Source: Minisyncoccota bacterium
GTDB taxonomy: Bacteria; Patescibacteriota; Minisyncoccia; Phycocordibacterales; PALSA-1337
Reading direction: 5' to 3'
DNA length: 64,000 nt
Assembly (NCBI GenBank): GCA_018060945.1
Contig: JAGOVB010000001.1
Span: 5,238-69,237 of the forward strand
The notes under the pieces are model-generated. The model was not told the DNA's origin. It searched no databases and saw only the letters and a program-made list of their open reading frames with translations. Shown here piece by piece: positions 1 through 64,000 of this stretch. Every line of letters starts with the position of its first letter. Positions within the stretch are counted from its first letter, which is position 1. Both the position numbers and the translations under genes were made by a program.

Positions 1-120
1 ACTAGTTCGATGCCCGATGTAACAGACGGTTCTTCTCTGGTCGATGCTCTTCACTCAGTCGGTGGCAATGTCCCACATTTTGTAAATCATTTGGTAGATA
101 TGGCACTCGAAAGCAAATAA
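1..120 (+). CDS. 3' end of an unidentified CDS (partial, runs off the window start)
   Basis: Frame 1 is open from position 1 to TAA at 118-120. No recognisable domain in the 39 residues. Confidence 0.3.
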   Translation, partial: TSSMPDVTDGSSLVDALHSVGGNVPHFVNHLVDMALESK

Positions 121-356
121 AAAGGAGTGATCCGCCTTCCCGCAGACCACTCCCCGAGCCGAAGCGATTACAGTTCACTCGCTACGGTAACGCCAGTGAC
201 AATTGCCAGACAGCTGAACAGTGCTGCAAATTCCAGCAAAAACAGTGTAGTCATAGCATATATAATGCTACTCTCGTTAAAAAAGGTGTCAAGGAATAAC
301 TTTGCAAAAACAATAATTTAAGCTATACTAACCATCGTTAAATAAATAGCCCTTAC

Positions 357-429
357 GGGCCTGTAGCTCAGTTGGTAGAGCAGTCGCTTTGCAAGCGAAA
401 GGTCAGGAGTTCGACTCTCCTCAGGTCCA
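357..429 (+). tRNA. tRNA-Ala (anticodon TGC)
   Basis: Cloverleaf by eye: acceptor GGGCCTG/CAGGTCC with the G3:U70 Ala identity pair, D-stem GCTC/GAGC, anticodon loop TTTGCAA, T-arm AGGAG-TTCGACT-CTCCT, discriminator A. No encoded CCA. Confidence 0.85.
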
Positions 430-433
430 CAAA

Positions 434-919
434 ATGAGTATCCCCGAATTTGGTCTCAAACGCGAAAACGAAGAACGACGTGACGGTGGTTGCGGTATTG
501 TGTATGATCCTCAAACTAAAAAGTTTGCAGTCGGTGAGCAGCACGATACTGGCATGTATCGATTATTTTCTGGTGGAGTTGATGTGGGTGAAGATATAGA
601 ACAAGGCGTAGTTCGTGAAGTCAAAGAGGAGAGCGGACTGTATGATTTTGCACGAATTGAAAAAGTAGCTGAGGCGATGTCGCATTATCGAAATGATTTA
701 AGAAATGTAAATCGAGTCGCGCATGCCACCTGCTTTTTAATAGTGGTAAATAGTACAAAAACAGAAGAAGTGCATCTGGAAGCACATGAAAAATTTTCAC
801 TTGTTTGGGTAACTGAAGAAGAACTTTTAAAGAACTGGAGCGAACGGAACCAAAACAAAGATCTGGATCATTGGGTTTACTTTTTTAGTCTTGCCAAAGA
901 AAAATTGGGGATAAAGTAG
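434..919 (+). CDS. Nudix (MutT-family) hydrolase
   Basis: Nudix box GGVDVGEDIEQGVVREVKEESGL (GX5EX7REUXEEXGU). Start moved to the ATG at 434 because the tracked ORF start at 389 lies inside the tRNA. Confidence 0.75.
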   Translation: MSIPEFGLKRENEERRDGGCGIVYDPQTKKFAVGEQHDTGMYRLFSGGVDVGEDIEQGVVREVKEESGLYDFARIEKVAEAMSHYRNDLRNVNRVAHATCFLIVVNSTKTEEVHLEAHEKFSLVWVTEEELLKNWSERNQNKDLDHWVYFFSLAKEKLGIK

Positions 920-945
920 AAAGACATTAGTGATACACTGCTGTC

Positions 946-1536
946 ATGAATGTTCTTTTTGTCGCAGAAGGCCTAGGGCACTTCTTGTTTTTCGTTGTCG
1001 CCTGCTCCTTTGCAGAGTGGGGGCTCCACAATTACATCATGCACCGGCCGTTTCAGTTACTGTTTTGGCGGCTTGTGTATGCATTCAAAGCACATGCACT
1101 TGTGCATCACGTCATCTACAAAGCAGACTACACCTATCATGCACAAGAAGGGGATGATGGGAAAAAAATACCGATGGCGTGGTGGAATTCTTTCGTGATC
1201 ATCGCGATTGGTTGCAGCCTGCTCACATGGTATTTTTGGTTCTTTGGCTGGAAGTGGTTGCTACTCGCCATCCCTACTATGTTTGCATACTACGGTGTGT
1301 ATGAGTACATACACTGGTGTATGCACTTGCCGAAAGCGCGGAGGATTGAACAGTCTTGGATCTTCTTCCGCTTGAACGGCCATCATTTGCTCCACCACCG
1401 GTACATGAACAAGAACTTTAATGTTGTGTTACCGCTCGCGGACTGGGTTCTAGGGACCCTTTTGTTGCGAGCAAAGACACGCTTTGCTCAGGCCCGAGGG
1501 CCTTCTGTACCAGACGTACAGCCATTAACAGCTTGA
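946..1536 (+). CDS. Fatty acid hydroxylase / sterol desaturase family membrane protein
   Basis: Multi-TM protein with histidine boxes (HxxxH, HHVIY, HHLLHHR) typical of di-iron membrane hydroxylases/desaturases. Confidence 0.55.
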   Translation: MNVLFVAEGLGHFLFFVVACSFAEWGLHNYIMHRPFQLLFWRLVYAFKAHALVHHVIYKADYTYHAQEGDDGKKIPMAWWNSFVIIAIGCSLLTWYFWFFGWKWLLLAIPTMFAYYGVYEYIHWCMHLPKARRIEQSWIFFRLNGHHLLHHRYMNKNFNVVLPLADWVLGTLLLRAKTRFAQARGPSVPDVQPLTA

Positions 1537-1606
1537 AAAAGCCCGAAAAGCGCAGGTCGTGACAGGACTTGCGCTTTCCATTTATATATGATATAATGTA
1601 ATTGTT

Positions 1607-1816
1607 ATGGAATTAATCGAAATATTAATTGAAGAAGTGTTCGGTATGGTAATAGATGGAATCAGCCTCCTATTTAGCGAGGGTATTCCATTCCTTTTTA
1701 AATTTGTGAACATTGTCCTATGGGCTATGGCGGGAGCGATCCTCCTTCCGATGGTCTTTGTATCGGGAAATATATATCCGATGTGGGAAAAATGGGCAGA
1801 AAATTTGAAAAGCTAA
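1607..1816 (+). CDS. Small hydrophobic membrane protein
   Basis: 69 aa ORF with two predicted TM helices. No homology recognised. Confidence 0.3.
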   Translation: MELIEILIEEVFGMVIDGISLLFSEGIPFLFKFVNIVLWAMAGAILLPMVFVSGNIYPMWEKWAENLKS

Positions 1817-1836
1817 AACTATGCTAGAATAGCTGC

Positions 1837-3096
1837 ATGAATAGCTTTTTCCGAAATCTATCCATCGGTTACTTCCTCGCGTATCGTGATATCAAGAAAG
1901 CTAATATCTGGACCACTCTCCTTATCGTAACCGTGATGGTACTAACATTCCTGAACCTTATCGTGGTTTCAGGAATTTTAGTTGGTCTCATCGAGGGTGC
2001 AGTTGTTGCAAACCGGGACCGATATTCCTCTGATGTGTTTGTTTCTACTTTGTTAAAGAAGAATTATGTTGAGAATAGCGGTGAGATCATCGACTTTGTT
2101 AAAACATACCCAGGTGTTGAGGCTTACTCTGCTCGATATTCTGAGAGTGGCCGCATAGAGACAAACTATAAAAACCGAACTCGACTGACAGATGAGCCAG
2201 ACCAAGCAGGGGCAAGCGTGGCTGGGATCGACCCCATTGCAGAAAACAATCTTACCGGAATCGCAAAATATGTAATAGAAGGGGAGTTTCTTACACCAGA
2301 CGATACTGATTCGGTTGTAATAGGAGCAAACCTTTTGTATAAGTACACACCGATCGAGGCCCCTGGCTTTCAGACGCTCAAAGATGTTGAGGTCGGGTCA
2401 AAGGTTCGCCTTGTCCTTGCAGGTAATACTCGTGAAGTTACTGTAAAGGGAATTATAAAAGCAAAGGCTGATTCGATCGATCAGCGTGTGTTTATGGTGG
2501 ACACATATATGAAAAAACTTATTGGACGAAATGATTTCAATGTCGATGAGATTTCTATAAAAGTGAACCCTGCTATTTCGACAGCAGTACAAGTAAAACA
2601 AGCCCTCATCGAACAAGGTTTTGATTCATATGCAAAAGTACAAACATGGGAAGATGCTCAGCCAAAGTTTTTGAAAGACATTCAAACAACATTTGCATTG
2701 CTTGGAAATATGATCGGTACTATTGGCCTAGCTGTTGCATGTATTACAATATTTATTATTATTTTCGTAAATGCGATTACTCGTCGACGTTTCATCGGTA
2801 TTTTGAAAGGAATCGGAATCAACTCTCAAGCGATTGAGATCTCATATGTCGTTCAGTCTCTTTTTTATGCATTAAGTGGTATTGTATTGGGTGCCCTGAT
2901 AGTATTTGGCTTCCTTCAGCCGTACATTGCAGCTCACCCGGTAAACTTCCCGTTTAGCGATGGTATATTGGTAGCTACAGCATCAGGAACGTTTGTCCGA
3001 GCGGTGATCCTGCTTATTGCTACCCTTATCGCAGGGTATATCCCAGCCAGAATCGTGGTCAAACAAAATACGCTCGATGCGATATTAGGAAGATAA
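1837..3096 (+). CDS. ABC transporter permease (FtsX/MacB family)
   Basis: N-terminal TM, large periplasmic domain, then three C-terminal TM helices, the FtsX-like topology. Immediately upstream of the ABC ATPase. Confidence 0.7.
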   Translation: MNSFFRNLSIGYFLAYRDIKKANIWTTLLIVTVMVLTFLNLIVVSGILVGLIEGAVVANRDRYSSDVFVSTLLKKNYVENSGEIIDFVKTYPGVEAYSARYSESGRIETNYKNRTRLTDEPDQAGASVAGIDPIAENNLTGIAKYVIEGEFLTPDDTDSVVIGANLLYKYTPIEAPGFQTLKDVEVGSKVRLVLAGNTREVTVKGIIKAKADSIDQRVFMVDTYMKKLIGRNDFNVDEISIKVNPAISTAVQVKQALIEQGFDSYAKVQTWEDAQPKFLKDIQTTFALLGNMIGTIGLAVACITIFIIIFVNAITRRRFIGILKGIGINSQAIEISYVVQSLFYALSGIVLGALIVFGFLQPYIAAHPVNFPFSDGILVATASGTFVRAVILLIATLIAGYIPARIVVKQNTLDAILGR

Positions 3097-3097
3097 T

Positions 3098-3778
3098 ATG
3101 ATCAAAACAAAAGGACTTACAAAAAAATATGTAACTGGGGCTGGAGAACTACTGGCGCTCAATAATATCGACCTCTCACTTAAGGAGGGCGAGTTTTTGG
3201 CGATCACTGGACGTTCTGGATCAGGTAAAAGTACACTACTGTATCAGCTTGGTCTATTGGATCGTCCAACATCAGGCTCGATAGAAATGGGTGGAAAGGA
3301 TGTATTGAAACTAAGTGAAGATGAGCGAACAAATTTTAGACTGAAGGAACTCGGTTATGTATTCCAGGATTATGCTGTTCTACCTGCTTTGACTGCATTA
3401 GAAAATACAATGCTTCCACTGCTTATGCTTGGGTATGATATGAAACATGCAAAGAAAAAAGCTGAGCACGCACTTACACGCGTCGGCTTGGGGGATAGGA
3501 TGATCAACTACCCATCACAGTTGTCGGGGGGACAGCAGCAACGCGTCGCTATTGCTCGAGCCATTGCACATTCACCAAAAATTTTGTTTGCCGATGAGCC
3601 AACTGCGAACCTCGACTCAGAAACTTCAGAGGTGATCCTCGGTGTATTTATCGACCTTCACAAAGAAGGTCAAACCATCGTCATGGTTACCCACGAAAAA
3701 GACTATGCCGCACTCACTGATCGCATTATTGAGCTTTCTGATGGTAAGATAGTAGACGACTATAAAGCTAAAAAATAA
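3098..3778 (+). CDS. ABC transporter ATP-binding protein (MacB/LolD-like)
   Basis: Walker [10 protein letters not shown], signature [14 protein letters not shown], Walker B ILFADEPT. Confidence 0.9.
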
Positions 3779-5124
3779 TGAATCCTACTATTTTCGTCAT
3801 ATTCGGTATCACAGGAGATTTGGCACAACGAAAACTTTTGCCATCGCTTTTGTCATTGTATGTAAAAAAACTTCTCCCCGAAAAGTTCGCAATCATCGGC
3901 GTGTCTCGCCGCATGCTTTCTCGCGAAGAATTTCGGCAATTTGTTCGAGATGAGATCAATATTAAGTTTGGTCAGTATCGTGAGGAAGATGTAAAACATT
4001 TTCTAGATCACATGTCATATGTGCAGGGCTCTTTTGATACAGACGATATGTACACACGCCTTGCAGAGCGACTACAGTCGATCGACAAACAACAGTTTAA
4101 AACCTGTTCAAACAAACTATTCCATCTTTCAGTTCCACCGACACTGTACGAAAATATTCTCGATCACCTTTCGAATTCTGGACTGACGCTTCCATGCGGA
4201 GGTGATGAAGGTTGGACTCGAGTACTCATCGAAAAGCCTTTTGGAAATGATAGCGAGACAGCAAAAAAGCTTGATAAAAAGCTCGGGGAACTTTTCAAAG
4301 AAGATCAGATTTTCAGAATCGACCACTATTTAGCAAAAGAGGCTTTACAGAATATCTTGGTATTTCGTTTTGCTAACTCACTATTTGAGCCAATTTGGAA
4401 TAACAAACACATCGACAAGGTGCACATCAAACTTTTTGAAAAAATAGATTTAGAAGGAAGAGGTGCGTTTTATGACAATGTGGGAGCACTACGAGATGTG
4501 GGACAAAACCACGTATTACAAATGCTTGCACTCATTGCTATGGAGCAACCAGAGGTACTAGATGCTGAGCACATTCGCAAGGAGCGCGCAAAGATTTTAA
4601 AAAATTTGCAGTGCGAAGATATAGTCCGTGGGCAGTATTCAGGCTATCGTGAAGAAAAAGGTGTGGCGGACGGCTCGATGACTGAAACATATTTTAGAAT
4701 CGAAGCACATATCGATACAGGTCGATGGAAAAAGACCCCATTCTTTCTGGAAAGCGGTAAGGCGCTCGATGAAGCAAAGACAGAGATCGATATCTATTTC
4801 AAAAATAAAACTGAAGAGCAAAATATTCTCACTTTTAGAATCCAACCTGACGAGGGGATCAAGATCCGATTTTGGGTTAAAAAGCCTGGGCTTGGTATGG
4901 AAATCGAAGCAAAACCACTCAAGTTCAAGTATTCTGACTTCCCAAGTAAGGAGTCGATCCCTGATGCATATGAAAAGGTGATCTATGATGCTTTTGTCGG
5001 TGATCAGACCTTATTTACAAGCACTGATGAGGTACTCGCGGCGTGGAAGTTCATCACTCCTATACTAAAAAACTGGGGCGACTTGCCACTCGAGAGGTAT
5101 CCGAAGGGTTCGCGACCAGAATAA
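3778..5124 (+). CDS. zwf: Glucose-6-phosphate 1-dehydrogenase
   Basis: N-terminal GITGDLAQRKLLPSL NADP-binding motif and the RIDHYLAKE active-site motif. 448 aa. TAATG overlap with the preceding gene. Confidence 0.9.
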   Translation: MNPTIFVIFGITGDLAQRKLLPSLLSLYVKKLLPEKFAIIGVSRRMLSREEFRQFVRDEINIKFGQYREEDVKHFLDHMSYVQGSFDTDDMYTRLAERLQSIDKQQFKTCSNKLFHLSVPPTLYENILDHLSNSGLTLPCGGDEGWTRVLIEKPFGNDSETAKKLDKKLGELFKEDQIFRIDHYLAKEALQNILVFRFANSLFEPIWNNKHIDKVHIKLFEKIDLEGRGAFYDNVGALRDVGQNHVLQMLALIAMEQPEVLDAEHIRKERAKILKNLQCEDIVRGQYSGYREEKGVADGSMTETYFRIEAHIDTGRWKKTPFFLESGKALDEAKTEIDIYFKNKTEEQNILTFRIQPDEGIKIRFWVKKPGLGMEIEAKPLKFKYSDFPSKESIPDAYEKVIYDAFVGDQTLFTSTDEVLAAWKFITPILKNWGDLPLERYPKGSRPE

Positions 5125-5126
5125 TT

Positions 5127-6857
5127 ATGAAAAAATTTATCAAGCAAAATATCGTTGCATTCATACTGTTTAACATCCTGTACTCCTTGCTTTTTCTAAG
5201 TTTCGTATTTATCCCTGATAGCAGGCAGACCTCACTTTTTCCAGCGCAATATTTCCAAGATGTAGGTAGTAGTGTGGGAAATCTCAGTGCTTCAGTCAAT
5301 AGTATCTTTGTTGAGCTGACCTACTCTAATTTGGCAAGTGGGGTGATGACGGTGTTCATTGTTATTATTCCAGTGTGTTTGCTCGTCACGTCTGTACTTT
5401 TTTTTAGGAGAAATAGGACGCTCTGGGTAATACCATTGTTTATTATATTTTGTACTGCTTACATAATCTCATTGGTTCTTACTCCACAGATAACGACTAT
5501 TCCTACTTTGTTTAGTTACGCTACACAAAATTTAAAAAGAATAGAACCGAGTTATGCTGGCAGTATTGCTGATCCTGAAAAAATAAAGTCCATACTTTCA
5601 AACAGTCCACAAAGAGTGGAAGTGATTTCGGGTTACGGTAACTATAATGAAGCTGTAAATATACTGACAGCTGGGAAACTAAATCAGTACAAGACTATGA
5701 TTGTGCCCACAGCCGCGATCCATCTTGCTTGGAAAGAGGGGTCAGAAACGATTCGAGATGATATGCAAGCTCTTTACTACTATCCCGAAACTCACCGCTT
5801 GGTGGTGAATCGACTAGATGGACTAGATAGCTTTATTGAGTTTCTCTCTATAGACATGATTTCGGATATTGGTAATGAACAACTAAAAAAACTTGTTATA
5901 AAAAAGGGAAATCCAGATGAGTACCGAATTGTTCAACCACAAGAGTATGCAAAATACTACATTGATAAGATTAAACAGAATAATCGGAATAATATTAACT
6001 CAGACTTGGCTATCAAAAATAAGAATCTTGCAGTAGTTAAAGATTGCGAAACTATTAACGCTGAGAACACTAAATTAATTGTGGAACAGAAAACAGATTA
6101 CCAGCTTAACTGCGTAAGTCGAGTACGCTATAGTGACTGTGCAGATTTCAAACTACGCATAGATGAAAACGTAGAGATTTCAAGAAAAACAAATTTATCT
6201 TGTGTTGCTGAAATAGCAAAAGTTAAAAAATACAATGCTGAAATAGATATGGCGGTAAAAACCTCAGTTGAAAGTATTCGTGAAATAGACACTTCTGGTA
6301 CGCTTGAGCGTAATAAAGCAGAGCAAGGGACAGGAGTGTTTATATACCCATCAACAATCTATATCAAGTCGGATCCTTTTACTCATGCCATAATTCCGGC
6401 CTCTGTTCATGAGTTCTTACACTACATCACATCAACACCTTCACGTGATTTACCTGTATCTGTTGACGAAGGTATGACCGACTACCTCACACTGAGATCG
6501 CTAGGGTACGATAAATATCTTACGGTTGCTTATTCTGGATATTATGCAGAAATTCAAATTTTGTATTCACTTCTCGAGAAAATTCCTTTTGATGAAATGG
6601 TGGGTGCGTATATTGCGGGAAGTGAAAGCGGCTTTAGGAAATTATTTGAAAAATACTTTCCTGGAGTGTCATATGAGAAATTTATCTCATTGAGTACTGA
6701 TGTGTACAATACCACATACAAGTTTAAAGGTAATGAAAGAGTAATTAATGCTTTAGGTGATCGAGAGTATATATGGACACAGGATGTGGTTGGGATTCGA
6801 AGATTTCTTGGCCTCGAAGATTTTATCTGGTATAGTAACCCCAATAATAATTTTTAA
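5127..6857 (+). CDS. Membrane protein with large extracytoplasmic domain and HExxH motif (putative zincin-like)
   Basis: N-terminal polytopic TM region followed by a roughly 400 aa soluble domain containing HEFLH. Start set at the ATG at 5127, just after the zwf stop. Confidence 0.4.
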   Translation: MKKFIKQNIVAFILFNILYSLLFLSFVFIPDSRQTSLFPAQYFQDVGSSVGNLSASVNSIFVELTYSNLASGVMTVFIVIIPVCLLVTSVLFFRRNRTLWVIPLFIIFCTAYIISLVLTPQITTIPTLFSYATQNLKRIEPSYAGSIADPEKIKSILSNSPQRVEVISGYGNYNEAVNILTAGKLNQYKTMIVPTAAIHLAWKEGSETIRDDMQALYYYPETHRLVVNRLDGLDSFIEFLSIDMISDIGNEQLKKLVIKKGNPDEYRIVQPQEYAKYYIDKIKQNNRNNINSDLAIKNKNLAVVKDCETINAENTKLIVEQKTDYQLNCVSRVRYSDCADFKLRIDENVEISRKTNLSCVAEIAKVKKYNAEIDMAVKTSVESIREIDTSGTLERNKAEQGTGVFIYPSTIYIKSDPFTHAIIPASVHEFLHYITSTPSRDLPVSVDEGMTDYLTLRSLGYDKYLTVAYSGYYAEIQILYSLLEKIPFDEMVGAYIAGSESGFRKLFEKYFPGVSYEKFISLSTDVYNTTYKFKGNERVINALGDREYIWTQDVVGIRRFLGLEDFIWYSNPNNNF

Positions 6858-6860
6858 CCC

Positions 6861-7094
6861 ATGGGAATATTTCAAAATTTTGTAATGAAGCAGATGATAA
6901 AAAAGCAGCTCAAGAGTCTGCCTCAAAAGGAGCAGGATCGTATTATCGCTGCAGTAGAAAGCAATCCTGATTTTTTCATGAAGATTGCAGAGGAGATAAA
7001 AGAAAAGATGAATGGTGGCATGGGTCAGACTGAAGCTTCTATGGCTGTCATGCGAAAGCATCAAGCAGAATTACAGAAGATAATGATGCCATAA
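6861..7094 (+). CDS. Hypothetical small protein
   Basis: 77 aa ORF in the same orientation, tightly packed. No recognised motif. Confidence 0.35.
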   Translation: MGIFQNFVMKQMIKKQLKSLPQKEQDRIIAAVESNPDFFMKIAEEIKEKMNGGMGQTEASMAVMRKHQAELQKIMMP

Positions 7095-7132
7095 GTGGTT
7101 TTTTGATACGAAGTACGCTAGTATAAACTCCT

Positions 7133-8167
7133 ATGTCACTATCCATTGGTATTGTTGGTCTCCCAAACGTCGGAAAATCTACACTTTTCACCGCTCTTAC
7201 AAAAAAGAGCGTGCTCATTGCGAACTATCCTTTTGCGACGATCGATCCATCGGTCGGAGTGGTTGCTGTGCCCGATGAGCGCCTATACAAACTCGCAGAG
7301 TTTTCTAAAACTCAAAAGACAGTTCCTGCTGCGGTAGAGTTCGTAGATATTGCCGGTCTCGTAAAGGGAGCTTCGTCTGGAGAAGGTTTGGGAAATAAGT
7401 TCCTCACAAATATTCGTGAGACTGATGCGATCGCTCACGTGGTGCGAATTTTCCAAGACGACAACATTATCCACGTCGATGGAAAGATCGATCCGATCAC
7501 TGATATCGAGATCATTAACATGGAGCTCATCATGGCCGATATGGAGACTGTTACAAAGCGTCTCGGAAACCTCCAAAAAGAAATAAAGGCAAACAAAAAA
7601 GAAGCGTTGATAGAAGCCGGTCTTTTAGAACGAATTAAAACTGCTCTGACTGCAAACAAACTTGCAAACACTGTAGAGGCATCAGAAGCTGAAGCCCCTT
7701 TTCTGAAATCATTCCACCTCCTTACTTCTAAGCCTGTTTTATATGTATTAAATAAAAAAGGAAATACCGTAGTTCCAGAAAACCTCATAGAATATTTTAA
7801 AAGCCAAAATGCAAAGTGGGTGGCGGTAGATGCTGCGACCGAGCATGATATGAAAGATTTTTCTGATGAAGATAAAAAAGCGATGCGAGAAGGCGATGGT
7901 GGAATCGATAATTTGATCAAAGCTGGATACGAGCTCCTCGGGTTGATTACCTATTTCACCACTGGAGAAAAAGAAACTCGGGCGTGGACAATTGTAAAAG
8001 GTTGGACAGCACCGATGGCAGGAACTGCGATTCACAACGATTTCAAAGATAAGTTTATCAAAGCAGACGTGATCGCTTGGGATGAGCTTTTGAAAAAAGG
8101 AAACTGGAGAACAGAGGGAAAAGAGTATGTGGTAAAGGATGGAGATGTGATGGAGTTCAAGGTTTAG
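7133..8167 (+). CDS. ychF: Ribosome-binding ATPase YchF (Obg-family GTPase)
   Basis: G1 motif [12 protein letters not shown], YchF-type G-domain, and a C-terminal TGS domain ([28 protein letters not shown]). Confidence 0.9.
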
Positions 8168-8260
8168 GCATATTGACAAAGACATTCTACTGTGTTATAC
8201 TTATTACGTAGGTATAGTTCTTTGAAAGTAGATAAGTTGAGTTTGGAAGGAAGACCGTAA

Positions 8261-8806
8261 TTGGCCTGCTGGCATCACGCCAAGCGAATTATTGTCCTTC
8301 CAACCACACTCAACTTTATGACCAATACCAACCTTGAAAAATACGAAATCTTCTACCCTATTAAAGGAAAGACTCTTCGGGAGCAGTTAGTCGGCAAGAA
8401 ACTTGCTGGCGTCGCTGTCATGAAGGAAATAATCAAGCGAGCCAAAAAACTTACGCTTGAGGAACGCCTGAAAATGTTTCCCGAGAGTTGGGGAGCTTTC
8501 AGTAGTAGCGGTCGGGATTTTTACTTCCCTGAAACGGAAGTAGTTGACCCAAGACCGATTTACCAGCACAGCATTCCTGAGGAAGTGCCAGGGAGGATTG
8601 TGAAGGGCATTCATTGGAGCAAGCAGGAAGACGGATTCTTCGGTTCGAGTCCTGAACACTGCGTGAATGTGATTGTATGCGAAACTCCTTATTACATCAG
8701 AACGACTTTCGAGTCTATCCTTGATCTCGTCGTGGGGTGCGATGAACACCACAACGAATGGATACCATCATATGGAATCATAATTGAAAAGGGAGAAGCT
8801 CAATAA
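8261..8806 (+). CDS. Hypothetical protein
   Basis: 181 aa ORF. An alternative start is the ATG at 8318. No recognised domain. Confidence 0.35.
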   Translation: MACWHHAKRIIVLPTTLNFMTNTNLEKYEIFYPIKGKTLREQLVGKKLAGVAVMKEIIKRAKKLTLEERLKMFPESWGAFSSSGRDFYFPETEVVDPRPIYQHSIPEEVPGRIVKGIHWSKQEDGFFGSSPEHCVNVIVCETPYYIRTTFESILDLVVGCDEHHNEWIPSYGIIIEKGEAQ

Positions 8807-9006
8807 TGGTGGTCCGTCCACTCGGTGAAGCAACCGCGAGTTCAATCCTCGTAAAACTTTCAAACAGAACGCACGACCTTCGGGTACGGCGCTCTTTTTC
8901 TTTTAGAAGATGGTGGTGCTATTGAGTTTAAGGTCTAGGTCTACTTTTTATAAAATTTCTTATAGCATAAAATGCAAATAGAATAAAACTAAGCTATTAT
9001 TTATCC

Positions 9007-9471
9007 ATGAACTACTGGCTCGTAAAATCTGAGGAACAATGCTACTCGATTGATGATCTCAAAAAAGAGAAACGAACTGCCTGGGAGGGTGTTCGCAATT
9101 TTCAAGCCCGCAATTTTATGAAAGATGGGATGAAGGTGGGGGATCTCGTCCTCTTTTATCACTCGATGTCCGATCCCACAGGTGTATATGGGATCGCAAA
9201 GGTAGTCAGTGCTACCCACATCGACGAGTCAGCACTTGATCCTAAAGACGAGCACTACGATCCTAAAGCAGTAAAATATCAAAAAGAAGGAAAAGATCCG
9301 CTGTGGGTCTGTGTTGATTTGCAGTTTGTTTCAAAATTTTCAAAGCCAGTTTCTCTCGAAGAGATAAAGCAAAATAAGCAATTGCAAGGAATGCTAGTGA
9401 CCAAACGTGGTCAGCGACTTTCAGTAATGCCTGTAGAGAAGAAACACTTTGAAATTATTCAAAAAATGTAA
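9007..9471 (+). CDS. EVE (PUA-like) domain protein
   Basis: MNYWLVKSEE...WEGVRNFQARNFMKDGMKVGDLVLFYHS matches the EVE/DUF55 signature. Confidence 0.75.
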   Translation: MNYWLVKSEEQCYSIDDLKKEKRTAWEGVRNFQARNFMKDGMKVGDLVLFYHSMSDPTGVYGIAKVVSATHIDESALDPKDEHYDPKAVKYQKEGKDPLWVCVDLQFVSKFSKPVSLEEIKQNKQLQGMLVTKRGQRLSVMPVEKKHFEIIQKM

Positions 9472-9478
9472 AACAAAA

Positions 9479-9501
9479 GCGAGTGGTCGTGAGCCACTCG
9501 C
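9479..9501 (-). terminator. Intrinsic terminator hairpin (serves the minus-strand small gene)
   Basis: GCGAGTGG-TCGTGAG-CCACTCGC perfect 8 bp stem. On the minus strand it is followed by TTTTGTTTT. On the plus strand no U-run follows. Confidence 0.5.
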
Positions 9502-9503
9502 TG

Positions 9504-9725
9504 CTAGAGGAGACTGCGCAATAAGCGAGCCCCATTTTCGACCAGCTGAAGCGTGAGTTTCAGAGTGAATCGAACGACCATCAGTGATCCTTTCAGATAC
9601 TGTGCTGCTACCTTGCTCATCACCTTCCGTCCCCCAAACATCGCTGCGACTCCGCATGAGATGAAGAAGAGGGAGAGAAAGAGAACGAACAGTGCGGACA
9701 AAGAGCTACCAATCGTGTCAATCAT
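9504..9725 (-). CDS. Small membrane protein (only clear minus-strand gene in the left 60 kb)
   Basis: ORF with a hydrophobic helix (SLSALFVLFLSLFFISCGVAAMFGG). Ends directly at the minus-strand terminator hairpin. Start taken at MIDTIGSS. Confidence 0.35.
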   Translation of the reverse strand: MIDTIGSSLSALFVLFLSLFFISCGVAAMFGGRKVMSKVAAQYLKGSLMVVRFTLKLTLQLVENGARLLRSLL

Positions 9726-9854
9726 GTATGTGTAATAGCATAGATTCAAGTATGTGTCAATATAGCTAGTCTTGCAATAGTTTTTTACTGCACTTTACAG
9801 ACAGTCCTAAAGATGGTATAAAATAGTCTGCTGTTCACTTCAAATCCTTATCTT

Positions 9855-10070
9855 ATGAATCCTGAGTTAAAAGAAGTAATGCAGGGAATCGCTTTTTATG
9901 GCGGTTCCATCATGTTCATCGTCTGCCTTTTTGTCCTGCTTGTGAGCCTGGTGCTTGCGAACTACTGGCGTGACGATGAAAATGCAAGAAAGTCGATCGT
10001 CAGCGTGTTTTGTTTGGCCTTCGGACTTGTCGCTGTAGCAGCGTTGCTCACTGGTTACAAACCTTGGTAA
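9855..10070 (+). CDS. Small membrane protein
   Basis: 71 aa with two TM helices. May overlap the leuS leader region. Confidence 0.3.
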   Translation: MNPELKEVMQGIAFYGGSIMFIVCLFVLLVSLVLANYWRDDENARKSIVSVFCLAFGLVAVAALLTGYKPW

Positions 10071-10159
10071 CTAGAACCCTCAACCTATCGCTCGCTGATC
10101 CATCCACGGACAGCGAGCTTTTCTTTTACATAATTTTTTATTTGTGGTATTTTAAATAC

Positions 10160-12997
10160 ATGAAACTAGACCCGAAGGCATACGATCATTCATACATCGA
10201 GAACAAGTGGCAAAAAGAGTGGTCAAAGAAGAAAACATTCGAAACAAAAGATAATTTTGATGCTCCTAAGTTCTATATTCTCGACATGTTTCCGTATCCA
10301 TCTGGCGAAGGTCTCCATGTAGGTCATCCAAAGGGGTATATCGCAACAGACGTTGTCTCTCGTATGAAGCGTATGCAAGGGTTCAATGTACTGCATCCTA
10401 TGGGTTTTGATGCCTTTGGTCTTCCAGCTGAAAACTATGCGATCAAAACAAAGACAAATCCTGTCGACTCAACAAAGAAAAATGTTGCTCGATACAAAAA
10501 GCAGTTAGAGATCCTCGGTTTTGACTATGACTGGAATCGAGAAATCAATACGACTGATCCAAAATATTATAAATGGACACAGTGGATTTTTCTCAAGCTA
10601 CTCGAAAAAGGACTTGCATATGAGTCGTATGAGCCGATCAACTGGTGTCCCGTCGACAAAACAGGGCTTTCGAACGAAGATATTGAAAATGGGCGCTGTG
10701 AACGCTGTGGTTCGCTTGTAGAGAAAAAGCCGATGCGTCAGTGGGTACTGCGCATCACCGACTATGCTGAACGCATGCTTGCAGATCTCGAATACGTAGA
10801 CTGGCCAGAATCTATAAAGGAGAGTCAGAGAAACTGGATCGGTAAAAGTGAAGGAGTAAATTTTAAATGCAAAATAAAAGACTTCGACATTGAAGTTGAG
10901 ATGTTTAACTCTGTACCTCAGACATACCGCGCTGAGACTTTTACAGTGATTGCTCCTGAGCACAAACTGGTAGAAAAATTAGTAAAAGGAACTCCCCAAG
11001 AACAAGTGGTTTTGGATTTTATTAAAAAGATTCAAGAAAAGAAAGCTACAAACAAGTTTGATATCGAAAATGACCTAGAGGGAATATTTACAGGTCGCTA
11101 TATAGAAAATTATGCTGGTACTGGTCGCGATCTCCCAATATGGGTCGCTTCATATGTAGTCGCTGACTACGGAACTGGTATGGTAAATTGCAGTGCTCAT
11201 GATGAGCGAGATTTTAAGTTTGCAAAGAAATACGGTATTCCACTACACCCTGTCGCTGAACCTCTTCTCGTTGTTACCAAAGGGGATGATGCGGTCAGGA
11301 AAGACATGCCATTTGTCGAGCGTAACGCAGTCGTCTGTGTGATCAAACACTGGGCAGAAGAGAAGTATCTTTGTCTTTCATGGAAATCAAATGATTGGAA
11401 AGGTTTTGTGATTGGAGGCATCGAAGAAGGTGAAAGCGCCACAGATGCAGCGACTCGTGAAATCATCGAAGAGACTGGATACAAAAATCCAGTAGTTGTT
11501 AAAAAACTTGGCGGAACTGTGCATGCACAGTTTTATCAAGCACTAAAAAAACAAAATCGTTTTGCGCACTTTACTCCTGTCCTCATCAAGCTTCGAAATG
11601 GAGACCAGAATCCAGTCACTGAGGAAGAAAAGAAAATCCACGACGTACACTGGCTCACTCCTGCAGAAGTTACAAATTTTATAAGCCGAGATGATCAAAA
11701 GGTGATCTGGGAGCGTGCTATAGGAACTGATAAACCTATAATTAAAAATGGCATCCTCACTGAACCAAAAGAGTTCAAAGGACGAGAGTGGAATGAAGTG
11801 CGTCCTGATATCATAGATTTTCTAGTAAAAAGCGGCTTTGCAACACGCAAAGTAAATTACAAACTCCGGGACTGGGTGTTTTCTCGACAGCGATATTGGG
11901 GAGAACCTATTCCTGTATTGCATAAAGATGGAAAGGTTTTTCCTGTATCTGAAAAAGAACTACCGGTGGAGTTACCTGCGGTAAAGTCATACGAGCCAAC
12001 AGGTACAGGTGAGTCACCACTCGCAGGTATCAAGAAGTGGATCAATGTAAAAATTGGGAAAGAAACCTACACCCGAGAGAGCAATACGATGCCTCAGTGG
12101 GCAGGTTCTTCTTGGTACTATCTCCGCTACATGGATCCTGATAATAAAAAAGTACTTGTCGATCCTAAAAAAGAAAAATATTGGAATCAAGTAGACCTCT
12201 ATGTAGGAGGAGCAGAACACGCCACTCGACACCTTATATATGCACGATTCTGGCATAAGTTCCTTTATGACATCGGGATAGTAAGTACGCTCGAACCTTT
12301 CAAACGACTACAGCATGTAGGTCTCATCATGGCAGAAGATGGCAGAAAGATGTCAAAACGATTTGGAAACGTAGTAAATCCAGATGAAATCGTCTCAAAA
12401 TATGGAGCAGACACCCTACGTATATATGAAATGTTTATGGGTCCGTTTGACCAGCAGATAAAATGGGACACAAATAGCATACTGGGGGCCAGACGATTTG
12501 TCGAACGCATCTGGAAGCTCAAAGAAAAGGTAGGCATCGACACTCCATCTAAACATGTTGAATCAGTTCTTCATAAAACAATAAAAAAAGTGAGTGAAGA
12601 CATTGTCATGATGCGTTTCAACACTGCAATCAGCACCCTCATGATCGCACTCAACGAGTTTGAAAAAGAAATGGTCATCCCAAAATCTGTGTACGAAAGC
12701 TTTATACAGTTGATTGCTCCTTTTGCACCGCATATAGCTGAAGAGATCTGGACCAAGATGGGGGGGAAAGAATCGATACATACGTCAGAATGGCCGACAC
12801 ATGACCCGGCAAAGATAACTGAAGATGCAAAGACAATCGTCATTCAGTTCAATGGCAAGACAAAAGGGACGATCGTGGTAGAGGGGAATCCGAGCGACAG
12901 TTATTTAGAGGAGAAAGCCAAGGAGTTTTTGAAGATAACGGAGGTAAAAAAGGTGATAGTTGTACCTGGAAAACTAGTGAATATCGTAGGTGCTTGA
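10160..12997 (+). CDS. leuS: Leucyl-tRNA synthetase with an embedded Nudix-hydrolase domain
   Basis: Class I HIGH (HVGHPKGY) and KMSKR motifs, CP1-like region (GTGMVNCSAHDERDFKFAKKYG) and the conserved RKVNYKLRDWVFSRQRYWGEPIP block. Between them lies about 140 aa with a Nudix box (GGIEEGESATDAATREIIEETGY). Start is the first ATG (MKLDPKAYDH) in the long ORF. Confidence 0.85.
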   Translation: MKLDPKAYDHSYIENKWQKEWSKKKTFETKDNFDAPKFYILDMFPYPSGEGLHVGHPKGYIATDVVSRMKRMQGFNVLHPMGFDAFGLPAENYAIKTKTNPVDSTKKNVARYKKQLEILGFDYDWNREINTTDPKYYKWTQWIFLKLLEKGLAYESYEPINWCPVDKTGLSNEDIENGRCERCGSLVEKKPMRQWVLRITDYAERMLADLEYVDWPESIKESQRNWIGKSEGVNFKCKIKDFDIEVEMFNSVPQTYRAETFTVIAPEHKLVEKLVKGTPQEQVVLDFIKKIQEKKATNKFDIENDLEGIFTGRYIENYAGTGRDLPIWVASYVVADYGTGMVNCSAHDERDFKFAKKYGIPLHPVAEPLLVVTKGDDAVRKDMPFVERNAVVCVIKHWAEEKYLCLSWKSNDWKGFVIGGIEEGESATDAATREIIEETGYKNPVVVKKLGGTVHAQFYQALKKQNRFAHFTPVLIKLRNGDQNPVTEEEKKIHDVHWLTPAEVTNFISRDDQKVIWERAIGTDKPIIKNGILTEPKEFKGREWNEVRPDIIDFLVKSGFATRKVNYKLRDWVFSRQRYWGEPIPVLHKDGKVFPVSEKELPVELPAVKSYEPTGTGESPLAGIKKWINVKIGKETYTRESNTMPQWAGSSWYYLRYMDPDNKKVLVDPKKEKYWNQVDLYVGGAEHATRHLIYARFWHKFLYDIGIVSTLEPFKRLQHVGLIMAEDGRKMSKRFGNVVNPDEIVSKYGADTLRIYEMFMGPFDQQIKWDTNSILGARRFVERIWKLKEKVGIDTPSKHVESVLHKTIKKVSEDIVMMRFNTAISTLMIALNEFEKEMVIPKSVYESFIQLIAPFAPHIAEEIWTKMGGKESIHTSEWPTHDPAKITEDAKTIVIQFNGKTKGTIVVEGNPSDSYLEEKAKEFLKITEVKKVIVVPGKLVNIVGA

Positions 12998-14088
12998 CCT
13001 TATACGCTAAGTATGATAAAACTATAACATCCTATAAAACACATATGGCACCAATAGACTTCAAACCAAAACAAACAGTTAAAAAGCTCCTCTCGGTGCT
13101 TCCTGAACGTGCTCGTGATGTTCTGATTCAGCGATATGGACTTGGTAAAAGCACTACTCGCATGACTCTAGATGCGATTGGTAAACTTTACGGTATTACC
13201 CGTGAACGTGTCCGCCAAATCGAAAACTATGCACTGACCAACATCCGTAAATCAGAAGCCTACAAGACCGAGAAGGCAGCTTTTGCTCATCTCGAAGAGA
13301 ACATCCACACTCTCGGTGGTATCGTGTTGGAGACAGATCTACTTGAGCATATGTCAAAAGAAGTTTCTACCCAAAACCATATTAACTTCCTCCTCGCACT
13401 CCATGAGTCATTTAAAAAGCGAAAAGAAGATGAACATTTTGAACATCGATGGCATGTAAATGAAGAGCTCGCACAAAAAGTAGAAGACGCGCTCCACAAG
13501 CTATATTCAAACCTTGACGATAACGATTTACTCCAAGAATCAGAGATGATTCAGTCATTCCTAGAACATCTAGAGGACGTTTCTGAAAAATACAAAAACC
13601 AGGAAATTCTTACTCGATGGCTTTCTATCTCAAAGAAAGTTGGAAAGAATGCGCTCGGTGAATGGGGTGTTTCAAACTCTTCAAATATTAAAACAAAAGG
13701 TATGCGAGACTATGCATTCCTTGTTATCCGAAAACATGGTTCTCCTATACACTTTCGAGAAGTAGCAAAGAACATTGAGAAAATCTTCAAAAAGAAGGCT
13801 CATGTTGCAACTTGTCACAATGAACTCATTAAAGATCCACGCTTTGTACTCGTTGGTCGTGGTCTCTATGCACTAAAAGAATGGGGATATGCTAGTGGAG
13901 TTGTCCGAGATGTGATCCGAGCAATCGTTGTTAAAAATGGCCCTCTCACAAAAGAGCAGGTTATTGAAAAAGTCCTCAAAGAACGATACGTAAAAGAAAA
14001 TACTATTATGGTAAATCTCCAGAACCAAAAGTATTTCAAGAAGGATAAAGAGGGACGATATTCTATTGTAGAACAAACTAAGGTATAA
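12994..14088 (+). CDS. Sigma-70 region-4-like HTH protein with C-terminal domain of unknown function
   Basis: N-terminal PERARDVLIQRYGL...TLDAIGKLYGITRERVRQIENYALTNIRK resembles sigma-70 region 4 (HTH). TTG start at 12994 overlaps the leuS stop. The first ATG in frame is at 13045. Confidence 0.5.
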   Translation: MTLYAKYDKTITSYKTHMAPIDFKPKQTVKKLLSVLPERARDVLIQRYGLGKSTTRMTLDAIGKLYGITRERVRQIENYALTNIRKSEAYKTEKAAFAHLEENIHTLGGIVLETDLLEHMSKEVSTQNHINFLLALHESFKKRKEDEHFEHRWHVNEELAQKVEDALHKLYSNLDDNDLLQESEMIQSFLEHLEDVSEKYKNQEILTRWLSISKKVGKNALGEWGVSNSSNIKTKGMRDYAFLVIRKHGSPIHFREVAKNIEKIFKKKAHVATCHNELIKDPRFVLVGRGLYALKEWGYASGVVRDVIRAIVVKNGPLTKEQVIEKVLKERYVKENTIMVNLQNQKYFKKDKEGRYSIVEQTKV

Positions 14089-14096
14089 TTTAGGGC

Positions 14097-15320
14097 ATGC
14101 TTGCCCAAGTTATCTTGATCCTCGCACAAACTGCACCGATTTGGGTGACCTTTATTCTACTTATGCTGTTTTGGCATATTTGGCTCATATATATTCGATC
14201 TGAATATTTCTTTAAAGTCGAAACTGTTCTACTACAAATAAAACTGCCAAAGGAGATGATGAAGTCGCCACTTGCGATGGAGCTTTTTCTTACCTCACTA
14301 CACCAGACCAGCGGTGAAGGAACTTGGTATGACAAGTATTGGCTCGGCAAGACCAGAACCTGGTATTCTCTCGAAATGGTTTCAATAGAAGGGGATGTTC
14401 GTTTCTACATCTGGACTCGAAAACTATTACAGAAATTCACAGAATCATCACTCTATGCACAGTTCCCAGGTATCGAAGTACATCCTGCTGAAGACTATGC
14501 ACGACCTGTTGATTATGACCCGGCTACGATGGGTATGTTTGCTACTGAAATGGAGTTTCTGAAAGATGATGCCTATCCTATAAAAACCTATGTTGATTTT
14601 GGGCTCGATAAAGATCCGAAGGAGGAATTTAAAGTAGACCCAATAGCCCCAGTGCTAGAATACTTGGGTTCGATTGGAGCAAATCAGCAAGCATGGATAC
14701 AGATCATTGTACGAGCATATCGACCTGACAAAAGAAAGCCAGGAAGTTTTTTCAAGTTTAAACATGACACCCTAAAAGATAATGCTCAAAAGATTATAAA
14801 TGAAATCTTGATTCGAGATCCGAAGACAAAAGTCTCAGGAAGTCCAGAAGAAGGTTTTTCGAAAAATCCGACGATTACAAAAGGTGAGCAAGAAGTCATC
14901 GCTGCAATCGAGCGAAATATGAACAAAATACAGTTCGATGTTGGAATCCGTTGTCTATATTGGGGTAAAAAAGGATTTTTTGATCCAGCATGTATATCAG
15001 GTATACTCGGATCTTGGAAACAGTACAACACTGGATCTCTAAACGGAATCAAACCGTATACTGATGAATACAGCATGTCATACAGCTATCCATGGCAAGA
15101 CTTTATGGGCTTAAAGCTTAAGAAAGATTTAAGGAGATTTCTAGATGGATACAAACGCAGAAATTTCTTTTTCCCTCCAGTTAAAGGGTACAACGTGCTC
15201 GTGATGAGTACAGAAGAACTTGCCACTATATTCCACTTCCCAGGACAGGTCGCTGCAGCCCCATCATTTACACGTATTCTCTCAAAGAAGTCAGAAGCAC
15301 CATCAAACCTTCCTCTATAA
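14097..15320 (+). CDS. Hypothetical membrane-anchored protein
   Basis: N-terminal TM helix followed by 370 aa with no recognised catalytic motif. Confidence 0.4.
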   Translation: MLAQVILILAQTAPIWVTFILLMLFWHIWLIYIRSEYFFKVETVLLQIKLPKEMMKSPLAMELFLTSLHQTSGEGTWYDKYWLGKTRTWYSLEMVSIEGDVRFYIWTRKLLQKFTESSLYAQFPGIEVHPAEDYARPVDYDPATMGMFATEMEFLKDDAYPIKTYVDFGLDKDPKEEFKVDPIAPVLEYLGSIGANQQAWIQIIVRAYRPDKRKPGSFFKFKHDTLKDNAQKIINEILIRDPKTKVSGSPEEGFSKNPTITKGEQEVIAAIERNMNKIQFDVGIRCLYWGKKGFFDPACISGILGSWKQYNTGSLNGIKPYTDEYSMSYSYPWQDFMGLKLKKDLRRFLDGYKRRNFFFPPVKGYNVLVMSTEELATIFHFPGQVAAAPSFTRILSKKSEAPSNLPL

Positions 15321-16150
15321 TGAAAAAGATTATTCCCTTATTTCTGATCTGTCTTTTGGTTGTCACCGCTGCTTTTTTAGTTAAGACTCCATCAAACTTT
15401 CCTGAGAAGAAGGTTGTAACTGTTGATAAAAAACTTACTATCGATCAGATCGGTATGCTTTTGAAAGAAAATCATGTAATACAATCGCCACTAATATTTA
15501 AAACACTGATCTTTAAAAGAAATGTTAAAGCAGGTGAATACTACTTTGATAAAGAAGAAAGTATTTTCAGTATCGTAAACAGACTAATTATAGGAAAAAG
15601 CAATCTTCCTATGATACGTATTACGATCCCTGAGGGCTCAAATAACGAGCAGATCGGAGCTATTATCTGGGGGAAAGTTCCCAACTTCAATGCACCACTA
15701 TTTTTAAAGAAAGGATTTGCATTGCAGGGCCGTTTGTTTCCAGACACTTACGATATTCCTCTGACTGCTGATGAGGATTTTGTTATCTCATTATTGAAAA
15801 ATACATTTGATAAAAAAGCAGGTAAAGTAAGTGATGAGACTGTAAACATGGCCGCAATACTTGAGGAAGAGGGTAGTAATGCAGAAAATAGAAAGATGAT
15901 TGCTAACATTTTGTGGCGTAGGCTAAAGATCGGTATGCCACTACAGGTGGATGTGGCGAGAGAAACATACAAGTGGAAGGGTTTTCCTTCAAAGCCTATT
16001 ACTAACCCAGGCCTACAATCGATTCAAGCAGCGCAAGAGCCTACCCCAAACTCTTACCTCTATTATATTTCTGACAAAGATGGTATATTCCACTACGCTA
16101 AAACATATGAAGAACATTTGGTCAATATTCAAAAATACCTCAAGAAATAA
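15320..16150 (+). CDS. mltG: Endolytic murein transglycosylase MltG (YceG-like)
   Basis: Signal/TM N-terminus. YceG-like blocks: EGSNNEQIGAII, LFPDTYDIP, PLQVDVARETYKWKGFPSKPITNPG. Confidence 0.75.
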   Translation: MKKIIPLFLICLLVVTAAFLVKTPSNFPEKKVVTVDKKLTIDQIGMLLKENHVIQSPLIFKTLIFKRNVKAGEYYFDKEESIFSIVNRLIIGKSNLPMIRITIPEGSNNEQIGAIIWGKVPNFNAPLFLKKGFALQGRLFPDTYDIPLTADEDFVISLLKNTFDKKAGKVSDETVNMAAILEEEGSNAENRKMIANILWRRLKIGMPLQVDVARETYKWKGFPSKPITNPGLQSIQAAQEPTPNSYLYYISDKDGIFHYAKTYEEHLVNIQKYLKK

Positions 16151-17153
16151 GGGTAAAAAAGTATTTGTTGGTATGTCGGGAGGAGTCGACAGCTCTGTTT
16201 CAGCATACTTGCTAAAAAAAGCTGGTTACGATGTAACCGGTGTCTTTATCGAAGTCTGGCAGCCAGATTGGATCACCTGTACTTGGAAAGAAGATAGGCT
16301 GGACGCTATGCGTGTGGCCGCACATCTCGGCATCTCATTTACGACATTAGACCTAGAAAAGGAATATAAAGAAGAAGTGGTTGACTATATGATTTCGGAA
16401 TACAGAAAAGGGCGGACACCAAACCCTGATGTGATGTGTAATAAATATGTAAAGTTTGGTGGCTTTTATAATTGGGCAGTGGGGCAAGGAGCTGACTTTG
16501 TAGCAACCGGTCACTACGCTCAGAGTAAAGAAGGAAATATGTATACTGCCAGAGATGCGAGCAAGGATCAAACATACTTTCTCTGGACAGTAAAAGATTT
16601 TTCAAAGATATTGTTTCCGATAGGACATCTACTAAAAACAGAGGTTCGCGATATTGCTCGCAAGGTAAATCTACCCGTAGCAGAAAAAAAGGACAGTCAA
16701 GGTCTTTGTTTTATCGGAAAAATAGATTTTAAAGAATTTCTTTCGCACTATATTACTCCGACTCCCGGTAATGTAATTTTAAATAATGAAATAGTAGGAA
16801 CACATGATGGTATCGAATACCTCACGATCGGACAACGACATGGATTTACTATAACCAAAAAGACCCCAAATGACGTCCCTCTATTTATCGTTGAAAAAAC
16901 AGGAAATGATGTAGCTGTAAGTCCAAAAGAAAAAACAAGTACAGCAATTACTATTGAAATAGCAAATTCAAATATAAAAAAAGATGGCACCTTTATGGCC
17001 CGTGCTCGTTATCGCCAGCCGCTTTTTGAATGTACTGTAGAAAAGAATAAAGTCACTTTTAAAGAACCTCAGATAGTCGCAGAGGGACAGTCTATCGTAG
17101 CCTATGATGGAAATCATTGCATAGGAGGAGGGATTATCGACAAAGTGTTATAA
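16113..17153 (+). CDS. mnmA: tRNA-specific 2-thiouridylase MnmA
   Basis: PP-loop VFVGMSGGVDSSVSAYLL, the CNKYVKF cysteine motif, and a C-terminal MnmA barrel. Start is uncertain: ATG at 16113 overlaps mltG by 38 nt, and the alternative ATG at 16173 would truncate the KKVFVG N-terminus. Confidence 0.8.
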   Translation, partial: NIWSIFKNTSRNKGKKVFVGMSGGVDSSVSAYLLKKAGYDVTGVFIEVWQPDWITCTWKEDRLDAMRVAAHLGISFTTLDLEKEYKEEVVDYMISEYRKGRTPNPDVMCNKYVKFGGFYNWAVGQGADFVATGHYAQSKEGNMYTARDASKDQTYFLWTVKDFSKILFPIGHLLKTEVRDIARKVNLPVAEKKDSQGLCFIGKIDFKEFLSHYITPTPGNVILNNEIVGTHDGIEYLTIGQRHGFTITKKTPNDVPLFIVEKTGNDVAVSPKEKTSTAITIEIANSNIKKDGTFMARARYRQPLFECTVEKNKVTFKEPQIVAEGQSIVAYDGNHCIGGGIIDKVL

Positions 17154-17160
17154 TGTTTGC

Positions 17161-18015
17161 ATGGAAAAACCCATATACATAAAGAAAGCTGACGGAACGC
17201 TAGAACCCTTTAATGAAAACAAACTGATTGAGTCTCTAGAGCATGTCGGTGCTGACAAAGATGTCATCGATAGTATTGTCGAAAAAGTAAAAAGAGAAAT
17301 CAAAGATGGGATGACGACAGGAGCTATCTATCACCTCGCTTTTTCACATTTACGAGAATCAAAGACAAATACCGCAGTAAAATATTCGCTTCGACGCGCA
17401 CTTTCAGAGCTCGGTCCAAACGGATTTCCTTTTGAGCGTTTTATTGCTGAAATATTCAAAACCCAAGGTTACGAAGCAGTAACTGATCAGGTTGTATATG
17501 GCGCTTGTGTACCACACGAAGTAGATGTAGTCGCTTGGAAAGGAGACGAGCTCATCATGGTTGAAGCAAAATTTCACAATGAGTTTGGGTTCAAGTCTGA
17601 TGTCAAAGTTGCTCTATATGTAAAAGCTCGATTTGATGATTTGAAAGAAAATGAATTTGAGTACGGAGGTAAAAAAAGAAAGATCACTGATGCATGGCTC
17701 GTTACCAATACAAAGTTTACTGATCAGGCGATTCACTATGCCGAATGTAAAGGTTTGAAACTTATTGGTTGGAACTATCCTGCTCAAAACAACCTCCAAG
17801 ATATGATTGAACAATCGAATCTGCATCCGTTTACCGCACTCACTTCGCTCAGCGCTACTCAAAAGAAATATCTGCTTGCTCATAATATTCTTATGTGTAA
17901 AGATATCCCGCATCACCAAGAATTATTAAAAGAACAAGGCATGTCATCGGAGGACATTGCTAAAGTACTAAAAGAAATCGACTCTATATATGAAACTTCT
18001 AGAAAGACTGAATAG
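17161..18015 (+). CDS. ATP-cone domain fused to Mrr-like (PD-(D/E)xK) restriction-endonuclease domain
   Basis: N-terminal ATP-cone (IYIKKADGTLEPFNENKLIESLEHVGADKDVIDSIVEKV...). Then an Mrr_cat-like core FERFIAEIFKTQGYEAV...VDVVAWKGDELIMVEAKFH (D-x12-EAK). Confidence 0.6.
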   Translation: MEKPIYIKKADGTLEPFNENKLIESLEHVGADKDVIDSIVEKVKREIKDGMTTGAIYHLAFSHLRESKTNTAVKYSLRRALSELGPNGFPFERFIAEIFKTQGYEAVTDQVVYGACVPHEVDVVAWKGDELIMVEAKFHNEFGFKSDVKVALYVKARFDDLKENEFEYGGKKRKITDAWLVTNTKFTDQAIHYAECKGLKLIGWNYPAQNNLQDMIEQSNLHPFTALTSLSATQKKYLLAHNILMCKDIPHHQELLKEQGMSSEDIAKVLKEIDSIYETSRKTE

Positions 18016-19768
18016 CGAGTACGCAAAACTACACACTGGATTTGAGCTTCTTTTTTGGGAAGTATATATGACTTCACCTGAAAAGGGTGAAAAGATGAAT
18101 ACTGCAGCAGCAAAGCGTGACGCTTTTCGTGCAAGCAAAAAGCTAGCAGTAGAAGTCGATGAGGCTTTGCAAAAAGCAAAAGGCGAAGAAAAAAGTAGAC
18201 TCCTGCACTGGAAGCATTTCTTCTCTCTATTTCAGACTCCAGAGCAAGTCTTACCGCTCAAAAGGAAAGCTACCGACATAGAGTCAAAGATTGCTACTAT
18301 TCGTCAGACTCGCAAAGAAGGATACACAGACCCATATACAAATACATTTGTAGAAGCTTCTGAGAACAAGATGCGCGGCTTGGTGCGGACAAACCCCGAT
18401 GAAAAGATTAGAAAAGCAGCTTATGCTGGCTTGCAGAAATTGCCTCTGGATACTTTGGATCTATATGTTGAGCTAGTTAAGGTTCGAAATGAGTTCGCAC
18501 GTGGCATGGGCTATGATAACTTTTACGCCTATAAACTAGACCTCGACGAACAGATGACACTCGATGAGCTTTTTTCAATTTTTAACAAACTCTACGAAAA
18601 AACAAAGTATGCGCTCGATGATATAAAGGCTTTGGAAAAACAAACTCGTGGTATAACAAAACCATGGAACTTCTCATATATGATTGCTGGAGATTTTGTG
18701 ACCGAAGAAGACAAATATTTTCCGCTCGACAAAGCGCTACTACGCTGGGGGCAGTCGTTTTCTGCACTTGGTGTAGGGCTTGAAGGTGGTAGACTCGTTC
18801 TCGATCTACTCGATAGAAAAGGGAAACACAACAATGGCTTTTGCCACTATCCTCGAATTGTTGAATTTAAAAATGGTAAACGAGTGCCAGCAGAAGCTCG
18901 AGTTTCGTGTACTGCAGTTGTCGGTGAAATAGGATCTGGGTACAACGATGGACACAATACCTTGTTCCACGAAGGAGGTCACGCTGCAGACAGACTCAAC
19001 AGTTATCAAAAAGACACCATACTAAATACCGAGTACCCACCAAGCTCAGTGTCATGGGCAGAAACTCATAGTATGTTTATGGACTCGATGCTTGGAGGAA
19101 TCGACTGGAAGACCAGATATGCCGACTATCCTTTTGAACTCTTTGAACGAAAGATCCGAAAGACTGGCTTTTTGGCTCCGCTACATATCTTCTCAATCAA
19201 CGCGGTGATGGAACTTGAGCGTAGAATATATGAATCAAAAAACCTAACAGACGATGAAGTAATCAAGATTGCTCAGCAAACATACAGAAAGTTCTGGGGA
19301 CTAGACGATGATTCTCTCAATCTGCTCAACGTCTCGCACATATACTCATGGGAGAGCAGCGGGTACTATCACGGCTACGGTCTAGCAGAGCTCCAAGTCT
19401 GCCAGTGGAGAGAATATTTTTACAAAAAATACGGCTACATCGTGGACAATCCAAACGTCGGTAAAGAATTGAAAAAGGTATGGAAACTTGGTTCATCACA
19501 ACCATCAAAAGAGTTCATCAAGATTGCAACTGGTAAAAAGCTCAGTCCAGATGCATACATCAGATCTGTTACAGGAACTCCTGAACAAAAGATAAAGACT
19601 GCTAAACAAAGAATTGCTCGTCTGGAGAAAGTAAAACGCTATACGAAACCAGTAAATCTAAATGGGACTGTCATCATGATGCACGGTAAAAAGAAAATTG
19701 CCGACTCTACAAAAGGGTTTGAAAAAATGGCGGAAAAGTACAAAAAATGGTTAAATACTCTCAAATGA
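17990..19768 (+). CDS. M32-like zinc carboxypeptidase (HEGGH)
   Basis: N-terminus ELLFWEVYMTSPEKG resembles the carboxypeptidase Taq LLGWDQQTQMP block. Zinc motif FHEGGHAAD plus a downstream ETHSMFMD glutamate. An M3-family assignment is the alternative. Start may instead be the ATG at 18068. Confidence 0.55.
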   Translation: MKLLERLNSEYAKLHTGFELLFWEVYMTSPEKGEKMNTAAAKRDAFRASKKLAVEVDEALQKAKGEEKSRLLHWKHFFSLFQTPEQVLPLKRKATDIESKIATIRQTRKEGYTDPYTNTFVEASENKMRGLVRTNPDEKIRKAAYAGLQKLPLDTLDLYVELVKVRNEFARGMGYDNFYAYKLDLDEQMTLDELFSIFNKLYEKTKYALDDIKALEKQTRGITKPWNFSYMIAGDFVTEEDKYFPLDKALLRWGQSFSALGVGLEGGRLVLDLLDRKGKHNNGFCHYPRIVEFKNGKRVPAEARVSCTAVVGEIGSGYNDGHNTLFHEGGHAADRLNSYQKDTILNTEYPPSSVSWAETHSMFMDSMLGGIDWKTRYADYPFELFERKIRKTGFLAPLHIFSINAVMELERRIYESKNLTDDEVIKIAQQTYRKFWGLDDDSLNLLNVSHIYSWESSGYYHGYGLAELQVCQWREYFYKKYGYIVDNPNVGKELKKVWKLGSSQPSKEFIKIATGKKLSPDAYIRSVTGTPEQKIKTAKQRIARLEKVKRYTKPVNLNGTVIMMHGKKKIADSTKGFEKMAEKYKKWLNTLK

Positions 19769-21492
19769 CATCACAAGAAATCCGTGCGAAATTCCTAGCA
19801 TTTTTTGAAAAAAGGGGACATGCGATCATCCCTTCGGCTCCACTCGTACCCGAAAACGATCCTTCTGTTCTATTCAATACTGCTGGTATGCAGCCTTTAG
19901 TTCCGTTTCTCATGGGGCGTGCTCATCCAAATGGCGACAAGATCGCTGACGTACAAAAATGTGTTCGAACAAATGATATTGAAGAAGTAGGCGACAACAC
20001 GCACCTTACTTTCTTTGAAATGCTTGGAAACTGGTCTTTGGGCGCATATTTTAAAGAAGATGCAATACAATGGAGTTACGAACTTCTTGTAGACGAGTTT
20101 AAACTTGATCCGCGTCGACTATATGTAACCTGTTTCGAGGGGGATGAGAACGCTCCGCAGGACACAGACTCAGCAACTATTTGGAAAAAGATGTTTGCAA
20201 GAGATGGTATCGGTGGTGAAAGAATATTTTTCCTTGGAGCACATGCGAACTGGTGGCCAGCAGTTAAAAAAGGTGAGGGAAGCTGGACTGGGCCGACTGG
20301 GCCGTGTACTGAAATGTTTTATGATGTAACAGGGTCACTCACGAACGGGCTTACAAAAGAAGAATTTTTGGCTGCAGATGAAAAACAGCAGGTTGTTGAG
20401 ATCTGGAATGACGTGTTCATGGAATACGTAAAAGATAATGGCAAAATAACAGGCAAACTAGAAAAGAAAAATGTTGATACTGGATCAGGACTTGAGAGAG
20501 TCACTGCAGTGATACAAGGTGTGCAGAGTGTATTTGATACAGATCTATTTAAACCTATTTTAGAAAAAATACAGTCGCTCTCAAGCACAAAAAATCAAAC
20601 TTCCGAACGCATCATCGCTGACCATATTCGTACTGCTGTATTTATGATTTCAGATGGAGTTACACCTTCAAACACAGACCAGGGGTATATTCTCCGACGG
20701 TTACTTCGACGTGCTATTCGCCACGCTGACATTTTGGGAATGGGGTCACTATCAAATCTCGTCGAGACAGTTATTACGACTTACAAAGGCGTCTATGATC
20801 TGAAAATCACTGACCAAATATCTGTAGAAGAAGAAAAATTTCGTAAAACACTTAAGGATGGTATAAAGCAGTTTGAAAAAGGCGAGGATCCTTTTATCCT
20901 TTTCTCAACGTACGGTTTCCCAATCGAGCTGACACTAGAACTAGCAAAAGAAAAAGCAATCGAAATAGACTTGGAAGATTTTAATAAAAAGATGAAAGCA
21001 CACCAAGACATCTCTCGAGCAGGCTCTGAACAAAAGTTCAAAGGAGGCCTTGCAGATACAAGCGAGCAATCTGTGCGATACCACACAGCTACTCATTTGT
21101 TACATTACGCTTTGCGAAAAGTACTTGGTGAGCACGTACAACAAAAGGGAAGCAACATCACTCCTGAACGACTTCGTTTTGATTTTGTACACCCGACAAA
21201 GATGACTGACGAAGAAAAGAAAAAAGTAGAAGATATTGTAAATGAAAAAATTCAGCAGGCGATCACTGTGGAAAACAAAATCATGTTAAAAGAAGAAGCT
21301 GTAAAAATTGGTGCCCTTCATTTCTTTAATGAAAAGTATCCTGACCAAGTTAGCGTTTATTTTATTGGAGATTCTATCGAATTTTGCGGAGGTCCTCATG
21401 TTAAAAATACAAAAGAGTTAGGTGTATTTAAAATTGCAAAAGAAGAAGCTGTATCCGCAGGTGTTCGTAGAATCAAAGCAATTCTTTCATGA
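19747..21492 (+). CDS. alaS: Alanyl-tRNA synthetase, short form lacking the C-Ala domain
   Basis: Class II catalytic core (FFEKRGHAIIPSAPLVP, FNTAGMQP, GNWSLGAYFK) and an editing domain with HTATHLLHYALRKVLG and CGGPHV. Only 581 aa versus about 870 typical. Confidence 0.85.
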   Translation: MVKYSQMTSQEIRAKFLAFFEKRGHAIIPSAPLVPENDPSVLFNTAGMQPLVPFLMGRAHPNGDKIADVQKCVRTNDIEEVGDNTHLTFFEMLGNWSLGAYFKEDAIQWSYELLVDEFKLDPRRLYVTCFEGDENAPQDTDSATIWKKMFARDGIGGERIFFLGAHANWWPAVKKGEGSWTGPTGPCTEMFYDVTGSLTNGLTKEEFLAADEKQQVVEIWNDVFMEYVKDNGKITGKLEKKNVDTGSGLERVTAVIQGVQSVFDTDLFKPILEKIQSLSSTKNQTSERIIADHIRTAVFMISDGVTPSNTDQGYILRRLLRRAIRHADILGMGSLSNLVETVITTYKGVYDLKITDQISVEEEKFRKTLKDGIKQFEKGEDPFILFSTYGFPIELTLELAKEKAIEIDLEDFNKKMKAHQDISRAGSEQKFKGGLADTSEQSVRYHTATHLLHYALRKVLGEHVQQKGSNITPERLRFDFVHPTKMTDEEKKKVEDIVNEKIQQAITVENKIMLKEEAVKIGALHFFNEKYPDQVSVYFIGDSIEFCGGPHVKNTKELGVFKIAKEEAVSAGVRRIKAILS

Positions 21493-21506
21493 TATAATTT
21501 AGAGGT

Positions 21507-22526
21507 ATGAAAGATTACCTCGTAATTGTGATTGATAGTTTTAGTGTACAAGTCATTTTGAATGGCAAAACTTCTCTGTACAAACGATTTGCTGTCCGAG
21601 AAAAGATCTCTAGCACGCATCTCGAGCATGTGATGATTGCAACGCTCACAAAGATCCTCCAAGACACCGTGAGACAGACATTGCGCGTCGACAAAATCCA
21701 CATAGTGCTTTCTTCTCCTTGGATTGTAAGTAAAACAAAAACTTCACGTTTTACCTATGCAAAGCCGCTCATGCTTGATCGTGAGTACTTAGATCAAACT
21801 ATCGAACAGGAACGTACAGCTTTTAAAAAGATATTTCCTTTTGATATAGAGTTTGTCGAGCAAAAAGTGTTTGAGACAAAGATAAACGGCTATACCGCAA
21901 AGCTGAAAAAGCCAGTACCAGCAATGTCTCTGGAGATAAGTGGTGCGATGAGTGCTATGTCAAAGACTGTATTGAAAAAGATCATGGATGTAACAGAACA
22001 TTTTTTCCATGGTGGAAAAGTGTCGTTTCATTCGTCTTTGATTTTGTCTTATATCAGTCTCCGCCACTTACAGCCAGAGCTTGAGAGTGGAGCCTTTGTA
22101 AACGTTCACGGAGAATGTACCGATGTCACTATATTTAAAAACTCAGTTCCGACACACTTTGCATCTACAAATTTTGGCTCCCACACACTCGTGCACACTG
22201 TTGCAAAAAGTATGAACACTTCAGAAGGTATAGCTGAATCAAAAATCACTCTCTTTGAAGATGGAGAGCTCAATACACAGGCGGAAGAGAAAGCTGCACC
22301 GCTCATTGAGCAAAAACTGGCAGAGTGGAGGGCTAGCCTCACCGAACTTATGGAGCAATTAGAGAAAAATACACCTCATGTTTTTGTTATCAACAGTGAT
22401 GTCTATGAAACCATATTCTCGAATACACTGAGAAACACATTTACAGATTCAACCGTTACCGCATTACCTGAAACAATCGATGCACTGTACAAAGCGGGAA
22501 TCGAACTTGTAGAATTTCACAAATAG
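21507..22526 (+). CDS. Hypothetical protein (possible ASKHA/Ppx-GppA-like fold, speculative)
   Basis: N-terminal YLVIVIDSFSVQVIL and a mid-protein VNVHGECTDVTIF loosely resemble the phosphate-1/2 motifs of actin-like ATPases. Not conclusive. Confidence 0.35.
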   Translation: MKDYLVIVIDSFSVQVILNGKTSLYKRFAVREKISSTHLEHVMIATLTKILQDTVRQTLRVDKIHIVLSSPWIVSKTKTSRFTYAKPLMLDREYLDQTIEQERTAFKKIFPFDIEFVEQKVFETKINGYTAKLKKPVPAMSLEISGAMSAMSKTVLKKIMDVTEHFFHGGKVSFHSSLILSYISLRHLQPELESGAFVNVHGECTDVTIFKNSVPTHFASTNFGSHTLVHTVAKSMNTSEGIAESKITLFEDGELNTQAEEKAAPLIEQKLAEWRASLTELMEQLEKNTPHVFVINSDVYETIFSNTLRNTFTDSTVTALPETIDALYKAGIELVEFHK

Positions 22527-22551
22527 TATGCTATAATTTCTGAATAAGCAC

Positions 22552-23835
22552 ATGGAACGAGAAAGAGAATATAAGATGAGTGACGTGGTATCACCGAGCA
22601 CCTCTCGGACAATTCGACGTATACCGATAAACCGCAAGCAGCTAGAACGTGAAGTAGAAGAAGAGCCTGTAGAAGAATACGTTCGTCCTCGCAGAACTAC
22701 TTCTCACCGCAGTGCGCCTCCAAAAGGTAGTAGTTTGTTTACAAAAATTACCCTCGTTGCAGTAGTACTCATCTCTATCGTTGCCATCGCAGCCGCTATA
22801 TCTCTTGCGTATTCAAAGGGAACACTCAGTATTGAACCTAAAAAGATAGAAACATCTATAAATATCGCTTTCGCTGCAAATCCTTCTGGTGATTCGCTCA
22901 CCTATTCTACGATCACCTCTTCTGATACATCTATGGAAGTAGTGGCAGCAAAACCTGGTAGTTTTTATCAAAGCAAAGCTCGCGGCAACGCAACTGTGAC
23001 AAACGGTAGCACCGAGGAGCAGCAACTTGTTATCAATACTCGCCTCGAAACTACTGAGGGCAAAATATACCGTCTTACAAAGCCTATAGTGATCCCTGCA
23101 GGGAAGAAAGTCAGCGTACCTATTGTAGCCGACGAGAGTGGAGCTGATTGGAATATCACAAAGGCAGCGGCTGGAAAGCTTCGAATACCCGGATTTAAGG
23201 GAAGTAAAAAGTACGAGCAATTTTTTGCTGAGCTTGATGACGATGTTATTGGTGGTTTTTCAGGTACTAAAAATGTAGTGGACGAAAAAGTTTTGAAAGA
23301 AACTCGCGATCGTTTGGTATCTTCTGTTACCGAACTTGTTAAAGCAAAACTAAAGGCACAGGTAGATTCTAATTCTGTCTATTTTGACTCACTTACCATA
23401 ATTACTATTGAGGACCTCCCACAGATTGCAAAAGGTGGCAACCAAAGCCAAATCGCAGTAAAGGGAAGTGGTCTAGCTTATGTGTTTGACCGAACTGCAC
23501 TCACAAAGACATTGGGTGCAAACGAAGTAAAAAAACTTGGTTCTGATTCTTTCAAAGCATTGGGTATAGAAAAAGTAAATATTACTTCAAAGACACCCCT
23601 AAAATACAGCTCTACAGCCGCACTTAGCCTTACAGCTGTGGGTAACATCACTATTGTCGGTAACGTGCCTGTGGAGACCTTAAAAAAGGAATTAGTCGGC
23701 ATAAAAGTGGCTGATTTAAACAATATTCTCAAGAAATACGACGGTATTAGCAAAGCTAGCGCAAAGATCTCACCATTCTGGAAAAAAGCCTTTCCTGCTA
23801 GTTCTGAGCGTATTTATGTCGATGTTAGCGAATAA
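22552..23835 (+). CDS. Membrane-anchored hypothetical protein
   Basis: Basic N-terminus, one TM helix (ITLVAVVLISIVAIAAAISLAY), then a large extracytoplasmic domain. Alternative start at the ATG at 22576. Confidence 0.4.
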   Translation: MEREREYKMSDVVSPSTSRTIRRIPINRKQLEREVEEEPVEEYVRPRRTTSHRSAPPKGSSLFTKITLVAVVLISIVAIAAAISLAYSKGTLSIEPKKIETSINIAFAANPSGDSLTYSTITSSDTSMEVVAAKPGSFYQSKARGNATVTNGSTEEQQLVINTRLETTEGKIYRLTKPIVIPAGKKVSVPIVADESGADWNITKAAAGKLRIPGFKGSKKYEQFFAELDDDVIGGFSGTKNVVDEKVLKETRDRLVSSVTELVKAKLKAQVDSNSVYFDSLTIITIEDLPQIAKGGNQSQIAVKGSGLAYVFDRTALTKTLGANEVKKLGSDSFKALGIEKVNITSKTPLKYSSTAALSLTAVGNITIVGNVPVETLKKELVGIKVADLNNILKKYDGISKASAKISPFWKKAFPASSERIYVDVSE

Positions 23836-23889
23836 TGATATTGCAATATAAGCATATCTCTGCTAGTATATCGAAACGCGCATTTACGA

Positions 23890-24117
23890 ATGGATGTAAC
23901 CCCAAACAACAAAGCAAGTACCCAAGCTACAGGAGTAGTTATTGAAGCCTTGCCAAATACTTTGTTTAAGGTGACGCTGAGTGGTAGTGATACCACTGTC
24001 CTCGCTTACTTAGCAGGAAAAATGCGAATGCATCACATTCGAGTATTGATCGGAGACAAGGTAGAACTTGAACTCGATCCATACGGAGGCAGAGCACGTA
24101 TTACAAAAAGACTTTAA
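23890..24117 (+). CDS. infA: Translation initiation factor IF-1
   Basis: S1-like OB fold: [16 protein letters not shown]...[34 protein letters not shown]. Confidence 0.85.
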
Positions 24118-24132
24118 TCGATTTTTATTATA

Positions 24133-24249
24133 ATGAAAGTTCGAGCGTCAGTTAAAAAAGTATGTGAAAAATGTAGCGTAGTTCGCCGAAAGGGCTACGT
24201 CTATGTTGTCTGCAAGGGAAACCCTCGACATAAACAACGACAAGGCTAA
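24133..24249 (+). CDS. rpmJ: 50S ribosomal protein L36
   Basis: 38 aa [38 protein letters not shown] with a CxxC...C...H zinc ribbon. Absent from the ORF track because it is under 60 aa. Confidence 0.85.
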
Positions 24250-24260
24250 ATTTTAATCAT

Positions 24261-24641
24261 ATGCGTATACTTGGTATTACAATTCCTGAAAACAAACGAC
24301 TTGAGATTGCACTCACTACTCTATATGGTGTAGGACGATCACGAGCACAATACATTTTGACAACAGCAGGCATCGATTTTGGTGCAAAAGCAAAAGACCT
24401 GACAACTGAACAAGAAAATGCAGTTCGAAAGATTTTTGAAGGATACAAAATAGAAGGTGACCTCAAGCGAGAGATCGGAGCAAACATCAAACGCCTCAAA
24501 GACATCAAAACATACAGAGGTAGCCGACACGCAAAGCGTCTCCCAGCTCGAGGGCAGCGAACAAAGACAAACTCTCGAACTCTTCGAGGAAACGTTCGAA
24601 AGACGATGGGATCAGGACGTAAAAAGGAAGATAAGAAGTAA
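24261..24641 (+). CDS. rpsM: 30S ribosomal protein S13
   Basis: MRILGITIPENKRLEIALTTLYGVGRSRA... is canonical S13. Confidence 0.9.
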   Translation: MRILGITIPENKRLEIALTTLYGVGRSRAQYILTTAGIDFGAKAKDLTTEQENAVRKIFEGYKIEGDLKREIGANIKRLKDIKTYRGSRHAKRLPARGQRTKTNSRTLRGNVRKTMGSGRKKEDKK

Positions 24642-24646
24642 TTTAT

Positions 24647-25069
24647 ATGGCTAAAAAAACCGAAACAACAACAGAAAAGAAAGTTGAAGCAAAGCCTGCA
24701 GTACAGGTATCTTCTAAAAAGCGACTTGATAGTGGCATACTTTTTGTTCAGTCTACCTACAACAACACAAAAGTAATGCTTGCTGATATGTCTGGAAATG
24801 CTGTAATGTGGTCAACTGCTGGAGCACTTGGCTTCAAAGGTGCAAAGAAAGGTACTCCATTCGCAGCTGCAAAGATTGGTGAAGCGCTCGCTGTAAAGGC
24901 TGCCCTTATCGGTCTCAAAGAAGTTGCTGTTGTTGTTAAAGGAGTAGGTTCTGGACGAGAATCTGCCATCCGAGGCTTTACTTCAAAAGGAATCAATATT
25001 TCAAGCATCAAGGATGAAACACCTGTACCTCATAACGGACCGAAGCCTAAAAAGCCACGTCGAGTATAA
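24647..25069 (+). CDS. rpsK: 30S ribosomal protein S11
   Basis: VQSTYNNTKVMLADMSGNAVMWSTAGALGFKGAKKGTPFAA is the S11 signature. Confidence 0.9.
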   Translation: MAKKTETTTEKKVEAKPAVQVSSKKRLDSGILFVQSTYNNTKVMLADMSGNAVMWSTAGALGFKGAKKGTPFAAAKIGEALAVKAALIGLKEVAVVVKGVGSGRESAIRGFTSKGINISSIKDETPVPHNGPKPKKPRRV

Positions 25070-25078
25070 TAAAAATAT

Positions 25079-25684
25079 ATGAAAATCGGACCAAAATACA
25101 AAATTGCACGAAGACTAGGAGCTCCAATATTTGAGAAAACTCAAACACAAAAGTTCGCGCTTCGAAATGCAAAAAAACTAGAGAACAATCCTCGACCACG
25201 ATCAAAGTCAGACTTCGGACTTGGTATGATCGAAAAGCAGAAAGCTCGATACACCTATGGAGTAAACGAACGCCAGTTCTCAAACTACGTAAAAGCTGCA
25301 CTTTTGAAAAAAGGAAACACTGGAGAACTTCTCATCTCTTCACTCGAAAGCCGACTCGACAGCGTGGTATTGCGCGCTGGGTTTGCAAGTACCCGACGGG
25401 CTGCACGACAGATGACTTCACACGGACACATAACTGTAAATGGCAAGATCGTCCGTGTTCCATCACTTTCAGTAAAGGTTGGCGATATCATCGGTATTCG
25501 AGAGGGAAGCAAAATCAAACCGCTCTTTGCTACATTGGAAGAGCGTTTAAAGACAGTAAAGCTACCTGCATGGCTAAAGCTTAATTTTGATAAAAAAGAG
25601 GTAACTATAGATGGTAAGCCTGTTGCACAAAATTCAGATCTTCTCTTCAATGTGGCGACTGTGCTCGAATTCTATACACGATAA
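25079..25684 (+). CDS. rpsD: 30S ribosomal protein S4
   Basis: N-terminal KIARRLG...S4 fold and a C-terminal S4 RNA-binding domain (RLDSVVLRAGFASTRRAARQMTSHGHITVNGK). Confidence 0.9.
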   Translation: MKIGPKYKIARRLGAPIFEKTQTQKFALRNAKKLENNPRPRSKSDFGLGMIEKQKARYTYGVNERQFSNYVKAALLKKGNTGELLISSLESRLDSVVLRAGFASTRRAARQMTSHGHITVNGKIVRVPSLSVKVGDIIGIREGSKIKPLFATLEERLKTVKLPAWLKLNFDKKEVTIDGKPVAQNSDLLFNVATVLEFYTR

Positions 25685-25752
25685 TTTGCAAAATATTAGA
25701 AAGTAGTGTACAATGTTTCGACTGATTTAATAATGTTAACTAGCTAAAAAAT

Positions 25753-26715
25753 ATGTCTCTTACCAACGTCGTTGTGCCATCAAAACCGAAAATCGTTAAA
25801 GAAGAAGGTTTTATGGGAATATATGAAATTGACGGGCTCTACCCAGGCTACGGTCATACGCTCGGAAACTCACTCCGACGTATCATTTTGTCATCTATCC
25901 CAGGTGCAGCTATCACAAAAGTAAAAATCGCAGGTGTAGAGCATGAGTTTTCTACTATAGAGGGTGTAAAAGAAGACGTTATCAACGTACTTTTGAACCT
26001 CAAGCGACTCCGCCTCAAAGTAACTGGTGATGAGCCACAAACTATTTTCATAAAAGCAAAAGGGGCAAAGAGCCTTACCGGAAAGGATGTAGAAGTTCCT
26101 GGACAAGTAGAAGTTTTGAATCCTGAACTGCACATTGCAGAGCTTACAAGCAAGACTGCAGAGCTTGATATCGAGGCAACTGTTCAGCAAGGACTTGGAT
26201 ATGTTCCAAAAGAAGTGATCGAAAAAGAGCGAGTTGAGATCGGAGCCATTTCTCTCGATGCAATCTTTACTCCTATCCGACGAGTAAACTACGAAGTAGA
26301 AAACATGCGAGTTGGAGATCGAACAGATTTCAACCGACTCCGTATCTCTATCGAAACAGACGGAACTCTTACTCCAAAGGAAGCACTTGAGCAGTCAATC
26401 ACCACTATGATCATGCAGCTCAAAGCTATCGTTGGTTTCCGTGAGGAAGAGGAGATTCCTGCAACTCCTGTGAAGGAGAGCGAGGGAGATATTTCTTCTA
26501 AAAAGGAAATCGATGTTGAATTCCTCAAAACACGCATCGATGATATTGGACTTTCAGCTCGTACTGTAAAGGCATTGACTGCTGCAAACATCCGCACAGT
26601 TGGTGGCCTTGCACGAAAGAAAGAAGCTGATATTCTAGATGTCGAAGGTCTTGGAAGCAAAGGAATTCAGGAAATCAAGAAGACACTCAGTAACTACGGA
26701 ATTACCCTAAAATAA
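25753..26715 (+). CDS. rpoA: DNA-directed RNA polymerase alpha subunit
   Basis: N-terminal domain GYGHTLGNSLRRIILSSIPGAAIT. C-terminal alpha-CTD helix-hairpin-helix (LSARTVKALTAANIRTVGGL). Confidence 0.9.
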   Translation: MSLTNVVVPSKPKIVKEEGFMGIYEIDGLYPGYGHTLGNSLRRIILSSIPGAAITKVKIAGVEHEFSTIEGVKEDVINVLLNLKRLRLKVTGDEPQTIFIKAKGAKSLTGKDVEVPGQVEVLNPELHIAELTSKTAELDIEATVQQGLGYVPKEVIEKERVEIGAISLDAIFTPIRRVNYEVENMRVGDRTDFNRLRISIETDGTLTPKEALEQSITTMIMQLKAIVGFREEEEIPATPVKESEGDISSKKEIDVEFLKTRIDDIGLSARTVKALTAANIRTVGGLARKKEADILDVEGLGSKGIQEIKKTLSNYGITLK

Positions 26716-26716
26716 T

Positions 26717-27067
26717 ATGCGACATCATTCGAACAAACGAAAATTTGGTAGAGAACAAGGACAGCGAAATGCTTTGATGAAAAGCCTTGCGATTTCTCTT
26801 GTAAAACACGAAAAGATCGAGACAACTCTTGCAAAAGCAAAGGAACTTCGACCATACGCAGAAAAGCTTGTCACCCGAGCAAAGTCTGATACTATTGCAT
26901 CACGACGACTTTTGATTTCACGAACAGGAAATGAGCTAGCAGCAAAAAAGCTAGTTGAAACTCTCGCTCCAAAGTACAAGACTCGAAACGGAGGCTATAC
27001 TCGTATCGTAAAAACTGGTCGACGACTAAAAGACGGTAGTAACATGGCCGTAATAGAATTTGTATAA
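26717..27067 (+). CDS. rplQ: 50S ribosomal protein L17
   Basis: MRHHSNKRKFGREQGQRNALMKSL...TGRRLKDGSNMAVIEFV is canonical L17. Confidence 0.9.
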   Translation: MRHHSNKRKFGREQGQRNALMKSLAISLVKHEKIETTLAKAKELRPYAEKLVTRAKSDTIASRRLLISRTGNELAAKKLVETLAPKYKTRNGGYTRIVKTGRRLKDGSNMAVIEFV

Positions 27068-27413
27068 TTATATGATTACCATCGACGCAACAGGAAAAAA
27101 ATTAGGACGAGTAGCAAGTGAAGCTGCTTCTTACCTCATGGGTAAAAAGTCAGTCGCTTTTGCACGCAACAAAGTCACTGATGTAAAAGTCAGCATTACA
27201 AACACTTCAAAGGCTGATATCAATGAAAAGAAACTTAACTCAACTGAGTACGTTACATTCACTGGTTTCCGAGGCGGTATTTACTCAGAAAAAATGAGTG
27301 AAATCGTTGCAAAGAAAGGATTTAAAGAAGTTTTTGAACGAGCAGTCTACGGCATGCTCCCAAAAAACAAGCTTACAAAAGGTATGATGAAAAATCTAAA
27401 CATCACCGAATAA
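27060..27413 (+). CDS. rplM: 50S ribosomal protein L13
   Basis: IDATGKKLGRVASEAASYLMGK... matches L13. An alternative start is the ATG at 27072. Confidence 0.85.
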   Translation: MYNYMITIDATGKKLGRVASEAASYLMGKKSVAFARNKVTDVKVSITNTSKADINEKKLNSTEYVTFTGFRGGIYSEKMSEIVAKKGFKEVFERAVYGMLPKNKLTKGMMKNLNITE

Positions 27414-27414
27414 T

Positions 27415-27822
27415 ATGGAAAAGAAAATTTCAGACAAATACATAGAAACTATTGGACGACGAAAGACTGCTACAGCTCGAGTTCGCATGACTCCGGCTTC
27501 AAAGACTTCGTATGTTATCAACGACAAGGAACTTGCTGCATATTTTCCTACAAAGCAATTGCAAGATACTGTAACCTCAGCTATCACTGACTCAAAGACA
27601 GTTGAAAAATTCAAGGTTACTGTAGTCACAAAGGGAGGAGGAGTGGCTGGACAGGCTATCGCAGTACGTCACGGTATCGCACGAGGACTCAACGAGTTCG
27701 ATGCACTACTCCGACCAGTACTCAAGAAGGCTGGATTCCTCAAACGAGATCCGCGAGCAAAAGAACGACGCAAGTTCGGTCTCAAGAAAGCTCGAAAGGC
27801 TCCTCAGTGGTCAAAGCGCTAA
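27415..27822 (+). CDS. rpsI: 30S ribosomal protein S9
   Basis: GRRKTATARVRM...GGGVAGQAIAVRHGIARGL...KFGLKKARKAPQWSKR is canonical S9. Confidence 0.9.
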   Translation: MEKKISDKYIETIGRRKTATARVRMTPASKTSYVINDKELAAYFPTKQLQDTVTSAITDSKTVEKFKVTVVTKGGGVAGQAIAVRHGIARGLNEFDALLRPVLKKAGFLKRDPRAKERRKFGLKKARKAPQWSKR

Positions 27823-27861
27823 CCCTTCGGTCCAAAGAAGGCTACCTAGATTAAAGAATGA

Positions 27862-27895
27862 ATACGGAAAGACACCCGACACCATCGGGTGTCTT
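27862..27895 (+). terminator. Rho-independent terminator after rpsI
   Basis: GACACCCGA-CACCA-TCGGGTGTC 9 bp stem followed by TTTTCTATTTT. Confidence 0.8.
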
Positions 27896-28162
27896 TTCTA
27901 TTTTGTGGTCAGTAAATCGACCACAGATCACTTGGCTTAGCCAGAGATGATTGCGGTCGGCTTACTGCCGGTCGTGGCAGTACGGTCCAATTATCAGCTA
28001 ATAAACGTGATCTATGAATACATATACACCCATAAGGCGGCTCTACGCCTGGGTCGGATTCATTACCTTGGTCTTTCTGGCGACTAAGGCGATTATCTGG
28101 CTCTTTGTAGCGCATCAAGTCCTTGCACTGTACGGGTATTGAGTTAGCTCATCTCACCCACT

Positions 28163-28702
28163 ATGCAAGAAGAAAAAAAGCAAAACTTGATACCCAATAG
28201 TACGCAGGTCCCAAACTTGATTCTGGATTTGCTGATCCCTCAAATTCCTGAGGGAGAAGCGCGCTGTCTTTTATACATCTGCCGCCGGACATTCGGTTTT
28301 CATAAGGAAGAAGACAATATCAGTTTTACACAATTTCAAAACGGCATCAGAACAAGCCAGGGAAGATTACTCGACTTGGGTACAGGAATGTCTCGACCAG
28401 CGGTTAATAACGCACTCCAAAACTTAAAAAAAGCGGAGGTAATTTTCGTGCAAAAAAGATCGATGGGGAATCGATACCGACTCAATCTCGAAATAGATGT
28501 GGATAAAGTAGTAAACGTAATTAACCAGTTAAGAAAGTTAACCGGAAGTGGTAAACGAAGATTACCAAAAGTGGTTAACGAAGTTAACACACAAAACCTA
28601 GTGAAAAAAGAGAAACCTAGTATTAGGGACCCTATGAATAAGTTATCCACAGAAATGAGGAATCTCACTGAAAAGATGACCATTAATCGCTTTAAGCATT
28701 AA
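28163..28702 (+). CDS. Replication-initiator-like wHTH protein (RepA_N / DnaD-like)
   Basis: PNLILDLLIPQIPEGEARCLLYICRRTFGF...ISFTQFQNGIRTSQGRLLDLGTGMSRPAVNNALQNLKKAEVIFVQKRSMGNRYRLNL follows the RepA_N / phage replisome-organiser N-terminal pattern. Confidence 0.5.
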   Translation: MQEEKKQNLIPNSTQVPNLILDLLIPQIPEGEARCLLYICRRTFGFHKEEDNISFTQFQNGIRTSQGRLLDLGTGMSRPAVNNALQNLKKAEVIFVQKRSMGNRYRLNLEIDVDKVVNVINQLRKLTGSGKRRLPKVVNEVNTQNLVKKEKPSIRDPMNKLSTEMRNLTEKMTINRFKH

Positions 28703-28781
28703 CAACAAAAATGAACACAAACATAAATACAAAATGCGCTTTGAAAGGTCGAAATTATCAATCAGTAATAATCAGCAACTA

Positions 28782-29981
28782 ATGAAATATCTTAGCCTGT
28801 TTTCCGGTATAGGCGGATTCGAGCTAGGAATTCTTAACGCGCATGTGGAAGCAACTCACAGAAAGACGAACAGAGGAGGCAAAGAAACTGAGAAGACTCG
28901 GGGTGGTAAAAGATACTCGAAGTCTGAAGGTTCTGATCCCAAGGGACGACGAGCTCGCCAACACAATCACCTCGGCGGCTCACGACAAGAACCGTTTACT
29001 TGCGTGGGTTACTCCGAAATCGACAAGTACGCCGTTGAGATTTACCAAAAGCGATTCCCTGAACATAAAAATTATGGAGACATCACAAAAATCAAACCAA
29101 GTAAGCTCCCCGACTTCGATCTACTGGTCGGAGGATTTCCGTGCCAGGCTTTCTCGATTGCTGGCAAACGGAAGGGCTTCAAAGACACCCGAGGTACGCT
29201 CTTTTTTGACATTGCACGCATTCTCAGAAGTAAAAAGCCAAGGCTTTTCGTTTTGGAGAACGTCAAAGGATTGCTATCTCATGACAGTGGCAATACTTTC
29301 AAGACCATTATCTCCACGCTTGCAAAATTGGGGTACGACATTCAGTGGCAGGTGCTTAACTCTAAGAATTTCGGAGTCCCTCAGAATCGGGAGCGCGTGT
29401 TCATTATTGGACATCTTAGAGGAACAGCCCGACCAAAAGTATTTCCTTTCACCGAAAACAACAGCGAGGATATTGTCCTACCAACCATCACGACACGAGT
29501 TACAGCTGACTCAAACGGAACTTATGTTGGTAAAAGATCGCCACGTCAAATAATCGGGTCCAGAAGCCAAGGTGATCGAGTGTATGACCCAAGTGGTATT
29601 TCGGTTACTCTGGCGTCCCAGGCAGGCGGTCTGGGGGCTAAAACGGGGCTGTATGCGGTGAAGATAAAGGAAGCGACAAAGAAGGGTTATGCCGAAGCAA
29701 GACCTGGTCAGGCGATAAATCTGGCGGTCCCAAACAGTAAAACAAGACGAGGGCGAGTAAGTGATGTGGCTCAGACTTTGGACACGAGTATGCAGCAACA
29801 CACGCTCACCCCTGATATGAAAATCCGCAGACTTACTCCGAGGGAATGCGAACGACTCCAAGGCTTTCCGGATGGGTGGACGGATGGCGTGAGCGATTCG
29901 CAGAAATATAAGACCTTAGGCAATGCAGTGACAGTCAATGTGGTCGAAGTGATTATCAGAAAAATAATCTCCTCACTTTGA
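28782..29981 (+). CDS. DNA (cytosine-5)-methyltransferase with about 55 aa low-complexity insert after motif I
   Basis: Motif I LFSGIGGFELG, motif II VGYSEIDKYAVEIY, motif IV GGFPCQAFSIAGKRKG, ENVKGL, and C-terminal GNAVTVNVV. A basic Gly/Lys/Arg-rich insert (HVEATHRKTNRGGKETEKTRGGKRYSKSEGSDPKGRRARQHNHLGGSRQEP) sits between motifs I and II. Confidence 0.8.
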   Translation: MKYLSLFSGIGGFELGILNAHVEATHRKTNRGGKETEKTRGGKRYSKSEGSDPKGRRARQHNHLGGSRQEPFTCVGYSEIDKYAVEIYQKRFPEHKNYGDITKIKPSKLPDFDLLVGGFPCQAFSIAGKRKGFKDTRGTLFFDIARILRSKKPRLFVLENVKGLLSHDSGNTFKTIISTLAKLGYDIQWQVLNSKNFGVPQNRERVFIIGHLRGTARPKVFPFTENNSEDIVLPTITTRVTADSNGTYVGKRSPRQIIGSRSQGDRVYDPSGISVTLASQAGGLGAKTGLYAVKIKEATKKGYAEARPGQAINLAVPNSKTRRGRVSDVAQTLDTSMQQHTLTPDMKIRRLTPRECERLQGFPDGWTDGVSDSQKYKTLGNAVTVNVVEVIIRKIISSL

Positions 29982-29985
29982 TGCC

Positions 29986-30366
29986 ATGCAAAACATTAAT
30001 AATCCTCGTCACAAACTGGTCCCTCAACAGATTCAAGAATTGCAAAGGCTTTTCGAAGATGAGGGGTGGAGACTTAATTGGCTCTCCGTATTCTTCAAAG
30101 TCCATCGTAGCTCGATCATCTTCCACATTCGCTTTAATGGCTGGGTCCGGAGGATGAAAGTGCTCAGACACATGCCAAAAGAGATTGCTGAAATTTATCG
30201 CCTGAGAAGAAAGCAAAAATACGAGAATAAGTTCAGAGGCTCCTACGATTACATCAAGAGGGTAAATGAGCAGAACAGGATAAATAATTGCGGACATATC
30301 AGGTGGGTTAAGCGATGCAGTCTCTGTGGCGAAATCTTAGGATCAGACGCCATACACAATCATTAA
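29986..30366 (+). CDS. Hypothetical phage protein with C-terminal Cys/His cluster
   Basis: CGHIRWVKRCSLCGE...HNH suggests a zinc-binding or HNH-like small protein. Confidence 0.35.
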   Translation: MQNINNPRHKLVPQQIQELQRLFEDEGWRLNWLSVFFKVHRSSIIFHIRFNGWVRRMKVLRHMPKEIAEIYRLRRKQKYENKFRGSYDYIKRVNEQNRINNCGHIRWVKRCSLCGEILGSDAIHNH

Positions 30367-30381
30367 TTAATTTAAACATTT

Positions 30382-30789
30382 ATGAAAAAACAAAAAGCAA
30401 AAACAGAAGTGAAGCATACACCGAATCCGATCAATCTCTCGGCTCGTTTTCTCACCGCTCGCCCCGATCTGGTAAGCGCTTGGATTATCGGAGCACACAG
30501 TCTCATTGCGATATTTAAATCTGAACATAGGGAAGGAATCATCGCATATCTTGAGACGGTCCAAGGAGAGTTCTTTTCAGCACTTCGCCATCATTGGGAA
30601 AAGAAATACCCAGACCAGAAGCTTACCTACACATTCGGCACGATCTGCCGGAATCGAAAGGGTATGGAGCGTTTGGTAATTGGTATTCAGCCGACAGAAA
30701 AGAAGAAGCCAGCATATGAGTACATTGATGATGATGGAAAGGTCGGCGCCTGCAATGAATCGAGTATGGTGGGCTGGATGGAAAAATAA
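30382..30789 (+). CDS. Hypothetical phage protein
   Basis: 135 aa ORF in the phage early/packaging region. Confidence 0.35.
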   Translation: MKKQKAKTEVKHTPNPINLSARFLTARPDLVSAWIIGAHSLIAIFKSEHREGIIAYLETVQGEFFSALRHHWEKKYPDQKLTYTFGTICRNRKGMERLVIGIQPTEKKKPAYEYIDDDGKVGACNESSMVGWMEK

Positions 30790-30797
30790 ATCAACCA

Positions 30798-31427
30798 ATG
30801 AATGAGAAATTGCAAAAAAGAGAACCATATCGACCACTTTCGGTCCCTGAAAAGGAACTCTTATTTGCGATGTACGACAAGCATAACGGCAATTTGATGG
30901 GCATGATTCGGGATAGAGAGTGTGTTTACAAGAGCCGGACTCAGCTTAGCTACTACAAAGGGCTCTATCATTTTGCCGAGCATTTAGTGCATTTAAGAAC
31001 GAAAAGGAACGCTGAAGTGCTGAATTCTCTCAAGGATTCGAAGATTTTAGCCATCCAGCAAGCTATTCAGATGATTGAGACTCGTCAGGTTCCACTCAAG
31101 AATAAGCAAGGAGACCTAATCTTAGACGCAGACGGTCAGCCAATGTTTTATTCAGTGGGTCCCGACCATAAGGAAATAGAGATGGCTTGGAAGATCATTA
31201 AGACCGAGTTGGGTGAACCTACGACAATCGGTAAGCATGACCACACATCCAAGGGTGAACGGATAAGGAGCTTGGTCGAATTAAACGAGAAGGAATCAGA
31301 GGATCATGAGTCAATATTTAAACGAGATGCTAAACAAACAACCGACAACAACATTGAAACCAGTGACAGCGGAGGGGTTAAAGACTCTCCGGATGGCACG
31401 GAAGGAGGCGCGTACGAAACACGCTAA
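30798..31427 (+). CDS. Hypothetical protein, positional candidate for terminase small subunit
   Basis: 209 aa, immediately upstream of and overlapping the large terminase gene. Assigned by position only. Confidence 0.3.
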   Translation: MNEKLQKREPYRPLSVPEKELLFAMYDKHNGNLMGMIRDRECVYKSRTQLSYYKGLYHFAEHLVHLRTKRNAEVLNSLKDSKILAIQQAIQMIETRQVPLKNKQGDLILDADGQPMFYSVGPDHKEIEMAWKIIKTELGEPTTIGKHDHTSKGERIRSLVELNEKESEDHESIFKRDAKQTTDNNIETSDSGGVKDSPDGTEGGAYETR

Positions 31428-33006
31428 AGAGCATTTTGGGTACTTCCTCGCTTACTATTTACCGCATTATGTGCGGACTGAATTCGCTCCTTATCACTAC
31501 GATATGATGGGCGACTTTCACGATTTAGTAGAGATGAAAATAAATGAGCTTGCTTGGTTTATGTACCGAGAAAGTGCAAAAACAAGCTTTGCCAAAGGAG
31601 GCATTCTTTATCTTCTTGCATATGGCTTGGCTGAATATCCGAATGTGGACTCACTTGATGGTGATAACAGCGAAAGAATCCTATATGACGTAACATGGGA
31701 GCTTCAAACAAATAAAAGATTCATTAATGATTTCGGGGAATTACATGTCGGCAAGAGAACTCAGGATCAAGTAAGTCAAAAACGAGTCTCTAACTTCGTT
31801 ACCAACCCACTTTACAAAGAGGATGGAACGATCGAAAGAATAGGTGCTCGAGTTGAAGCTCATACCACAAATGAAGACGCTCGAGGATTTCAACATAACA
31901 GCAAGCGCCCAGACTTCCTATTGCTTGATGACTTTGAGACAAAGAAAAGTGTGCGTAGCGAAGTGATGACAAAGTCTGTTCGTGATCACATCGGAGAATT
32001 CAAGGGAGGTATTGCAAGTGAGGCTCAAAGAATTCTCTATCTCGGTAACTATTTCAGTGAGTATGGAAATATTCAAAGTATCATCAATCGAGCGGATCAT
32101 GACCCAAAACTCCGAGTACGCATTGTACCAATCTGTGAGGGAAGCCTAGGAGATTTACACGATCCTACATGGCCACAGAGATGGGTTCTGACTGATAAGG
32201 AGGCAGAGCTTACAGGCAAGGCAAGCATCGAATCGAAACAGAGAAGCATGTGGACACCTGAAGAAGGTGACACTGACTTTCAGGCTGAAATGCTCTGTCA
32301 GCCAATCGATGAGACAAAGACAATATTCAAGCGTGAATGGTTCATGCCTGTCACATGGGATGCACTCATGCAGAAGAAGCTCGCAGCATACGTGACTATC
32401 GACACACCGAGCAGAAAAGAGGATGGCGGAGTCAGCAAGGATGGAGATTTCGTAGGAATCTGTGTGAATTGGGTCGATAGAGAGGGTAAATGGCATTTAA
32501 AAGCATGGAGAGAAAAACTAGGTCCCACAGCGATCATCGAGAAGATGTTCGGAGTCTATAACTTCCTTATTCAGGCAGGTACACCGCCTATCAAGTTCGG
32601 ATGGGAAGATACTGCATTCACTCGAGGACTCGAGCCGATGCTCCGACATGAACAGAGAATGCGTCAGACATTTCTACCTCTCATGTGGCTCAAACATGAA
32701 GGCAGATCGAAGCAAGACCGAATTCGTACAGGATTACTCTATCGATACGAGACTCGTAGTATTTATCACCTCGAAGGTGAATGCAGAGACCTTGAAAATG
32801 AGTTAGTTCGCTTTCCTGACGCAGAACATGACGATACAAGTGATGCAACTGCATATCAAAGCGATATTGCACGTCCTGCCGGAGTGGAAAAGCCTCGAGA
32901 AGCTAGACCAGAGAGAGTGATGGAGACTCCATACGGCAAGGCGAAGCCTGCATACGAAGACGAATTGGTCGATGAAGGTCCTCAATACCCTGATATCGGT
33001 ATCTAA
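31306..33006 (+). CDS. Terminase large subunit
   Basis: N-terminal ATPase with a Walker-B-like FLLLDDFETKKS, a C-terminal RNaseH-like nuclease region with acidic residues, and the typical 566 aa size. The true start may be the internal ATG at 31393. Confidence 0.7.
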   Translation: MSQYLNEMLNKQPTTTLKPVTAEGLKTLRMARKEARTKHAKEHFGYFLAYYLPHYVRTEFAPYHYDMMGDFHDLVEMKINELAWFMYRESAKTSFAKGGILYLLAYGLAEYPNVDSLDGDNSERILYDVTWELQTNKRFINDFGELHVGKRTQDQVSQKRVSNFVTNPLYKEDGTIERIGARVEAHTTNEDARGFQHNSKRPDFLLLDDFETKKSVRSEVMTKSVRDHIGEFKGGIASEAQRILYLGNYFSEYGNIQSIINRADHDPKLRVRIVPICEGSLGDLHDPTWPQRWVLTDKEAELTGKASIESKQRSMWTPEEGDTDFQAEMLCQPIDETKTIFKREWFMPVTWDALMQKKLAAYVTIDTPSRKEDGGVSKDGDFVGICVNWVDREGKWHLKAWREKLGPTAIIEKMFGVYNFLIQAGTPPIKFGWEDTAFTRGLEPMLRHEQRMRQTFLPLMWLKHEGRSKQDRIRTGLLYRYETRSIYHLEGECRDLENELVRFPDAEHDDTSDATAYQSDIARPAGVEKPREARPERVMETPYGKAKPAYEDELVDEGPQYPDIGI

Positions 33007-33011
33007 ACAAA

Positions 33012-33036
33012 AGTAATGCACGCAATTTTGCATTTT
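33012..33036 (+). promoter_or_regulatory. Copy 1 of conserved 25-nt hairpin motif AGTAATGCACGCAATTTTGCATTTT
   Basis: Exact repeat also at 36276 and 41137. AATGCA/TGCATT 6 bp stem, 8 nt loop, then a T-run. Located 6 nt after the terminase stop and 24 nt before the portal start. Confidence 0.6.
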
Positions 33037-33059
33037 CTAAACCCCATACTGAATCCAAT

Positions 33060-35069
33060 ATGGCATTAGCCCACTACAAGAAACGAGACACGCTTTCCAC
33101 TCAAGCTCTCAAAGAGATTGATTATTCGTATCGATACAAGAAAGCTCGAATGAGCTCTTGGAATAAGAACGAGGACATGATGAATCCTGATCGCACAAGT
33201 CCTGCGGTTGTTTCTCCCTACGGAGGTAGCACCTTCCAGCAAGCTGGTGACACTCGAGCTCAAGTACCTCTCTACAAGATGCACGGATTTGTTCATACGA
33301 TTCTCTCAAAGATTGATAGTCCTCTCACATTTAAATACGTAAAGGGAGAATCGGCAGATTTGAAGAAAGCGAAGCTTATGAATGCGATCAAGGATAAAGA
33401 TTCCAAGGTAGGACGTTGGAACTTCAAAGATTTGATGGGCAAGAGAGATGCAGCAATCTACGGCCGAACAATTTATTTGTACATGACCCGAAATGACAAA
33501 GGAGTTTATAAGAGCCTTTTGAATTTAATTGATCCAAAAGACTTCCTTATTGATCCAGACGTAGGAGGTCTTTGCACGGAAGAAGAAGATGGGAGCGGAG
33601 TTGAGAAAGCAGCATATCTCGGATGGTGGAATACCAAGCTCACTCGAGCTCAGCTTACTCAGGGAATCAAAGATGGGATTTACTACAAGAAAGTTGTTGA
33701 AGAATTGCTTGATGGGGGAGGAAACAATACTACTAAGACTCAGCAGGATATTGATAAGGACAATCGAAAGATCAATGGAGCTCCTCGAGAGCGTTTCAAG
33801 AACGAGAACCAGTTTATTTTCTATACATGGATCACCACTGACGAGAATGATGATCGATACTATCTAGTTCTCACTCCATCGGGTGACTGCATTCGATGCG
33901 AACCCTGGAAAGAAATTCGAAAGAGTGAAAGATATCCAATCTGGACATGGGCAGCATTTCCAGATCCTCGAGAGTTCTGGACACCTTCATATTGCGATTA
34001 TGCACGAGGTATCTTCATGGCTCAGGAAAAGAGCATCAATCAGTCACTTGATAACTCAGAGCAAATTAACAGACCTCAAACCGCTGTAAACGTAGACTAC
34101 GTTCGAAATCTTGCTCAAGTTAGATATCGAAAGGATGGATACATTGAGATTGAAGGAAATATCGATGTGAACAAAGTGCTTCAGACACGCCAGACACCCC
34201 CGATCCAAGGTCCTTTCATGGTCTATGACAAGCTCGAAACAATTGTTGAAGGTGAAAGCGGAGTGACTGCTGGAGTCAAAGGAGTGGGTAACGAAGATAC
34301 TCTCGGAATCTACGAAGGAAATATTGCACAAGCAGGTGATCGCTTCGGACTTTTGAATAAGAGTTATGCCGAAGGTTACTACCGATTTGCAGTTCTTCAC
34401 AAAGAAGGTGTCATGCAGGATTTGAAGAAGAAAACAGCAGTTCAAATTCTCGGTCCTATGGGTCTTGAGATAGAAATGGTTACCTCAAGAGATCTAAAGC
34501 CGTATCAGAACGATTACGACATTCTCGTCGAATCAAGTAATGCTGAAGCTCAAAACAATGCAGTTGAAAGCAAGAATAAGATCACGTTCCTCGGAAACTA
34601 TAAGGGTGATCAGAACATAAATCAGAAAGTTCTTTTTGAAACTCAAGCAGCGATTGCAGGAGTCGATGACGATACAGTCAAAAGACTTCTCGATACGAGT
34701 GACTACGATGCAATCGAAGTAGTAGCTCAAGCTGATGAAGCCTTTCAATTAATTATCGGTGGGGATAAAGCTCCAATTTACAAAGATGCCAATACTGCAT
34801 TCTTGCAGAGACTACATGATCTCTCCGATAAGTTCGATCACGAGCTCACTCCTGAACAGCACGGTGCTGTGTTTGCCTACATCGAGCAAATAACTCCGAT
34901 TGTAGAGCAAAATGCTGCACGTTCGGTTGTGGCTCAGGCAGCGAAGCAAGGCATGATCAGTAATCCAGGTGATGCGGTCGATATTACACCTCCTGGTGAA
35001 AAGATTGATCCTGCCATGCGAGGTGATCCTGTGGCAGATGCGGCAAAAGCCGTAGCATTAACAAAATAA
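33060..35069 (+). CDS. Putative portal protein
   Basis: 669 aa protein directly downstream of the terminase, of portal size and position. No direct motif proof. Confidence 0.5.
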   Translation: MALAHYKKRDTLSTQALKEIDYSYRYKKARMSSWNKNEDMMNPDRTSPAVVSPYGGSTFQQAGDTRAQVPLYKMHGFVHTILSKIDSPLTFKYVKGESADLKKAKLMNAIKDKDSKVGRWNFKDLMGKRDAAIYGRTIYLYMTRNDKGVYKSLLNLIDPKDFLIDPDVGGLCTEEEDGSGVEKAAYLGWWNTKLTRAQLTQGIKDGIYYKKVVEELLDGGGNNTTKTQQDIDKDNRKINGAPRERFKNENQFIFYTWITTDENDDRYYLVLTPSGDCIRCEPWKEIRKSERYPIWTWAAFPDPREFWTPSYCDYARGIFMAQEKSINQSLDNSEQINRPQTAVNVDYVRNLAQVRYRKDGYIEIEGNIDVNKVLQTRQTPPIQGPFMVYDKLETIVEGESGVTAGVKGVGNEDTLGIYEGNIAQAGDRFGLLNKSYAEGYYRFAVLHKEGVMQDLKKKTAVQILGPMGLEIEMVTSRDLKPYQNDYDILVESSNAEAQNNAVESKNKITFLGNYKGDQNINQKVLFETQAAIAGVDDDTVKRLLDTSDYDAIEVVAQADEAFQLIIGGDKAPIYKDANTAFLQRLHDLSDKFDHELTPEQHGAVFAYIEQITPIVEQNAARSVVAQAAKQGMISNPGDAVDITPPGEKIDPAMRGDPVADAAKAVALTK

Positions 35070-35082
35070 TTAAAATAAATTT

Positions 35083-35421
35083 ATGACTGAATCAAATAAT
35101 GTAAAGTTCGTAGAAGATAGCAATAAATGGCTCTGGAAGCGATATGACCAGAACGGATCGGTAATTTATCGAAGTCCTTTGTTCGATACTGAGCGTCTCG
35201 CTCGAGAAGATTATGAACAGTATGGTGATAAGGCTCACACCAATCCTCAAGCTGATGCTCCTGTCCAAGAAGAATCGGCGGAGGTAAAGGGGGGAGTGAA
35301 TGTTGCCTCACCAACTGATACTGCTCCTCAAGATGAAATGGCGGCTGGTAATACTACTCCAGAAGGAGAAGTTGGTGCAGGGAGTGCATCTCCCACTGAG
35401 TCAGAAGCTGGCTTGGTATAG
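35083..35421 (+). CDS. Hypothetical acidic phage protein
   Basis: 112 aa with an acidic/Pro-rich C-terminus, in the head-morphogenesis region. Confidence 0.35.
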   Translation: MTESNNVKFVEDSNKWLWKRYDQNGSVIYRSPLFDTERLAREDYEQYGDKAHTNPQADAPVQEESAEVKGGVNVASPTDTAPQDEMAAGNTTPEGEVGAGSASPTESEAGLV

Positions 35422-35448
35422 TAAGGTCATATATCTCATTGTCATACC

Positions 35449-35823
35449 ATGCTAGCCTTCACATACAAAATTAAGAGAAAAGCCAAGGATAAGGGCGACT
35501 ATCGCATTACAAAGCACGGCCAAGTTGCAGAATTTTCTTTGCGTGAAATGAGCCGTAATGTTGAGCAGGTTCGCAAGCAGGCAAGGGAAATGGAGGCTAA
35601 CGCAAAACTTCAAGAGGCTCTAGCTGACAACATCCGTCGAGCGAATCGTGACCTTGTAGTATGGATAAAAAAGCTGTCTCCAAAAAAACGATACGCTCTC
35701 ACCATGCTTGCCATCCAAGAAAACAAAGCAAAGCAATTCAAGGATCAGGAAAAGATGGCAAAAAGCATTCTTAGGACTCTTTTATCAGAAGATAAAGTCG
35801 TACGTAACCAACTAAAGCTATGA
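35449..35823 (+). CDS. Hypothetical phage protein (coiled-coil)
   Basis: 124 aa, charged and helical. Confidence 0.35.
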   Translation: MLAFTYKIKRKAKDKGDYRITKHGQVAEFSLREMSRNVEQVRKQAREMEANAKLQEALADNIRRANRDLVVWIKKLSPKKRYALTMLAIQENKAKQFKDQEKMAKSILRTLLSEDKVVRNQLKL

Positions 35824-36212
35824 GCGAACCACAAGAAACACAACCCGAACTTACTGGTCCGCACAATGCCGATCAAGAAGTAGACCCAGAGAAGCAAGCA
35901 GCTGAAGAAGCTGAAGTTGAGGAGCTCAATGATGCAATCGATGTGACGAGCGATCTTGTCTCCTGGTCCAAGACTCCTGCCGGTAAGGACACGATAGAGC
36001 GTCTTCAAACTGAATCTCGTAAGGCGATGAACGAACTCTTTGCCGTTCTCCATGACAGTCCAGAGCTAGGGAAATTAATATCAGTTGTAGCTCGATTTGA
36101 AGCGTCGGTGCAGATGCTCAGACGATTTATCGGAGCAGACGAAGACTTGGATACCTTACTCGATGAACTTGCTAGGAAGCGACCTAGTGCAGCAGCTAAG
36201 GTTGCGAAGTAA
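35820..36212 (+). CDS. Hypothetical acidic phage protein
   Basis: 130 aa, highly acidic, with an ATGA overlap to the previous gene. Confidence 0.35.
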   Translation: MSEPQETQPELTGPHNADQEVDPEKQAAEEAEVEELNDAIDVTSDLVSWSKTPAGKDTIERLQTESRKAMNELFAVLHDSPELGKLISVVARFEASVQMLRRFIGADEDLDTLLDELARKRPSAAAKVAK

Positions 36213-36275
36213 AGAAAAGATAAAGTATTTATCAAGAAAAAATCATCAGGAAACTGGTGATTTTTCTATTCCAAA

Positions 36276-36301
36276 AGTAATGCACGCAATTTTGCATTTT
36301 T
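36276..36301 (+). promoter_or_regulatory. Copy 2 of conserved hairpin motif AGTAATGCACGCAATTTTGCATTTTT
   Basis: Identical 25-26 nt to the copies at 33012 and 41137. Lies 64 nt after the 36212 stop and upstream of the scaffold-like gene. Confidence 0.6.
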
Positions 36302-36421
36302 CTGGCATCACACTATCAGCATAGAGGGGCCAACCTCTTTTATTAAAAAGGTTAATGCGCTAATGCTCTGCGTTCCACAATCGAGCATCAATGGGGCGAA
36401 ACCATTGAAAATATAAAACGT

Positions 36422-37273
36422 ATGCCAAAACCACATCAGGAAGCAGCACCCACTGACGATAAGTCAGGAAAAGCTGCAGGGGAATCTCAGCCAGCCGATA
36501 AGGGTGGCAAGAAAGATTCAGACAACCCTTCAAATGGTCAATCGATTGCACAAGTTGCAGGAGCAGAAGGTGATTCCAAGGGAGGTAAGCCTAAAGAAGG
36601 TGATGAGAAAGAAAATCTCATAGTAGACCTCAAGAAAGAGAATCGTGAAATGAAAAAAATGATCCGTGACGAGGTCATTCCTACCATTAAAGATTTGCAA
36701 CAGCAGATCAAGAAAGGAGGTACCACCGCCGATGACGCTCTCGATGAGCTCGACGCACTCGCCAAAGAGTGGGAATTGCAGCCGAAGTTTGTACAGAAGC
36801 TTGCAAGCATCCTTCTCAACAAGTCTAAGAAGCAATTCGAAGACGAGTACCTTTCAGATATCAAAGACATCAAGAAGAAGACCGAGGATCAATCCAAGGA
36901 AATCTCAAATGCGCAGATTACCGGTGCAATCTCAAAAGAGTTTGATCGAGTGATTGCTGACAACCCAGACCTTGCCAAAGTCGCCAAAAAGGAAGCCGTG
37001 AAGAAATACATCATGTCGAGTGAGGAAAACCTCTCACGCACGATGGAAGAAATTCTCGAGGAACTCTATGGTGACGCTGTAAAGCCAGAACCAGGCATGG
37101 AAGGCTACAGCTCTCAGGGCAGCAATCATCAGAAGGAACCAGACTACAAGGCTCCTACTGAAGATGATCACAAGCGCATTGCTCAATCTCGTGAAAAGGG
37201 AGGTCAGGAATTCGAGAAATATCAGGAAGGCTTGATTGATCGCCTGACTCACCGATCACGTCATCGAAAGTAA
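36422..37273 (+). CDS. Putative scaffolding protein
   Basis: 283 aa, highly charged (K/E/D-rich) with predicted coiled coil, immediately upstream of the capsid candidate. Confidence 0.45.
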   Translation: MPKPHQEAAPTDDKSGKAAGESQPADKGGKKDSDNPSNGQSIAQVAGAEGDSKGGKPKEGDEKENLIVDLKKENREMKKMIRDEVIPTIKDLQQQIKKGGTTADDALDELDALAKEWELQPKFVQKLASILLNKSKKQFEDEYLSDIKDIKKKTEDQSKEISNAQITGAISKEFDRVIADNPDLAKVAKKEAVKKYIMSSEENLSRTMEEILEELYGDAVKPEPGMEGYSSQGSNHQKEPDYKAPTEDDHKRIAQSREKGGQEFEKYQEGLIDRLTHRSRHRK

Positions 37274-37317
37274 TTGATTCTGGAAGGGTAAATTTATTCA
37301 CTTAATTTTATCCAACC

Positions 37318-38520
37318 ATGTTAGCAGTATTCAAAGAACAGTTCGATAACGCCTACCAAGCCGTTTTCGACAAAGTGCTCGTGGCAATGGAGATCGCCAA
37401 CACGCGCCTCGAGAAGAAACTCGAGTACGGAGCATCCGTAAAGCGTGTGAAGTATTCTCTCGCACCGATTCGTGTGCGTAACATCACGATAGGTGTAAAC
37501 CGAACCATTGACTCGCTCAATGACTCCGGTGAGACCCTCTTGGTCAATAAGAACAAGGGTGCAGACTTCCGAGTCTCGAAGAAAGAAATGATTCAGGCAG
37601 GCCCACTGAATCCGGCTGAGACTATCGGTGCCGAGGTAGCCAAGAAGCTCTCTCGATACATTGATGCCGATGTTTTTGCGCAAGTAAAAAATGCGCTTAG
37701 AACATTCGATACCGGCGACCTCACCACAATGAGTTCGAACGGAACGGCCATTGTACTTTCCACCACGAATATCCCTCAGCTCCTCGCTCAGGGTCGTGCG
37801 AAGCTCAGGAAGGCGAATCAAGACCTTACGAGTCTTGCCTTGGTTCTCGACAGTTACGGAGGCTCGATTATCGAGCAGTACGTGATGTCGAAGAATATCG
37901 ACCTTGCTGCAGCAGCGTTCAAGAATGGTTACGCCGGACCAGTGGGTGGCGCCGAGTTGTACCTTTCGGAAAACCTTCTCGCAGAAGCCGTTATCACAAT
38001 GGCGTCGAACCCTTCAAACGGAGAGACGTTCTCGATCAATGGCTATATTTACACCTTTGTAACTTCAATTGGCACTACGCCAGGTAATGTCTTGATTGAA
38101 GCTGGTGTCGATGCGACCCGAGACAACCTGATTGATGCGATTCATCAGGCGACCGGTACTGCCGGATCGAAGTATATCGCATGGACTGATGTTGATCCTG
38201 GATACGATCAGTCCAACTGGGTCGACTTGCAGCTTGCTGCGGTTGACAGCGACGGTGCGGACACTATCACCATTACCGGAACTGGTTCAGGTCGTCTTGT
38301 ATTCGGCGGAAACGCTACGTATACAGTCACCAAGAACCTCGTACACGCTTACTACGGTAAGAAGGGTGCGATCGACGTGGTCATCCAAGACCTCGCCGAG
38401 ATGGAAATGGTTGATGATCCATACCAGCGCGCAAAGATCATTCGAGCTGACGCTATCTACGGTATCTTCACGTTTGCCGATGGAAAGCCTCAGTTCCTCG
38501 ACGTTCTTCTCCAGTCGTAA
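37318..38520 (+). CDS. Putative major capsid protein
   Basis: 400 aa following the scaffold-like gene. Strong structured RNA hairpins follow its stop, as expected for a highly expressed capsid gene. Assigned by synteny. Confidence 0.5.
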   Translation: MLAVFKEQFDNAYQAVFDKVLVAMEIANTRLEKKLEYGASVKRVKYSLAPIRVRNITIGVNRTIDSLNDSGETLLVNKNKGADFRVSKKEMIQAGPLNPAETIGAEVAKKLSRYIDADVFAQVKNALRTFDTGDLTTMSSNGTAIVLSTTNIPQLLAQGRAKLRKANQDLTSLALVLDSYGGSIIEQYVMSKNIDLAAAAFKNGYAGPVGGAELYLSENLLAEAVITMASNPSNGETFSINGYIYTFVTSIGTTPGNVLIEAGVDATRDNLIDAIHQATGTAGSKYIAWTDVDPGYDQSNWVDLQLAAVDSDGADTITITGTGSGRLVFGGNATYTVTKNLVHAYYGKKGAIDVVIQDLAEMEMVDDPYQRAKIIRADAIYGIFTFADGKPQFLDVLLQS

Positions 38521-38532
38521 ATGCTGCACTGA

Positions 38533-38581
38533 CCCGAGCGAAAGTTCGGGCTCAGTGTCAGGCGCAGGGGCTAATCCCTGC
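38533..38581 (+). other. Twin stem-loops downstream of the capsid gene
   Basis: CCCGAGC-GAAA-GTTCGGG (7 bp stem with GNRA tetraloop) and GCAGGG-GCTAAT-CCCTGC (6 bp stem). No U-run follows. Confidence 0.5.
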
Positions 38582-38604
38582 CTCTGGCACTGAGAAATAA
38601 AAAT

Positions 38605-39234
38605 ATGGCAACACCACTTACCGGACAACAAATTATTGAAAGATTCGAGTTGTATACAGATGATACGACTGATCTTTCGAGTGATGAGGAACTTATTCTT
38701 GCCAATGACAAGATTCGCTTGGTGTACATGGAGCAACCTTGGGAATTTCTACGCAGGAAGAAGTCAGGGGCAGTAGAGATAGACGGAAAAATTACTTTAC
38801 CAATTGATTTTGATGAATTCCTAGAAAACTTTAGTGACGATCCAACAATCGGTGAGCCAATTATGAGGGTGGTCTATATAGGTAGTCAGAAAGCTCCGTA
38901 TCTCGTGGTGCCTATGGGTCAGAGAAATGCCAATAACTTTAGCAATGTCTGTTGGATTGATCCTTCTGATGGAAAAATAAACTTCTCACAGAATCCTGGC
39001 ACTGGTGCCTCTTACGAATATGACTACAAGACAAGCCCTGATGACATCACAGTAGGTACATCTCCAAAACTTCCTCCTGAATACCATCCAATGATTGTAT
39101 TCTCGATGCTTATCGATGAAGACATCATCAAGAAGTCTGAGAAGGCTCGAAGCAACATGCAGGACAATGCGGTTCAGTATCAGCGCTACATGAAAAATCT
39201 AAAGTTGCGAGATGCTCGCTTTAAACTTGCGTAA
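38605..39234 (+). CDS. Hypothetical virion protein (head-tail adaptor candidate)
   Basis: 209 aa, immediately after the capsid gene. Assigned by position. Confidence 0.35.
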   Translation: MATPLTGQQIIERFELYTDDTTDLSSDEELILANDKIRLVYMEQPWEFLRRKKSGAVEIDGKITLPIDFDEFLENFSDDPTIGEPIMRVVYIGSQKAPYLVVPMGQRNANNFSNVCWIDPSDGKINFSQNPGTGASYEYDYKTSPDDITVGTSPKLPPEYHPMIVFSMLIDEDIIKKSEKARSNMQDNAVQYQRYMKNLKLRDARFKLA

Positions 39235-39239
39235 TTTAT

Positions 39240-41138
39240 ATGGCTAATCATGAAATTAAAAAATTTGGATCAGGAGTACATAATCGTGAAGACAATGAGG
39301 ATACTCCCAAAGACAGTGCCAAAGATGGTCTCAATTGGCTAACGATTGATGGACGTATTGAACTCGCTCGAGGAAAAGTAACTGTGGGTCCCGAGGGTCC
39401 TGCCGGTGCGTGCCCGGCAATCCATGTAGGATACAAAGCAAACGGTACAGGCATTTTGTGGAGAAAAGTAGCGACTGCAATTCAGTATTTTACAGGTGTC
39501 ATTTGGGTCGATGTTGTTACAGGACTTAATCCCAACGATATCTATGTCTTTGCGAACTACAGCTCACTTACAGGCGCTTGGACGTTTGTGGGTGGTCCAG
39601 GAGGGGTATTCAAATTTGCAAACTCAAATCCCACGAGTTATATCCAGCTTTACACAACTACAGACTTTTTTTGTGGGTATCCACTGATTGATAAGGCAAG
39701 AATGTATCTCTGGGGAATTGCAAAAGATCCCACAAGTCTTTATCGAAGCTATATCGATGTACAACGAGATGGAACGAGTTTCACTCAAATATCAAATGAA
39801 AATGCTGCAAGTGGAAACGGATCACAAACAGTATTCTCTGGCACACTCGCATTCAAGACAGGACAGCCGAAACGAAACTGTGGACTTGTGACTATTAAGT
39901 GTACAGATGGAGGTGGTGAAATATTTACTGACGACAAAAACGGAAACCTGAAGGGAACTGCTGGAGGTGCTGGAACTATAAATTATATCACTGGAGCGTG
40001 GAGTGTGACCTTTGTGACCGTCCCAGCAAATATTGCAAACAACATCAAAGCTGACTATGTCTGGGAGAATAGCACTAGCAAAGGTGTTGCTGACTTTACC
40101 TACAGCGCTTCACGGCTTGCCGGAGAAGGGGACGTGATTCGCCAGGATGAAGGTGGTGATGCCATTCAGCAACTCGTGATTGGTATTGATGGAAATTACT
40201 ACTCACTCAAGAAACAGAGTGCATATCAACATAAATATACTGATGATGATAAAAGTTTTAATAATCAAGTGGTCCGAAGAAATATCGGTGTACTTACCCG
40301 GAAAAGCTCGGTAACTACTGGACGAGGTGTTGTTTTCATCAACACTGCGAACCCAGACAGACCACAGCTTACAGTCCTAGAAAAGAATCCTCTCGGTGAT
40401 GATATTCTCGCAACTGAACTCATTCCACATTTTGCTTGGGAGAGATTTGATTACTCAGATGCGGTTATGGAAACTTACGGACAATTTATTGTCCTCTCGT
40501 GCCGTGCCCAATCGAGCATCGTGAACGATAGAACGCTCGTGATCGACATCGTAAAAAATACTGTCGACATCTCAAACTACGGCATGAAGGCACTCATCAA
40601 GGATTCTGGAGTGCTCTATGGCGGAAGTCCCCACACTCAGACGGTTTATAAAATCCTGAATGGATTTGATGACGATGGCTACGTTATCCAAAATAACTGG
40701 GACAGCAAGTACGAAACCTATGGTGTTCGAAGGCTCAAGAAATATAGAAGACTACGATATCGAGGTGAGATTGATCCTGCTCAATATGTAGAAGTCTATG
40801 CTGATTTTGATGGAGCAGGGTATGCACTCATTGGAACGATTCGAGGAGATGGAACCTACGTCAATCGCACGAGCCCCTCAAGTGTGGGTACAACCATGAT
40901 CGGAGATGCTGCTGTTGGAGGCGACGGAGCAGCTCAGGTATACCCATACGAACTCCAAATCAAGGCAATGAAGATTCCAAAGTTCCGAAGACGCAGCATT
41001 CGCTTCATAGCCAAGGGAATAGGCTATGTGAGCGTAATGGAGTCGGTCGATTGGGACATCCTGACCTACGAGGACAAATTACCAAAGGTCTACAGGCAAA
41101 AAGAGCATGTCAGTCTCGATGGCAAAAGCGTGAACTAG
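39240..41138 (+). CDS. Hypothetical large virion structural protein
   Basis: 632 aa, Gly/Thr/Asn-rich and beta-rich in composition, in the tail region. Confidence 0.4.
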   Translation: MANHEIKKFGSGVHNREDNEDTPKDSAKDGLNWLTIDGRIELARGKVTVGPEGPAGACPAIHVGYKANGTGILWRKVATAIQYFTGVIWVDVVTGLNPNDIYVFANYSSLTGAWTFVGGPGGVFKFANSNPTSYIQLYTTTDFFCGYPLIDKARMYLWGIAKDPTSLYRSYIDVQRDGTSFTQISNENAASGNGSQTVFSGTLAFKTGQPKRNCGLVTIKCTDGGGEIFTDDKNGNLKGTAGGAGTINYITGAWSVTFVTVPANIANNIKADYVWENSTSKGVADFTYSASRLAGEGDVIRQDEGGDAIQQLVIGIDGNYYSLKKQSAYQHKYTDDDKSFNNQVVRRNIGVLTRKSSVTTGRGVVFINTANPDRPQLTVLEKNPLGDDILATELIPHFAWERFDYSDAVMETYGQFIVLSCRAQSSIVNDRTLVIDIVKNTVDISNYGMKALIKDSGVLYGGSPHTQTVYKILNGFDDDGYVIQNNWDSKYETYGVRRLKKYRRLRYRGEIDPAQYVEVYADFDGAGYALIGTIRGDGTYVNRTSPSSVGTTMIGDAAVGGDGAAQVYPYELQIKAMKIPKFRRRSIRFIAKGIGYVSVMESVDWDILTYEDKLPKVYRQKEHVSLDGKSVN

Positions 41139-41162
41139 TAATGCACGCAATTTTGCATTTTT
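41137..41162 (+). promoter_or_regulatory. Copy 3 of conserved hairpin motif AGTAATGCACGCAATTTTGCATTTTT
   Basis: Overlaps the TAG stop of the 39240 gene, 20 nt before the next gene. Confidence 0.6.
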
Positions 41163-41181
41163 CCACATTCATACTTACAAC

Positions 41182-41955
41182 ATGGCATCCAAACTCACTA
41201 AAGTAGTCGCAAACTTCGAAACATCTCTTGCCACAAAGCTAGCTAACGGGGCTACTTCAGGTGCTCTTACGAGCATCACTGACAAAAATAGTGTAGCCCT
41301 TCCTGCTGGCAAATATTGCATGATCATTGACCGAGGAACCGGTGACGAAGAACATCTCCTGTTCGATCTCTCAGGTACAGCTATGAGCAATATCTTTAGC
41401 GTTTCAAGACAAGGTGTCCAAACTGCTGGAGTCCAAAATCTCAATGGCCATAGAGCAGGATCAAAATGCTATCTCACCGATTTTGTGAACCTCAAAGTCA
41501 TTGTCGACATTCTGAATGGCGCCGATTCTCTCGATTCAGCAAATCCTGTGAAATATGATGCTGATCCGACTTTCAATGATTCAAAGCAAGTTGTCTCAAA
41601 GGGATATGTAGATGTGAACCTAGCCGGTAAAGCATCAACAAACGGAAACAATACCTTCACTGGAAATAATAATTTTATAAACTCTCCGAATGTTCCCAAT
41701 GCGGTAAGCGCATCACAGCCCGTAACACTCTCACAGCTCATGGCTGCTGCGCTAACTGGTATTCAGGCAGGACTTGAGTATGTCGATATCGCATTAAATG
41801 CTGACGGAAGCGTCAGGTCCCTTCATGACAACGTGAATGGAAAGACGATTGTGTTTGAGTACGACGATAACCGATTGCTTCGAAGCATCTATGACGGCGT
41901 GAAGAAGTGGTCAGTTAGAGCTGTCGATGAGAGGATCGCAAGCATTATTCATTAA
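41182..41955 (+). CDS. Hypothetical virion protein (fibre/adaptor-like)
   Basis: 257 aa, Ala/Ser/Asn-rich. Confidence 0.35.
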   Translation: MASKLTKVVANFETSLATKLANGATSGALTSITDKNSVALPAGKYCMIIDRGTGDEEHLLFDLSGTAMSNIFSVSRQGVQTAGVQNLNGHRAGSKCYLTDFVNLKVIVDILNGADSLDSANPVKYDADPTFNDSKQVVSKGYVDVNLAGKASTNGNNTFTGNNNFINSPNVPNAVSASQPVTLSQLMAAALTGIQAGLEYVDIALNADGSVRSLHDNVNGKTIVFEYDDNRLLRSIYDGVKKWSVRAVDERIASIIH

Positions 41956-41969
41956 TTTAATTTTTTAAC

Positions 41970-44048
41970 ATGATTAATTTACAAGTAGATCGAAGGTTAG
42001 ATAAGACGACAATAGTTAAAGGGCAACAGACTGTACCTTTCCCTAAATTTGTCGAATGGGATAGACCAGGAATGGCACAATGGCCTGCCGTTAAAGCGCA
42101 AGGGAAACTCACTATGCCGAATCAGCCCTCAGTGGGAGAGACGATCACTCTCGGCATAAAAACATACTCTTTCGTGGCAAGTCTTGTTACCAATACTGAT
42201 GGTCAGATTGTGATTGGTGCCAGTGTTGCGGCTACTCGTGCAAATATTATGGCTGCTGTGAATCTTTCGGGTCTACCTGGAAGTCAGTATGCAACCGCAA
42301 CCTCTCTTAACGGCGATGTGGAAGTAACTTCCATCTCAGGAAATGACATTTTCTTTACTGCAAAAGTAGGTGGTACCGCAGGAAACTCCATAGCATCAAC
42401 ATCCACACTTGTCGCTCCTAACGTATTTGATGCATCGACTCTTGGAACTTACCGAGCCGGTGCAGCCGCAAGTGATGCTGACTCCTTGATCATCCCCGGA
42501 TACCGAGGATGCTTCAACAACTATGTGAATAATATGTACAACAACCGAGAAATGTTCTACGTCGGCCGAGCATCATGGGATGGCGATGAAGACAGAGCAT
42601 TCGGTATTCAAAATGAACTTCTGCGAGAGTTTCCTTTCCATGAGTATTTCATAAGTCCTGGTGCTACTCGAAAGATGTATGCAATGAACTTCATTGAAAA
42701 GAGGGTAAAGAGTGTGAAAACTCTGACGATGTACACAAAACTTAGAGATATAGAGACTCAGACACTCTCATCGCCATTTGCCAAATCAACAAGTAACGTC
42801 GTCTTTAAAACTCTTGAACTCGACGCAACTCGATTTATAACTTTCTACCGTCAGCAAGCAGGTACGACAGGAATCTATGCAGTTGTAGGAAATACAAATG
42901 CAAACGGAACGATCACATGGGGTGCTCCGCTTCTCATGTACACAGTCGACTGGTATAACGAAAACTTTGATGCGGTGGTAATTAATACCGACAAAGTTTT
43001 GATGGCGCTTCCAAATGGAGGATCGAACTTTATTCACACAGCCGTTCTCACAATTTCTGGAACTGGTATCGCCCTCAACACACCGGTCCAGGTTGTAGCA
43101 CTCGCACCAGCATATAAGCAGCTTGTGAAGGTTGGAACTGATAAGGCAATCCTAGCCTTTGAAAACGGTGGTGCGATTAACCTCTATTGCGTTTCAGTTT
43201 CTGGAACCGTTCCATCATACGGAACACTCGCAAGCGTCGCTTCAACATCAAAACCTCACCTTGCTCCAAACGGAACTGACAAATGCCAGATTGCATACAT
43301 TGGCTCGGGCGGATGGTATTCAGCTGTAGTTACGACCTCAGGAAGCACAATCACAGTACAGGCCGGAGTCCAAATTAGCTACGATGCAAACTTTCAGTAT
43401 CGACATATTTGGCTATTTCCACTAGCGACAGATACTTTCGTTTTCTGGAGTCATTGGGGACAGGTTCAATTTCAAACTAGAGATCGATACAAAATGGGAC
43501 TCATAACTGTTTCTGGTACGAACACAACTCTTGCAAGCAGCACCTACGTTCCGTGTGGCTGGTGGGGAAACATGATGTATCCAAAATCGATAGATGCAAC
43601 AAACTTCTATCTTTATCGCTTCGAGAATAGTCGTATCACAGGAGGAAAGGTCACATTAAGTAACGGATCTCTATCACTCGCCAACATGCCATACAAAGGA
43701 TTTGGTTGGAATGAAAATGATGGAGGTCAGGCAAATTACAGATATCAGCAATATAACAACATGCCTCAAATTGCTGATCCTGTGAGTTGTAATGGCAACA
43801 TGTTTTTCATTACTACTGACAACAATATGAGTGGTCAGTTTGCTGTGTACAGTGACAGGTCGTTTAGCTTCGATCTTTACAACGGGGATGATTATTTCGG
43901 TACATTCACAAAATCTGATCTTGGGTTTATGCAAAAGATTGTTGTCGATATTCCGATTGGTAAAGAAGAATTTGGTCTAAAGATAAAGAGCAATGACAGC
44001 GTAGTACGCACTGCAATGATCGATCACATGTATCTGATAACTGATTAA
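41970..44048 (+). CDS. Hypothetical large virion protein (tail fibre / receptor-binding candidate)
   Basis: 692 aa, Gly/Thr/Ser/Asn-rich with many aromatic residues, typical of beta-rich tail proteins. Confidence 0.4.
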   Translation: MINLQVDRRLDKTTIVKGQQTVPFPKFVEWDRPGMAQWPAVKAQGKLTMPNQPSVGETITLGIKTYSFVASLVTNTDGQIVIGASVAATRANIMAAVNLSGLPGSQYATATSLNGDVEVTSISGNDIFFTAKVGGTAGNSIASTSTLVAPNVFDASTLGTYRAGAAASDADSLIIPGYRGCFNNYVNNMYNNREMFYVGRASWDGDEDRAFGIQNELLREFPFHEYFISPGATRKMYAMNFIEKRVKSVKTLTMYTKLRDIETQTLSSPFAKSTSNVVFKTLELDATRFITFYRQQAGTTGIYAVVGNTNANGTITWGAPLLMYTVDWYNENFDAVVINTDKVLMALPNGGSNFIHTAVLTISGTGIALNTPVQVVALAPAYKQLVKVGTDKAILAFENGGAINLYCVSVSGTVPSYGTLASVASTSKPHLAPNGTDKCQIAYIGSGGWYSAVVTTSGSTITVQAGVQISYDANFQYRHIWLFPLATDTFVFWSHWGQVQFQTRDRYKMGLITVSGTNTTLASSTYVPCGWWGNMMYPKSIDATNFYLYRFENSRITGGKVTLSNGSLSLANMPYKGFGWNENDGGQANYRYQQYNNMPQIADPVSCNGNMFFITTDNNMSGQFAVYSDRSFSFDLYNGDDYFGTFTKSDLGFMQKIVVDIPIGKEEFGLKIKSNDSVVRTAMIDHMYLITD

Positions 44049-44055
44049 AATATTA

Positions 44056-45651
44056 ATGAATTCCTACACGATACAATACGGCGATACTCTAAGCGGAATC
44101 GCATCGAAGACCGGAAAGAGCATGCAAGAGCTCATGCGTCTAAATCCGTCAATAACTGATCCCAACAAAATCTATGCTGGGCGTACTTTGTCGTTAGGTG
44201 CTTCACCCGCTCCAGCTCCTGCACCAGCTCCGACTCCTGCGGCAAAACAGACAATCGCTCAAGTGGCGAAAGTGACCGTTCCAACTTTCGTAGAAGACTC
44301 AGGTAGGGCTCAGATAGGTAAAGACCTCAAGTCTCAAGCTACACAACAAGCGAATGATGAGGCAATTCGGGCAGCCACAAGAGCTCGCATTCAGGGACAA
44401 ATTGATGCTATAAACGCTGCTGTACAAGATCAAATAATCAACTTTAGAAATACCACAGGTAAAAACCGGCAAGGTCAAAGCTACGCATTGGCAGCAGCTG
44501 GGGGTCGAATTGGAAGTCCTACCGGAGAAGCAGAATTTCAGAAAGTTGAAGATTATAACAATCAAGAGGAGCAAACATATCGAAGTGAAGCGAATCTTAA
44601 AATCTCTGCTCTCTATGGTCAGGCAAATCGGGATGCTGATGCAGAGATTAAAACAAAACGAGAGGCAATTCAGCAGGGTATCGATAAATATTTTGAATTT
44701 CTAGATAACCAAGGTCAACGAAAACGTGAGCAAGTTTCAGCATTCGTTAAAAATATGTTGGCACTTGGAGTTGACCCAACATCTCTCAGTGATGCTGACT
44801 TCGAGAAACTTCAAGATCAGTATGGATTTAGTAAGGAGCAGCTCTCAACTTTGTATAACGATGCAAAAGCAGAAAGAGATCAATCTACTCTCAAAACTGA
44901 AAAAGAAAAGGTTGATCTTGATAAAGCCAAGAATGATGCAAATCAATTTAGCCTCAATGAAGGCGATGCTCGTTATGTTTACGATCCTGAAACTGGCACG
45001 GCGAAACTTATTGCTTCTCGAGCTAAAACTTATGCGCCAAAAGGTGCAGATGGTCCAGATACTCCTGGCACAAGTCTCGGATATGATGATCCGAATTACA
45101 CTCTCGACTCTATTCGCAAATCAAAAGGCGGAAGATTCCTCACTCAAGGCGAGCTAAAACCCATCACTGATATTCAAACTGTTGTTGGCCAAGCGGAAAC
45201 TCTTTCTGGTCTCATAAATAGTGTTGATACCGGTCCAATTGTTGGAATCGTAAAGAGTGCAAATCCTTACGACACAAAAGCACAGCTCATGAAATCAGCA
45301 ATCACTGCGATCGTTCCAAAACTTGCTCGAGGTGTTTATGGAGAAGTGGGTGTACTTACTGATGCTGACATTGAGAACTACTCTCGAACCATTGCGAATC
45401 TGAAGAATACAGCTGATGTGAACAAGGCGGTCATGGCAATGACACTTGATATCGCTACTCGATCTCTTGCGAATCAGTTGAACTCACTCTCAGCTGGTGG
45501 CAGAGATGTATCAAGATTCGAAGCAATTTATACAGGAATGAATACTAAAGCAGCTTCAATCAAATCGGAGTTGGGTACGGGTCAACCTCAAACATCACAG
45601 CCTTCACCTTTCACAAGTAAGAGCGGAAAGACATATAACCTTCCAAACTAA
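44056..45651 (+). CDS. LysM-domain virion protein with (Pro-Ala)n linker and coiled-coil region
   Basis: N-terminal LysM (YTIQYGDTLSGIASKTGKSMQELMRLNPSITDPNKIYAGRTLSL), then an APAPAPAPAPTPA linker and a long helical region. Confidence 0.6.
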   Translation: MNSYTIQYGDTLSGIASKTGKSMQELMRLNPSITDPNKIYAGRTLSLGASPAPAPAPAPTPAAKQTIAQVAKVTVPTFVEDSGRAQIGKDLKSQATQQANDEAIRAATRARIQGQIDAINAAVQDQIINFRNTTGKNRQGQSYALAAAGGRIGSPTGEAEFQKVEDYNNQEEQTYRSEANLKISALYGQANRDADAEIKTKREAIQQGIDKYFEFLDNQGQRKREQVSAFVKNMLALGVDPTSLSDADFEKLQDQYGFSKEQLSTLYNDAKAERDQSTLKTEKEKVDLDKAKNDANQFSLNEGDARYVYDPETGTAKLIASRAKTYAPKGADGPDTPGTSLGYDDPNYTLDSIRKSKGGRFLTQGELKPITDIQTVVGQAETLSGLINSVDTGPIVGIVKSANPYDTKAQLMKSAITAIVPKLARGVYGEVGVLTDADIENYSRTIANLKNTADVNKAVMAMTLDIATRSLANQLNSLSAGGRDVSRFEAIYTGMNTKAASIKSELGTGQPQTSQPSPFTSKSGKTYNLPN

Positions 45652-45652
45652 A

Positions 45653-47953
45653 ATGCTTACACGATTACAAATACAAGATAATATCGATGCCCTAGAAGAA
45701 CAGGGAGCAAGCCAGGATGAAATTCAGGAGTGGCTTGATAGTTTACCTAAACAATCCTCACAGGCTGAACCCGAACCTCCGAAAAAGGAAGGGATTTTTA
45801 AAAGGATAGGAAAGGCCATCATTTCAAGCGAGCTTAAATTTGGTAAAAGCATTGCTGATGCCATGCCTTCGTTTGTGCCAGGAAGTGCGGCGTGGACGAA
45901 CAAGCAAAATGAACAGATTATGGCAAACCAACACGCCATGATGGAAAACTTATTGGTCCAAAGAAAGAAGCTCAAGGCTGAGGGTAAAGATACCTCACGT
46001 ATCGATGCCGCAATTCAAGATATGCAGGAGCAAATGAGTAAGCCTGCAATCGATATTAATGAGACAAATGCTTCAGTAAACAAAACAGCTAAACAAGTCT
46101 TTGGTGAAGGTCTCGGTGTGGCAGCAGACATCCTCTCGGCTGGATCATATGGAAAAGCAGCTCAAGGCGCTCAGAGTGGCAAGTTACTTATTGCAGGCAA
46201 GGCTTCCGGAAAGGTTGCGAATGTTCTCGGTAAAGCAGGAATTCAAAGTACAGTCTCACCGGCTGCAGGTGCGCTTCCAAGCATCATCGGTGGAGGTACG
46301 AAGGCTCAGGCTGCGCTCAAAGGTGCATGGCAAGGTGCAAAACAAGGATTCACATCCGGTGCAGTCTTTGGCACTGCCCAAGGTGCCACTCGAGCAATGC
46401 AGGATAACAAAGAAAATATCGACATTGTATCTGATGCGATTACTGGCGGTGTGGTTGGAGGTGTTGCCGGTGGAGTAGTTGGTGGAGTTGTGGGAGGTAC
46501 AAGCGGATACATCAATCGTCGTAGGGAAATAAATAAATTGCTAAAGCCTGCCATGACACCGGATGAGACGATGAATTCTCTTCACAAAGAAATTGCTACT
46601 CATGCCGATGAGACTTCATTTAAGACATCTATTCAAAAAGGTGATCTTACAATCGATCAGGTCTATCAAAAGAATGGTGCTCTTAATCCTGAACTTGCGA
46701 AAGGTAGGATTGATGATATTGCAGCAAACCTCGATCTCAAGGTCCCAGGTGCTGGAGAAAAATATAGAACTCTCATTGATCCGAATAATACGAGCTTCGA
46801 CGAGCTTATTTCAAAAGCCGATGATGTTATCGATGAAAGCAGGAAGATTCCTGTTGAAGCTATTAAATACACAGTAAATGCTGAAGGCAAAAAAGTATTT
46901 GATACAAAAGCAAACGAGGCTCTCAAGGCAGGTATTGCAGATCAAGACATAGCCTTTATTAAAAACGCCTCTGCTGCAGATAAAAAAATATTTGATAAAG
47001 CGATGAAGGTTGCTGAGCAGGCATCAAAAGATAAGACCTACGCACGTCAGCCCGTTGAGCAAGCAGGTAAAGTTATCATTGACCAAGCAAACACCGTAGA
47101 AAATGCTCGCATGAAAGTCGGGTCCGAACTTGGTATTGTTCGCTCAAAACTCGCAGCTGTACCAGTTGATGTGACTGACACTGCACAAAACTTCTACGAT
47201 GATCTTGCAGATGCAGGTATCTCTGTTGGTGACGACGGTCTCGATTTCTCTAAGTCAAAATATGCGAATGTTCCTAAAATTCAGAAACTGGTCGAGAGTG
47301 TTCATCAGCGATTAGTGAGTGCAGGGGATACACCGAACGTAAAAACTGTAGATATGATTCGACAACAACTTGGTACTGAAGTTGATCTAGGAACTCTTGA
47401 AGGAAATCTCGATAAGAGTGCAAAGCGAATCTTGCAAAAAGTTTATGGAGGCTTGGGAGAAAATATCACCTACATTGATCCAAAATATGCAGAACTCTCA
47501 GATCAATATTCAAAGCTTACAAGTGCGATGGATTACTTCCAGAGAGCTCTCGGAAAAGACTTTGATGCAACCAATATTAATTCTGCGTTGAAAGCAGGTG
47601 AAGTCGGCCGACGAATGCTTGGTAACGCTGCATCTCGGCCGCTGGTTGTGGTTGAAAACATCCAAGACCTTGCACGAGCATATGGCTACAATCCCAATGT
47701 TGACTCTCGTAGTCAAATTCTCTTTGCAAGCTTCCTAGAAGACCTCTTTGGCACTACTCAATCCCAGAGTCTACAAAGTCAGATGACAAAGGGGGTTAAT
47801 GCAGCCGAAGAAGCCACAGGAGCTCTCACAGACGCTGCTACAGGTAACGCAAGCGGACTTATGTCCAAAGCACTCCGAAAAGGCATAAATCTGGTCCGAA
47901 ATATCACGCCAGAGCGACAAATTGAGGCTGTAAGGGCTCTTATTACCCCATAA
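45653..47953 (+). CDS. Tape-measure-like / internal virion protein (Gly-rich repeats)
   Basis: 766 aa, mostly alpha-helical and charged, with a GGVVGGVAGGVVGGVVGGTSG repeat. Lies just upstream of the lysis cassette. Confidence 0.45.
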   Translation: MLTRLQIQDNIDALEEQGASQDEIQEWLDSLPKQSSQAEPEPPKKEGIFKRIGKAIISSELKFGKSIADAMPSFVPGSAAWTNKQNEQIMANQHAMMENLLVQRKKLKAEGKDTSRIDAAIQDMQEQMSKPAIDINETNASVNKTAKQVFGEGLGVAADILSAGSYGKAAQGAQSGKLLIAGKASGKVANVLGKAGIQSTVSPAAGALPSIIGGGTKAQAALKGAWQGAKQGFTSGAVFGTAQGATRAMQDNKENIDIVSDAITGGVVGGVAGGVVGGVVGGTSGYINRRREINKLLKPAMTPDETMNSLHKEIATHADETSFKTSIQKGDLTIDQVYQKNGALNPELAKGRIDDIAANLDLKVPGAGEKYRTLIDPNNTSFDELISKADDVIDESRKIPVEAIKYTVNAEGKKVFDTKANEALKAGIADQDIAFIKNASAADKKIFDKAMKVAEQASKDKTYARQPVEQAGKVIIDQANTVENARMKVGSELGIVRSKLAAVPVDVTDTAQNFYDDLADAGISVGDDGLDFSKSKYANVPKIQKLVESVHQRLVSAGDTPNVKTVDMIRQQLGTEVDLGTLEGNLDKSAKRILQKVYGGLGENITYIDPKYAELSDQYSKLTSAMDYFQRALGKDFDATNINSALKAGEVGRRMLGNAASRPLVVVENIQDLARAYGYNPNVDSRSQILFASFLEDLFGTTQSQSLQSQMTKGVNAAEEATGALTDAATGNASGLMSKALRKGINLVRNITPERQIEAVRALITP

Positions 47954-47999
47954 AGTAATGCACCACTTTTTGCCAAAAAGTGGATTTAAGCTTGGGGTA
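47944..47999 (+). terminator. Nested stem-loop carrying a variant of the AGTAATGCA motif
   Basis: Outer stem TACCCCA/TGGGGTA, inner stem CCACTTTTT-GCC-AAAAAGTGG (9 bp). It overlaps the TMP stop and ends at the ATG of the next gene. Confidence 0.45.
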
Positions 48000-48280
48000 T
48001 GGATAAAACAGAAGGATTTAAGAAATTTCTATATAACCAGGTCTCATTGGTGATCGGAATTGTAGGTGTGACATTCGGAATCTTTAATATGCTTCAAACT
48101 CCTCAGACCGATATTAAGGTCATCGAGGCTTTGAATAATATTCGAGATAACCACATCCACACAATTGAGGAAAACGTAAAACGAATTGATCAGGAAAATC
48201 AAAATCAGTACAGAGATATGAGTGAACGTATGACAAGAATTGAAACAATTCTCAACGAGCGATTACCAGTTAAAAAATAA
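47999..48280 (+). CDS. Holin candidate (single TM helix plus coiled coil)
   Basis: 93 aa with TM segment VSLVIGIVGVTFGIFNML, immediately upstream of the amidase. Confidence 0.35.
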   Translation: MDKTEGFKKFLYNQVSLVIGIVGVTFGIFNMLQTPQTDIKVIEALNNIRDNHIHTIEENVKRIDQENQNQYRDMSERMTRIETILNERLPVKK

Positions 48281-48283
48281 TTT

Positions 48284-48889
48284 ATGAATATTCCATTTCA
48301 ACAGACTCCAAACTACGCAGTCGGTCCCACAAAGAAAACAGTGGTAGTCCTTCATTTCACACTCGGGGCGTACAGAGGAGCGGTAGAGTGGCTATCAAAT
48401 GCTAACCGGCCGAACCGATCATCAGCTCATTTCGTAATAGGTCGCAATCAAGGTGAGGCGGTGCAACTCGTAAAGGTTACTGACATCGCATGGCACGCCG
48501 GTGCGGTCAGTAATCCAAATGAACGTGCAAAGCGTGTCATGAGAAAGAATCTTGATGGCACATGGGTCAACCCAAATCAGTACACAATCGGGATCGAATT
48601 AGCTGCCGGATATGACGTGGATCAGGATGGTGCGGTCGAGCCAAACGAAAATGACATTACAGAGTGGCAGTATCAGCAGCTCACAGAACTCGTAAGGGCA
48701 TTTGCAAACAATCCAGACACTGCATTTGTCCTGGATGAGAAAAATATCATCATTCACGGAGATATAACTGACTACAAAGAGAAGCCTGAAATAGTTCGTA
48801 AAGAACTTCTCAAGAGATTGTTTCCGGTCCAGCCAAGTAACAAAGAGGCAATCAAATCTCAGATCATCAGCCTCTTGAATCAACTATGA
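48284..48889 (+). CDS. N-acetylmuramoyl-L-alanine amidase (endolysin, Amidase_2/PGRP type)
   Basis: SSAHFVIGRNQGEAVQLVKVTDIAWHAGAVSN and surrounding blocks match the amidase_2 zinc-amidase fold. Confidence 0.8.
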   Translation: MNIPFQQTPNYAVGPTKKTVVVLHFTLGAYRGAVEWLSNANRPNRSSAHFVIGRNQGEAVQLVKVTDIAWHAGAVSNPNERAKRVMRKNLDGTWVNPNQYTIGIELAAGYDVDQDGAVEPNENDITEWQYQQLTELVRAFANNPDTAFVLDEKNIIIHGDITDYKEKPEIVRKELLKRLFPVQPSNKEAIKSQIISLLNQL

Positions 48890-48983
48890 GGTACATATCG
48901 CAAACCCTAGTAGCATTGGCAGCATTTCTATTTGCGTATGCGATCTGGCTCGAGCACGTGCATTAATAATTAACAAAATATTT

Positions 48984-49163
48984 ATGAGTAAAATTTATAC
49001 ATCAGCAAGCAAGATCGTTTTCATTCTTATGGCAGTGGCAGTAGTTGTTGGAATGTTTTATGGAAAGGTGGATGCCAAAGATTTTATGATCCTGGCTTCA
49101 ATGGCATTTTCATTCTACTTCGCCAACAAAGGAGAAAATAACGAGCCTTTTGCAGGTAAATAG
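48984..49163 (+). CDS. Small two-TM protein (alternative holin candidate), not in supplied ORF track
   Basis: 59 aa MSKIYTSASKIVFILMAVAVVVGMFYGKVDAKDFMILASMAFSFYFANKGENNEPFAGK. ATG at 48984, TAG at 49161-49163. Two hydrophobic helices. Confidence 0.35.
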   Translation: MSKIYTSASKIVFILMAVAVVVGMFYGKVDAKDFMILASMAFSFYFANKGENNEPFAGK

Positions 49164-49256
49164 ATAGGAAGTATCGTATTCGATTTCTAAAGCTCTGTAT
49201 AAGGCCTATACGGGGCTTTAGAATACGTAATGGCCATGCTAAAATGGTTTTAACGG

Positions 49257-50330
49257 ATGAAAAAGACCCAATCTCAACTAAAACCCACATACAAAGTCAT
49301 TGATTTGTTTTCCGGATGTGGGGGACTTTCTTTTGGCTTTACAAAACAGAAATTTGATGTCATTGCAGGAATTGATAATTGGAAAGATGCACTCATCACT
49401 TTTGAGAAAAACCACAACGGGGCAAAATCTATTTTAATGGATCTCGGAAATTTTGATCCCGCTGATCTTAAAAAGAAATTAGGTAAAGTCGACATAATTG
49501 TTGGCGGCCCACCATGCCAAGGCTTCTCAATTTCTGGAAAAAGAAATCCTAGCGATCCACGTAACCAGCTTTATATTGGCTTTGTGAAAACAGTCGAGGT
49601 ATTCAAGCCGAAAGCTTTTGTTTTAGAAAATGTACCTAATCTCGTATCAATGAATGGGGGGAAAATAAAGGATGAAATCATAAAAGACTTTACTGCGCTA
49701 GGGTACGACGTTAAGTATAAGGTGATGCTCGCATCAGATTATGGCGTTCCTCAGAATCGGCGCCGAGTTGTTTTTGTTGGAATGCTCGGCAAGAATACCT
49801 TTGAATTTCCTGAGGGAGAGTTTAAGGCTGCGGATTTAAAAATAACTACTAGTCAGGCGATTTCTGATTTACCTGAACATTCAGTCGTAGATGGGTCAGA
49901 ACACAAACTAGTCTCTAAATCGATGTATCAGGCATTAATGCGAAAGGATAGTGGAAAAATCTTTAATCACGTATCCACAAATCACGATGATAAAACTGTA
50001 AAAATTATTTCACTTGTTCCCGATGGTGGAAATTTTAAGGATTTACCAAAGCACCTGAGGAAAACTCGTAATGTAAATATTGCCTGGACAAGGTATAATA
50101 GTTCAAGGCCTAGTTTTACAATTGATACAGGTCACAGGCACCATTTTCATTATAAATTCAATCGAGTGCCTACAGTTCGTGAATCTGCACGTCTCCAATC
50201 ATTTCCTGACGACTTCATATTCATGGGGTCAAAGACTAGTCAGTATAAACAAGTCGGAAATGCGGTCCCTCCGTTGATGGCTGAGAAGATCGCAAAGGCA
50301 TTGTCGGTCGCCTTAAATAAAAGACAATAA
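49257..50330 (+). CDS. DNA (cytosine-5)-methyltransferase (R-M cassette, MTase 1)
   Basis: Motif I LFSGCGGLSFGF, motif IV GGPPCQGFSISGKR, ENVPNL, and C-terminal QVGNAVPPLMA. Confidence 0.85.
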   Translation: MKKTQSQLKPTYKVIDLFSGCGGLSFGFTKQKFDVIAGIDNWKDALITFEKNHNGAKSILMDLGNFDPADLKKKLGKVDIIVGGPPCQGFSISGKRNPSDPRNQLYIGFVKTVEVFKPKAFVLENVPNLVSMNGGKIKDEIIKDFTALGYDVKYKVMLASDYGVPQNRRRVVFVGMLGKNTFEFPEGEFKAADLKITTSQAISDLPEHSVVDGSEHKLVSKSMYQALMRKDSGKIFNHVSTNHDDKTVKIISLVPDGGNFKDLPKHLRKTRNVNIAWTRYNSSRPSFTIDTGHRHHFHYKFNRVPTVRESARLQSFPDDFIFMGSKTSQYKQVGNAVPPLMAEKIAKALSVALNKRQ

Positions 50331-50334
50331 TTTT

Positions 50335-51756
50335 ATGTACGAAGTACCTGAAGAATATTTTTATAGAATCCATCACATACGACCACGTTTTAAGAATGAT
50401 GTTGAAAACGTGCTTTTTTACATGGCAACTGAAATTGCCAAACTCGATCCCGAAAAACAAGAAGCTTTCAAAGAAAAATTAAATAATACGATCAAGTTTT
50501 ATCCTGGCAACACTTCAAAAGAAGAAAAGACTATCAATAATTGGCGTACAGAAATTTCTGCTCTCTTTGGATTGATCGAATACGAGGGTGAGGTTTCAAA
50601 ACCAGGAAGAATGTCTTTGCTATTGTCAGAGACTCAAGACCTCATCGAGTTTTTTAGATATTTCTTGTTCTATTTTCAGTATCCAGGAGGGCATTTGAAG
50701 CCTGCTGAGACGTTAGAGTTTATTAAAGCAGGAATTAGATTGAAGCCAGCGAAATATCTCATGCAAGTAATGCTTGAAGGGAAAAAGCTTGTGGGCGACG
50801 AGGGAAAATTTGGTATTACCAAGGCAGAAGCAACCCATCTCATATTTAATGATCTTCGAGTAACAAGAGACCATCGACCAGCAAAGGAAACTGCTGAGAT
50901 TATTCTCGAGAATAGGAAAAATGATGTTCAGTATGATAATTCTGGTGATGTAATTCGTTACGCCGGAGATGTTTTGGATTATATGGAGCTTGCAGACCTA
51001 GTAAAGCTACGTCCGAACTATCAATATTATTTGAATACGATAAATCTTGAGACGATTCAAGCTTTTATTAATGATGGAAATTATTTTGAGCCATACGAAG
51101 CACTTTATGGAAAAGCTGATGTATCGATCGCTGATGTTGTAGCAACACAGCAAGCTTGGTTCCATTACGTAAACAACAAGCTCGATTCAAGTATATTTAA
51201 AGCCAATATTCTCTCTATTATCGAGGAAGCAGGAGCAACTACAGAGGATGCAGAAAAGAGCGCTATTATCAAAGAGGTTCTCGCACGAATCCAAGCTACT
51301 CGTGAAGGTCAGGCTATAAAAACCAAAGAGATTGGAGATATTGGCGAGACAATGGTGATTGAACATGAGAAAGCTCGTCTCACTATTTTGACTAGAGAGG
51401 ATTTGCTACACCTCATCAAGAAAATTCCTGAGACGTTTGCAGTTGGATATGACATCTCATCATATGAAGGTGAGGGTGACATTCGAAGATACATTGAAGT
51501 GAAAACTAGTATCAGCCGTGGGCGACTTGCTGCACAAAATTTCCACATGACTCCGAGTGAGTGGAGTGCGGCAAACTCTCTCCGTAAGACTTACTTCGTA
51601 TACCGTCTTATGATATCGACGAACGATGTCAGCCTTTTCTTGATCCAAGACCCAGTTGGTCAATATAAATCGGACTTGTTAGATATGATTCCTAGGGATG
51701 GGGCCGATATAAGGTATAATGAGAAGAGTGGAGTATGGGAAAAACTACTAGTATGA
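50335..51756 (+). CDS. Putative restriction endonuclease (C-terminal PD-(D/E)xK domain)
   Basis: Sandwiched between two C5-MTases with 4 nt and overlapping spacing. The C-terminus has GDIGETMVIEHEKARL...VGYDISSYEGEGDIRRYIEVKTS...FHMTPSEWSAA...YFVYRL, a D-x13-EVK nuclease motif (DUF3883-like). Confidence 0.5.
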   Translation: MYEVPEEYFYRIHHIRPRFKNDVENVLFYMATEIAKLDPEKQEAFKEKLNNTIKFYPGNTSKEEKTINNWRTEISALFGLIEYEGEVSKPGRMSLLLSETQDLIEFFRYFLFYFQYPGGHLKPAETLEFIKAGIRLKPAKYLMQVMLEGKKLVGDEGKFGITKAEATHLIFNDLRVTRDHRPAKETAEIILENRKNDVQYDNSGDVIRYAGDVLDYMELADLVKLRPNYQYYLNTINLETIQAFINDGNYFEPYEALYGKADVSIADVVATQQAWFHYVNNKLDSSIFKANILSIIEEAGATTEDAEKSAIIKEVLARIQATREGQAIKTKEIGDIGETMVIEHEKARLTILTREDLLHLIKKIPETFAVGYDISSYEGEGDIRRYIEVKTSISRGRLAAQNFHMTPSEWSAANSLRKTYFVYRLMISTNDVSLFLIQDPVGQYKSDLLDMIPRDGADIRYNEKSGVWEKLLV

Positions 51757-52796
51757 AAAACAATAAACCTTACAAAATAGTTTCCTTATTCAGTGGTTGC
51801 GGAGGGATGGATATGGGTGCAGAAGGCGGATTTACTTATTTAGGAAAAAAATACAAGAAGCATTCAACTGATTTGTTGTATGCAATGGATTTCGATAAGC
51901 CTATCTGCGAAATATATAACGCAAACTTTTCTCGTAAAATTGATGTAAAAGATATACGTGAATTAAAATCGGAAGACGTTCCCAATCACGATATCCTCAC
52001 CGGTGGCTTTCCGTGCCAATCGTTCTCAGTGAGTGCACAAAATCCAAAGAGACTTGGCTATAAGGATGCTCGAGGCAAGCTTTTCTTTGAAATGTGCAGA
52101 ATTTTAAGAGATAAACAACCTGCGGTTTTTGTAGGTGAGAACGTAAAGGGATTACTTTCAGCAAATAAGGGTGAGGCTTTTGCTCTGATCATAAAGGAAT
52201 TCGAAAAAGTTGGTTATCATGTCAAATATCAAATCTTGAATGCGTCCCACTTCGGAGTACCTCAGAAAAGAGAGCGTGTTTTCATTGTTGGATTTAGAGA
52301 TAAAAATACTTTTGATAAATTTGAATTCCCAAAGACAGTTACAGAAGGTAATCCGGTCCCACTTTCGGCCGTAGTTATTCCGGAGAAAGAGATAGAGGAG
52401 AAATACTACTTTAGTGAAAAGGCAGTAAAGGGAATGCAGGAAACTAAGAATGCAAAGACAATGAATAAAGGAAGGGCACAAGACCTAAGCGAGCCTTGCA
52501 ACACTGTTACTTCTCATCTTGCAAAAGTGAGTCTAAATAGCACTGATCCGGTCCTATTCTCAAAAGGGAAGTATAGAATGTTTACACCCAGAGAGGTGGC
52601 TCGAATTCAGTCATTTCCAGATACTTTTGTTCTGCCAGCATCACGTGGAGTAAATTATAAAGCGCTTGGTAATGCAGTCGCACCCGTAATGATGTGGTAT
52701 GTCACAAAAAAGATTATCGAGGCTTTAGAAAATAGTAATCAACCTACTACTTCTGTTGTCAGCATTTCGAGAAATCGTGAGCTAGTTACTAGTTAG
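51753..52796 (+). CDS. DNA (cytosine-5)-methyltransferase (R-M cassette, MTase 2)
   Basis: Motif I LFSGCGGMDMG, motif IV GGFPCQSFSVSAQ, ENVKGLL, and C-terminal GNAVAPVMM. ATGA overlap with the upstream gene. Confidence 0.85.
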   Translation: MKNNKPYKIVSLFSGCGGMDMGAEGGFTYLGKKYKKHSTDLLYAMDFDKPICEIYNANFSRKIDVKDIRELKSEDVPNHDILTGGFPCQSFSVSAQNPKRLGYKDARGKLFFEMCRILRDKQPAVFVGENVKGLLSANKGEAFALIIKEFEKVGYHVKYQILNASHFGVPQKRERVFIVGFRDKNTFDKFEFPKTVTEGNPVPLSAVVIPEKEIEEKYYFSEKAVKGMQETKNAKTMNKGRAQDLSEPCNTVTSHLAKVSLNSTDPVLFSKGKYRMFTPREVARIQSFPDTFVLPASRGVNYKALGNAVAPVMMWYVTKKIIEALENSNQPTTSVVSISRNRELVTS

Positions 52797-52955
52797 ACCA
52801 AGCTAAATTACAAATCTATAAACCTGATTATTCGGGCATTTTTCCTATGTTGCTGCTGAGCTTGGAGATTTGGTTATATTGTGGTATGCTGTTGTTCGTA
52901 CCTTTCCCAAGTATTTAGTGCTAGAATTATAAATATGCTCTAGCCGCAACGTAAA

Positions 52956-53474
52956 ATGACCACCCAATCTTTTTTCGCACAACCAATTTTTTTTATAATA
53001 TTAGTGCTACTTCTTTCAGTTGTAATAAATACTTTTTTTCTTCGACTCCTCATTTCTGCAATTGTGAGAAAAATAGGTGATGTACACACCAAGCTTCGGG
53101 AAGAAATTAAGTTTTCTTTGCAGCCAATTGGAGATATTCCAATGGGAGTAGAGGAAATTACCGAACTTGCAACAGAGATTTGGAGAATTGAGCAGAGACT
53201 CTCAAAAACGGCAGATAAAATATCTGACGTACACAAAAAAGGACTTGAGAATTCCGTTCAACGCCTCAAAAGATATCTACAGAAGTTCGATGTTGAAATT
53301 CAGGATTATACTGGCCAAAAATATAATGATGGCTTTAATTTTGATATCTTATCGCGCGAACAAGACCCTTCTCTCGAGCATCCCATAATAAAAGAGACAG
53401 TCGAACCAACAATCACCTGTAGGGGAAGGATAGTAAAGAAGGCAAAGGTGATTCTAGCCTCAAACCAAGTATAA
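52956..53474 (+). CDS. Membrane-anchored GrpE-like protein (putative nucleotide-exchange factor)
   Basis: N-terminal TM helix and a long helical coiled coil. The C-terminal small beta domain RLKRYLQKFDVEIQDYTGQKYNDGFNFDILS...TVEPTITCRGRIVKKAKVIL aligns with the GrpE C-terminus (GxxFDPxxH...GYKLxDRVLRPAxVxV). Assignment is tentative. Confidence 0.4.
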   Translation: MTTQSFFAQPIFFIILVLLLSVVINTFFLRLLISAIVRKIGDVHTKLREEIKFSLQPIGDIPMGVEEITELATEIWRIEQRLSKTADKISDVHKKGLENSVQRLKRYLQKFDVEIQDYTGQKYNDGFNFDILSREQDPSLEHPIIKETVEPTITCRGRIVKKAKVILASNQV

Positions 53475-53480
53475 AATTTT

Positions 53481-55973
53481 ATGGCCACCCGACACATACA
53501 AATTGGAATCGATTTAGGAACCACCAACTCGGAGGTGGCTATTAACAATGGAAGCTCTGTTGAGATAATCAAGAACGGATTCAATGATGAATATACACCT
53601 TCTGTATTTGGAATCGATAAATCCAAGAATAAAATCGTCGGTAAAAAGGCATATGAGAGACTTTTTAAGTATGCCTCAAAAGAGGAACTGGCTAATAATA
53701 AGGCTGAGGTAAAGAGAATAATGGGTACAGCCGAAACAGTTAGATTTGAGCGAACAGATGAAGATTTAAAGCCAGAAGAAATCTCAGCTGAAATCTTAAA
53801 ATCTCTAAAAGAAGACATTTTAAGAAAATACCCTGAATTCAACACAACCTCAGCTGTTATTACTATCCCGGCACATTTTTCGGTAGTTCAAGCTGAGGCA
53901 ACTAAACGAGCTGGTAATATTTCAGGTTTTGATTACGTTGTGCTTTTGCAAGAACCAATCGCCGCAGCAATTGGTTATGGATTCATGAATGCCAAAAACG
54001 AAAATTGGCTTGTTTATGATCTTGGGGGTGGTACTTTTGACGTAGCTCTTATCTCCGCAAAAGACGGACATCTTACTGTGGTAGCACAAAACGGCGATAA
54101 TTTTCTAGGTGGTAAGGATTTCGATAAATTAATTATTGAAAAAGTCTTAATTCCAAAAATTAAAGAGGAATTTAACTGTCCAGACATCAAAGAAGATAAG
54201 GTTATTTTCTCAAAACTAAAAAATCTTGCAGAAGTTGCAAAAATTGAGCTCACCTCATACGACAAGACAAATATCCAGATTGAAAATATTGGCGAGGATG
54301 CCGATGGGAAGGAAATCTACTTATCGATAGACTTTTCTCGAAGTGAATTTGAAAAGTTAATCAAACCTTTGGTAGACAGGACTATTAAACTCTCCCAAGA
54401 AACAATCAAGGAATCGGGAATAAAACAAACCTCGGTTGATAAAATCATCCTTGTTGGTGGTCCCACATTAATACCATATGTGAAAAATAGACTTGAGAGC
54501 GATTTGAAAATACAAGTGGATGCATCTGTTGATCCTTTAACCATTGTTGCTCGAGGTGCTTGTATTTATGGCGTAAGTCAGCAAGTTCCTGATGAATTTG
54601 CAAAGAAAGTGGTCCAGAATAAAGACGCAATGAATTTAAAGCTTCACTTCGACTCACTGTCCTCTGATGTTGAGACAACAGTGAGCGGAATTGTTGAGGA
54701 GTTGCGTGACAGTGAGGAAGATCACTATCTCCAAATTCAAGGAGATTCAGGTACATATAGCGGTCCCAAAGTTAAAATCAAAAATGGGAAATTTTTTGAT
54801 ACTATTACCCTAGATGCAAATCGAACGAATTTATTTTGGATATACCTTTTTGATGCACAGGGTAATGCGGTTCCTATAGAACCCGATTCATTCACCATTA
54901 TTCATGGACTCTCGATTTCTGGAGCTCCTATACCTCATGCGATTGGTGTTGGGGTGGTTAAAAAAGATTTTAAAACTGGCTTAGCAACAGAAATTTTTGA
55001 TAAATACTTTGCAAAAAACAGTGTACTTCCATTAAAAGAAACTCGAACATTTAAGACTCTAAGAAAGCTCAAGAAAGGTGATAAAGAAAATGTCTTACCT
55101 ATCAATGTATACGAGGGCGAATCTGATAGACAAGATCGAAATCAAAGAGTTTGCAGCCTGAAAATTTCAGGTGAAAAGATACCATATGATTTGCCTGAGG
55201 GCACTCCAATCGAAATTACAATCGAGATAAACGAATCTCGAGAGGTCAGCGTAAATGCATATATCGAATCAATCGATCTTTCTCTTGATGCGCGAGCGTC
55301 AATCCATGCAGAAGACCTGAATGTGGAGCAGATGAAAGAAGAGTTGGGGTCACAACGTGCTCGAATAGATAATGCTAAAGAAAATTGTTCTCCTGAGGAG
55401 CGAAAAAGTCTCGAGCATACTTATGATTCCGTAGACAATAGTCTCGACCGCGCAGAAGATGACCAAGATGAAAAGAGGAAGGCTAACAAGCAGTTGAAGG
55501 ACTTGAAATTACAGTTAGATATGATCGAAAGGGATAAGGAAATGCCTCAGTTGATTCGTGAGTTTAAGGAAGGCGTTCAGAAAGCAGCAGAGGCAATAAA
55601 GGAAGTGGGGAACAAAGAAGAATTGAATCAACACAAAGAACTACTCGACTCTCTTAAAACTGAAGGGGAAATGGCTATTGAAGACGAGGACAAACATCTT
55701 CTTATTCGTGTAAACGAACAGATTGATGACTTGAAACATAAGATCATTTTCTCAAATCCTGCTGCTTGGGCATATTTCTTTGAAAAGATTGTCAAAGATA
55801 ACAAAAAATTCATTAGTGACAAAGAAGCCGAGTATTATATCAATAAAGGTCGTCGAGCTATTGAAATGGGGGATACTGAGGAGCTCAAGCGATGTGTGAA
55901 AGGCCTGATGCTTCTCCTGCCTCCTGAGGAACAGGCGATGCTGCAAAATACGATGTCTGGAATAACATATTAA
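53481..55973 (+). CDS. Divergent Hsp70-family chaperone (DnaK paralogue) with inter-domain insertion
   Basis: NBD motifs IGIDLGTTNSEVAI, DLGGGTFDVALIS, ILVGGPTLIPYV. SBD-beta-like region NVYEGESDRQDRNQRVCSLKISGEKIPYDLPEGTPIEITIEINESREVSVNA. A long charged helical lid. About 115 extra aa between NBD and SBD. 830 aa. Confidence 0.8.
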   Translation: MATRHIQIGIDLGTTNSEVAINNGSSVEIIKNGFNDEYTPSVFGIDKSKNKIVGKKAYERLFKYASKEELANNKAEVKRIMGTAETVRFERTDEDLKPEEISAEILKSLKEDILRKYPEFNTTSAVITIPAHFSVVQAEATKRAGNISGFDYVVLLQEPIAAAIGYGFMNAKNENWLVYDLGGGTFDVALISAKDGHLTVVAQNGDNFLGGKDFDKLIIEKVLIPKIKEEFNCPDIKEDKVIFSKLKNLAEVAKIELTSYDKTNIQIENIGEDADGKEIYLSIDFSRSEFEKLIKPLVDRTIKLSQETIKESGIKQTSVDKIILVGGPTLIPYVKNRLESDLKIQVDASVDPLTIVARGACIYGVSQQVPDEFAKKVVQNKDAMNLKLHFDSLSSDVETTVSGIVEELRDSEEDHYLQIQGDSGTYSGPKVKIKNGKFFDTITLDANRTNLFWIYLFDAQGNAVPIEPDSFTIIHGLSISGAPIPHAIGVGVVKKDFKTGLATEIFDKYFAKNSVLPLKETRTFKTLRKLKKGDKENVLPINVYEGESDRQDRNQRVCSLKISGEKIPYDLPEGTPIEITIEINESREVSVNAYIESIDLSLDARASIHAEDLNVEQMKEELGSQRARIDNAKENCSPEERKSLEHTYDSVDNSLDRAEDDQDEKRKANKQLKDLKLQLDMIERDKEMPQLIREFKEGVQKAAEAIKEVGNKEELNQHKELLDSLKTEGEMAIEDEDKHLLIRVNEQIDDLKHKIIFSNPAAWAYFFEKIVKDNKKFISDKEAEYYINKGRRAIEMGDTEELKRCVKGLMLLLPPEEQAMLQNTMSGITY

Positions 55974-55977
55974 TTTT

Positions 55978-57441
55978 ATGAGCCTTTTAAAAGATAATTC
56001 ATACCACATACTAGGACTAGACACTTCTGCGAACCAAAAAGAAGTATCTAAACGGTCAAAAGAAATACTGACTCGCCTAAAAATCGATGATGTACCTCAA
56101 TATGATCTCGATCTGAATCTTTTTAAGGATTTTAGAAATGAGCACTCTGTAAAAGAGGCAGTTTCGAATCTTTCGACTCCAAAAAAACACATCAAGGAGT
56201 ATTTTTTCTGGTTTCAAATAGCGGATACTGTAGATGAGCAAGCAGTAGGTATCTTTAGAAGTGGTCACTATGAGGATGCTACGAGAGTGTGGGAACATCA
56301 TTCTTCTGAAGACAACGCAAAGTCCCTTTTGTATAAAAAAAATCTTGCCATACTTTATAGCTTACTGCTCTATAAGTCTAAGAATCAAGACTATTTAAAG
56401 AAATCAGTTGCAATATGGGGTGAGTTAGTCAATTCACCTAAATTCTGGAGCTCTTTCTCCAAGGTGCACAGGCTTCATGATGAACTCGGAGCCGAGCAAG
56501 ACGTTATAGATGATTTCAAAAAGCATGTTTCTGGTTATATTTCTGATATTTACACTGATCTATCAAACTTCCATAAGGATAACGAATTCATTGCCGCTTT
56601 CTCTAAAAACTTTGGATTGAAGGGTGAAAAGATTGAGACTGATGTGCTGAATCCAATATATAGAATCATAAACGATGCAGTAGAAGATTTGGAAAAGCTA
56701 AAAGTAAGTGATGACGGCATTTTGGACAAACATGAGTCTGACGAAATAAAACGTCTGATTTCGGTAATTCAAGCTGAGCTCAATAAACTTATTGATCTCG
56801 GACTCTATGAAGAAAGCAAAATAAAAGTGGTCAGAGATAGGGCTGCAGCTACACTTAGAAGGTTAAGCATCGAAATCAACAACAATTTGAACGATACAGG
56901 AATCGCACTTGGTCTTGCTAAGATTGCGGAAAAAATATCTGGCACAGAGAGTTTTAAAAGCAAGGTTCAGCAAGATAAGAAAACACTGCAAGACAATCAC
57001 GACTACAAAAATAAAGAGGAGAAACAGAAGGCTGTTGTTGACCCAATAATTGCTGATTTCCATGCAGGAAATACTGAGCGAGCAATACAAACAATTAATG
57101 GCTACATATACAATGACAGTACGGATAAGGACTTAAAAGAAACCCTTACTGGAATCAAAGCTGCTATTGAAGAAAGAATTGTAAAGAATGGAAAGCCTGT
57201 GTCGAAGGCTCCAGCGATGCAGAGTATTAATGGTTTCGGTACTACCATCTACGGCGATACTGTTTATGCCATAGCTTTGTTTGTCCCTCTTTTCGCAATT
57301 GGGAGATACAAGGTTACGAATCATGGAGGCAATAGCTACTCATTCCAAGGTAAGCTGGAGCTTAAAAAATGGCAGAAGATTTATAACTGGGTGGTCCCAG
57401 GGATAATTATTCTTTGGATACTAATATCTTATAACAGCTAA
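55978..57441 (+). CDS. J-domain-like protein lacking HPD, with C-terminal TM anchor
   Basis: N-terminal SYHILGLDTSANQKEVSKRSKEILTRL...EAVSNLSTPKKHIKEYF follows the J-domain helix II/III pattern, but the HPD position reads IDD. Helical repeat middle region. Two C-terminal hydrophobic helices. Confidence 0.45.
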   Translation: MSLLKDNSYHILGLDTSANQKEVSKRSKEILTRLKIDDVPQYDLDLNLFKDFRNEHSVKEAVSNLSTPKKHIKEYFFWFQIADTVDEQAVGIFRSGHYEDATRVWEHHSSEDNAKSLLYKKNLAILYSLLLYKSKNQDYLKKSVAIWGELVNSPKFWSSFSKVHRLHDELGAEQDVIDDFKKHVSGYISDIYTDLSNFHKDNEFIAAFSKNFGLKGEKIETDVLNPIYRIINDAVEDLEKLKVSDDGILDKHESDEIKRLISVIQAELNKLIDLGLYEESKIKVVRDRAAATLRRLSIEINNNLNDTGIALGLAKIAEKISGTESFKSKVQQDKKTLQDNHDYKNKEEKQKAVVDPIIADFHAGNTERAIQTINGYIYNDSTDKDLKETLTGIKAAIEERIVKNGKPVSKAPAMQSINGFGTTIYGDTVYAIALFVPLFAIGRYKVTNHGGNSYSFQGKLELKKWQKIYNWVVPGIIILWILISYNS

Positions 57442-57442
57442 T

Positions 57443-58045
57443 ATGAGCGACCATCTTAATTTTGATACAGACTTCCTCAATAGCACTAAGGCTACCCCAA
57501 AGCCTAAGGTTAATTCACCTAAACAATCAGGTGGATCGGGAGGTGGCAATGATACAGTAAAAAAATGGGCGTGGGGAATAGGAATTGTGCTTGGTATAAT
57601 TGTACTTTCCGCCTTGTTTGATGATTCTAGTTCAACATCAACATATACACCACCAGCTACACCAGCGACAACACAAGCATCCGGAGGAGATGACAATACT
57701 TTTACTTACAATGGTCAAACCTTCAGGTGTTCTGATTACCATTACGACAAAGCAATTGCGTTACGACCGAATGCTACTCTTAGCTCTCAACTTGATACTG
57801 AAGCAGCAGGATTCGAAACTAGATTGGCGGCGTTGAAAAGAGAAAAAGATCGAATAGATGACATGTATGTCGATGAATATGATCAGGATTCCTTGGATGA
57901 GTATAATGCGGCTGTTGATAGCTTTAATTATAATAACAATAAATATAAGAGTGATGTTTCCTTATTCGAAGTGAGAGCTGAAGCATTCGACCGTCAAATT
58001 GATACCTACAACAACTACTTGGATGCTAATTGCAGACCACAATAA
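57443..58045 (+). CDS. Single-pass membrane protein with Ser/Thr/Pro-rich linker
   Basis: TM segment WAWGIGIVLGIIVLSALF followed by a roughly 140 aa extracytoplasmic domain. Confidence 0.35.
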   Translation: MSDHLNFDTDFLNSTKATPKPKVNSPKQSGGSGGGNDTVKKWAWGIGIVLGIIVLSALFDDSSSTSTYTPPATPATTQASGGDDNTFTYNGQTFRCSDYHYDKAIALRPNATLSSQLDTEAAGFETRLAALKREKDRIDDMYVDEYDQDSLDEYNAAVDSFNYNNNKYKSDVSLFEVRAEAFDRQIDTYNNYLDANCRPQ

Positions 58046-58046
58046 T

Positions 58047-59108
58047 ATGGCGATCCAGACTAAACCAATTCTATATAATGGCTTTGAGGTCAAAGACGGC
58101 GTAAAAATTAAAAGCCGTATTGATAAAGCTTTTTTCACTGAAATATACGAACTCTCCAATGATTCGTTTTTTTACCTATTCTTGAATCTTAATCCAAATG
58201 AGGTGATTGATAGGCGAGGGAAATATGAACTCATTCGAGTAACTGTGGCAGCGAAGGAATGGATCGGTGTAATGGTAAAAAATCACTCAAATCAACATCT
58301 ATCGCTGGTAATTGAGGAACTCACTACGCTCAGAGGGTTTGATAACATTGCTGGAATGAAGGAACTCAAACAGACCCTTATTGCTGAAGTCATTAACCCC
58401 CTAAGAGACCCTGAAAAGTTCAAAAAGTTTAAAGTCTCAATTCCCAACGGAATTCTTTTGTATGGTCCCCCTGGATGCGGAAAAACTTTCATTGTCCGAA
58501 AGCTTTCAGAAGAACTTGGATATAACTTCTTTGAGGTTAAGCATTCTGATCTAGCAACTCCTTTCATTCATGGTTCAGTAGGAAATATTGGAAAAGTTTT
58601 TGAAATGGCCAAGATGAATGCCCCTGCGATTGTATTTTTCGATGAAATTAGTGGTCTGGTCCCAGATCGTCAAAATCTCCACGATTCTTCTTCACATAAA
58701 GAGGAAGAAATAAATGAATTCCTTATTCAGCTAAACGATGCTGCTGATAACAATATTTTGGTTGTGGGTGCTACTAACTATATAAACAGAATCGATCAAG
58801 CAATTCTTAGACCTGGACGTATGGATAAAAAAATTCATGTCCCCCCACCAGACAAGGAAGCAAGGCATGAATTATTTAAACTTGGTCTCTCCGGCCGACC
58901 ACATGACAAAGACATTGACTTCGATAAGCTAACAGAGCTTACAGATGGGTATAGCGCTGCAGATATTATAGAGGGTATTGTTGAAGGATCAGCCAGACTT
59001 GCTGCCAATTTAGATAAGCAATCTATTGATCAGGAGTTACTAGAGCAGGAAATTAAAAAGGTAAAGCCAGTTGAGGAAGAACGACCAAAAATCGGCTTTT
59101 CAATTTAA
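58047..59108 (+). CDS. AAA+ ATPase (classic clade)
   Basis: Walker A GPPGCGKT, Walker B IVFFDEI, second region of homology ILVVGATNYINRIDQAILRPGRMDKKIHV. A roughly 130 aa N-terminal domain of unknown function. Start taken at the ATG at 58047, just after the upstream stop. Confidence 0.8.
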   Translation: MAIQTKPILYNGFEVKDGVKIKSRIDKAFFTEIYELSNDSFFYLFLNLNPNEVIDRRGKYELIRVTVAAKEWIGVMVKNHSNQHLSLVIEELTTLRGFDNIAGMKELKQTLIAEVINPLRDPEKFKKFKVSIPNGILLYGPPGCGKTFIVRKLSEELGYNFFEVKHSDLATPFIHGSVGNIGKVFEMAKMNAPAIVFFDEISGLVPDRQNLHDSSSHKEEEINEFLIQLNDAADNNILVVGATNYINRIDQAILRPGRMDKKIHVPPPDKEARHELFKLGLSGRPHDKDIDFDKLTELTDGYSAADIIEGIVEGSARLAANLDKQSIDQELLEQEIKKVKPVEEERPKIGFSI

Positions 59109-59110
59109 AT

Positions 59111-59431
59111 ATGATTACTCCTGAACAAAAAAACTACAGAATAATTTTCTCCAAGATAGCAGGTGTACTGCTGTTAATTGCCATGATTCCAATTTGGCCT
59201 TATTTCTTCTATCAATTCCTTAAATTGGTCGTGTTCGGTGCTGCGATTCATTCTGTATACCTATACCACAAGGAAAAGAATACAAAGTGGGTAGTAATCA
59301 TGGTCATAATTGCCATAATATTTAATCCTATTAATCCTCTCTATTTCGGCCATTTCCTTTGGTCGATAGTAGATTTTATAGTTGCAGCGATATTCTTTAA
59401 TTCCGCAAAGAAGCACGCTGTTCATAGTTAA
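59111..59431 (+). CDS. Small polytopic membrane protein
   Basis: 106 aa with three predicted TM helices. Confidence 0.3.
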   Translation: MITPEQKNYRIIFSKIAGVLLLIAMIPIWPYFFYQFLKLVVFGAAIHSVYLYHKEKNTKWVVIMVIIAIIFNPINPLYFGHFLWSIVDFIVAAIFFNSAKKHAVHS

Positions 59432-59447
59432 TATAAACAAATTCCAC

Positions 59448-60314
59448 ATGAAATATTTTGAATGGCTGAAGACGAATAAACATATCCGAAGAATATTTCT
59501 ATCGGGAGTAATAGCTATTTCTTTTGTCGTTTTAAGTTTTATTAGTCTAGCACTCTATGAAGCCGTAATTTATGGCGATACGGATTCCGAGGGAGAAATG
59601 ATTGCTGGAAATGATTTGTCATGCAATGTGCTAGGTATAAATCTTCATGGAGACCTTTATACCTATATTCCAGAAAGTAACGACGATGAGCTTCTAAGCG
59701 ATAAAGATGTCGTGGCAAGCGAAGAAATCATGAACCTTATTGATGAAGCAGAAGCAGATGAAGAAATTAGGGCAATCATCGTAGAGGTAGATTCAGCTGG
59801 AGGATACCCTGTAGCAGGTGAAGAAATCGCCGCAGCAATAAAAGCTGCGACAAAGCCTGTTATTGCTTTCATTCGACAAAGCGGAACTTCAGCATCATAT
59901 TGGGCAATTACTACAGCAGATCATATATTTGCATCTAAAAACTCAGATGTCGGAAGCATTGGAGTGACCATATCTTATGTAGACAATGTCTCAAAAAATG
60001 AAAAGGAAGGTCTTGCGTATGTTCAATTAAGCTCAGGTAAGTACAAAGATGCTGGTAGTCCGGATAAGCCACTCACTGAAGAAGAAAAGGGGCTAATCGT
60101 GAGAGATTTGAAAATCATTCATGAAAACTTTATCAAGGAGGTTTCAGCTAATAGGAATATTCCAATAGAAAAGGTTAGAGCCGTTGCCGATGGATCATCA
60201 GTACTTGGCGAAAGAGCAAAGGAGCTTGGCTTGATTGACTCAATCGGTGGGTACCCAGAAGTCAAAAAGTACGTAGAGGAAAAAATAGGTGAAAAAGTAG
60301 ATGTTTGCTGGTAA
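59448..60314 (+). CDS. Signal peptide peptidase SppA-like (S49 family, ClpP/crotonase fold)
   Basis: N-terminal TM. IRAIIVEVDSAGGYPVAGEEIAAAIKAATKPVIAFIRQSGTSASYWAITTADHIF...GSIGV matches the 36K-type SppA core. Confidence 0.6.
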   Translation: MKYFEWLKTNKHIRRIFLSGVIAISFVVLSFISLALYEAVIYGDTDSEGEMIAGNDLSCNVLGINLHGDLYTYIPESNDDELLSDKDVVASEEIMNLIDEAEADEEIRAIIVEVDSAGGYPVAGEEIAAAIKAATKPVIAFIRQSGTSASYWAITTADHIFASKNSDVGSIGVTISYVDNVSKNEKEGLAYVQLSSGKYKDAGSPDKPLTEEEKGLIVRDLKIIHENFIKEVSANRNIPIEKVRAVADGSSVLGERAKELGLIDSIGGYPEVKKYVEEKIGEKVDVCW

Positions 60315-60322
60315 TCAAAATC

Positions 60323-61228
60323 ATGGAAGAAAAAGTAAAACTATATCGCATACAAGCGGAAAAATTACGTTCCTATCCTGAGTTTTTAAAGAATTTTAAT
60401 GCAACTTTAAACTGGGAAGAAGGGAAGGGGTTGTCACTAACTCATACTGGCTTTGATGATAAAACCATTACCGCTGTATTTATGGCAGCAAGGCCTTTTT
60501 TGATGGACGAAAGGATTAATTTCGAGCAACTGTGTCAGGATGTTATCGCCTCAGAACAGAATGATGTAATTAAAAAGGATGCTATTGACGCTCTCGAAGC
60601 CTGGAATAAACTCATGCATCCGGATAAAGAGAGTCCCTTGATGCAAGTAAACGAAAAGGGGATTACCTATCTACAAAACTTTAGATATTGGATGAATGAA
60701 GAACATTTCCATCCCGAAGAATATAAAATTGATGGGTCCCGAGGACTTTCATCTATCAAGCAATCAGAAGCACTCGAATGGTTTTCAAAGCCATTTATGG
60801 TCGACTTTTTACAGAAGATCGTTCAACTTATCCTATGGCTCGATATTCGAGTCGTCTCAAATATTCACCAAGAACCTATAAAGATAATAAAAAAGTATCG
60901 CAATCCTACAAAAGAAGCTGCAGATTTAAAAGAAGCTCTGGAAAAGAAAGGGGTGCGAGTTCTGGTTGAGTTACACGATGGGCATAAACATATAGACCTA
61001 GCAATTCCTAAGGCGAGGATAAATGTGGAGGTAGATGGGATTCAACACCTCACTAACCCAGAACAGATTGTAGCTGATCTTAGTAGGGGATTTTACTCAC
61101 ATAAAAATGGCTTTGACACTATGCACATTCCGAATGAGATGATTCGCTTACACCTCAAGGAAATTTCAGCTGCTTTGGCTGAAGCGTCTAAAATAAGAGA
61201 GCGTAAAATACATCTTCATTTAGAATAA
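60323..61228 (+). CDS. Protein with C-terminal DUF559-like (PD-(D/E)xK) domain
   Basis: C-terminus RVLVELHDGHKHIDLAIPKARINVEVDGIQH follows the DUF559 / Vsr-like pattern (D-x10-EVDG-x2-H). The N-terminal 200 aa are unknown. Confidence 0.45.
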   Translation: MEEKVKLYRIQAEKLRSYPEFLKNFNATLNWEEGKGLSLTHTGFDDKTITAVFMAARPFLMDERINFEQLCQDVIASEQNDVIKKDAIDALEAWNKLMHPDKESPLMQVNEKGITYLQNFRYWMNEEHFHPEEYKIDGSRGLSSIKQSEALEWFSKPFMVDFLQKIVQLILWLDIRVVSNIHQEPIKIIKKYRNPTKEAADLKEALEKKGVRVLVELHDGHKHIDLAIPKARINVEVDGIQHLTNPEQIVADLSRGFYSHKNGFDTMHIPNEMIRLHLKEISAALAEASKIRERKIHLHLE

Positions 61229-61229
61229 T

Positions 61230-61451
61230 ATGGAAACAAAAGAGCCAAATACATACATATACGTTTTCAAATGTCAGGTCCAAGAGTGCCGGCTAGAGTT
61301 TGCTATATTCTCCTGGCATAAGGACTGGCGAGAGAAGTTCAACCCTTTTTGTCCTGAATGTGGGAAACAGGAAGCAGCTTTTTTACGAGTTGCAACCTCA
61401 GACAAGCCAGTTTGCGTAATCGTATATAGTGACAAATTAGGCAATGAATAA
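61230..61451 (+). CDS. Small zinc-ribbon protein
   Basis: 73 aa with CQVQEC...CPEC Cys pairs. Confidence 0.35.
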   Translation: METKEPNTYIYVFKCQVQECRLEFAIFSWHKDWREKFNPFCPECGKQEAAFLRVATSDKPVCVIVYSDKLGNE

Positions 61452-61989
61452 AATCTCCATCAATCCTTCTGATATTAGCAAGCTAGCCGATGCGGTGGTC
61501 GAAGCAACCACAAGATCATTTACTTTTTTCTTTAAAGATGCAGAGGAAATCTTTGATCTTAAGAGAATCAGTGTTGTTGAACTACAAATCTTCCAGGTTT
61601 TTCATGGGACTGCAATCTTAAAGAGTCACATGAGGCAAGACGGCGCATCAGAACAGGATCAAGCTGCTCTAGTTGATGAGGTTATAAGCAAATTCTCTGA
61701 TAATGTAGCTCGAATGTTGCATAGGAGAAACCCTACACCCGATGGTCCTGATTTTGAATATTGGAAACCTGAATTAAGAGAGCGATTCGAATATTATCAA
61801 GCCTTTTTAGATCCAGATCCCAGTGATGCCACAATCCTACTGGATGTTGGATATAAAAAGATATTTAAACCTGGTCTATCTAACATGTTTGCAAGGCCAG
61901 CACTTGATTCAAAATTCGGTAAAGTTTTTATGAGTGCAATGTATATTGTTACGGTTTACGTAGAAGACAAATATAAAGAATTGGTGTAG
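61444..61989 (+). CDS. Hypothetical protein
   Basis: 181 aa ORF, last gene of the plus-strand block before the tRNA. Confidence 0.35.
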   Translation: MNKISINPSDISKLADAVVEATTRSFTFFFKDAEEIFDLKRISVVELQIFQVFHGTAILKSHMRQDGASEQDQAALVDEVISKFSDNVARMLHRRNPTPDGPDFEYWKPELRERFEYYQAFLDPDPSDATILLDVGYKKIFKPGLSNMFARPALDSKFGKVFMSAMYIVTVYVEDKYKELV

Positions 61990-62078
61990 GATATTAGCAA
62001 TAAGATGAAAAACTTTCGAAGAAGAGCATAAGCCGCAGAGAACGCACCTAAACGTGTGTCTTTTGCGGTTTTTTGCTT

Positions 62079-62150
62079 GCCTCCGTAAGTTAATGGATAG
62101 ACTCACTCGATTCTAACGAGGAAGTAGGGGTTCGATTCCTCTCGGGGGCA
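62079..62150 (+). tRNA. tRNA-Arg (anticodon TCT)
   Basis: Acceptor GCCTCCG/CGGGGGC, D-stem AGTT/GACT, anticodon stem CTCG/CGAG with loop ATTCTAA, T-arm AGGGG-TTCGATT-CCTCT, discriminator A. Confidence 0.75.
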
Positions 62151-62296
62151 CAAAGCTCTCAAAATTGATATAATAGCATTATGAGTGGTGAGAGTTGGTA
62201 TTCTTCGGCTCACGCTGAGGACACCGCTGTTTAATAAGTCCGACTCGTTCGGTTAAAAGCAGTGGTGGCTTACGGGTCTACCAAGAGTGCTACTCA

Positions 62297-62330
62297 ACAA
62301 AAAACTCCTATCTCTAGGAGTTTTTTGTTT
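62297..62330. terminator. Bidirectional intrinsic terminator
   Basis: A-run, then CTCCTA-TCTC-TAGGAG stem-loop, then TTTTTTGTTTT. It abuts the stop of the minus-strand gene 62330..62767. Confidence 0.7.
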
Positions 62331-62767
62331 TATATAAAATCAATTTGAGAAACTTCGTCTTTAAAACTTTCTATTTCTTTAAGAACTTTATTATGGATAC
62401 CTACTGCCTTATCGTAATTTTCTTTATTAATCGAATCGGGGTTAGCCAAGGACTCTTTCACTGAATTTATAATTTCAAGTTCCTCGGGACTGACAAAAGT
62501 TGCCAGAGAGACATAGGAATTTGCAAGAACCATGATCTGGTCCTTAATCTTTTTCTTTATTTCCTCTTTTGAGCCTGACAGTGTAGAGGAATCATTAAGC
62601 GATACAGCAAAAGGCACGTGCCCAAATAGGAGTGCTTTGTTGGTATTAAATTTTGGGGGTTCGTAAATTGGATTCTTCATAGGGTTCATATGATACACAA
62701 AAAGCCCACCACATGAGTAGAGGCCGAAGCCCCTCATACCAGTTTCCCGGTATGGCCTGACGGACAC
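62330..62767 (-). CDS. Hypothetical protein (minus strand)
   Basis: 145 aa ORF ending at the bidirectional terminator. No motif recognised. Confidence 0.35.
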   Translation of the reverse strand: MSVRPYRETGMRGFGLYSCGGLFVYHMNPMKNPIYEPPKFNTNKALLFGHVPFAVSLNDSSTLSGSKEEIKKKIKDQIMVLANSYVSLATFVSPEELEIINSVKESLANPDSINKENYDKAVGIHNKVLKEIESFKDEVSQIDFI

Positions 62768-63344
62768 CCCATATGATGGGTTCTTTGTGTCCGTCAGGAC
62801 TTTTTCGCCATGCCAGTGATGTCACTAGTTTAGGCTACTTTATATTCAGTTGTGAGTGCATTATACCAAAAACTTTTACTCATTTGAAGGCCTCATCTTT
62901 TTGTTTCGTAATTTGAAAATACTAGGCCACATATATTAAAAATGTCTGGTATGCAAGAAATAAAATGTGCATAAATCTGTGTATTAATTGTGGATGAAAA
63001 TGGAGTTAAAATTCATTGACGATCAAAACCAGCGGCGCTAGTATTGGCATTAAGAAGCCACCCAAAAAGCTTCGAATTAAATTAATAGTCTAATAAGCCT
63101 TGGTGTTCCTACGGGAACCTGCCTCTCGAAAAGGCATATATTAACCCAAGTGTTGACGATTTACCGATAATATAACTCTGTCCTTCAAGGCCTAGCATTG
63201 CCTGCGACGTTGTTATAGTATCAGTTTTAAGCTTTTCCCTTTGATTAGCATCGAGGGTTTCCCAGCTAGTAATAGGTGGGTGGAAAAAGCGTCGCACAAA
63301 CCCAGGGTTAATATACTGGGTTTTGTGTTATCTAAGGAAAATGT

Positions 63345-64000
63345 ATGTTCACAAGATTTGAGGATAAATACGAGGATTACTTGCTGCACCTCGAAAAAGA
63401 AGGCAGAAAGGCGAAAACGATAGCTGAGCACAGGAAGTTTCTCTATGAGTATTTCCCGGAAAGTCTCAGGAGAAAGTGGTTGTCGAATGTGAGTCGTGCG
63501 GACATAGACATTCTAAAGGAAGTCGGCCGAACGCATGGCGAGCATGGAGCCACAAGGATGGTTGTCACGTTACGAAGGTACTTTGACTTTATGCAGTCCC
63601 ATCTCGGTATGAAAATGCCGTTTGATTGGAGAGACGTAAGGGTCCCAGTAGTAAGGCAGAAGGAACAGCCGGTATTCGAGGATCATGAACTAGCCACCTT
63701 GTTCCATGTCATGGAAACAATGGAAGCAGGGAGTGTTCACGGTCGAAGGATGGCATGGACGATGCAGGCATTCTTCGAGACACTATTCGGTACAGGGCTG
63801 CGTATTCACGAGGCATTGAGATTAAATAGAATTGATCTCAACAGCATCAAAGAAAGCGGAAGGTTGATGGTTCTTAGAAAAGGAGGGAAGACTTGCGAGG
63901 TCTCGTTCTCAGAACGAGCGATTAAAAAGCTCGAGGAATATTACGGAAGACGCAATGATACTAATGATGCGATGTTCGTAAATTCATGTGGTGAACGTCT
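63345..64000 (+). CDS. Tyrosine recombinase / phage integrase (5' partial, continues beyond window)
   Basis: AAGGAAA SD 7 nt upstream of the ATG. N-terminal SAM-like core-binding domain, then the start of the catalytic domain with box-I Arg (TGLRIHEALRL). No stop before the window end. Confidence 0.8.
   Translation, partial: MFTRFEDKYEDYLLHLEKEGRKAKTIAEHRKFLYEYFPESLRRKWLSNVSRADIDILKEVGRTHGEHGATRMVVTLRRYFDFMQSHLGMKMPFDWRDVRVPVVRQKEQPVFEDHELATLFHVMETMEAGSVHGRRMAWTMQAFFETLFGTGLRIHEALRLNRIDLNSIKESGRLMVLRKGGKTCEVSFSERAIKKLEEYYGRRNDTNDAMFVNSCGER

Follow-up and report, generated by a model that had tools for sequence, protein, structure and literature searches.

Three open reading frames lie back to back on the plus strand of the window (by which the whole 64,000-nt stretch of DNA that was analysed is meant), and in the ORF listing they correspond to a C5-cytosine methyltransferase (M1), a putative restriction endonuclease (R) and a second C5-cytosine methyltransferase (M2) (Table 1). 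The stop codon of M1 (TAA, 50328-50330) is followed by TTTT and then by the ATG of R, i.e. by a spacer of only 4 nt, and R and M2 overlap by either 22 nt or 4 nt (ATGA), depending on whether M2 starts at ATG 51735 or at ATG 51753. The ATGA start is the only one that is conserved in close homologues (L006, L007, L014, L009, L012 and L020), and therefore M2 most likely starts at ATG 51753, in the overlap with the R stop codon. The 4-nt spacer and the ATGA overlap indicate that M1-R-M2 would form one translationally coupled operon, and both the reading frames and the junction sequence agree with the original prediction of three tightly packed genes.

The cassette is preceded by a non-coding leader containing a stable hairpin and a promoter-like site, although counts of the latter in the pattern scan were not above chance. 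No DNA similarity was found between the leader (49165-49256) and other cassette copies. A terminator-like hairpin is located 27 nt past the stop codon of M2, in a region that folds no better than shuffled sequence (z = -0.06).

Table 1 Features of the cassette and its surroundings, in window coordinates
Feature	Position	Strand	Basis or remarks
Phage core with left junction	27823-49164	+	Phage gene annotations; comparison with L094
Rep_O-like gene	28163-28702	+	Phage core
Third C5-methyltransferase	28734-29981	+	Phage core
Terminase L	31306-33006	+	Phage core
SU10-like portal	33060-35069	+	Phage core
SU10-like adaptor	38605-39234	+	Phage core
LysM protein, 766-aa protein, holin-like gene	within 27823-49164	+	Phage core
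Amidase	48284-48889	+	Phage core
59-aa membrane protein	48985-49164	+	Phage core
Non-coding leader of cassette	49165-49256	+	Holds left synteny breakpoint, hairpin and promoter-like site
Leader hairpin, 17 bp	49185-49223	+	Fold -33 kcal/mol, z = -4.9
ACGGG (= CCCGT) within leader hairpin	49210-49214		One site
Promoter-like site in leader	49217-49245		TTTAGA, 17-nt spacer, TAAAAT, TG upstream; pattern scan
M1, C5-cytosine DNA methyltransferase, 357 aa	49257-50330	+	PF00145, TIGR00675, PADLOC MTase_II
R, BpuJI-family Type IIS-like restriction endonuclease, 473 aa	50335-51756	+	PF11564, PF13020, PADLOC, PDB, AlphaFold model
R recognition domain, residues 2-276	50338-51162	+	BpuJI_N
R AHJR/NOV_C-type PD-(D/E)xK domain, residues 337-432	51343-51630	+	
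R catalytic residues (predicted)	D373 51451-51453; E388 51496-51498; K390 51502-51504		
M2, C5-cytosine DNA methyltransferase, 347 aa	51753-52796	+	PF00145, TIGR00675; ORF 51735-52796, 353 aa from ATG 51735
Terminator-like hairpin and T-rich tail	52823-52845	+	CCTGATTATTCGGG CATTTTTCCT; pattern scan only, weak evidence

The two methyltransferases

Both outer genes carry the full set of C5-methyltransferase motifs, as had been claimed. M1 aligns with PF00145 practically end to end (1-322 of 324, E = 3e-79), scores 230 bits against TIGR00675 (dcm) and matches PADLOC MTase_II (E = 6e-114), with the motifs FSGCGG18, PCQ86, ENV124, QNRRR166 and GNAV334. M2 likewise matches PF00145 end to end (E = 2e-76) and TIGR00675 with 296 bits, aligns with M.HhaI over its whole length (E = 5e-43), and contains FSGCGG13, PCQ87, ENV129, QKRER171 and GNAV306. 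The mutual identity of M1 and M2 is only 31%, and each would modify one strand of an asymmetric site.

The nuclease and its relation to BpuJI

R matches the BpuJI_N family over the complete profile (PF11564, 1-278 of 278, E = 1.2e-96), as well as PADLOC REase_II (E = 4e-32) and the recognition-domain chains 2vla/5hlt in the PDB (E = 6e-19). BpuJI of Bacillus pumilus RFL1458 is a Type IIS enzyme that recognises 5'-CCCGT, and its gene, bpuJIR, is flanked by bpuJIM1 and bpuJIM2, which are two m5C methyltransferase genes (Sukackaite et al. 2007, PMC1874659); structures of its recognition domain are available as 2vla, 5hlt, 5hnf and 5hnh. The AlphaFold model of R superposes on 5hnf/2vla with a TM-score of 0.80-0.82 (rmsd 3.5-3.8 Å), the next structural match after BpuJI being Nt.BspD6I. 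R thus shares with BpuJI the position between two m5C methyltransferase genes, the N-terminal double winged-helix recognition domain and, at the C-terminus, a PD-(D/E)xK domain of AHJR-like type whose triad reads YD...EVK. The earlier view that two C5-methyltransferases around one nuclease point to a Type IIS-like system is strengthened by this full-length family match and by the same layout in BpuJI.

Confidence in the model differs along the protein, with a pLDDT of about 80 in the N-terminal part and of 35-60 in the C-terminal nuclease domain. An independent fold match for the latter was therefore not obtained, and its assignment is based on profile matches and conserved motifs, i.e. on the match to the NOV_C/AHJR-type PD-(D/E)xK family (PF13020, E = 9e-12), on the predicted alpha-beta-beta-beta-alpha-beta order, which fits an AHJR-like PD-(D/E)xK fold, and on YD373...E388VK390, which is invariant in an alignment of 28 R homologues. 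The corresponding BpuJI residues (YD348...E367VK369) have been found essential by mutagenesis (PMC1874659). Hence the nuclease fold that had been proposed for the central protein holds, the outcome named beforehand as its refutation (a central protein lacking any such match) not having occurred, except that the motif YDISSYEGEGDIRRYIEVKTS comprises residues 372-392, within the C-terminal domain, rather than the very end of the protein. R can confidently be annotated as a predicted BpuJI-family restriction endonuclease.

There are also differences from BpuJI. The identity between the recognition domains is only 24-26%, and the catalytic D and E are 15 residues apart in R versus 19 in BpuJI. Of two BpuJI residues needed for DNA binding, N67 corresponds to N69 in R, whereas Q208 aligns with an arginine that is invariant in the R family. 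R also differs in its setting, which is a phage-containing insertion in a CPR bacterium. Winged-helix recognition combined with a separate, dimerising PD-(D/E)xK cleavage domain is also found in FokI and other modular Type IIS enzymes, but a sequence relationship of R with FokI or Nt.BspD6I is not detectable and the catalytic-domain family differs. In FokI, methylation is of the m6A type and carried out by a fused methyltransferase. A likeness of the BpuJI D1 and D2 subdomains to FokI has been described (PMC9240713).

It could be argued that R is inactive, and that the two methyltransferases serve as anti-restriction 'orphan' methylases shielding progeny from the same restriction-modification (R-M) family. 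Phages often carry orphan C5-methyltransferases, the present element has another one in its phage core, and such protection would be useful given how widespread this family is among Patescibacteria; the presence of C5-methyltransferases in Pacebacteria prophages has likewise been described (PMC12455944, where the genes are annotated as 'AMGs'). Nevertheless, R is of full length (473 aa versus 469-482 aa in homologues), keeps every one of more than 120 invariant columns in the family alignment, including the residues of the DNA-binding helix as well as D373, E388 and K390, and is embedded in intact, tightly coupled gene junctions, all of which makes loss of nuclease function improbable. The published Pacebacteria prophages differ in that they were reported with methyltransferases only, compared to the complete R-M unit encountered here.

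Distribution of the cassette

Homologues of R were found in 263 species-representative genomes. At all 78 loci with enough flanking sequence the order is M1(+)-R(+)-M2(+), with M1 always being the best match of the upstream gene and M2 always that of the downstream gene. The same order in 78 out of 78 independent genomes places the arrangement far beyond chance. The upstream methyltransferase is 50-81% identical to M1 (all 78 loci retaining the upstream flank), the downstream one 46-77% identical to M2 (80/80 loci), and R is 46-81% identical across the copies. The arrangement is also present in a complete Patescibacteria chromosome of 1.17 Mb (CP129476.1), in which M1 has an N-terminal HTH/MerR fusion that is absent from M1 here. 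At the DNA level, similarity to the closest copies is about 70% and confined to 49293-52731, i.e. to the three genes as one block.

Copies occur in Azambacteria, Saccharibacteria, Uhrbacteria, Bacteroidales, Clostridia, Treponema, Alteromonas, cyanobacterial and Bathyarchaeota MAGs, and the closest ones are from Azambacteria, Saccharibacteria, Uhrbacteria and Pacebacteria MAGs. Horizontal transfer has carried the three-gene unit into many phyla, and among close relatives it is commonest in Patescibacteria. Among viral sequences, an alignment-based scan of IMG/VR yielded three contigs with the same M1-R-M2 order, a scan of IMG/VR with the single R sequence gave no match, and a tblastn search of INPHARED with R returned only a partial NOV_C-like match in a Vibrio phage. 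A Vsr mismatch-repair gene is located near 13 of 80 other copies, mostly directly after M2. No significant Vsr match was found in the 64-kb window (best E = 0.65, inside the ORF at 60305-61228), and none after M2.

Insertion, phage and host

The host genes in the window run up to rpsI. A host relative (L094) is 99.885% identical to positions 17415-27822 of the window. The match breaks off precisely at the rpsI stop, and the sequence that follows in L094 is not resumed anywhere in the window up to 64000. Therefore, 27823-64000 is one strain-specific block, i.e. an insertion of at least 36 kb with its left junction (27822/27823) directly behind rpsI. Within it lies a podovirus-like phage module. 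The genes for packaging, structure and lysis are joined to the host chromosome in one contiguous sequence and are missing from the near-identical L094, which are features of an integrated prophage. An integrase or recombinase was not found among the window ORFs scanned or read, comparison of the left junction with 52.7-64 kb revealed no att repeats of at least 12 nt, and the right boundary of the insertion was not found up to 64000, about 6 kb of the 70,003-bp source contig lying outside the window.

Since the source is a metagenome-assembled contig, the linkage between host and phage could be an artefact of assembly or binning, in which case the phage and the cassette would originate from a free phage or from another organism. 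The abrupt end of L094 identity at 27822 and the failure to find an integrase and att site would fit such an artefact, but the break coincides exactly with a gene end, past the rpsI stop and its terminator-like hairpin and outside repeats, and no repeat was detected that the junction shares with other parts of the window. All genes are moreover on the same strand, AT/GC skew is similar across the junction, and the cassette and the downstream Hsp70 operon both have their closest homologues in Patescibacteria, so that an artefact is highly unlikely. Proteins identical to R and to the Hsp70-family protein are named 'Candidatus Pacebacteria bacterium' in NCBI, and these names, together with the closest homologues, support the assignment of the host to Pacebacteria within the CPR (Patescibacteria), consistent with the CPR-like host suggested at first.

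The relation of the cassette to the phage itself is less straightforward. A related phage contig (L005) shares about 90% DNA identity with the window up to the stop codon of the 59-aa gene (49162-49164); synteny is lost at this point, and precisely there the cassette begins. The further phage relatives obtained from a metagenome scan were all short contigs stopping ahead of the cargo slot. GC content falls from 0.442 in the phage core to 0.390 in the cassette (0.38-0.39 for cassette and Hsp70 module, 0.411 for the host part). It is therefore conceivable, though doubtful, that the phage ends at ~49164, after the lysis genes, and that the cassette and the Hsp70/AAA+ operon make up a separate defence or mobile island in a composite insertion. 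The Hsp70 module is independently mobile in other CPR contigs, and none of the other R-M copies (0/80) adjoins genes of this phage. On the other hand, L005 has other cargo in the same position (a Zn-ribbon protein and an 822-aa helicase-like protein) and no host housekeeping gene, as expected of a phage cargo slot, the sequence of L094 never resumes up to 64000, which favours a single strain-specific block, and a recombinase or repeat between phage core and cassette was not found. Going by lambda-like genome organisation, the classic moron position for cargo in temperate phages is the stretch that separates the lysis or tail genes from att/int. Hence, of the original description as prophage-borne, the location inside a phage-containing, strain-specific insertion stands, with the qualification that the accessory region holding the cassette is distinct in composition and belongs to an element for which integrase, att site and right boundary were not found.

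The Hsp70-centred operon (Hsp70/AAA+) downstream of the cassette is the more unusual of the two neighbours. In other CPR contigs the Hsp70 module has serine recombinases, Thoeris TIR genes and integrases as neighbours. It is unrelated to Menshen, and a relation with the published Hsp70-containing GTPase conflict systems was rejected as well, those being GTPase-centric systems without a counterpart here.

Recognition sequence

Since Q208 of BpuJI is replaced by an invariant Arg, the specificity of R may differ from that of BpuJI, and its recognition sequence need not be CCCGT. Compared to dinucleotide shuffles CCCGT appears to be depleted (21 sites versus 49), but on a maximal-order Markov model the ratio is 0.85 in the window (rank 130 of 512) and 1.04 over 358 kb of flanking sequence taken from genomes with the cassette, and avoidance of CCCGT as evidence of specificity was therefore rejected. 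In the CPR flanks CCCGC ranks 3 of 512 for depletion, in a set made up solely of cassette-bearing genomes, and in the insertion it occurs once versus 9.9 times expected. Other common Type IIS words (GCAGC, CCATC and CTCAG) are depleted too, and a literature link between FauI and BpuJI was not found. CCCGC as the putative recognition sequence is only a lead.

Proposed mechanism and significance

Taken together, the locus seems to be a complete BpuJI-family Type IIS-like R-M cassette (M1-R-M2) in an accessory region of a phage-containing Pacebacteria insertion, a reading to which we assign a probability of roughly 0.85. Its mechanism can be deduced by analogy with the characterised BpuJI and from family membership. 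M1 and M2 would act as divergent SAM-dependent C5-cytosine methyltransferases, each modifying one strand of a short asymmetric site. A monomer of R would bind the unmethylated site via its N-terminal double winged-helix domain and dimerise via the C-terminal PD-(D/E)xK domain, which resembles archaeal Holliday-junction resolvases and would use D373, E388 and K390 together with Mg2+. The enzyme would presumably be most active when bridging two sites, and cut near but outside the site.

In a lysogen, the cassette may restrict incoming unmethylated DNA (e.g. that of superinfecting phages), and it may stabilise the element through post-segregational killing. It may also methylate the DNA of the element itself, through which progeny would be protected in other CPR hosts that possess this cassette. 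A more far-reaching scenario, which we put forward tentatively and consider rather less likely than not to apply in full, is that the cassette belongs to a CPR-centred subfamily with a site other than CCCGT (CCCGC being the candidate), that as a whole it would serve addiction or superinfection exclusion as well as pre-methylation of progeny, and that together with the Hsp70/AAA+ operon it would constitute a two-module defence island carried by the phage.

Methylation or R-M genes as cargo of temperate elements are known from BsuMI, which is located in the prophage-3 region of B. subtilis and has two C5-methyltransferases, and from EcoP1I on phage P1. These systems, like the Pacebacteria prophages, resemble the cassette in this respect, although BsuMI and EcoP1I belong to other enzyme families. 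The cassette belongs to a known and widespread family, of which it is an ordinary representative, and calling it notable was an overstatement, given that it is common in Patescibacteria chromosomes and elsewhere and that C5-methyltransferases in Pacebacteria prophages have been published (PMC12455944). Little is thus added to R-M biology, the enzyme family, its architecture and its mechanism having been known since 2007. For annotation it matters that the NCBI entry identical to R, from Pacebacteria, is named only as 'DUF3883 domain-containing protein'. In CPR bacteria CRISPR is rare and the interplay between phage and host is poorly documented. As a clean example of a complete Type IIS-like R-M unit in the accessory part of such an insertion in a Pacebacteria genome, the cassette is therefore of modest ecological value, and if its specificity differs from CCCGT, the subfamily could provide a new Type IIS specificity.

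Identity of the cassette

The three genes in the region 49257-52796, designated M1, R and M2, form a BpuJI-family, Type IIS-like restriction-modification cassette, which is a well-known kind of system and not a new variant. All three ORFs of the original prediction were found, all on the + strand (see the table). M1 and M2 match PF00145 from end to end (E=3e-79 and 2e-76, respectively), as well as TIGR00675, and the full C5-MTase motif set claimed for these outer genes is indeed there, with motifs I (FSGCGG), IV (PCQ), VI (ENV), VIII (QxRxR) and X (GNAV) present in both. M1 and R are separated by 4 bases (TAA-TTTT-ATG), while the reading frames of R and M2 overlap. When this second junction was translated in ten close homologues, the ATG at 51753, which overlaps the stop codon of R as ATGA, proved to be the conserved M2 start, whereas the upstream ATG at 51735 was missing in most of them; the preferred annotation of M2 is accordingly 51753-52796 (347 aa). 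The 92-nt leader of the cassette has a strong hairpin (17 bp, z=-4.9) as well as a promoter-like site, and a weak terminator-like site is located 3' of M2.

Two MTases, one for each strand of an asymmetric site, are typical of Type IIS systems (PMC1874659). The layout of the cassette (i.e. a nuclease gene between two MTase genes) is exactly that of the BpuJI-type Type IIS system, named after the enzyme of Bacillus pumilus that recognises CCCGT. Both the original observation and its functional interpretation as a Type IIS-like arrangement were correct. R matches the whole Pfam model 'Restriction endonuclease BpuJI - N terminal' (1-278/278, E=1.2e-96) and also NOV_C, the BpuJI-C-terminal/DUF3883-type PD-(D/E)xK domain (E=9e-12). 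It is placed by PADLOC among the Type II restriction enzymes (E=4e-32), and among PDB sequences it matches only the BpuJI recognition-domain chains (2vla and 5hlt, E=6e-19). In an AlphaFold model built from an alignment of 28 homologues, the N-terminal 280 residues are modelled confidently (pLDDT ~80) and superimpose on the BpuJI recognition domain with a TM of 0.80-0.82 at 24-26% identity. The C-terminal domain is poorly modelled (pLDDT 35-60); its predicted order of helix-strand-strand-strand-helix-strand, with D373 on strand 1 and E388/K390 on strand 2, fits a PD-(D/E)xK core. These three residues, which lie in the motif originally quoted (residues 372-392), are invariant in the homologue alignment and are the counterparts of YD348...E367VK369 in BpuJI, where alanine mutants lost cleavage but retained specific binding (PMC1874659). 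With this profile match and the invariant triad, a nuclease-fold hit, the lack of which would have refuted the original prediction, is present.

The biochemistry of BpuJI points to the likeliest mechanism for R. By analogy, the N-terminal domain would bind the site as a monomer, while the C-terminal domain would dimerise and be auto-inhibited until cognate DNA is bound. Activity would be highest when two sites are bridged, with cutting near the site at variable positions, and the enzyme may likewise possess an end-directed nuclease activity.

Coordinates of the features in the window
Feature	Position	Strand	Description
Host genes	1-27822		tRNA-Ala, FtsX/ABC, G6PD, YchF, LeuRS, AlaRS, infA, rpsM, rpsK, rpsD, rpoA, rplQ, rplM, rpsI
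LeuRS ORF	10010-12997	+	NUDIX-hydrolase-like segment
Host Mrr_cat protein	17161-18015	+	ATP-cone + Mrr_cat restriction-endonuclease domain
Phage genes	from 28163		Rep_O-like protein, third C5-MTase, large terminase, SU10-like portal and adaptor, LysM protein, holin-like protein, amidase, small membrane protein
Third C5-MTase	28734-29981	+	415 aa, PF00145 E=3e-89, just upstream of terminase genes
22-nt motif	33010-33031, 36274-36295, 41135-41156, 47952-47973		AAAGTAATGCACGCAATTTTGC
M1	49257-50330	+	C5-MTase, 357 aa (ORF listing)
R	50335-51756	+	Nuclease, 473 aa (ORF listing)
M2	51735-52796	+	C5-MTase, 353 aa as listed (ORF listing)
Conserved operon	52956-59431	+	Directly 3' of the cassette; related loci L098-L101; GrpE-like (172 aa), Hsp70-family (830 aa), 487-aa and 200-aa proteins, AAA+ ATPase (369 aa), 106-aa membrane protein
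307-aa protein	60305-61228	+	Weak Vsr-fold matches
tRNA-Arg(TCT)	62079-62151		
LOOT RNA	62719-62836	-	Rfam RF03000, full length

Recognition specificity

N67 and Q208 of BpuJI are needed for DNA binding (PMC9240713). The former is kept in R (TLDNHRTEI in BpuJI versus TINNWRTEI), whereas Q208 is aligned with an Arg that is invariant across the subfamily. Given an identity of 24-26%, the specificity of BpuJI is not transferable to R. An apparent avoidance of CCCGT (21 sites versus 49 in dinucleotide shuffles) disappeared under a maximal-order Markov model, with a ratio of 0.85 (rank 130/512) in the window and of 1.04 when flanking sequence from genomes with the cassette was used. In the flanks of cassette-bearing CPR genomes (among loci L006-L085), the related word CCCGC/GCGGG was observed 34 times versus 63.6 expected (z=-4.5, rank 3/512), and in the insertion (27823-64000) once versus 9.9 expected, a strong depletion; so are other words commonly targeted by Type IIS enzymes depleted. 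Since it was measured in cassette-bearing genomes only and stands alongside these other words, the depletion of CCCGC is a lead only, and it may reflect common CCCGC-specific restriction-modification activity in these lineages.

Distribution of the cassette

A protein identical to R is already present in NCBI, where it bears the name 'DUF3883 domain-containing protein [Candidatus Pacebacteria bacterium]' and is encoded by a contig of 70,003 bp. R has more than 2,300 homologues, the closest of which (60-84%) are mostly from Patescibacteria MAGs, and the REBASE BpuJI cluster counted 73 members by 2008 (PMC2441816). A scan with one genome per species gave relatives in 263 genomes, from Patescibacteria, Bacteroidales, Clostridia, Treponema, Alteromonas, cyanobacteria and one Bathyarchaeota MAG. 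Among the 80 best loci, the order M1(+)-R(+)-M2(+) was found in all 78 with enough flank, the gene upstream of R always having M1 as its best match in the window (50-81% identity) and the gene downstream always M2 (46-77%). At the DNA level, similarity to the closest copies (~70%) is confined to 49293-52731, where it takes in the three genes as a single block, and was not found for the leader and trailer. This constant order and similarity as one block across taxa mean that the cassette is an old and coherent unit of three genes that moves horizontally. The same unit occurs on three other IMG/VR contigs (R identity 44-49%), which provides a precedent, though a rare one, for its presence on predicted viral sequences.

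In two such genomes, a complete Patescibacteria chromosome of 1.17 Mb and a further MAG, R lies between two C5-MTase genes, and a Vsr gene follows. No canonical Vsr gene was found beside the cassette in the window, where a tblastn search with the Vsr that follows M2 elsewhere gave a single, non-significant match (E=0.65), located in the gene for the 307-aa protein. The C-terminus of this protein weakly matches the Vsr-fold endonuclease domains DUF559 and MTES_1575, at sub-threshold level (E ~1e-3).

Genomic context

The first 27822 nucleotides of the window are ordinary host chromosome. The near-identical metagenomic contig L094 follows positions 17415-27822 at 99.885% identity and parts from the window precisely where rpsI stops; what L094 carries beyond that point (small ORFs, grpE and a dnaK-like gene) was found nowhere in the window. 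It follows that all sequence from 27823 onwards, past position 64000, belongs to a strain-specific insertion, which measures at least 36 kb. Within the host part, the LeuRS ORF has a NUDIX-hydrolase-like segment (residues ~433-584, phrog_1198 E=1e-13), and its translation shows a NUDIX box, GGIEEGESATDAATREIIEETG; a NUDIX domain inside LeuRS seems out of the ordinary. If the host Mrr_cat protein restricts methylated DNA, it would need to tolerate m5C from the three MTases of the insertion.

The third of these MTases, which belongs to the phage core, shares only ~30% identity with M1 and M2. Inserted after its motif I are ~60 aa of basic, low-complexity sequence, and it is probably an orphan phage methylase with an anti-restriction role. 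Four copies of the 22-nt motif lie between phage late genes, three of them extending to ~47 nt, and make it a candidate late promoter or regulatory element.

A related IMG/VR viral contig (L005) has a 766-aa protein in common with the window (77% identity), followed in both by a holin-like gene, an amidase and a 59-aa membrane protein. The ~90% DNA identity reaches as far as the end of the 59-aa gene's stop codon (window position 49164), past which L005 carries different cargo (13573-16295), namely a 69-aa Zn-ribbon-like protein and an 822-aa helicase-like protein. Thus, the cassette starts exactly at a variable cargo position 3' of the lysis genes. Read from its translation, the 822-aa protein has a superfamily-2 helicase or Type III restriction 'Res'-like look, and it may be another defence gene in the slot held here by the cassette.

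The original description of the cassette as prophage-borne holds insofar as it lies in a phage-containing insertion, but no integrase was found among the window ORFs examined, nor any att repeat or right boundary within the window (the source contig is ~6 kb longer), and the GC content of the cassette (0.390) and the downstream region (0.38-0.40) is unlike that of the phage core (0.442). Because of this absent boundary and GC contrast, and because the adjoining operon is a conserved, independently mobile CPR module found elsewhere beside recombinases and integrases, the accessory region (cassette plus downstream) could be either phage cargo or a separate island abutting the phage. The island is rather unlikely in our estimate, and phage cargo is the favoured reading.

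The Hsp70-family protein of this operon resembles DnaK in the nucleotide-binding domain only, far below the DnaK/HscA cut-offs, and has more than 100 homologues of ~830-840 aa (57-86% identity), of which those with a named organism are nearly all from Patescibacteria. The N-terminus of the 487-aa protein is J-domain-like (YHILGL...) but lacks the HPD motif, the AAA+ ATPase resembles IetA/FtsH, and the membrane protein occupies the position of a DUF6804 gene in the related loci L100/L101. The operon order recurs beside large serine recombinases, a Thoeris TIR gene, an N6/N4 MTase, bAvd and a phage integrase. The operon appears to be a mobile, as yet uncharacterised module of conflict or defence type centred on Hsp70, and is probably more novel than the cassette. 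The LOOT RNA match, close to the tRNA-Arg towards the window's right end, scores 82 bits versus a gathering score of 46.4.

Proposed role in the host

Pacebacteria prophages of ~44 kb with C5-MTase genes, as well as restriction-modification systems on genomic islands of Patescibacteria, have already been published (PMC12455944). That the cassette sits in a phage-associated insertion of a CPR genome has some modest interest for ecology. In a lysogen, the cassette should restrict incoming unmethylated DNA and should stabilise the element through post-segregational killing. It should also methylate the DNA of the element itself; many Patescibacteria have this cassette too, and in them the progeny would thereby be protected.

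What the first reader, a model, noticed from the sequence alone, without database searches (positions are those of the whole stretch)
53481..55973. Hsp70 homologue carries about 115 aa insertion between nucleotide-binding and substrate-binding domains
The three Hsp70 phosphate/adenosine motifs and an SBD-beta-like region are recognisable. Between the end of the NBD (CIYGVSQQV) and the SBD-like segment (IPHAIGVGVVKK...) lies an extra block (KKVVQNKDAMNLKLHFDSLSSDVETTVSGIVEEL...FTIIHGLSISG) absent from canonical DnaK. Together with a roughly 250 aa charged lid this gives 830 aa. An insertion at the interdomain linker, which carries allosteric coupling in DnaK, would alter NBD-SBD communication.
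Basis: seen in the sequence. Interest (0 to 1): 0.55.

Follow-up and report, generated by a model that had tools for sequence, protein, structure and literature searches.

The report
Mobile Hsp70 with inserted beta domain
A gene on a prophage-like island of a Patescibacteria genome encodes a member of a large, apparently undescribed Hsp70 chaperone family that carries an extra ~100-residue all-beta domain just before the interdomain linker and travels with its own membrane-anchored exchange factor, a J-like partner lacking the HPD motif, and a Cdc48-like AAA+ ATPase.

Summary
ORF 53481-55973 (+, 830 aa) is an Hsp70 with all catalytic residues intact. Between the end of the nucleotide-binding domain (G364) and the first SBD-beta strand (H486) it has 121 residues, where E. 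coli DnaK has 17, a net insertion of about 104 aa. The full eight-strand SBD-beta follows, so the block is not a divergent half of the SBD. An AlphaFold2 model (pLDDT 89.8) makes residues 384-475 a six/seven-strand all-beta domain placed N-terminal to a retained short hydrophobic linker. The lid also has a ~120-aa helical extension.

The insert is family-wide: 116-131 aa in 81 of 81 aligned members, and about 1,087 clusters at 50% identity. The family is patchily spread over Patescibacteria, Omnitrophota, DPANN and methanogenic archaea, Proteobacteria, Bdellovibrio and Helicobacter.

The gene sits in a tight conserved operon: TM-anchored GrpE-like, Hsp70, tail-anchored J-like (HPD replaced by I-D-D), small TM protein, Cdc48-D2-like AAA+, then optionally DUF6804 and an S49 peptidase. 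The operon often lies in prophages or islands.

Canonical allosteric and J-contact residues (DnaK R151, R167, D481) are replaced. Function is untested. I infer a dedicated membrane-tethered Hsp70-AAA+ remodelling machine, possibly acting in phage-host conflict. It is a new variant of a known kind.

The parts
52956..53474 (+). GrpE-like nucleotide-exchange-factor homologue (172 aa) with an N-terminal transmembrane helix
   Evidence: Pfam GrpE matches at E=1.9e-4, 21.6 bits, below the cut-off of 25.8. 15 of 22 orthologues hit Pfam GrpE, best E=5.5e-9. A hydrophobic N-terminal segment is seen in the alignment. The gene ends 6 nt before the Hsp70 start. It lies directly upstream of the Hsp70 in 37 of 46 GTDB loci. 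NCBI annotates it as a hypothetical protein.
53481..55973 (+). Hsp70 family protein, 830 aa (the finding)
53481..54575 (+). Nucleotide-binding domain (aa 1-365), predicted catalytically competent
   Evidence: Aligns to the DnaK NBD at E=4.6e-65. DnaK D8, T11, N13, K70, P143, E171, D194, T199 and D201 equivalents are invariant in 81 of 81 family members. R151, R167 and D148 equivalents are not conserved.
54576..54905 (+). Family-specific insertion (aa 366-475): a variable 18-aa lead-in plus an all-beta domain at aa 384-475 (nt 54630-54905)
   Evidence: The AF2 model (pLDDT 89.8) has strands 384-389, 398-405, 416-421, 437-443, 448-457 and 470-475. The segment is 116-131 aa in all 81 members. There is no significant Pfam or PDB sequence match, only sub-threshold FN3/Ig hints at E=0.08-0.4. 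It is not detectably a duplicate of SBD-beta. Mean pairwise identity is 0.28, against 0.34 for SBD-beta and 0.20-0.24 for the lid.
54906..54935 (+). Retained interdomain linker equivalent (aa 476-485, GLSISGAPIP; family consensus HGLSVxGAPLP)
   Evidence: P485 aligns to DnaK P396. The position immediately precedes beta1, 'HAIGV' = DnaK 'LSLGI'. A short strand is predicted at 478-479. Mean identity is 0.37. That this stretch corresponds to DnaK VLLLD is inferred from position.
54936..55292 (+). SBD-beta (aa 486-604), eight strands, hydrophobic peptide pocket retained
   Evidence: The profile aligns to the DnaK SBD. The model has eight strands between 488 and 603. DnaK I401, T403, F426, V436 and I438 equivalents stay hydrophobic, P419 is invariant and K414 is K/R, but D481 is replaced by a conserved Ser.
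55293..55970 (+). Alpha-helical lid (aa 605 to about 707, alignable to DnaK lid helices) plus a family-specific C-terminal helical extension (about aa 708-830)
   Evidence: Ten helices lie between 615 and 819 in the model. The PDB profile alignment stops at DnaK residues ~601-607, leaving about 115 profile positions unmatched.
55978..57441 (+). J-like co-chaperone candidate (487 aa): N-terminal divergent J-domain without HPD (I-D-D), helical middle, C-terminal hydrophobic tail anchor
   Evidence: The profile of the first 100 aa hits almost only J-domains in PDB (20 of 24 hits, best E=0.003), with K-I-D-D aligned to Y-H-P-D. 9 of 26 orthologues hit Pfam DnaJ, best E=0.0025. The window protein itself has no Pfam hit. 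It shows no similarity to E. coli DjlC. It lies downstream of the Hsp70 in 41 of 46 loci.
57443..58045 (+). Small single-pass membrane protein (200 aa) with a conserved acidic N-terminal motif (hLDFDxDFLD)
   Evidence: No Pfam hit. Present in 24 loci (including the extra non-GTDB loci L001, L002, L003, L051 and L053). The motif is visible in the N-termini listed.
58047..59108 (+). Single-domain classical AAA+ ATPase (353 aa from the ATG at 58047; the mechanical ORF starts at TTG 57999) with a unique ~110-aa N-domain
   Evidence: Pfam AAA E=1.8e-32 plus AAA_lid_3. The closest solved relatives are the D2 domains of Cdc48/p97/VAT at E about 4e-85. IetA-like in PADLOC (113.8 bits), but 105.7 bits is well below the NCBIfam IteA cut-off of 510. 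Orthologues start MxxPTKPILY. Present in 37 of 46 loci.
59111..59431 (+). DUF6804 small membrane protein (facultative operon member)
   Evidence: Pfam DUF6804 E=2.1e-21. Found next to the operon in 19 of 46 loci.
59448..60314 (+). S49 (SppA/ClpP-fold) serine peptidase with an N-terminal TM helix (facultative operon member; mechanical ORF starts at 59382)
   Evidence: Pfam Peptidase_S49 E=2e-32. phrog_53 head maturation protease E=1.2e-41. Detected in 5 of 46 GTDB loci and in L001 and L051.

Best explanation
What it is (shown). The ORF encodes an ATPase-competent, DnaK-derived Hsp70 of a large, distinct, horizontally mobile family of about 830 aa. Two modules have been added to the canonical NBD-linker-SBDbeta-lid plan:
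- a ~92-residue all-beta (probably Ig/FN3-like) domain spliced in between the last NBD helix and the interdomain linker, a net gain of about 104 aa;
- a ~120-aa helical extension of the lid.

It is the central gene of a tightly packed conserved operon. The operon encodes a membrane-anchored GrpE-like exchange factor, a tail-anchored J-like protein whose HPD motif is replaced by I/V-D-D, a small membrane protein, and a Cdc48-D2-like AAA+ ATPase. DUF6804, Yip1-like and S49-peptidase membrane proteins are facultative members. The operon is cargo of prophages and integrative islands.

How it most likely works (inferred).
- The GrpE-like and J-like proteins tether a private Hsp70 cycle to the cytoplasmic face of the membrane.
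- The conserved hydrophobic SBD pocket grips an extended segment of a membrane-proximal client.
- The client is handed to, or remodelled together with, the AAA+ unfoldase. This would be a bi-chaperone arrangement analogous to DnaK-ClpB.
- The inserted beta domain emerges exactly where the linker leaves the NBD. In DnaK this is next to the J-domain/linker/SBD-beta signalling hub (established knowledge from the DnaK-DnaJ complex, not inspected here).
- The family has lost the canonical hub residues (DnaK R151, R167, D481) and its partner has lost HPD. I therefore propose that the insert is a family-specific docking or regulatory module that replaces the canonical J-HPD/R167 trigger, binding the J-like partner, the AAA+ N-domain or the client.

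Biological role (inferred from context only). A mobile-element-borne function in phage-host conflict or in the prophage life cycle, rather than housekeeping proteostasis.
For: Architecture:
- Searches give the alignments to DnaK and the 104-aa net insertion.
- One search gives the AF2 model: pLDDT 89.8, pTM 0.83, six main beta strands at 384-475, eight SBD-beta strands, a long helical lid.
- One search shows the model superposes on domain-docked BiP (TM 0.82-0.83) with about 116 extra alignment columns.

Family-wide conservation:
- Insert length is 116-131 aa in 81 of 81 members.
- 1,087 clusters at 50% identity match the C-terminal 466 aa, nearly all 815-850 aa long.
- Insert identity of 0.28 lies between SBD-beta (0.34) and the lid.

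Active ATPase but rewired hub:
- Catalytic residues are invariant. R151 becomes C/A/S, R167 becomes V/P, D481 becomes S, and the pocket hydrophobics are kept.

Partners:
- GrpE-like.
- J-like without HPD.
- AAA+ closest to Cdc48 D2.
- TM segments are visible.

Operon:
- Gaps of 1-16 nt between genes.
- The same gene order in 46 GTDB loci from at least 8 phyla: J-like 41/46, AAA 37/46, GrpE-like 37/46.
- A distant clade again pairs the Hsp70 with an AAA.

Mobility and conflict context:
- Prophage with the same LysM/amidase block and an integrase (L051, L018).
- Operon inside a phage head module (L053).
- Next to AbiEii/SLFN, R-M in the window, and a giant kinase-helicase-REase.
- Flank census: recombinases, Fic/SoFic, MTases, AbiEi, TraG, IS66.
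Against: - No experiment or described homologue exists. None of the operon proteins matches a PADLOC model except generic IetA/TRIP13-like AAA hits.
- Model coordinates could not be inspected, so the position of the insert relative to the J-site is deduced from chain topology only.
- The J-like assignment rests on weak scores (best E=0.003), and the window's own GrpE-like protein is below the Pfam cut-off.
- Loss of R151, R167 and D481 could equally mean weak or absent coupling rather than replacement by the insert.
- Mobile-element location does not prove a conflict role. A phage could simply bring its own chaperone for virion assembly.
Confidence: 0.55

Rival explanations
1. There is no real insertion. 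The extra block is a divergent N-terminal half of SBD-beta, or a mis-assembly or gene fusion.
For: None beyond the initial uncertainty. Single-sequence phmmer aligned only query 504-593 to the DnaK SBD, which left the first SBD strands unassigned.
Against: Profiles align from beta1 (HSIGV = LSLGI, DnaK 395-397) through the lid. The model has eight SBD-beta strands after residue 486 plus a separate beta domain before it. hhalign of the insert against SBD-beta gives 21% probability. The same architecture and insert length occur in 81 of 81 aligned members and in about 1,000 clusters from independent assemblies.
Confidence: 0.02
2. This is a phage-encoded general chaperone. The operon is a private DnaK/DnaJ/GrpE(+AAA) set that the (pro)phage brings to fold or assemble its own virion or replication proteins in a host with minimal proteostasis. 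The insert is a structural decoration without regulatory meaning.
For: The operon is a stable part of one prophage lineage (window, L018, L051). In L053 it sits between portal/minor-capsid and major-capsid genes. Hosts are mostly reduced-genome Patescibacteria and DPANN. The SBD pocket is canonical-like. Viral Hsp70s used in virion assembly are known from closteroviruses, which appear among the viral fold matches.
Against: Every accessory protein is membrane-anchored, which is not expected for capsid folding. HPD and the canonical allosteric residues are lost. Many copies are not in recognisable phages but beside Abi/R-M/recombinase genes or in large chromosomal contigs of Proteobacteria, Helicobacter and methanogens. 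There is no match in 50,697 deposited phage genomes. Insert length and sequence are under constraint.
Confidence: 0.2
3. This is a dedicated anti-phage or superinfection-exclusion system. The Hsp70 SBD and/or the Ig-like insert senses a phage protein at the membrane, and the AAA+ (with or without the S49 peptidase) executes the response. It would be a chaperone-based immune module like those predicted by comparative genomics.
For: The distribution is patchy and HGT-like across bacterial and archaeal phyla. The operon lies in the accessory ('moron') region of prophages next to swappable R-M or Fic genes. Neighbours include AbiEii, SLFN_AlbA_2, AbiEi, SoFic, MTases, REases and recombinases. The AAA resembles IetA of the IetAS defence system. 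Hsp70+GrpE+DnaJ modules have been predicted in other conflict systems (PMC7159879; PMC11090510).
Against: No effector (nuclease, pore, NADase) is recognisable. The IetA similarity is generic AAA (105.7 bits against a cut-off of 510). The flank census has no control set, so enrichment is not quantified. No PADLOC model matches the Hsp70, J-like or GrpE-like proteins. This reading overlaps with, rather than excludes, the best explanation.
Confidence: 0.3
4. This is an Hsp110/Grp170-like holdase or exchange factor. The enlarged Hsp70 would not cycle as a foldase but would act as a NEF or holdase for the host DnaK.
For: The size is enlarged by insertions and a lid extension, with a diverged linker, as is known for Hsp110 (PMC13580251).
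Against: Hsp110 insertions lie within SBD-beta and the lid, not before the linker. Hsp110 is eukaryote-restricted. Here the catalytic residues and the P143 switch are invariant, and the operon supplies its own GrpE-like NEF and J-like protein, which implies a genuine Hsp70 cycle.
Confidence: 0.05

Closest known systems
DnaK (canonical bacterial Hsp70) with DnaJ and GrpE
   Same: The NBD is 34-36% identical to solved DnaK NBDs (Foldseek) and matches at E about 1e-65. All catalytic residues are present. It has an eight-strand SBD-beta with a hydrophobic pocket and an alignable lid. A cognate GrpE-like gene and a J-like gene are encoded alongside it.
   Different: - A 104-aa beta-domain insertion before the linker and a ~120-aa lid extension.
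- R151, R167, D481 and D148 are not conserved.
- It scores 302 bits against the NCBIfam DnaK cut-off of 822.
- The J partner lacks HPD, and both co-chaperones are membrane-anchored.
- It has an obligatory AAA+ neighbour and a mobile-element location.
HscC with tail-anchored DjlB/DjlC (E. coli)
   Same: It is a specialised, sporadically distributed Hsp70 encoded next to tail-anchored J proteins, implying action at the membrane (PMC8215388). The NBD lacks the DnaK 76-101 segment, and there is a small L1,2 insertion in SBD-beta.
   Different: - HscC is 556 aa, has no domain between the NBD and the linker, has a shortened lid, and has no GrpE partner.
- DjlC has a functional HPD J-domain and shows no similarity to the J-like protein here.
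- Identity between HscC and the window protein is only 29%.
Hsp110/Grp170
   Same: It is an Hsp70 enlarged by insertions and a lid extension, with a diverged linker.
   Different: Hsp110 insertions lie inside SBD-beta and the lid, not at the NBD-linker junction. Hsp110 is eukaryote-restricted and acts as a NEF. Here a separate GrpE-like NEF is present.
GAP1-N2 GTPase-centric conflict systems with Hsp70 + GrpE + DnaJ-FNIII (Kaur et al. 2020, PMC7159879)
   Same: They have a dedicated Hsp70, GrpE and J-domain protein encoded together in a predicted conflict system with membrane association. FNIII-type beta-sandwich modules are associated with the Hsp70 co-factor.
   Different: Those systems are defined by GAP1-N2 and TRAFAC GTPases and occur in Actinobacteria and Firmicutes. 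No GTPase is found in this operon. There the beta-sandwich is in a separate protein, not inside the Hsp70.
CoCoNuT CnuD / Hsp70-McrB fusions (Bell et al. 2024, PMC11090510)
   Same: They are Hsp70-like NBD/SBD units followed by extra helical (HEAT-like) repeats, encoded in defence operons.
   Different: CnuD has degenerate ATPase motifs and is tied to McrBC-type GTPase/nuclease genes. Here the ATPase residues are invariant and no McrBC is present. No sequence comparison could be made because no CnuD sequence was at hand.
DnaK-ClpB (Hsp70-Hsp100) bi-chaperone
   Same: It is a functional analogy: an Hsp70 system genetically coupled to an AAA+ unfoldase.
   Different: The AAA+ here is a single-ring Cdc48-D2-type protein with a novel N-domain. 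It is not a two-ring ClpB with an M-domain. Coupling is inferred from gene linkage only.

Membership tests
Hsp70 superfamily (Pfam PF00012) | Whole-protein score above the Pfam gathering threshold (20.6 bits) | tested here: met
   291.6 bits, E=1.3e-86.
Hsp70 superfamily | Catalytic and phosphate-binding residues (DnaK D8, T11, K70, E171, D194, T199, D201) and the P143 switch | tested here: met
   Invariant in 81 of 81 aligned family members, including the window protein.
DnaK (NCBIfam TIGR02350 / NF001413 equivalogs) | Score above the curated cut-off (822.55 / 648 bits) | tested here: not met
   302 and 301.9 bits.
DnaK | Short conserved linker (DVLLLD) directly joining the NBD to SBD-beta, and allosteric residues R151, R167, D481 | tested here: not met
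   121 residues instead of 17 lie between the NBD and beta1. R151 becomes C/A/S, R167 becomes V/P, D481 becomes S.
HscA (NCBIfam TIGR01991) | Score above the cut-off of 708.55 bits | tested here: not met
   224.8 bits.
HscC | About 556-aa architecture without an interdomain insert, a shortened lid, and a partner J-protein of the DjlB/DjlC type | tested here: not met
   The alignment with E. coli HscC shows 29% identity and the same ~100-aa gap. The J-like protein has no similarity to DjlC. No HscC-specific HMM was available to score.
Hsp110/Grp170 | Insertions within SBD-beta and the lid; eukaryotic distribution; NEF activity | tested here: not met
   The insertion maps before the linker, not inside SBD-beta. 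The distribution is prokaryotic. NEF activity is not testable here.
J-domain proteins (downstream ORF 55978-57441) | HPD tripeptide between helices II and III | tested here: not met
   I-D-D in the window protein. The orthologues in the 26-sequence alignment carry [I/V/A/M]-[D/E/G]-[D/E/N/S/T] in its place, and none shows an HPD there. The tripeptide aligns to H-P-D of DNAJC5.
J-domain proteins | Sequence match to the J-domain family | tested here: inconclusive
   20 of 24 PDB hits of the N-terminal profile are J-domains, but the best E is 0.003. 9 of 26 orthologues hit Pfam DnaJ, best E=0.0025. The window protein has no hit.
GrpE (upstream ORF 52956-53474) | Pfam PF01025 above the gathering threshold (25.8 bits) | tested here: inconclusive
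   The window protein scores 21.6 bits, E=1.9e-4. 15 of 22 orthologues match, best E=5.5e-9. The family profile does not retrieve solved GrpE structures.
IetAS anti-phage system | IetA equivalog score at or above 510 bits, plus an IetS subtilisin-like protease partner | tested here: not met
   The AAA scores 105.7 bits against NF042959. The PADLOC IetA hit is generic (113.8 bits). There is no IetS. The nearby peptidase is S49 and is facultative.
GAP1-N2 GTPase-centric conflict systems | GAP1-N2 protein and TRAFAC GTPase(s) as core genes | tested here: not met
   No GTPase domain is found in any operon protein by Pfam, and the conserved gene order has no place for one.
Classical AAA+ clade (ORF 58047-59108) | Pfam AAA plus AAA_lid_3; closest relatives Cdc48/FtsH/PAN | tested here: met
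   AAA E=1.8e-32. Cdc48/p97 D2 E about 4e-85.

The most novel reading that the evidence does not exclude
The operon (TM-GrpE-like, insert-bearing Hsp70, HPD-less tail-anchored J-like, small TM protein, Cdc48-like AAA+, with or without DUF6804/S49/Yip1, and sometimes preceded by Fic) is a previously undescribed, widely transferred chaperone-based conflict system of bacteria, archaea and their phages. In this reading it would be a fourth major prokaryotic Hsp70 class beside DnaK, HscA and HscC. The Ig/FN3-like insert would act as the sensor or coupling domain that replaces the universal J-domain HPD trigger.
Probability: 0.3. Interest if true: 0.8.

Novelty: new variant of a known kind. Interest (0 to 1): 0.62.

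Why it matters
Textbook and review accounts list three prokaryotic Hsp70 types: DnaK, HscA and HscC (PMC8215388). They treat the short hydrophobic linker, the HPD motif and residues such as R151, R167 and D481 as the conserved core of Hsp70 allostery.

This family has about 1,000 clusters at 50% identity across many phyla. It keeps the ATPase and the peptide pocket, but it splices a folded domain in front of the linker, drops those hub residues, and pairs with a J-like protein that has no HPD. If the machine cycles, it is a natural experiment on how Hsp70 coupling can be rewired.

Its obligatory linkage to a Cdc48-type AAA+ and to membrane anchors, and its carriage by prophages and islands of ultra-small Patescibacteria and DPANN organisms, also make it a candidate new player in phage-host conflict or phage-directed proteostasis. 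All partner proteins are currently annotated only as 'hypothetical'.

Tried and rejected
1. Single-sequence AlphaFold2 gave an unusable model (pLDDT 44). It was redone with an 81-sequence alignment.
3. The idea that the insert is a duplicated SBD-beta is not supported (hhalign 21%).
4. A search for the insert domain in other protein contexts returned nothing at E<=1e-3. This is uninformative, because even family members failed to score in that mode.
It was repeated with five closer sequences.
6. The window J-like protein has no similarity to E. coli DjlC.
7. The GrpE-like family profile retrieved no GrpE from PDB. The assignment rests on Pfam hits of the orthologues.
8. PADLOC, PHROGs and NCBIfam have no specific family for the Hsp70, J-like, GrpE-like or 200-aa proteins.
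9. Deposited phage genomes hold no homologue of the C-terminal part. Plasmids hold one distant homologue, in a different context.
10. Literature searches for this family, DUF6804, or Hsp70-based defence found nothing specific.
11. The promoter and terminator scan is not above chance.

Full report
OBSERVATION

One search lists an ORF at 53481..55973 (+ strand, ATG, 830 aa).
- Pfam HSP70 matches at E=1.3e-86.
- phmmer against PDB aligns aa 8-364 to the DnaK NBD (2v7y residues 5-348, E=4.6e-65). It weakly aligns aa 504-593 to the DnaK SBD-beta.
- No curated equivalog cut-off is reached: DnaK 302 bits against 822, HscA 225 bits against 709.

IS THE INSERTION REAL?

Three independent alignments agree.
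1. A profile of 81 family members aligns positions 486-587 to DnaK (2v7y) 367-457, with i-E 3.8e-7. 'SIGV' lies on DnaK 'SLGIE', which is beta1.
2. A profile of only the C-terminal 466 aa hits Hsp70 substrate-binding domains at E=2e-12. The alignment begins at profile position 118-119 ('PLPHSIGV' = DnaK T395-P396-L397...) and runs through SBD-beta and the lid to about DnaK 601-607. Positions 1-117 and the last ~115 positions have no counterpart in any solved Hsp70.
3. In a MAFFT alignment with E. coli DnaK and HscC (sequences taken from MG1655), DnaK has 17 residues between G379 and L397. The window protein has 121 between the equivalent G364 and H486. The net insertion is about 104 aa.

- The AlphaFold2 model built on the 81-sequence alignment (pLDDT 89.8, pTM 0.83) has eight strands in 488-603, which is a full SBD-beta.
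- It has a separate set of strands at 384-389, 398-405, 416-421, 437-443, 448-457 and 470-475.
- hhalign of the insert against the protein's own SBD-beta gives only 21% probability over 27 columns.

Foldseek shows that the model superposes on lid-truncated, domain-docked BiP (6eof, 5o4p) with TM 0.82-0.83. There are about 116 more alignment columns than target residues, which corresponds to the insert looped out. The docked arrangement of NBD and SBD-beta is therefore predicted to be attainable.

ANATOMY

- NBD: aa 1-365.
- Poorly conserved lead-in: aa 366-383, mean pairwise identity 0.16.
- Beta domain: aa 384-475, identity 0.28.
- Short linker-like stretch: aa 476-485, GLSISGAPIP (family consensus HGLSVxGAPLP, identity 0.37). 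A two-residue strand is predicted at 478-479.
- SBD-beta: aa 486-604, identity 0.34.
- Lid: aa 605 to about 707, alignable to the DnaK lid.
- Extra helical extension: about aa 708-830, identity 0.20-0.24.

The insertion therefore lies between the last NBD helix and the linker. It does not lie between the linker and the SBD.

The fold of the insert could not be assigned.
- There is no significant Pfam or PDB sequence match. The only hits are sub-threshold ones to FN3/Ig-type domains: tissue factor, FN3con, titin, 1uey at E=0.08-1.3, and Big_6 in one member.
- The whole-model fold searches return only Hsp70s.
- Six to seven strands in about 92 residues fit an Ig/FN3-like sandwich. This is inference.

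FAMILY

- The window protein is 100% identical to an NCBI 'Hsp70 family protein' from a Candidatus Pacebacteria MAG on a 70-kb contig. Dozens of 830-840-aa homologues at 57-86% identity follow.
- An exhaustive HMMER scan with only the C-terminal 466 aa finds 1,087 clusters at 50% identity at E<=1e-3. Of these, 721 are at E<=1e-10. Full-length entries are almost all 815-850 aa, with identity down to about 25%.
- In the 81-sequence alignment the G364..H486 segment is 116-131 aa in every member.
- A genome scan of GTDB species representatives returns 46 loci. They come from Paceibacteria, Saccharibacteria, Uhr-, Doudna-, Peregrini- and Komeilibacteria, Omnitrophota, Woesearchaeota, Methanoregulaceae, Alpha- and Gammaproteobacteria, Bdellovibrio, Helicobacter and Melainabacteria.
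- This distribution is patchy and typical of horizontal transfer.

RESIDUE-LEVEL READING (DnaK numbering)

- D8, T11, T12, N13, K70, P143, E171, D194, T199 and D201 are invariant or nearly so. The protein should bind and hydrolyse ATP.
- Pocket residues I401, T403, F426, V436 and I438 remain hydrophobic. P419 is invariant and K414 is K/R. An extended peptide-binding site is likely.
- The residues that carry the J-domain and substrate signal are replaced. R151 becomes C/A/S, R167 becomes V/P, N170 becomes Q, D481 becomes a conserved Ser, and D148 is variable.
- That R151, R167 and D481 are central to DnaK allostery and J-domain contact is established knowledge from the DnaK literature. It was not tested here.

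OPERON

Gene spacing in the window is 1-16 nt from 52956 to 60314.
- Upstream gene (172 aa). It has an N-terminal hydrophobic helix and a weak GrpE match (E=1.9e-4, below cut-off). 15 of 22 orthologues match Pfam GrpE, best E=5.5e-9. The family profile did not retrieve solved GrpE.
- Downstream gene (487 aa). It starts NNAYHILGLDxSAsqKDIlKRSKEIinRLKIDDxPEYDLD. Its N-terminal profile hits J-domains almost exclusively in PDB (20 of 24 hits, best E=0.003), with I-D-D aligned on H-P-D. 9 of 26 orthologues touch Pfam DnaJ. The protein ends in a hydrophobic tail. It is unrelated in sequence to E. coli DjlC.
- A 200-aa single-pass membrane protein follows. It has a conserved acidic N-terminal motif.
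- A single-domain AAA+ comes next. Its closest solved relatives are the D2 rings of Cdc48/p97/VAT, at E about 4e-85. Its true start is probably the ATG at 58047, judged from its orthologues.
- DUF6804 and an S49 peptidase follow.

With the window proteins as tblastn queries (E<=1e-5), the order GrpE-like, Hsp70, J-like, (p200), AAA, (DUF6804), (S49) recurs across the 46 GTDB loci.
- J-like 41/46, AAA 37/46, GrpE-like 37/46, DUF6804 19/46, S49 5/46.
- Many of the misses are at contig ends.
- A Yip1-like membrane protein is intercalated in 8 of the GTDB loci, and also in L001, L002 and L051.
- In a distant clade (30% identity) the Hsp70 is again followed by an AAA protein but preceded by other genes. 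A Pseudomonas plasmid copy has the same upstream pair.
- NCBI annotates the GrpE-like, J-like and 200-aa proteins as hypothetical.

GENOMIC CONTEXT

The first ~22 kb of the window is ordinary chromosome: FtsX, G6PD, LeuRS, an M3 peptidase and AlaRS. The region further along is prophage-like.
- A LysM protein, a 766-aa protein, a 93-aa protein and an Amidase_2 endolysin lie at 44056-48889.
- A C5-MTase / BpuJI-like REase / C5-MTase cassette follows at 49257-52796. The operon comes after that.
- The same LysM/766-aa/amidase block precedes the operon in L051. There Fic replaces the R-M cassette and a tyrosine integrase closes the element. The block also precedes the operon in L018, on a 378-kb Parcubacteria contig.
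- In L053 the operon lies between portal/minor-capsid and major-capsid genes.
- In L001 it lies beside AbiEii and SLFN_AlbA_2. In L052 it follows a 2,347-aa kinase-helicase-REase protein.

A census was made of 150 flanking ORFs from 41 loci.
- The most frequent families are serine and tyrosine recombinases, Fic (PADLOC SoFic) and DNA methyltransferases. AbiEi and TraG occur twice each; IS66 and MvaI/BcnI once each.
- There was no control set, so this is descriptive only.
- The C-terminal part has no homologue among 50,697 deposited phage genomes.

MECHANISM

Shown:
- An ATPase-competent Hsp70 with an intact peptide pocket.
- A folded extra domain before the linker.
- An extended lid.
- Lost canonical hub residues.
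- A cognate GrpE-like protein and an HPD-less J-like protein, both membrane-anchored.
- Obligatory genetic linkage to a Cdc48-type AAA+.
- Carriage on mobile elements.

Inferred:
- A private Hsp70 cycle tethered to the inner face of the membrane captures a client and cooperates with the AAA+ unfoldase, analogous to DnaK-ClpB.
- By chain topology the insert emerges beside the linker/J-binding hub. It serves as the family-specific docking or regulatory surface that compensates for the lost HPD-R167/R151/D481 circuitry.
- The biological role is most likely in phage-host conflict or prophage biology.
- I put about 0.55 on this composite. The architecture part is about 0.9 and the mechanistic role of the insert is about 0.35.

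Rivals:
- No true insertion (0.02, refuted).
- Phage-borne general chaperone with a decorative insert (0.2).
- Dedicated anti-phage system (0.3, overlapping with the main reading).
- Hsp110-like NEF or holdase (0.05).

COMPARISON WITH KNOWN SYSTEMS

The protein is an Hsp70 but not a DnaK, HscA or HscC by curated scores and architecture.
- It resembles HscC-DjlB/C in being a specialised Hsp70 with tail-anchored J partners (PMC8215388).
- It resembles Hsp110 in being enlarged, but the insertion sites differ (PMC13580251).
- It resembles the Hsp70+GrpE+DnaJ-FNIII theme of GAP1-N2 GTPase conflict systems (PMC7159879) and the Hsp70-like+HEAT CnuD of CoCoNuTs (PMC11090510). It lacks their defining GTPase and McrBC genes.
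- Full-text searches found no description of this family, of DUF6804, or of an Hsp70-AAA defence operon.

VERDICT

The insert also sits before, not instead of, the linker. The feature is a new variant of a known kind. Interest is 0.62, mainly because a large unannotated Hsp70 class with rewired coupling elements and a conserved AAA+/membrane operon on mobile elements would surprise Hsp70 specialists and is directly testable.

Noticed in passing
L051:8410-9474; L014:5266-6327; L020:4762-5823; L046:1726-2733: A Fic-domain gene (PADLOC SoFic-like) lies immediately upstream of the GrpE-like/Hsp70 operon in 4 loci. In L051 its stop overlaps the GrpE-like start. In the window the same slot holds an R-M cassette. 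FICD AMPylates the Hsp70 BiP in eukaryotes (own knowledge), so a regulatory link is conceivable. Alternatively it is just another defence moron.
   Followed up: partly
window 49257-52796: A compact R-M cassette: C5-cytosine MTase (49257-50330), BpuJI-N/NOV_C restriction endonuclease (50335-51756), and a second C5 MTase (51735-52796). It is not conserved next to the operon in other loci.
   Followed up: partly
window 44056-48889: A prophage lysis-type block: LysM protein (531 aa), a 766-aa protein, a 93-aa small membrane protein (possible holin) and an Amidase_2 endolysin. The same block at 53-83% identity precedes the operon in L051 (which has an integrase) and in L018 (378-kb Parcubacteria contig).
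   Followed up: partly
window 10010-12997: A 995-aa leucyl-tRNA synthetase with a NUDIX hydrolase domain (aa ~442-555) embedded after the editing domain. This is an unusual fusion or insertion.
   Followed up: no
window 57443-58045 and orthologues: The 200-aa membrane protein and its orthologues share an N-terminal acidic-hydrophobic motif (e.g. HLDIDLEFLDKKE, HLNFDTDFLN). In L014 a second protein with the same motif precedes the AAA. It could be a short linear motif recognised by the Hsp70 SBD or the AAA N-domain.
   Followed up: no
window 60305-61228: A 307-aa ORF overlapping the S49 stop, with weak DUF559 / MTES_1575 REase-like matches (E about 1e-3). A 76%-identical fragment follows the S49 gene in L051.
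   Followed up: no
window 1-64000: All ORFs of 150 aa or more up to 45 kb that are not nested inside a larger +-strand ORF, and all operon genes, are on the + strand. Cumulative GC skew rises monotonically across the whole window. The first ~22 kb carry housekeeping genes (G6PD, LeuRS, AlaRS), so the contig is chromosomal with an integrated element, not a free phage genome.
   Followed up: partly
window 28734-29981: A third C5-cytosine DNA methyltransferase (415 aa) lies within the putative prophage region, far from the R-M cassette.
   Followed up: no
L057:2-7300 and L004:5412-10392: A distant clade of the same insert-bearing Hsp70 (about 30% identity) has a different operon: a large 700-940-aa protein, a ~117-aa protein, the Hsp70, then a 540-aa AAA in L057. 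One copy is on a conjugative Pseudomonas plasmid.
   Followed up: partly
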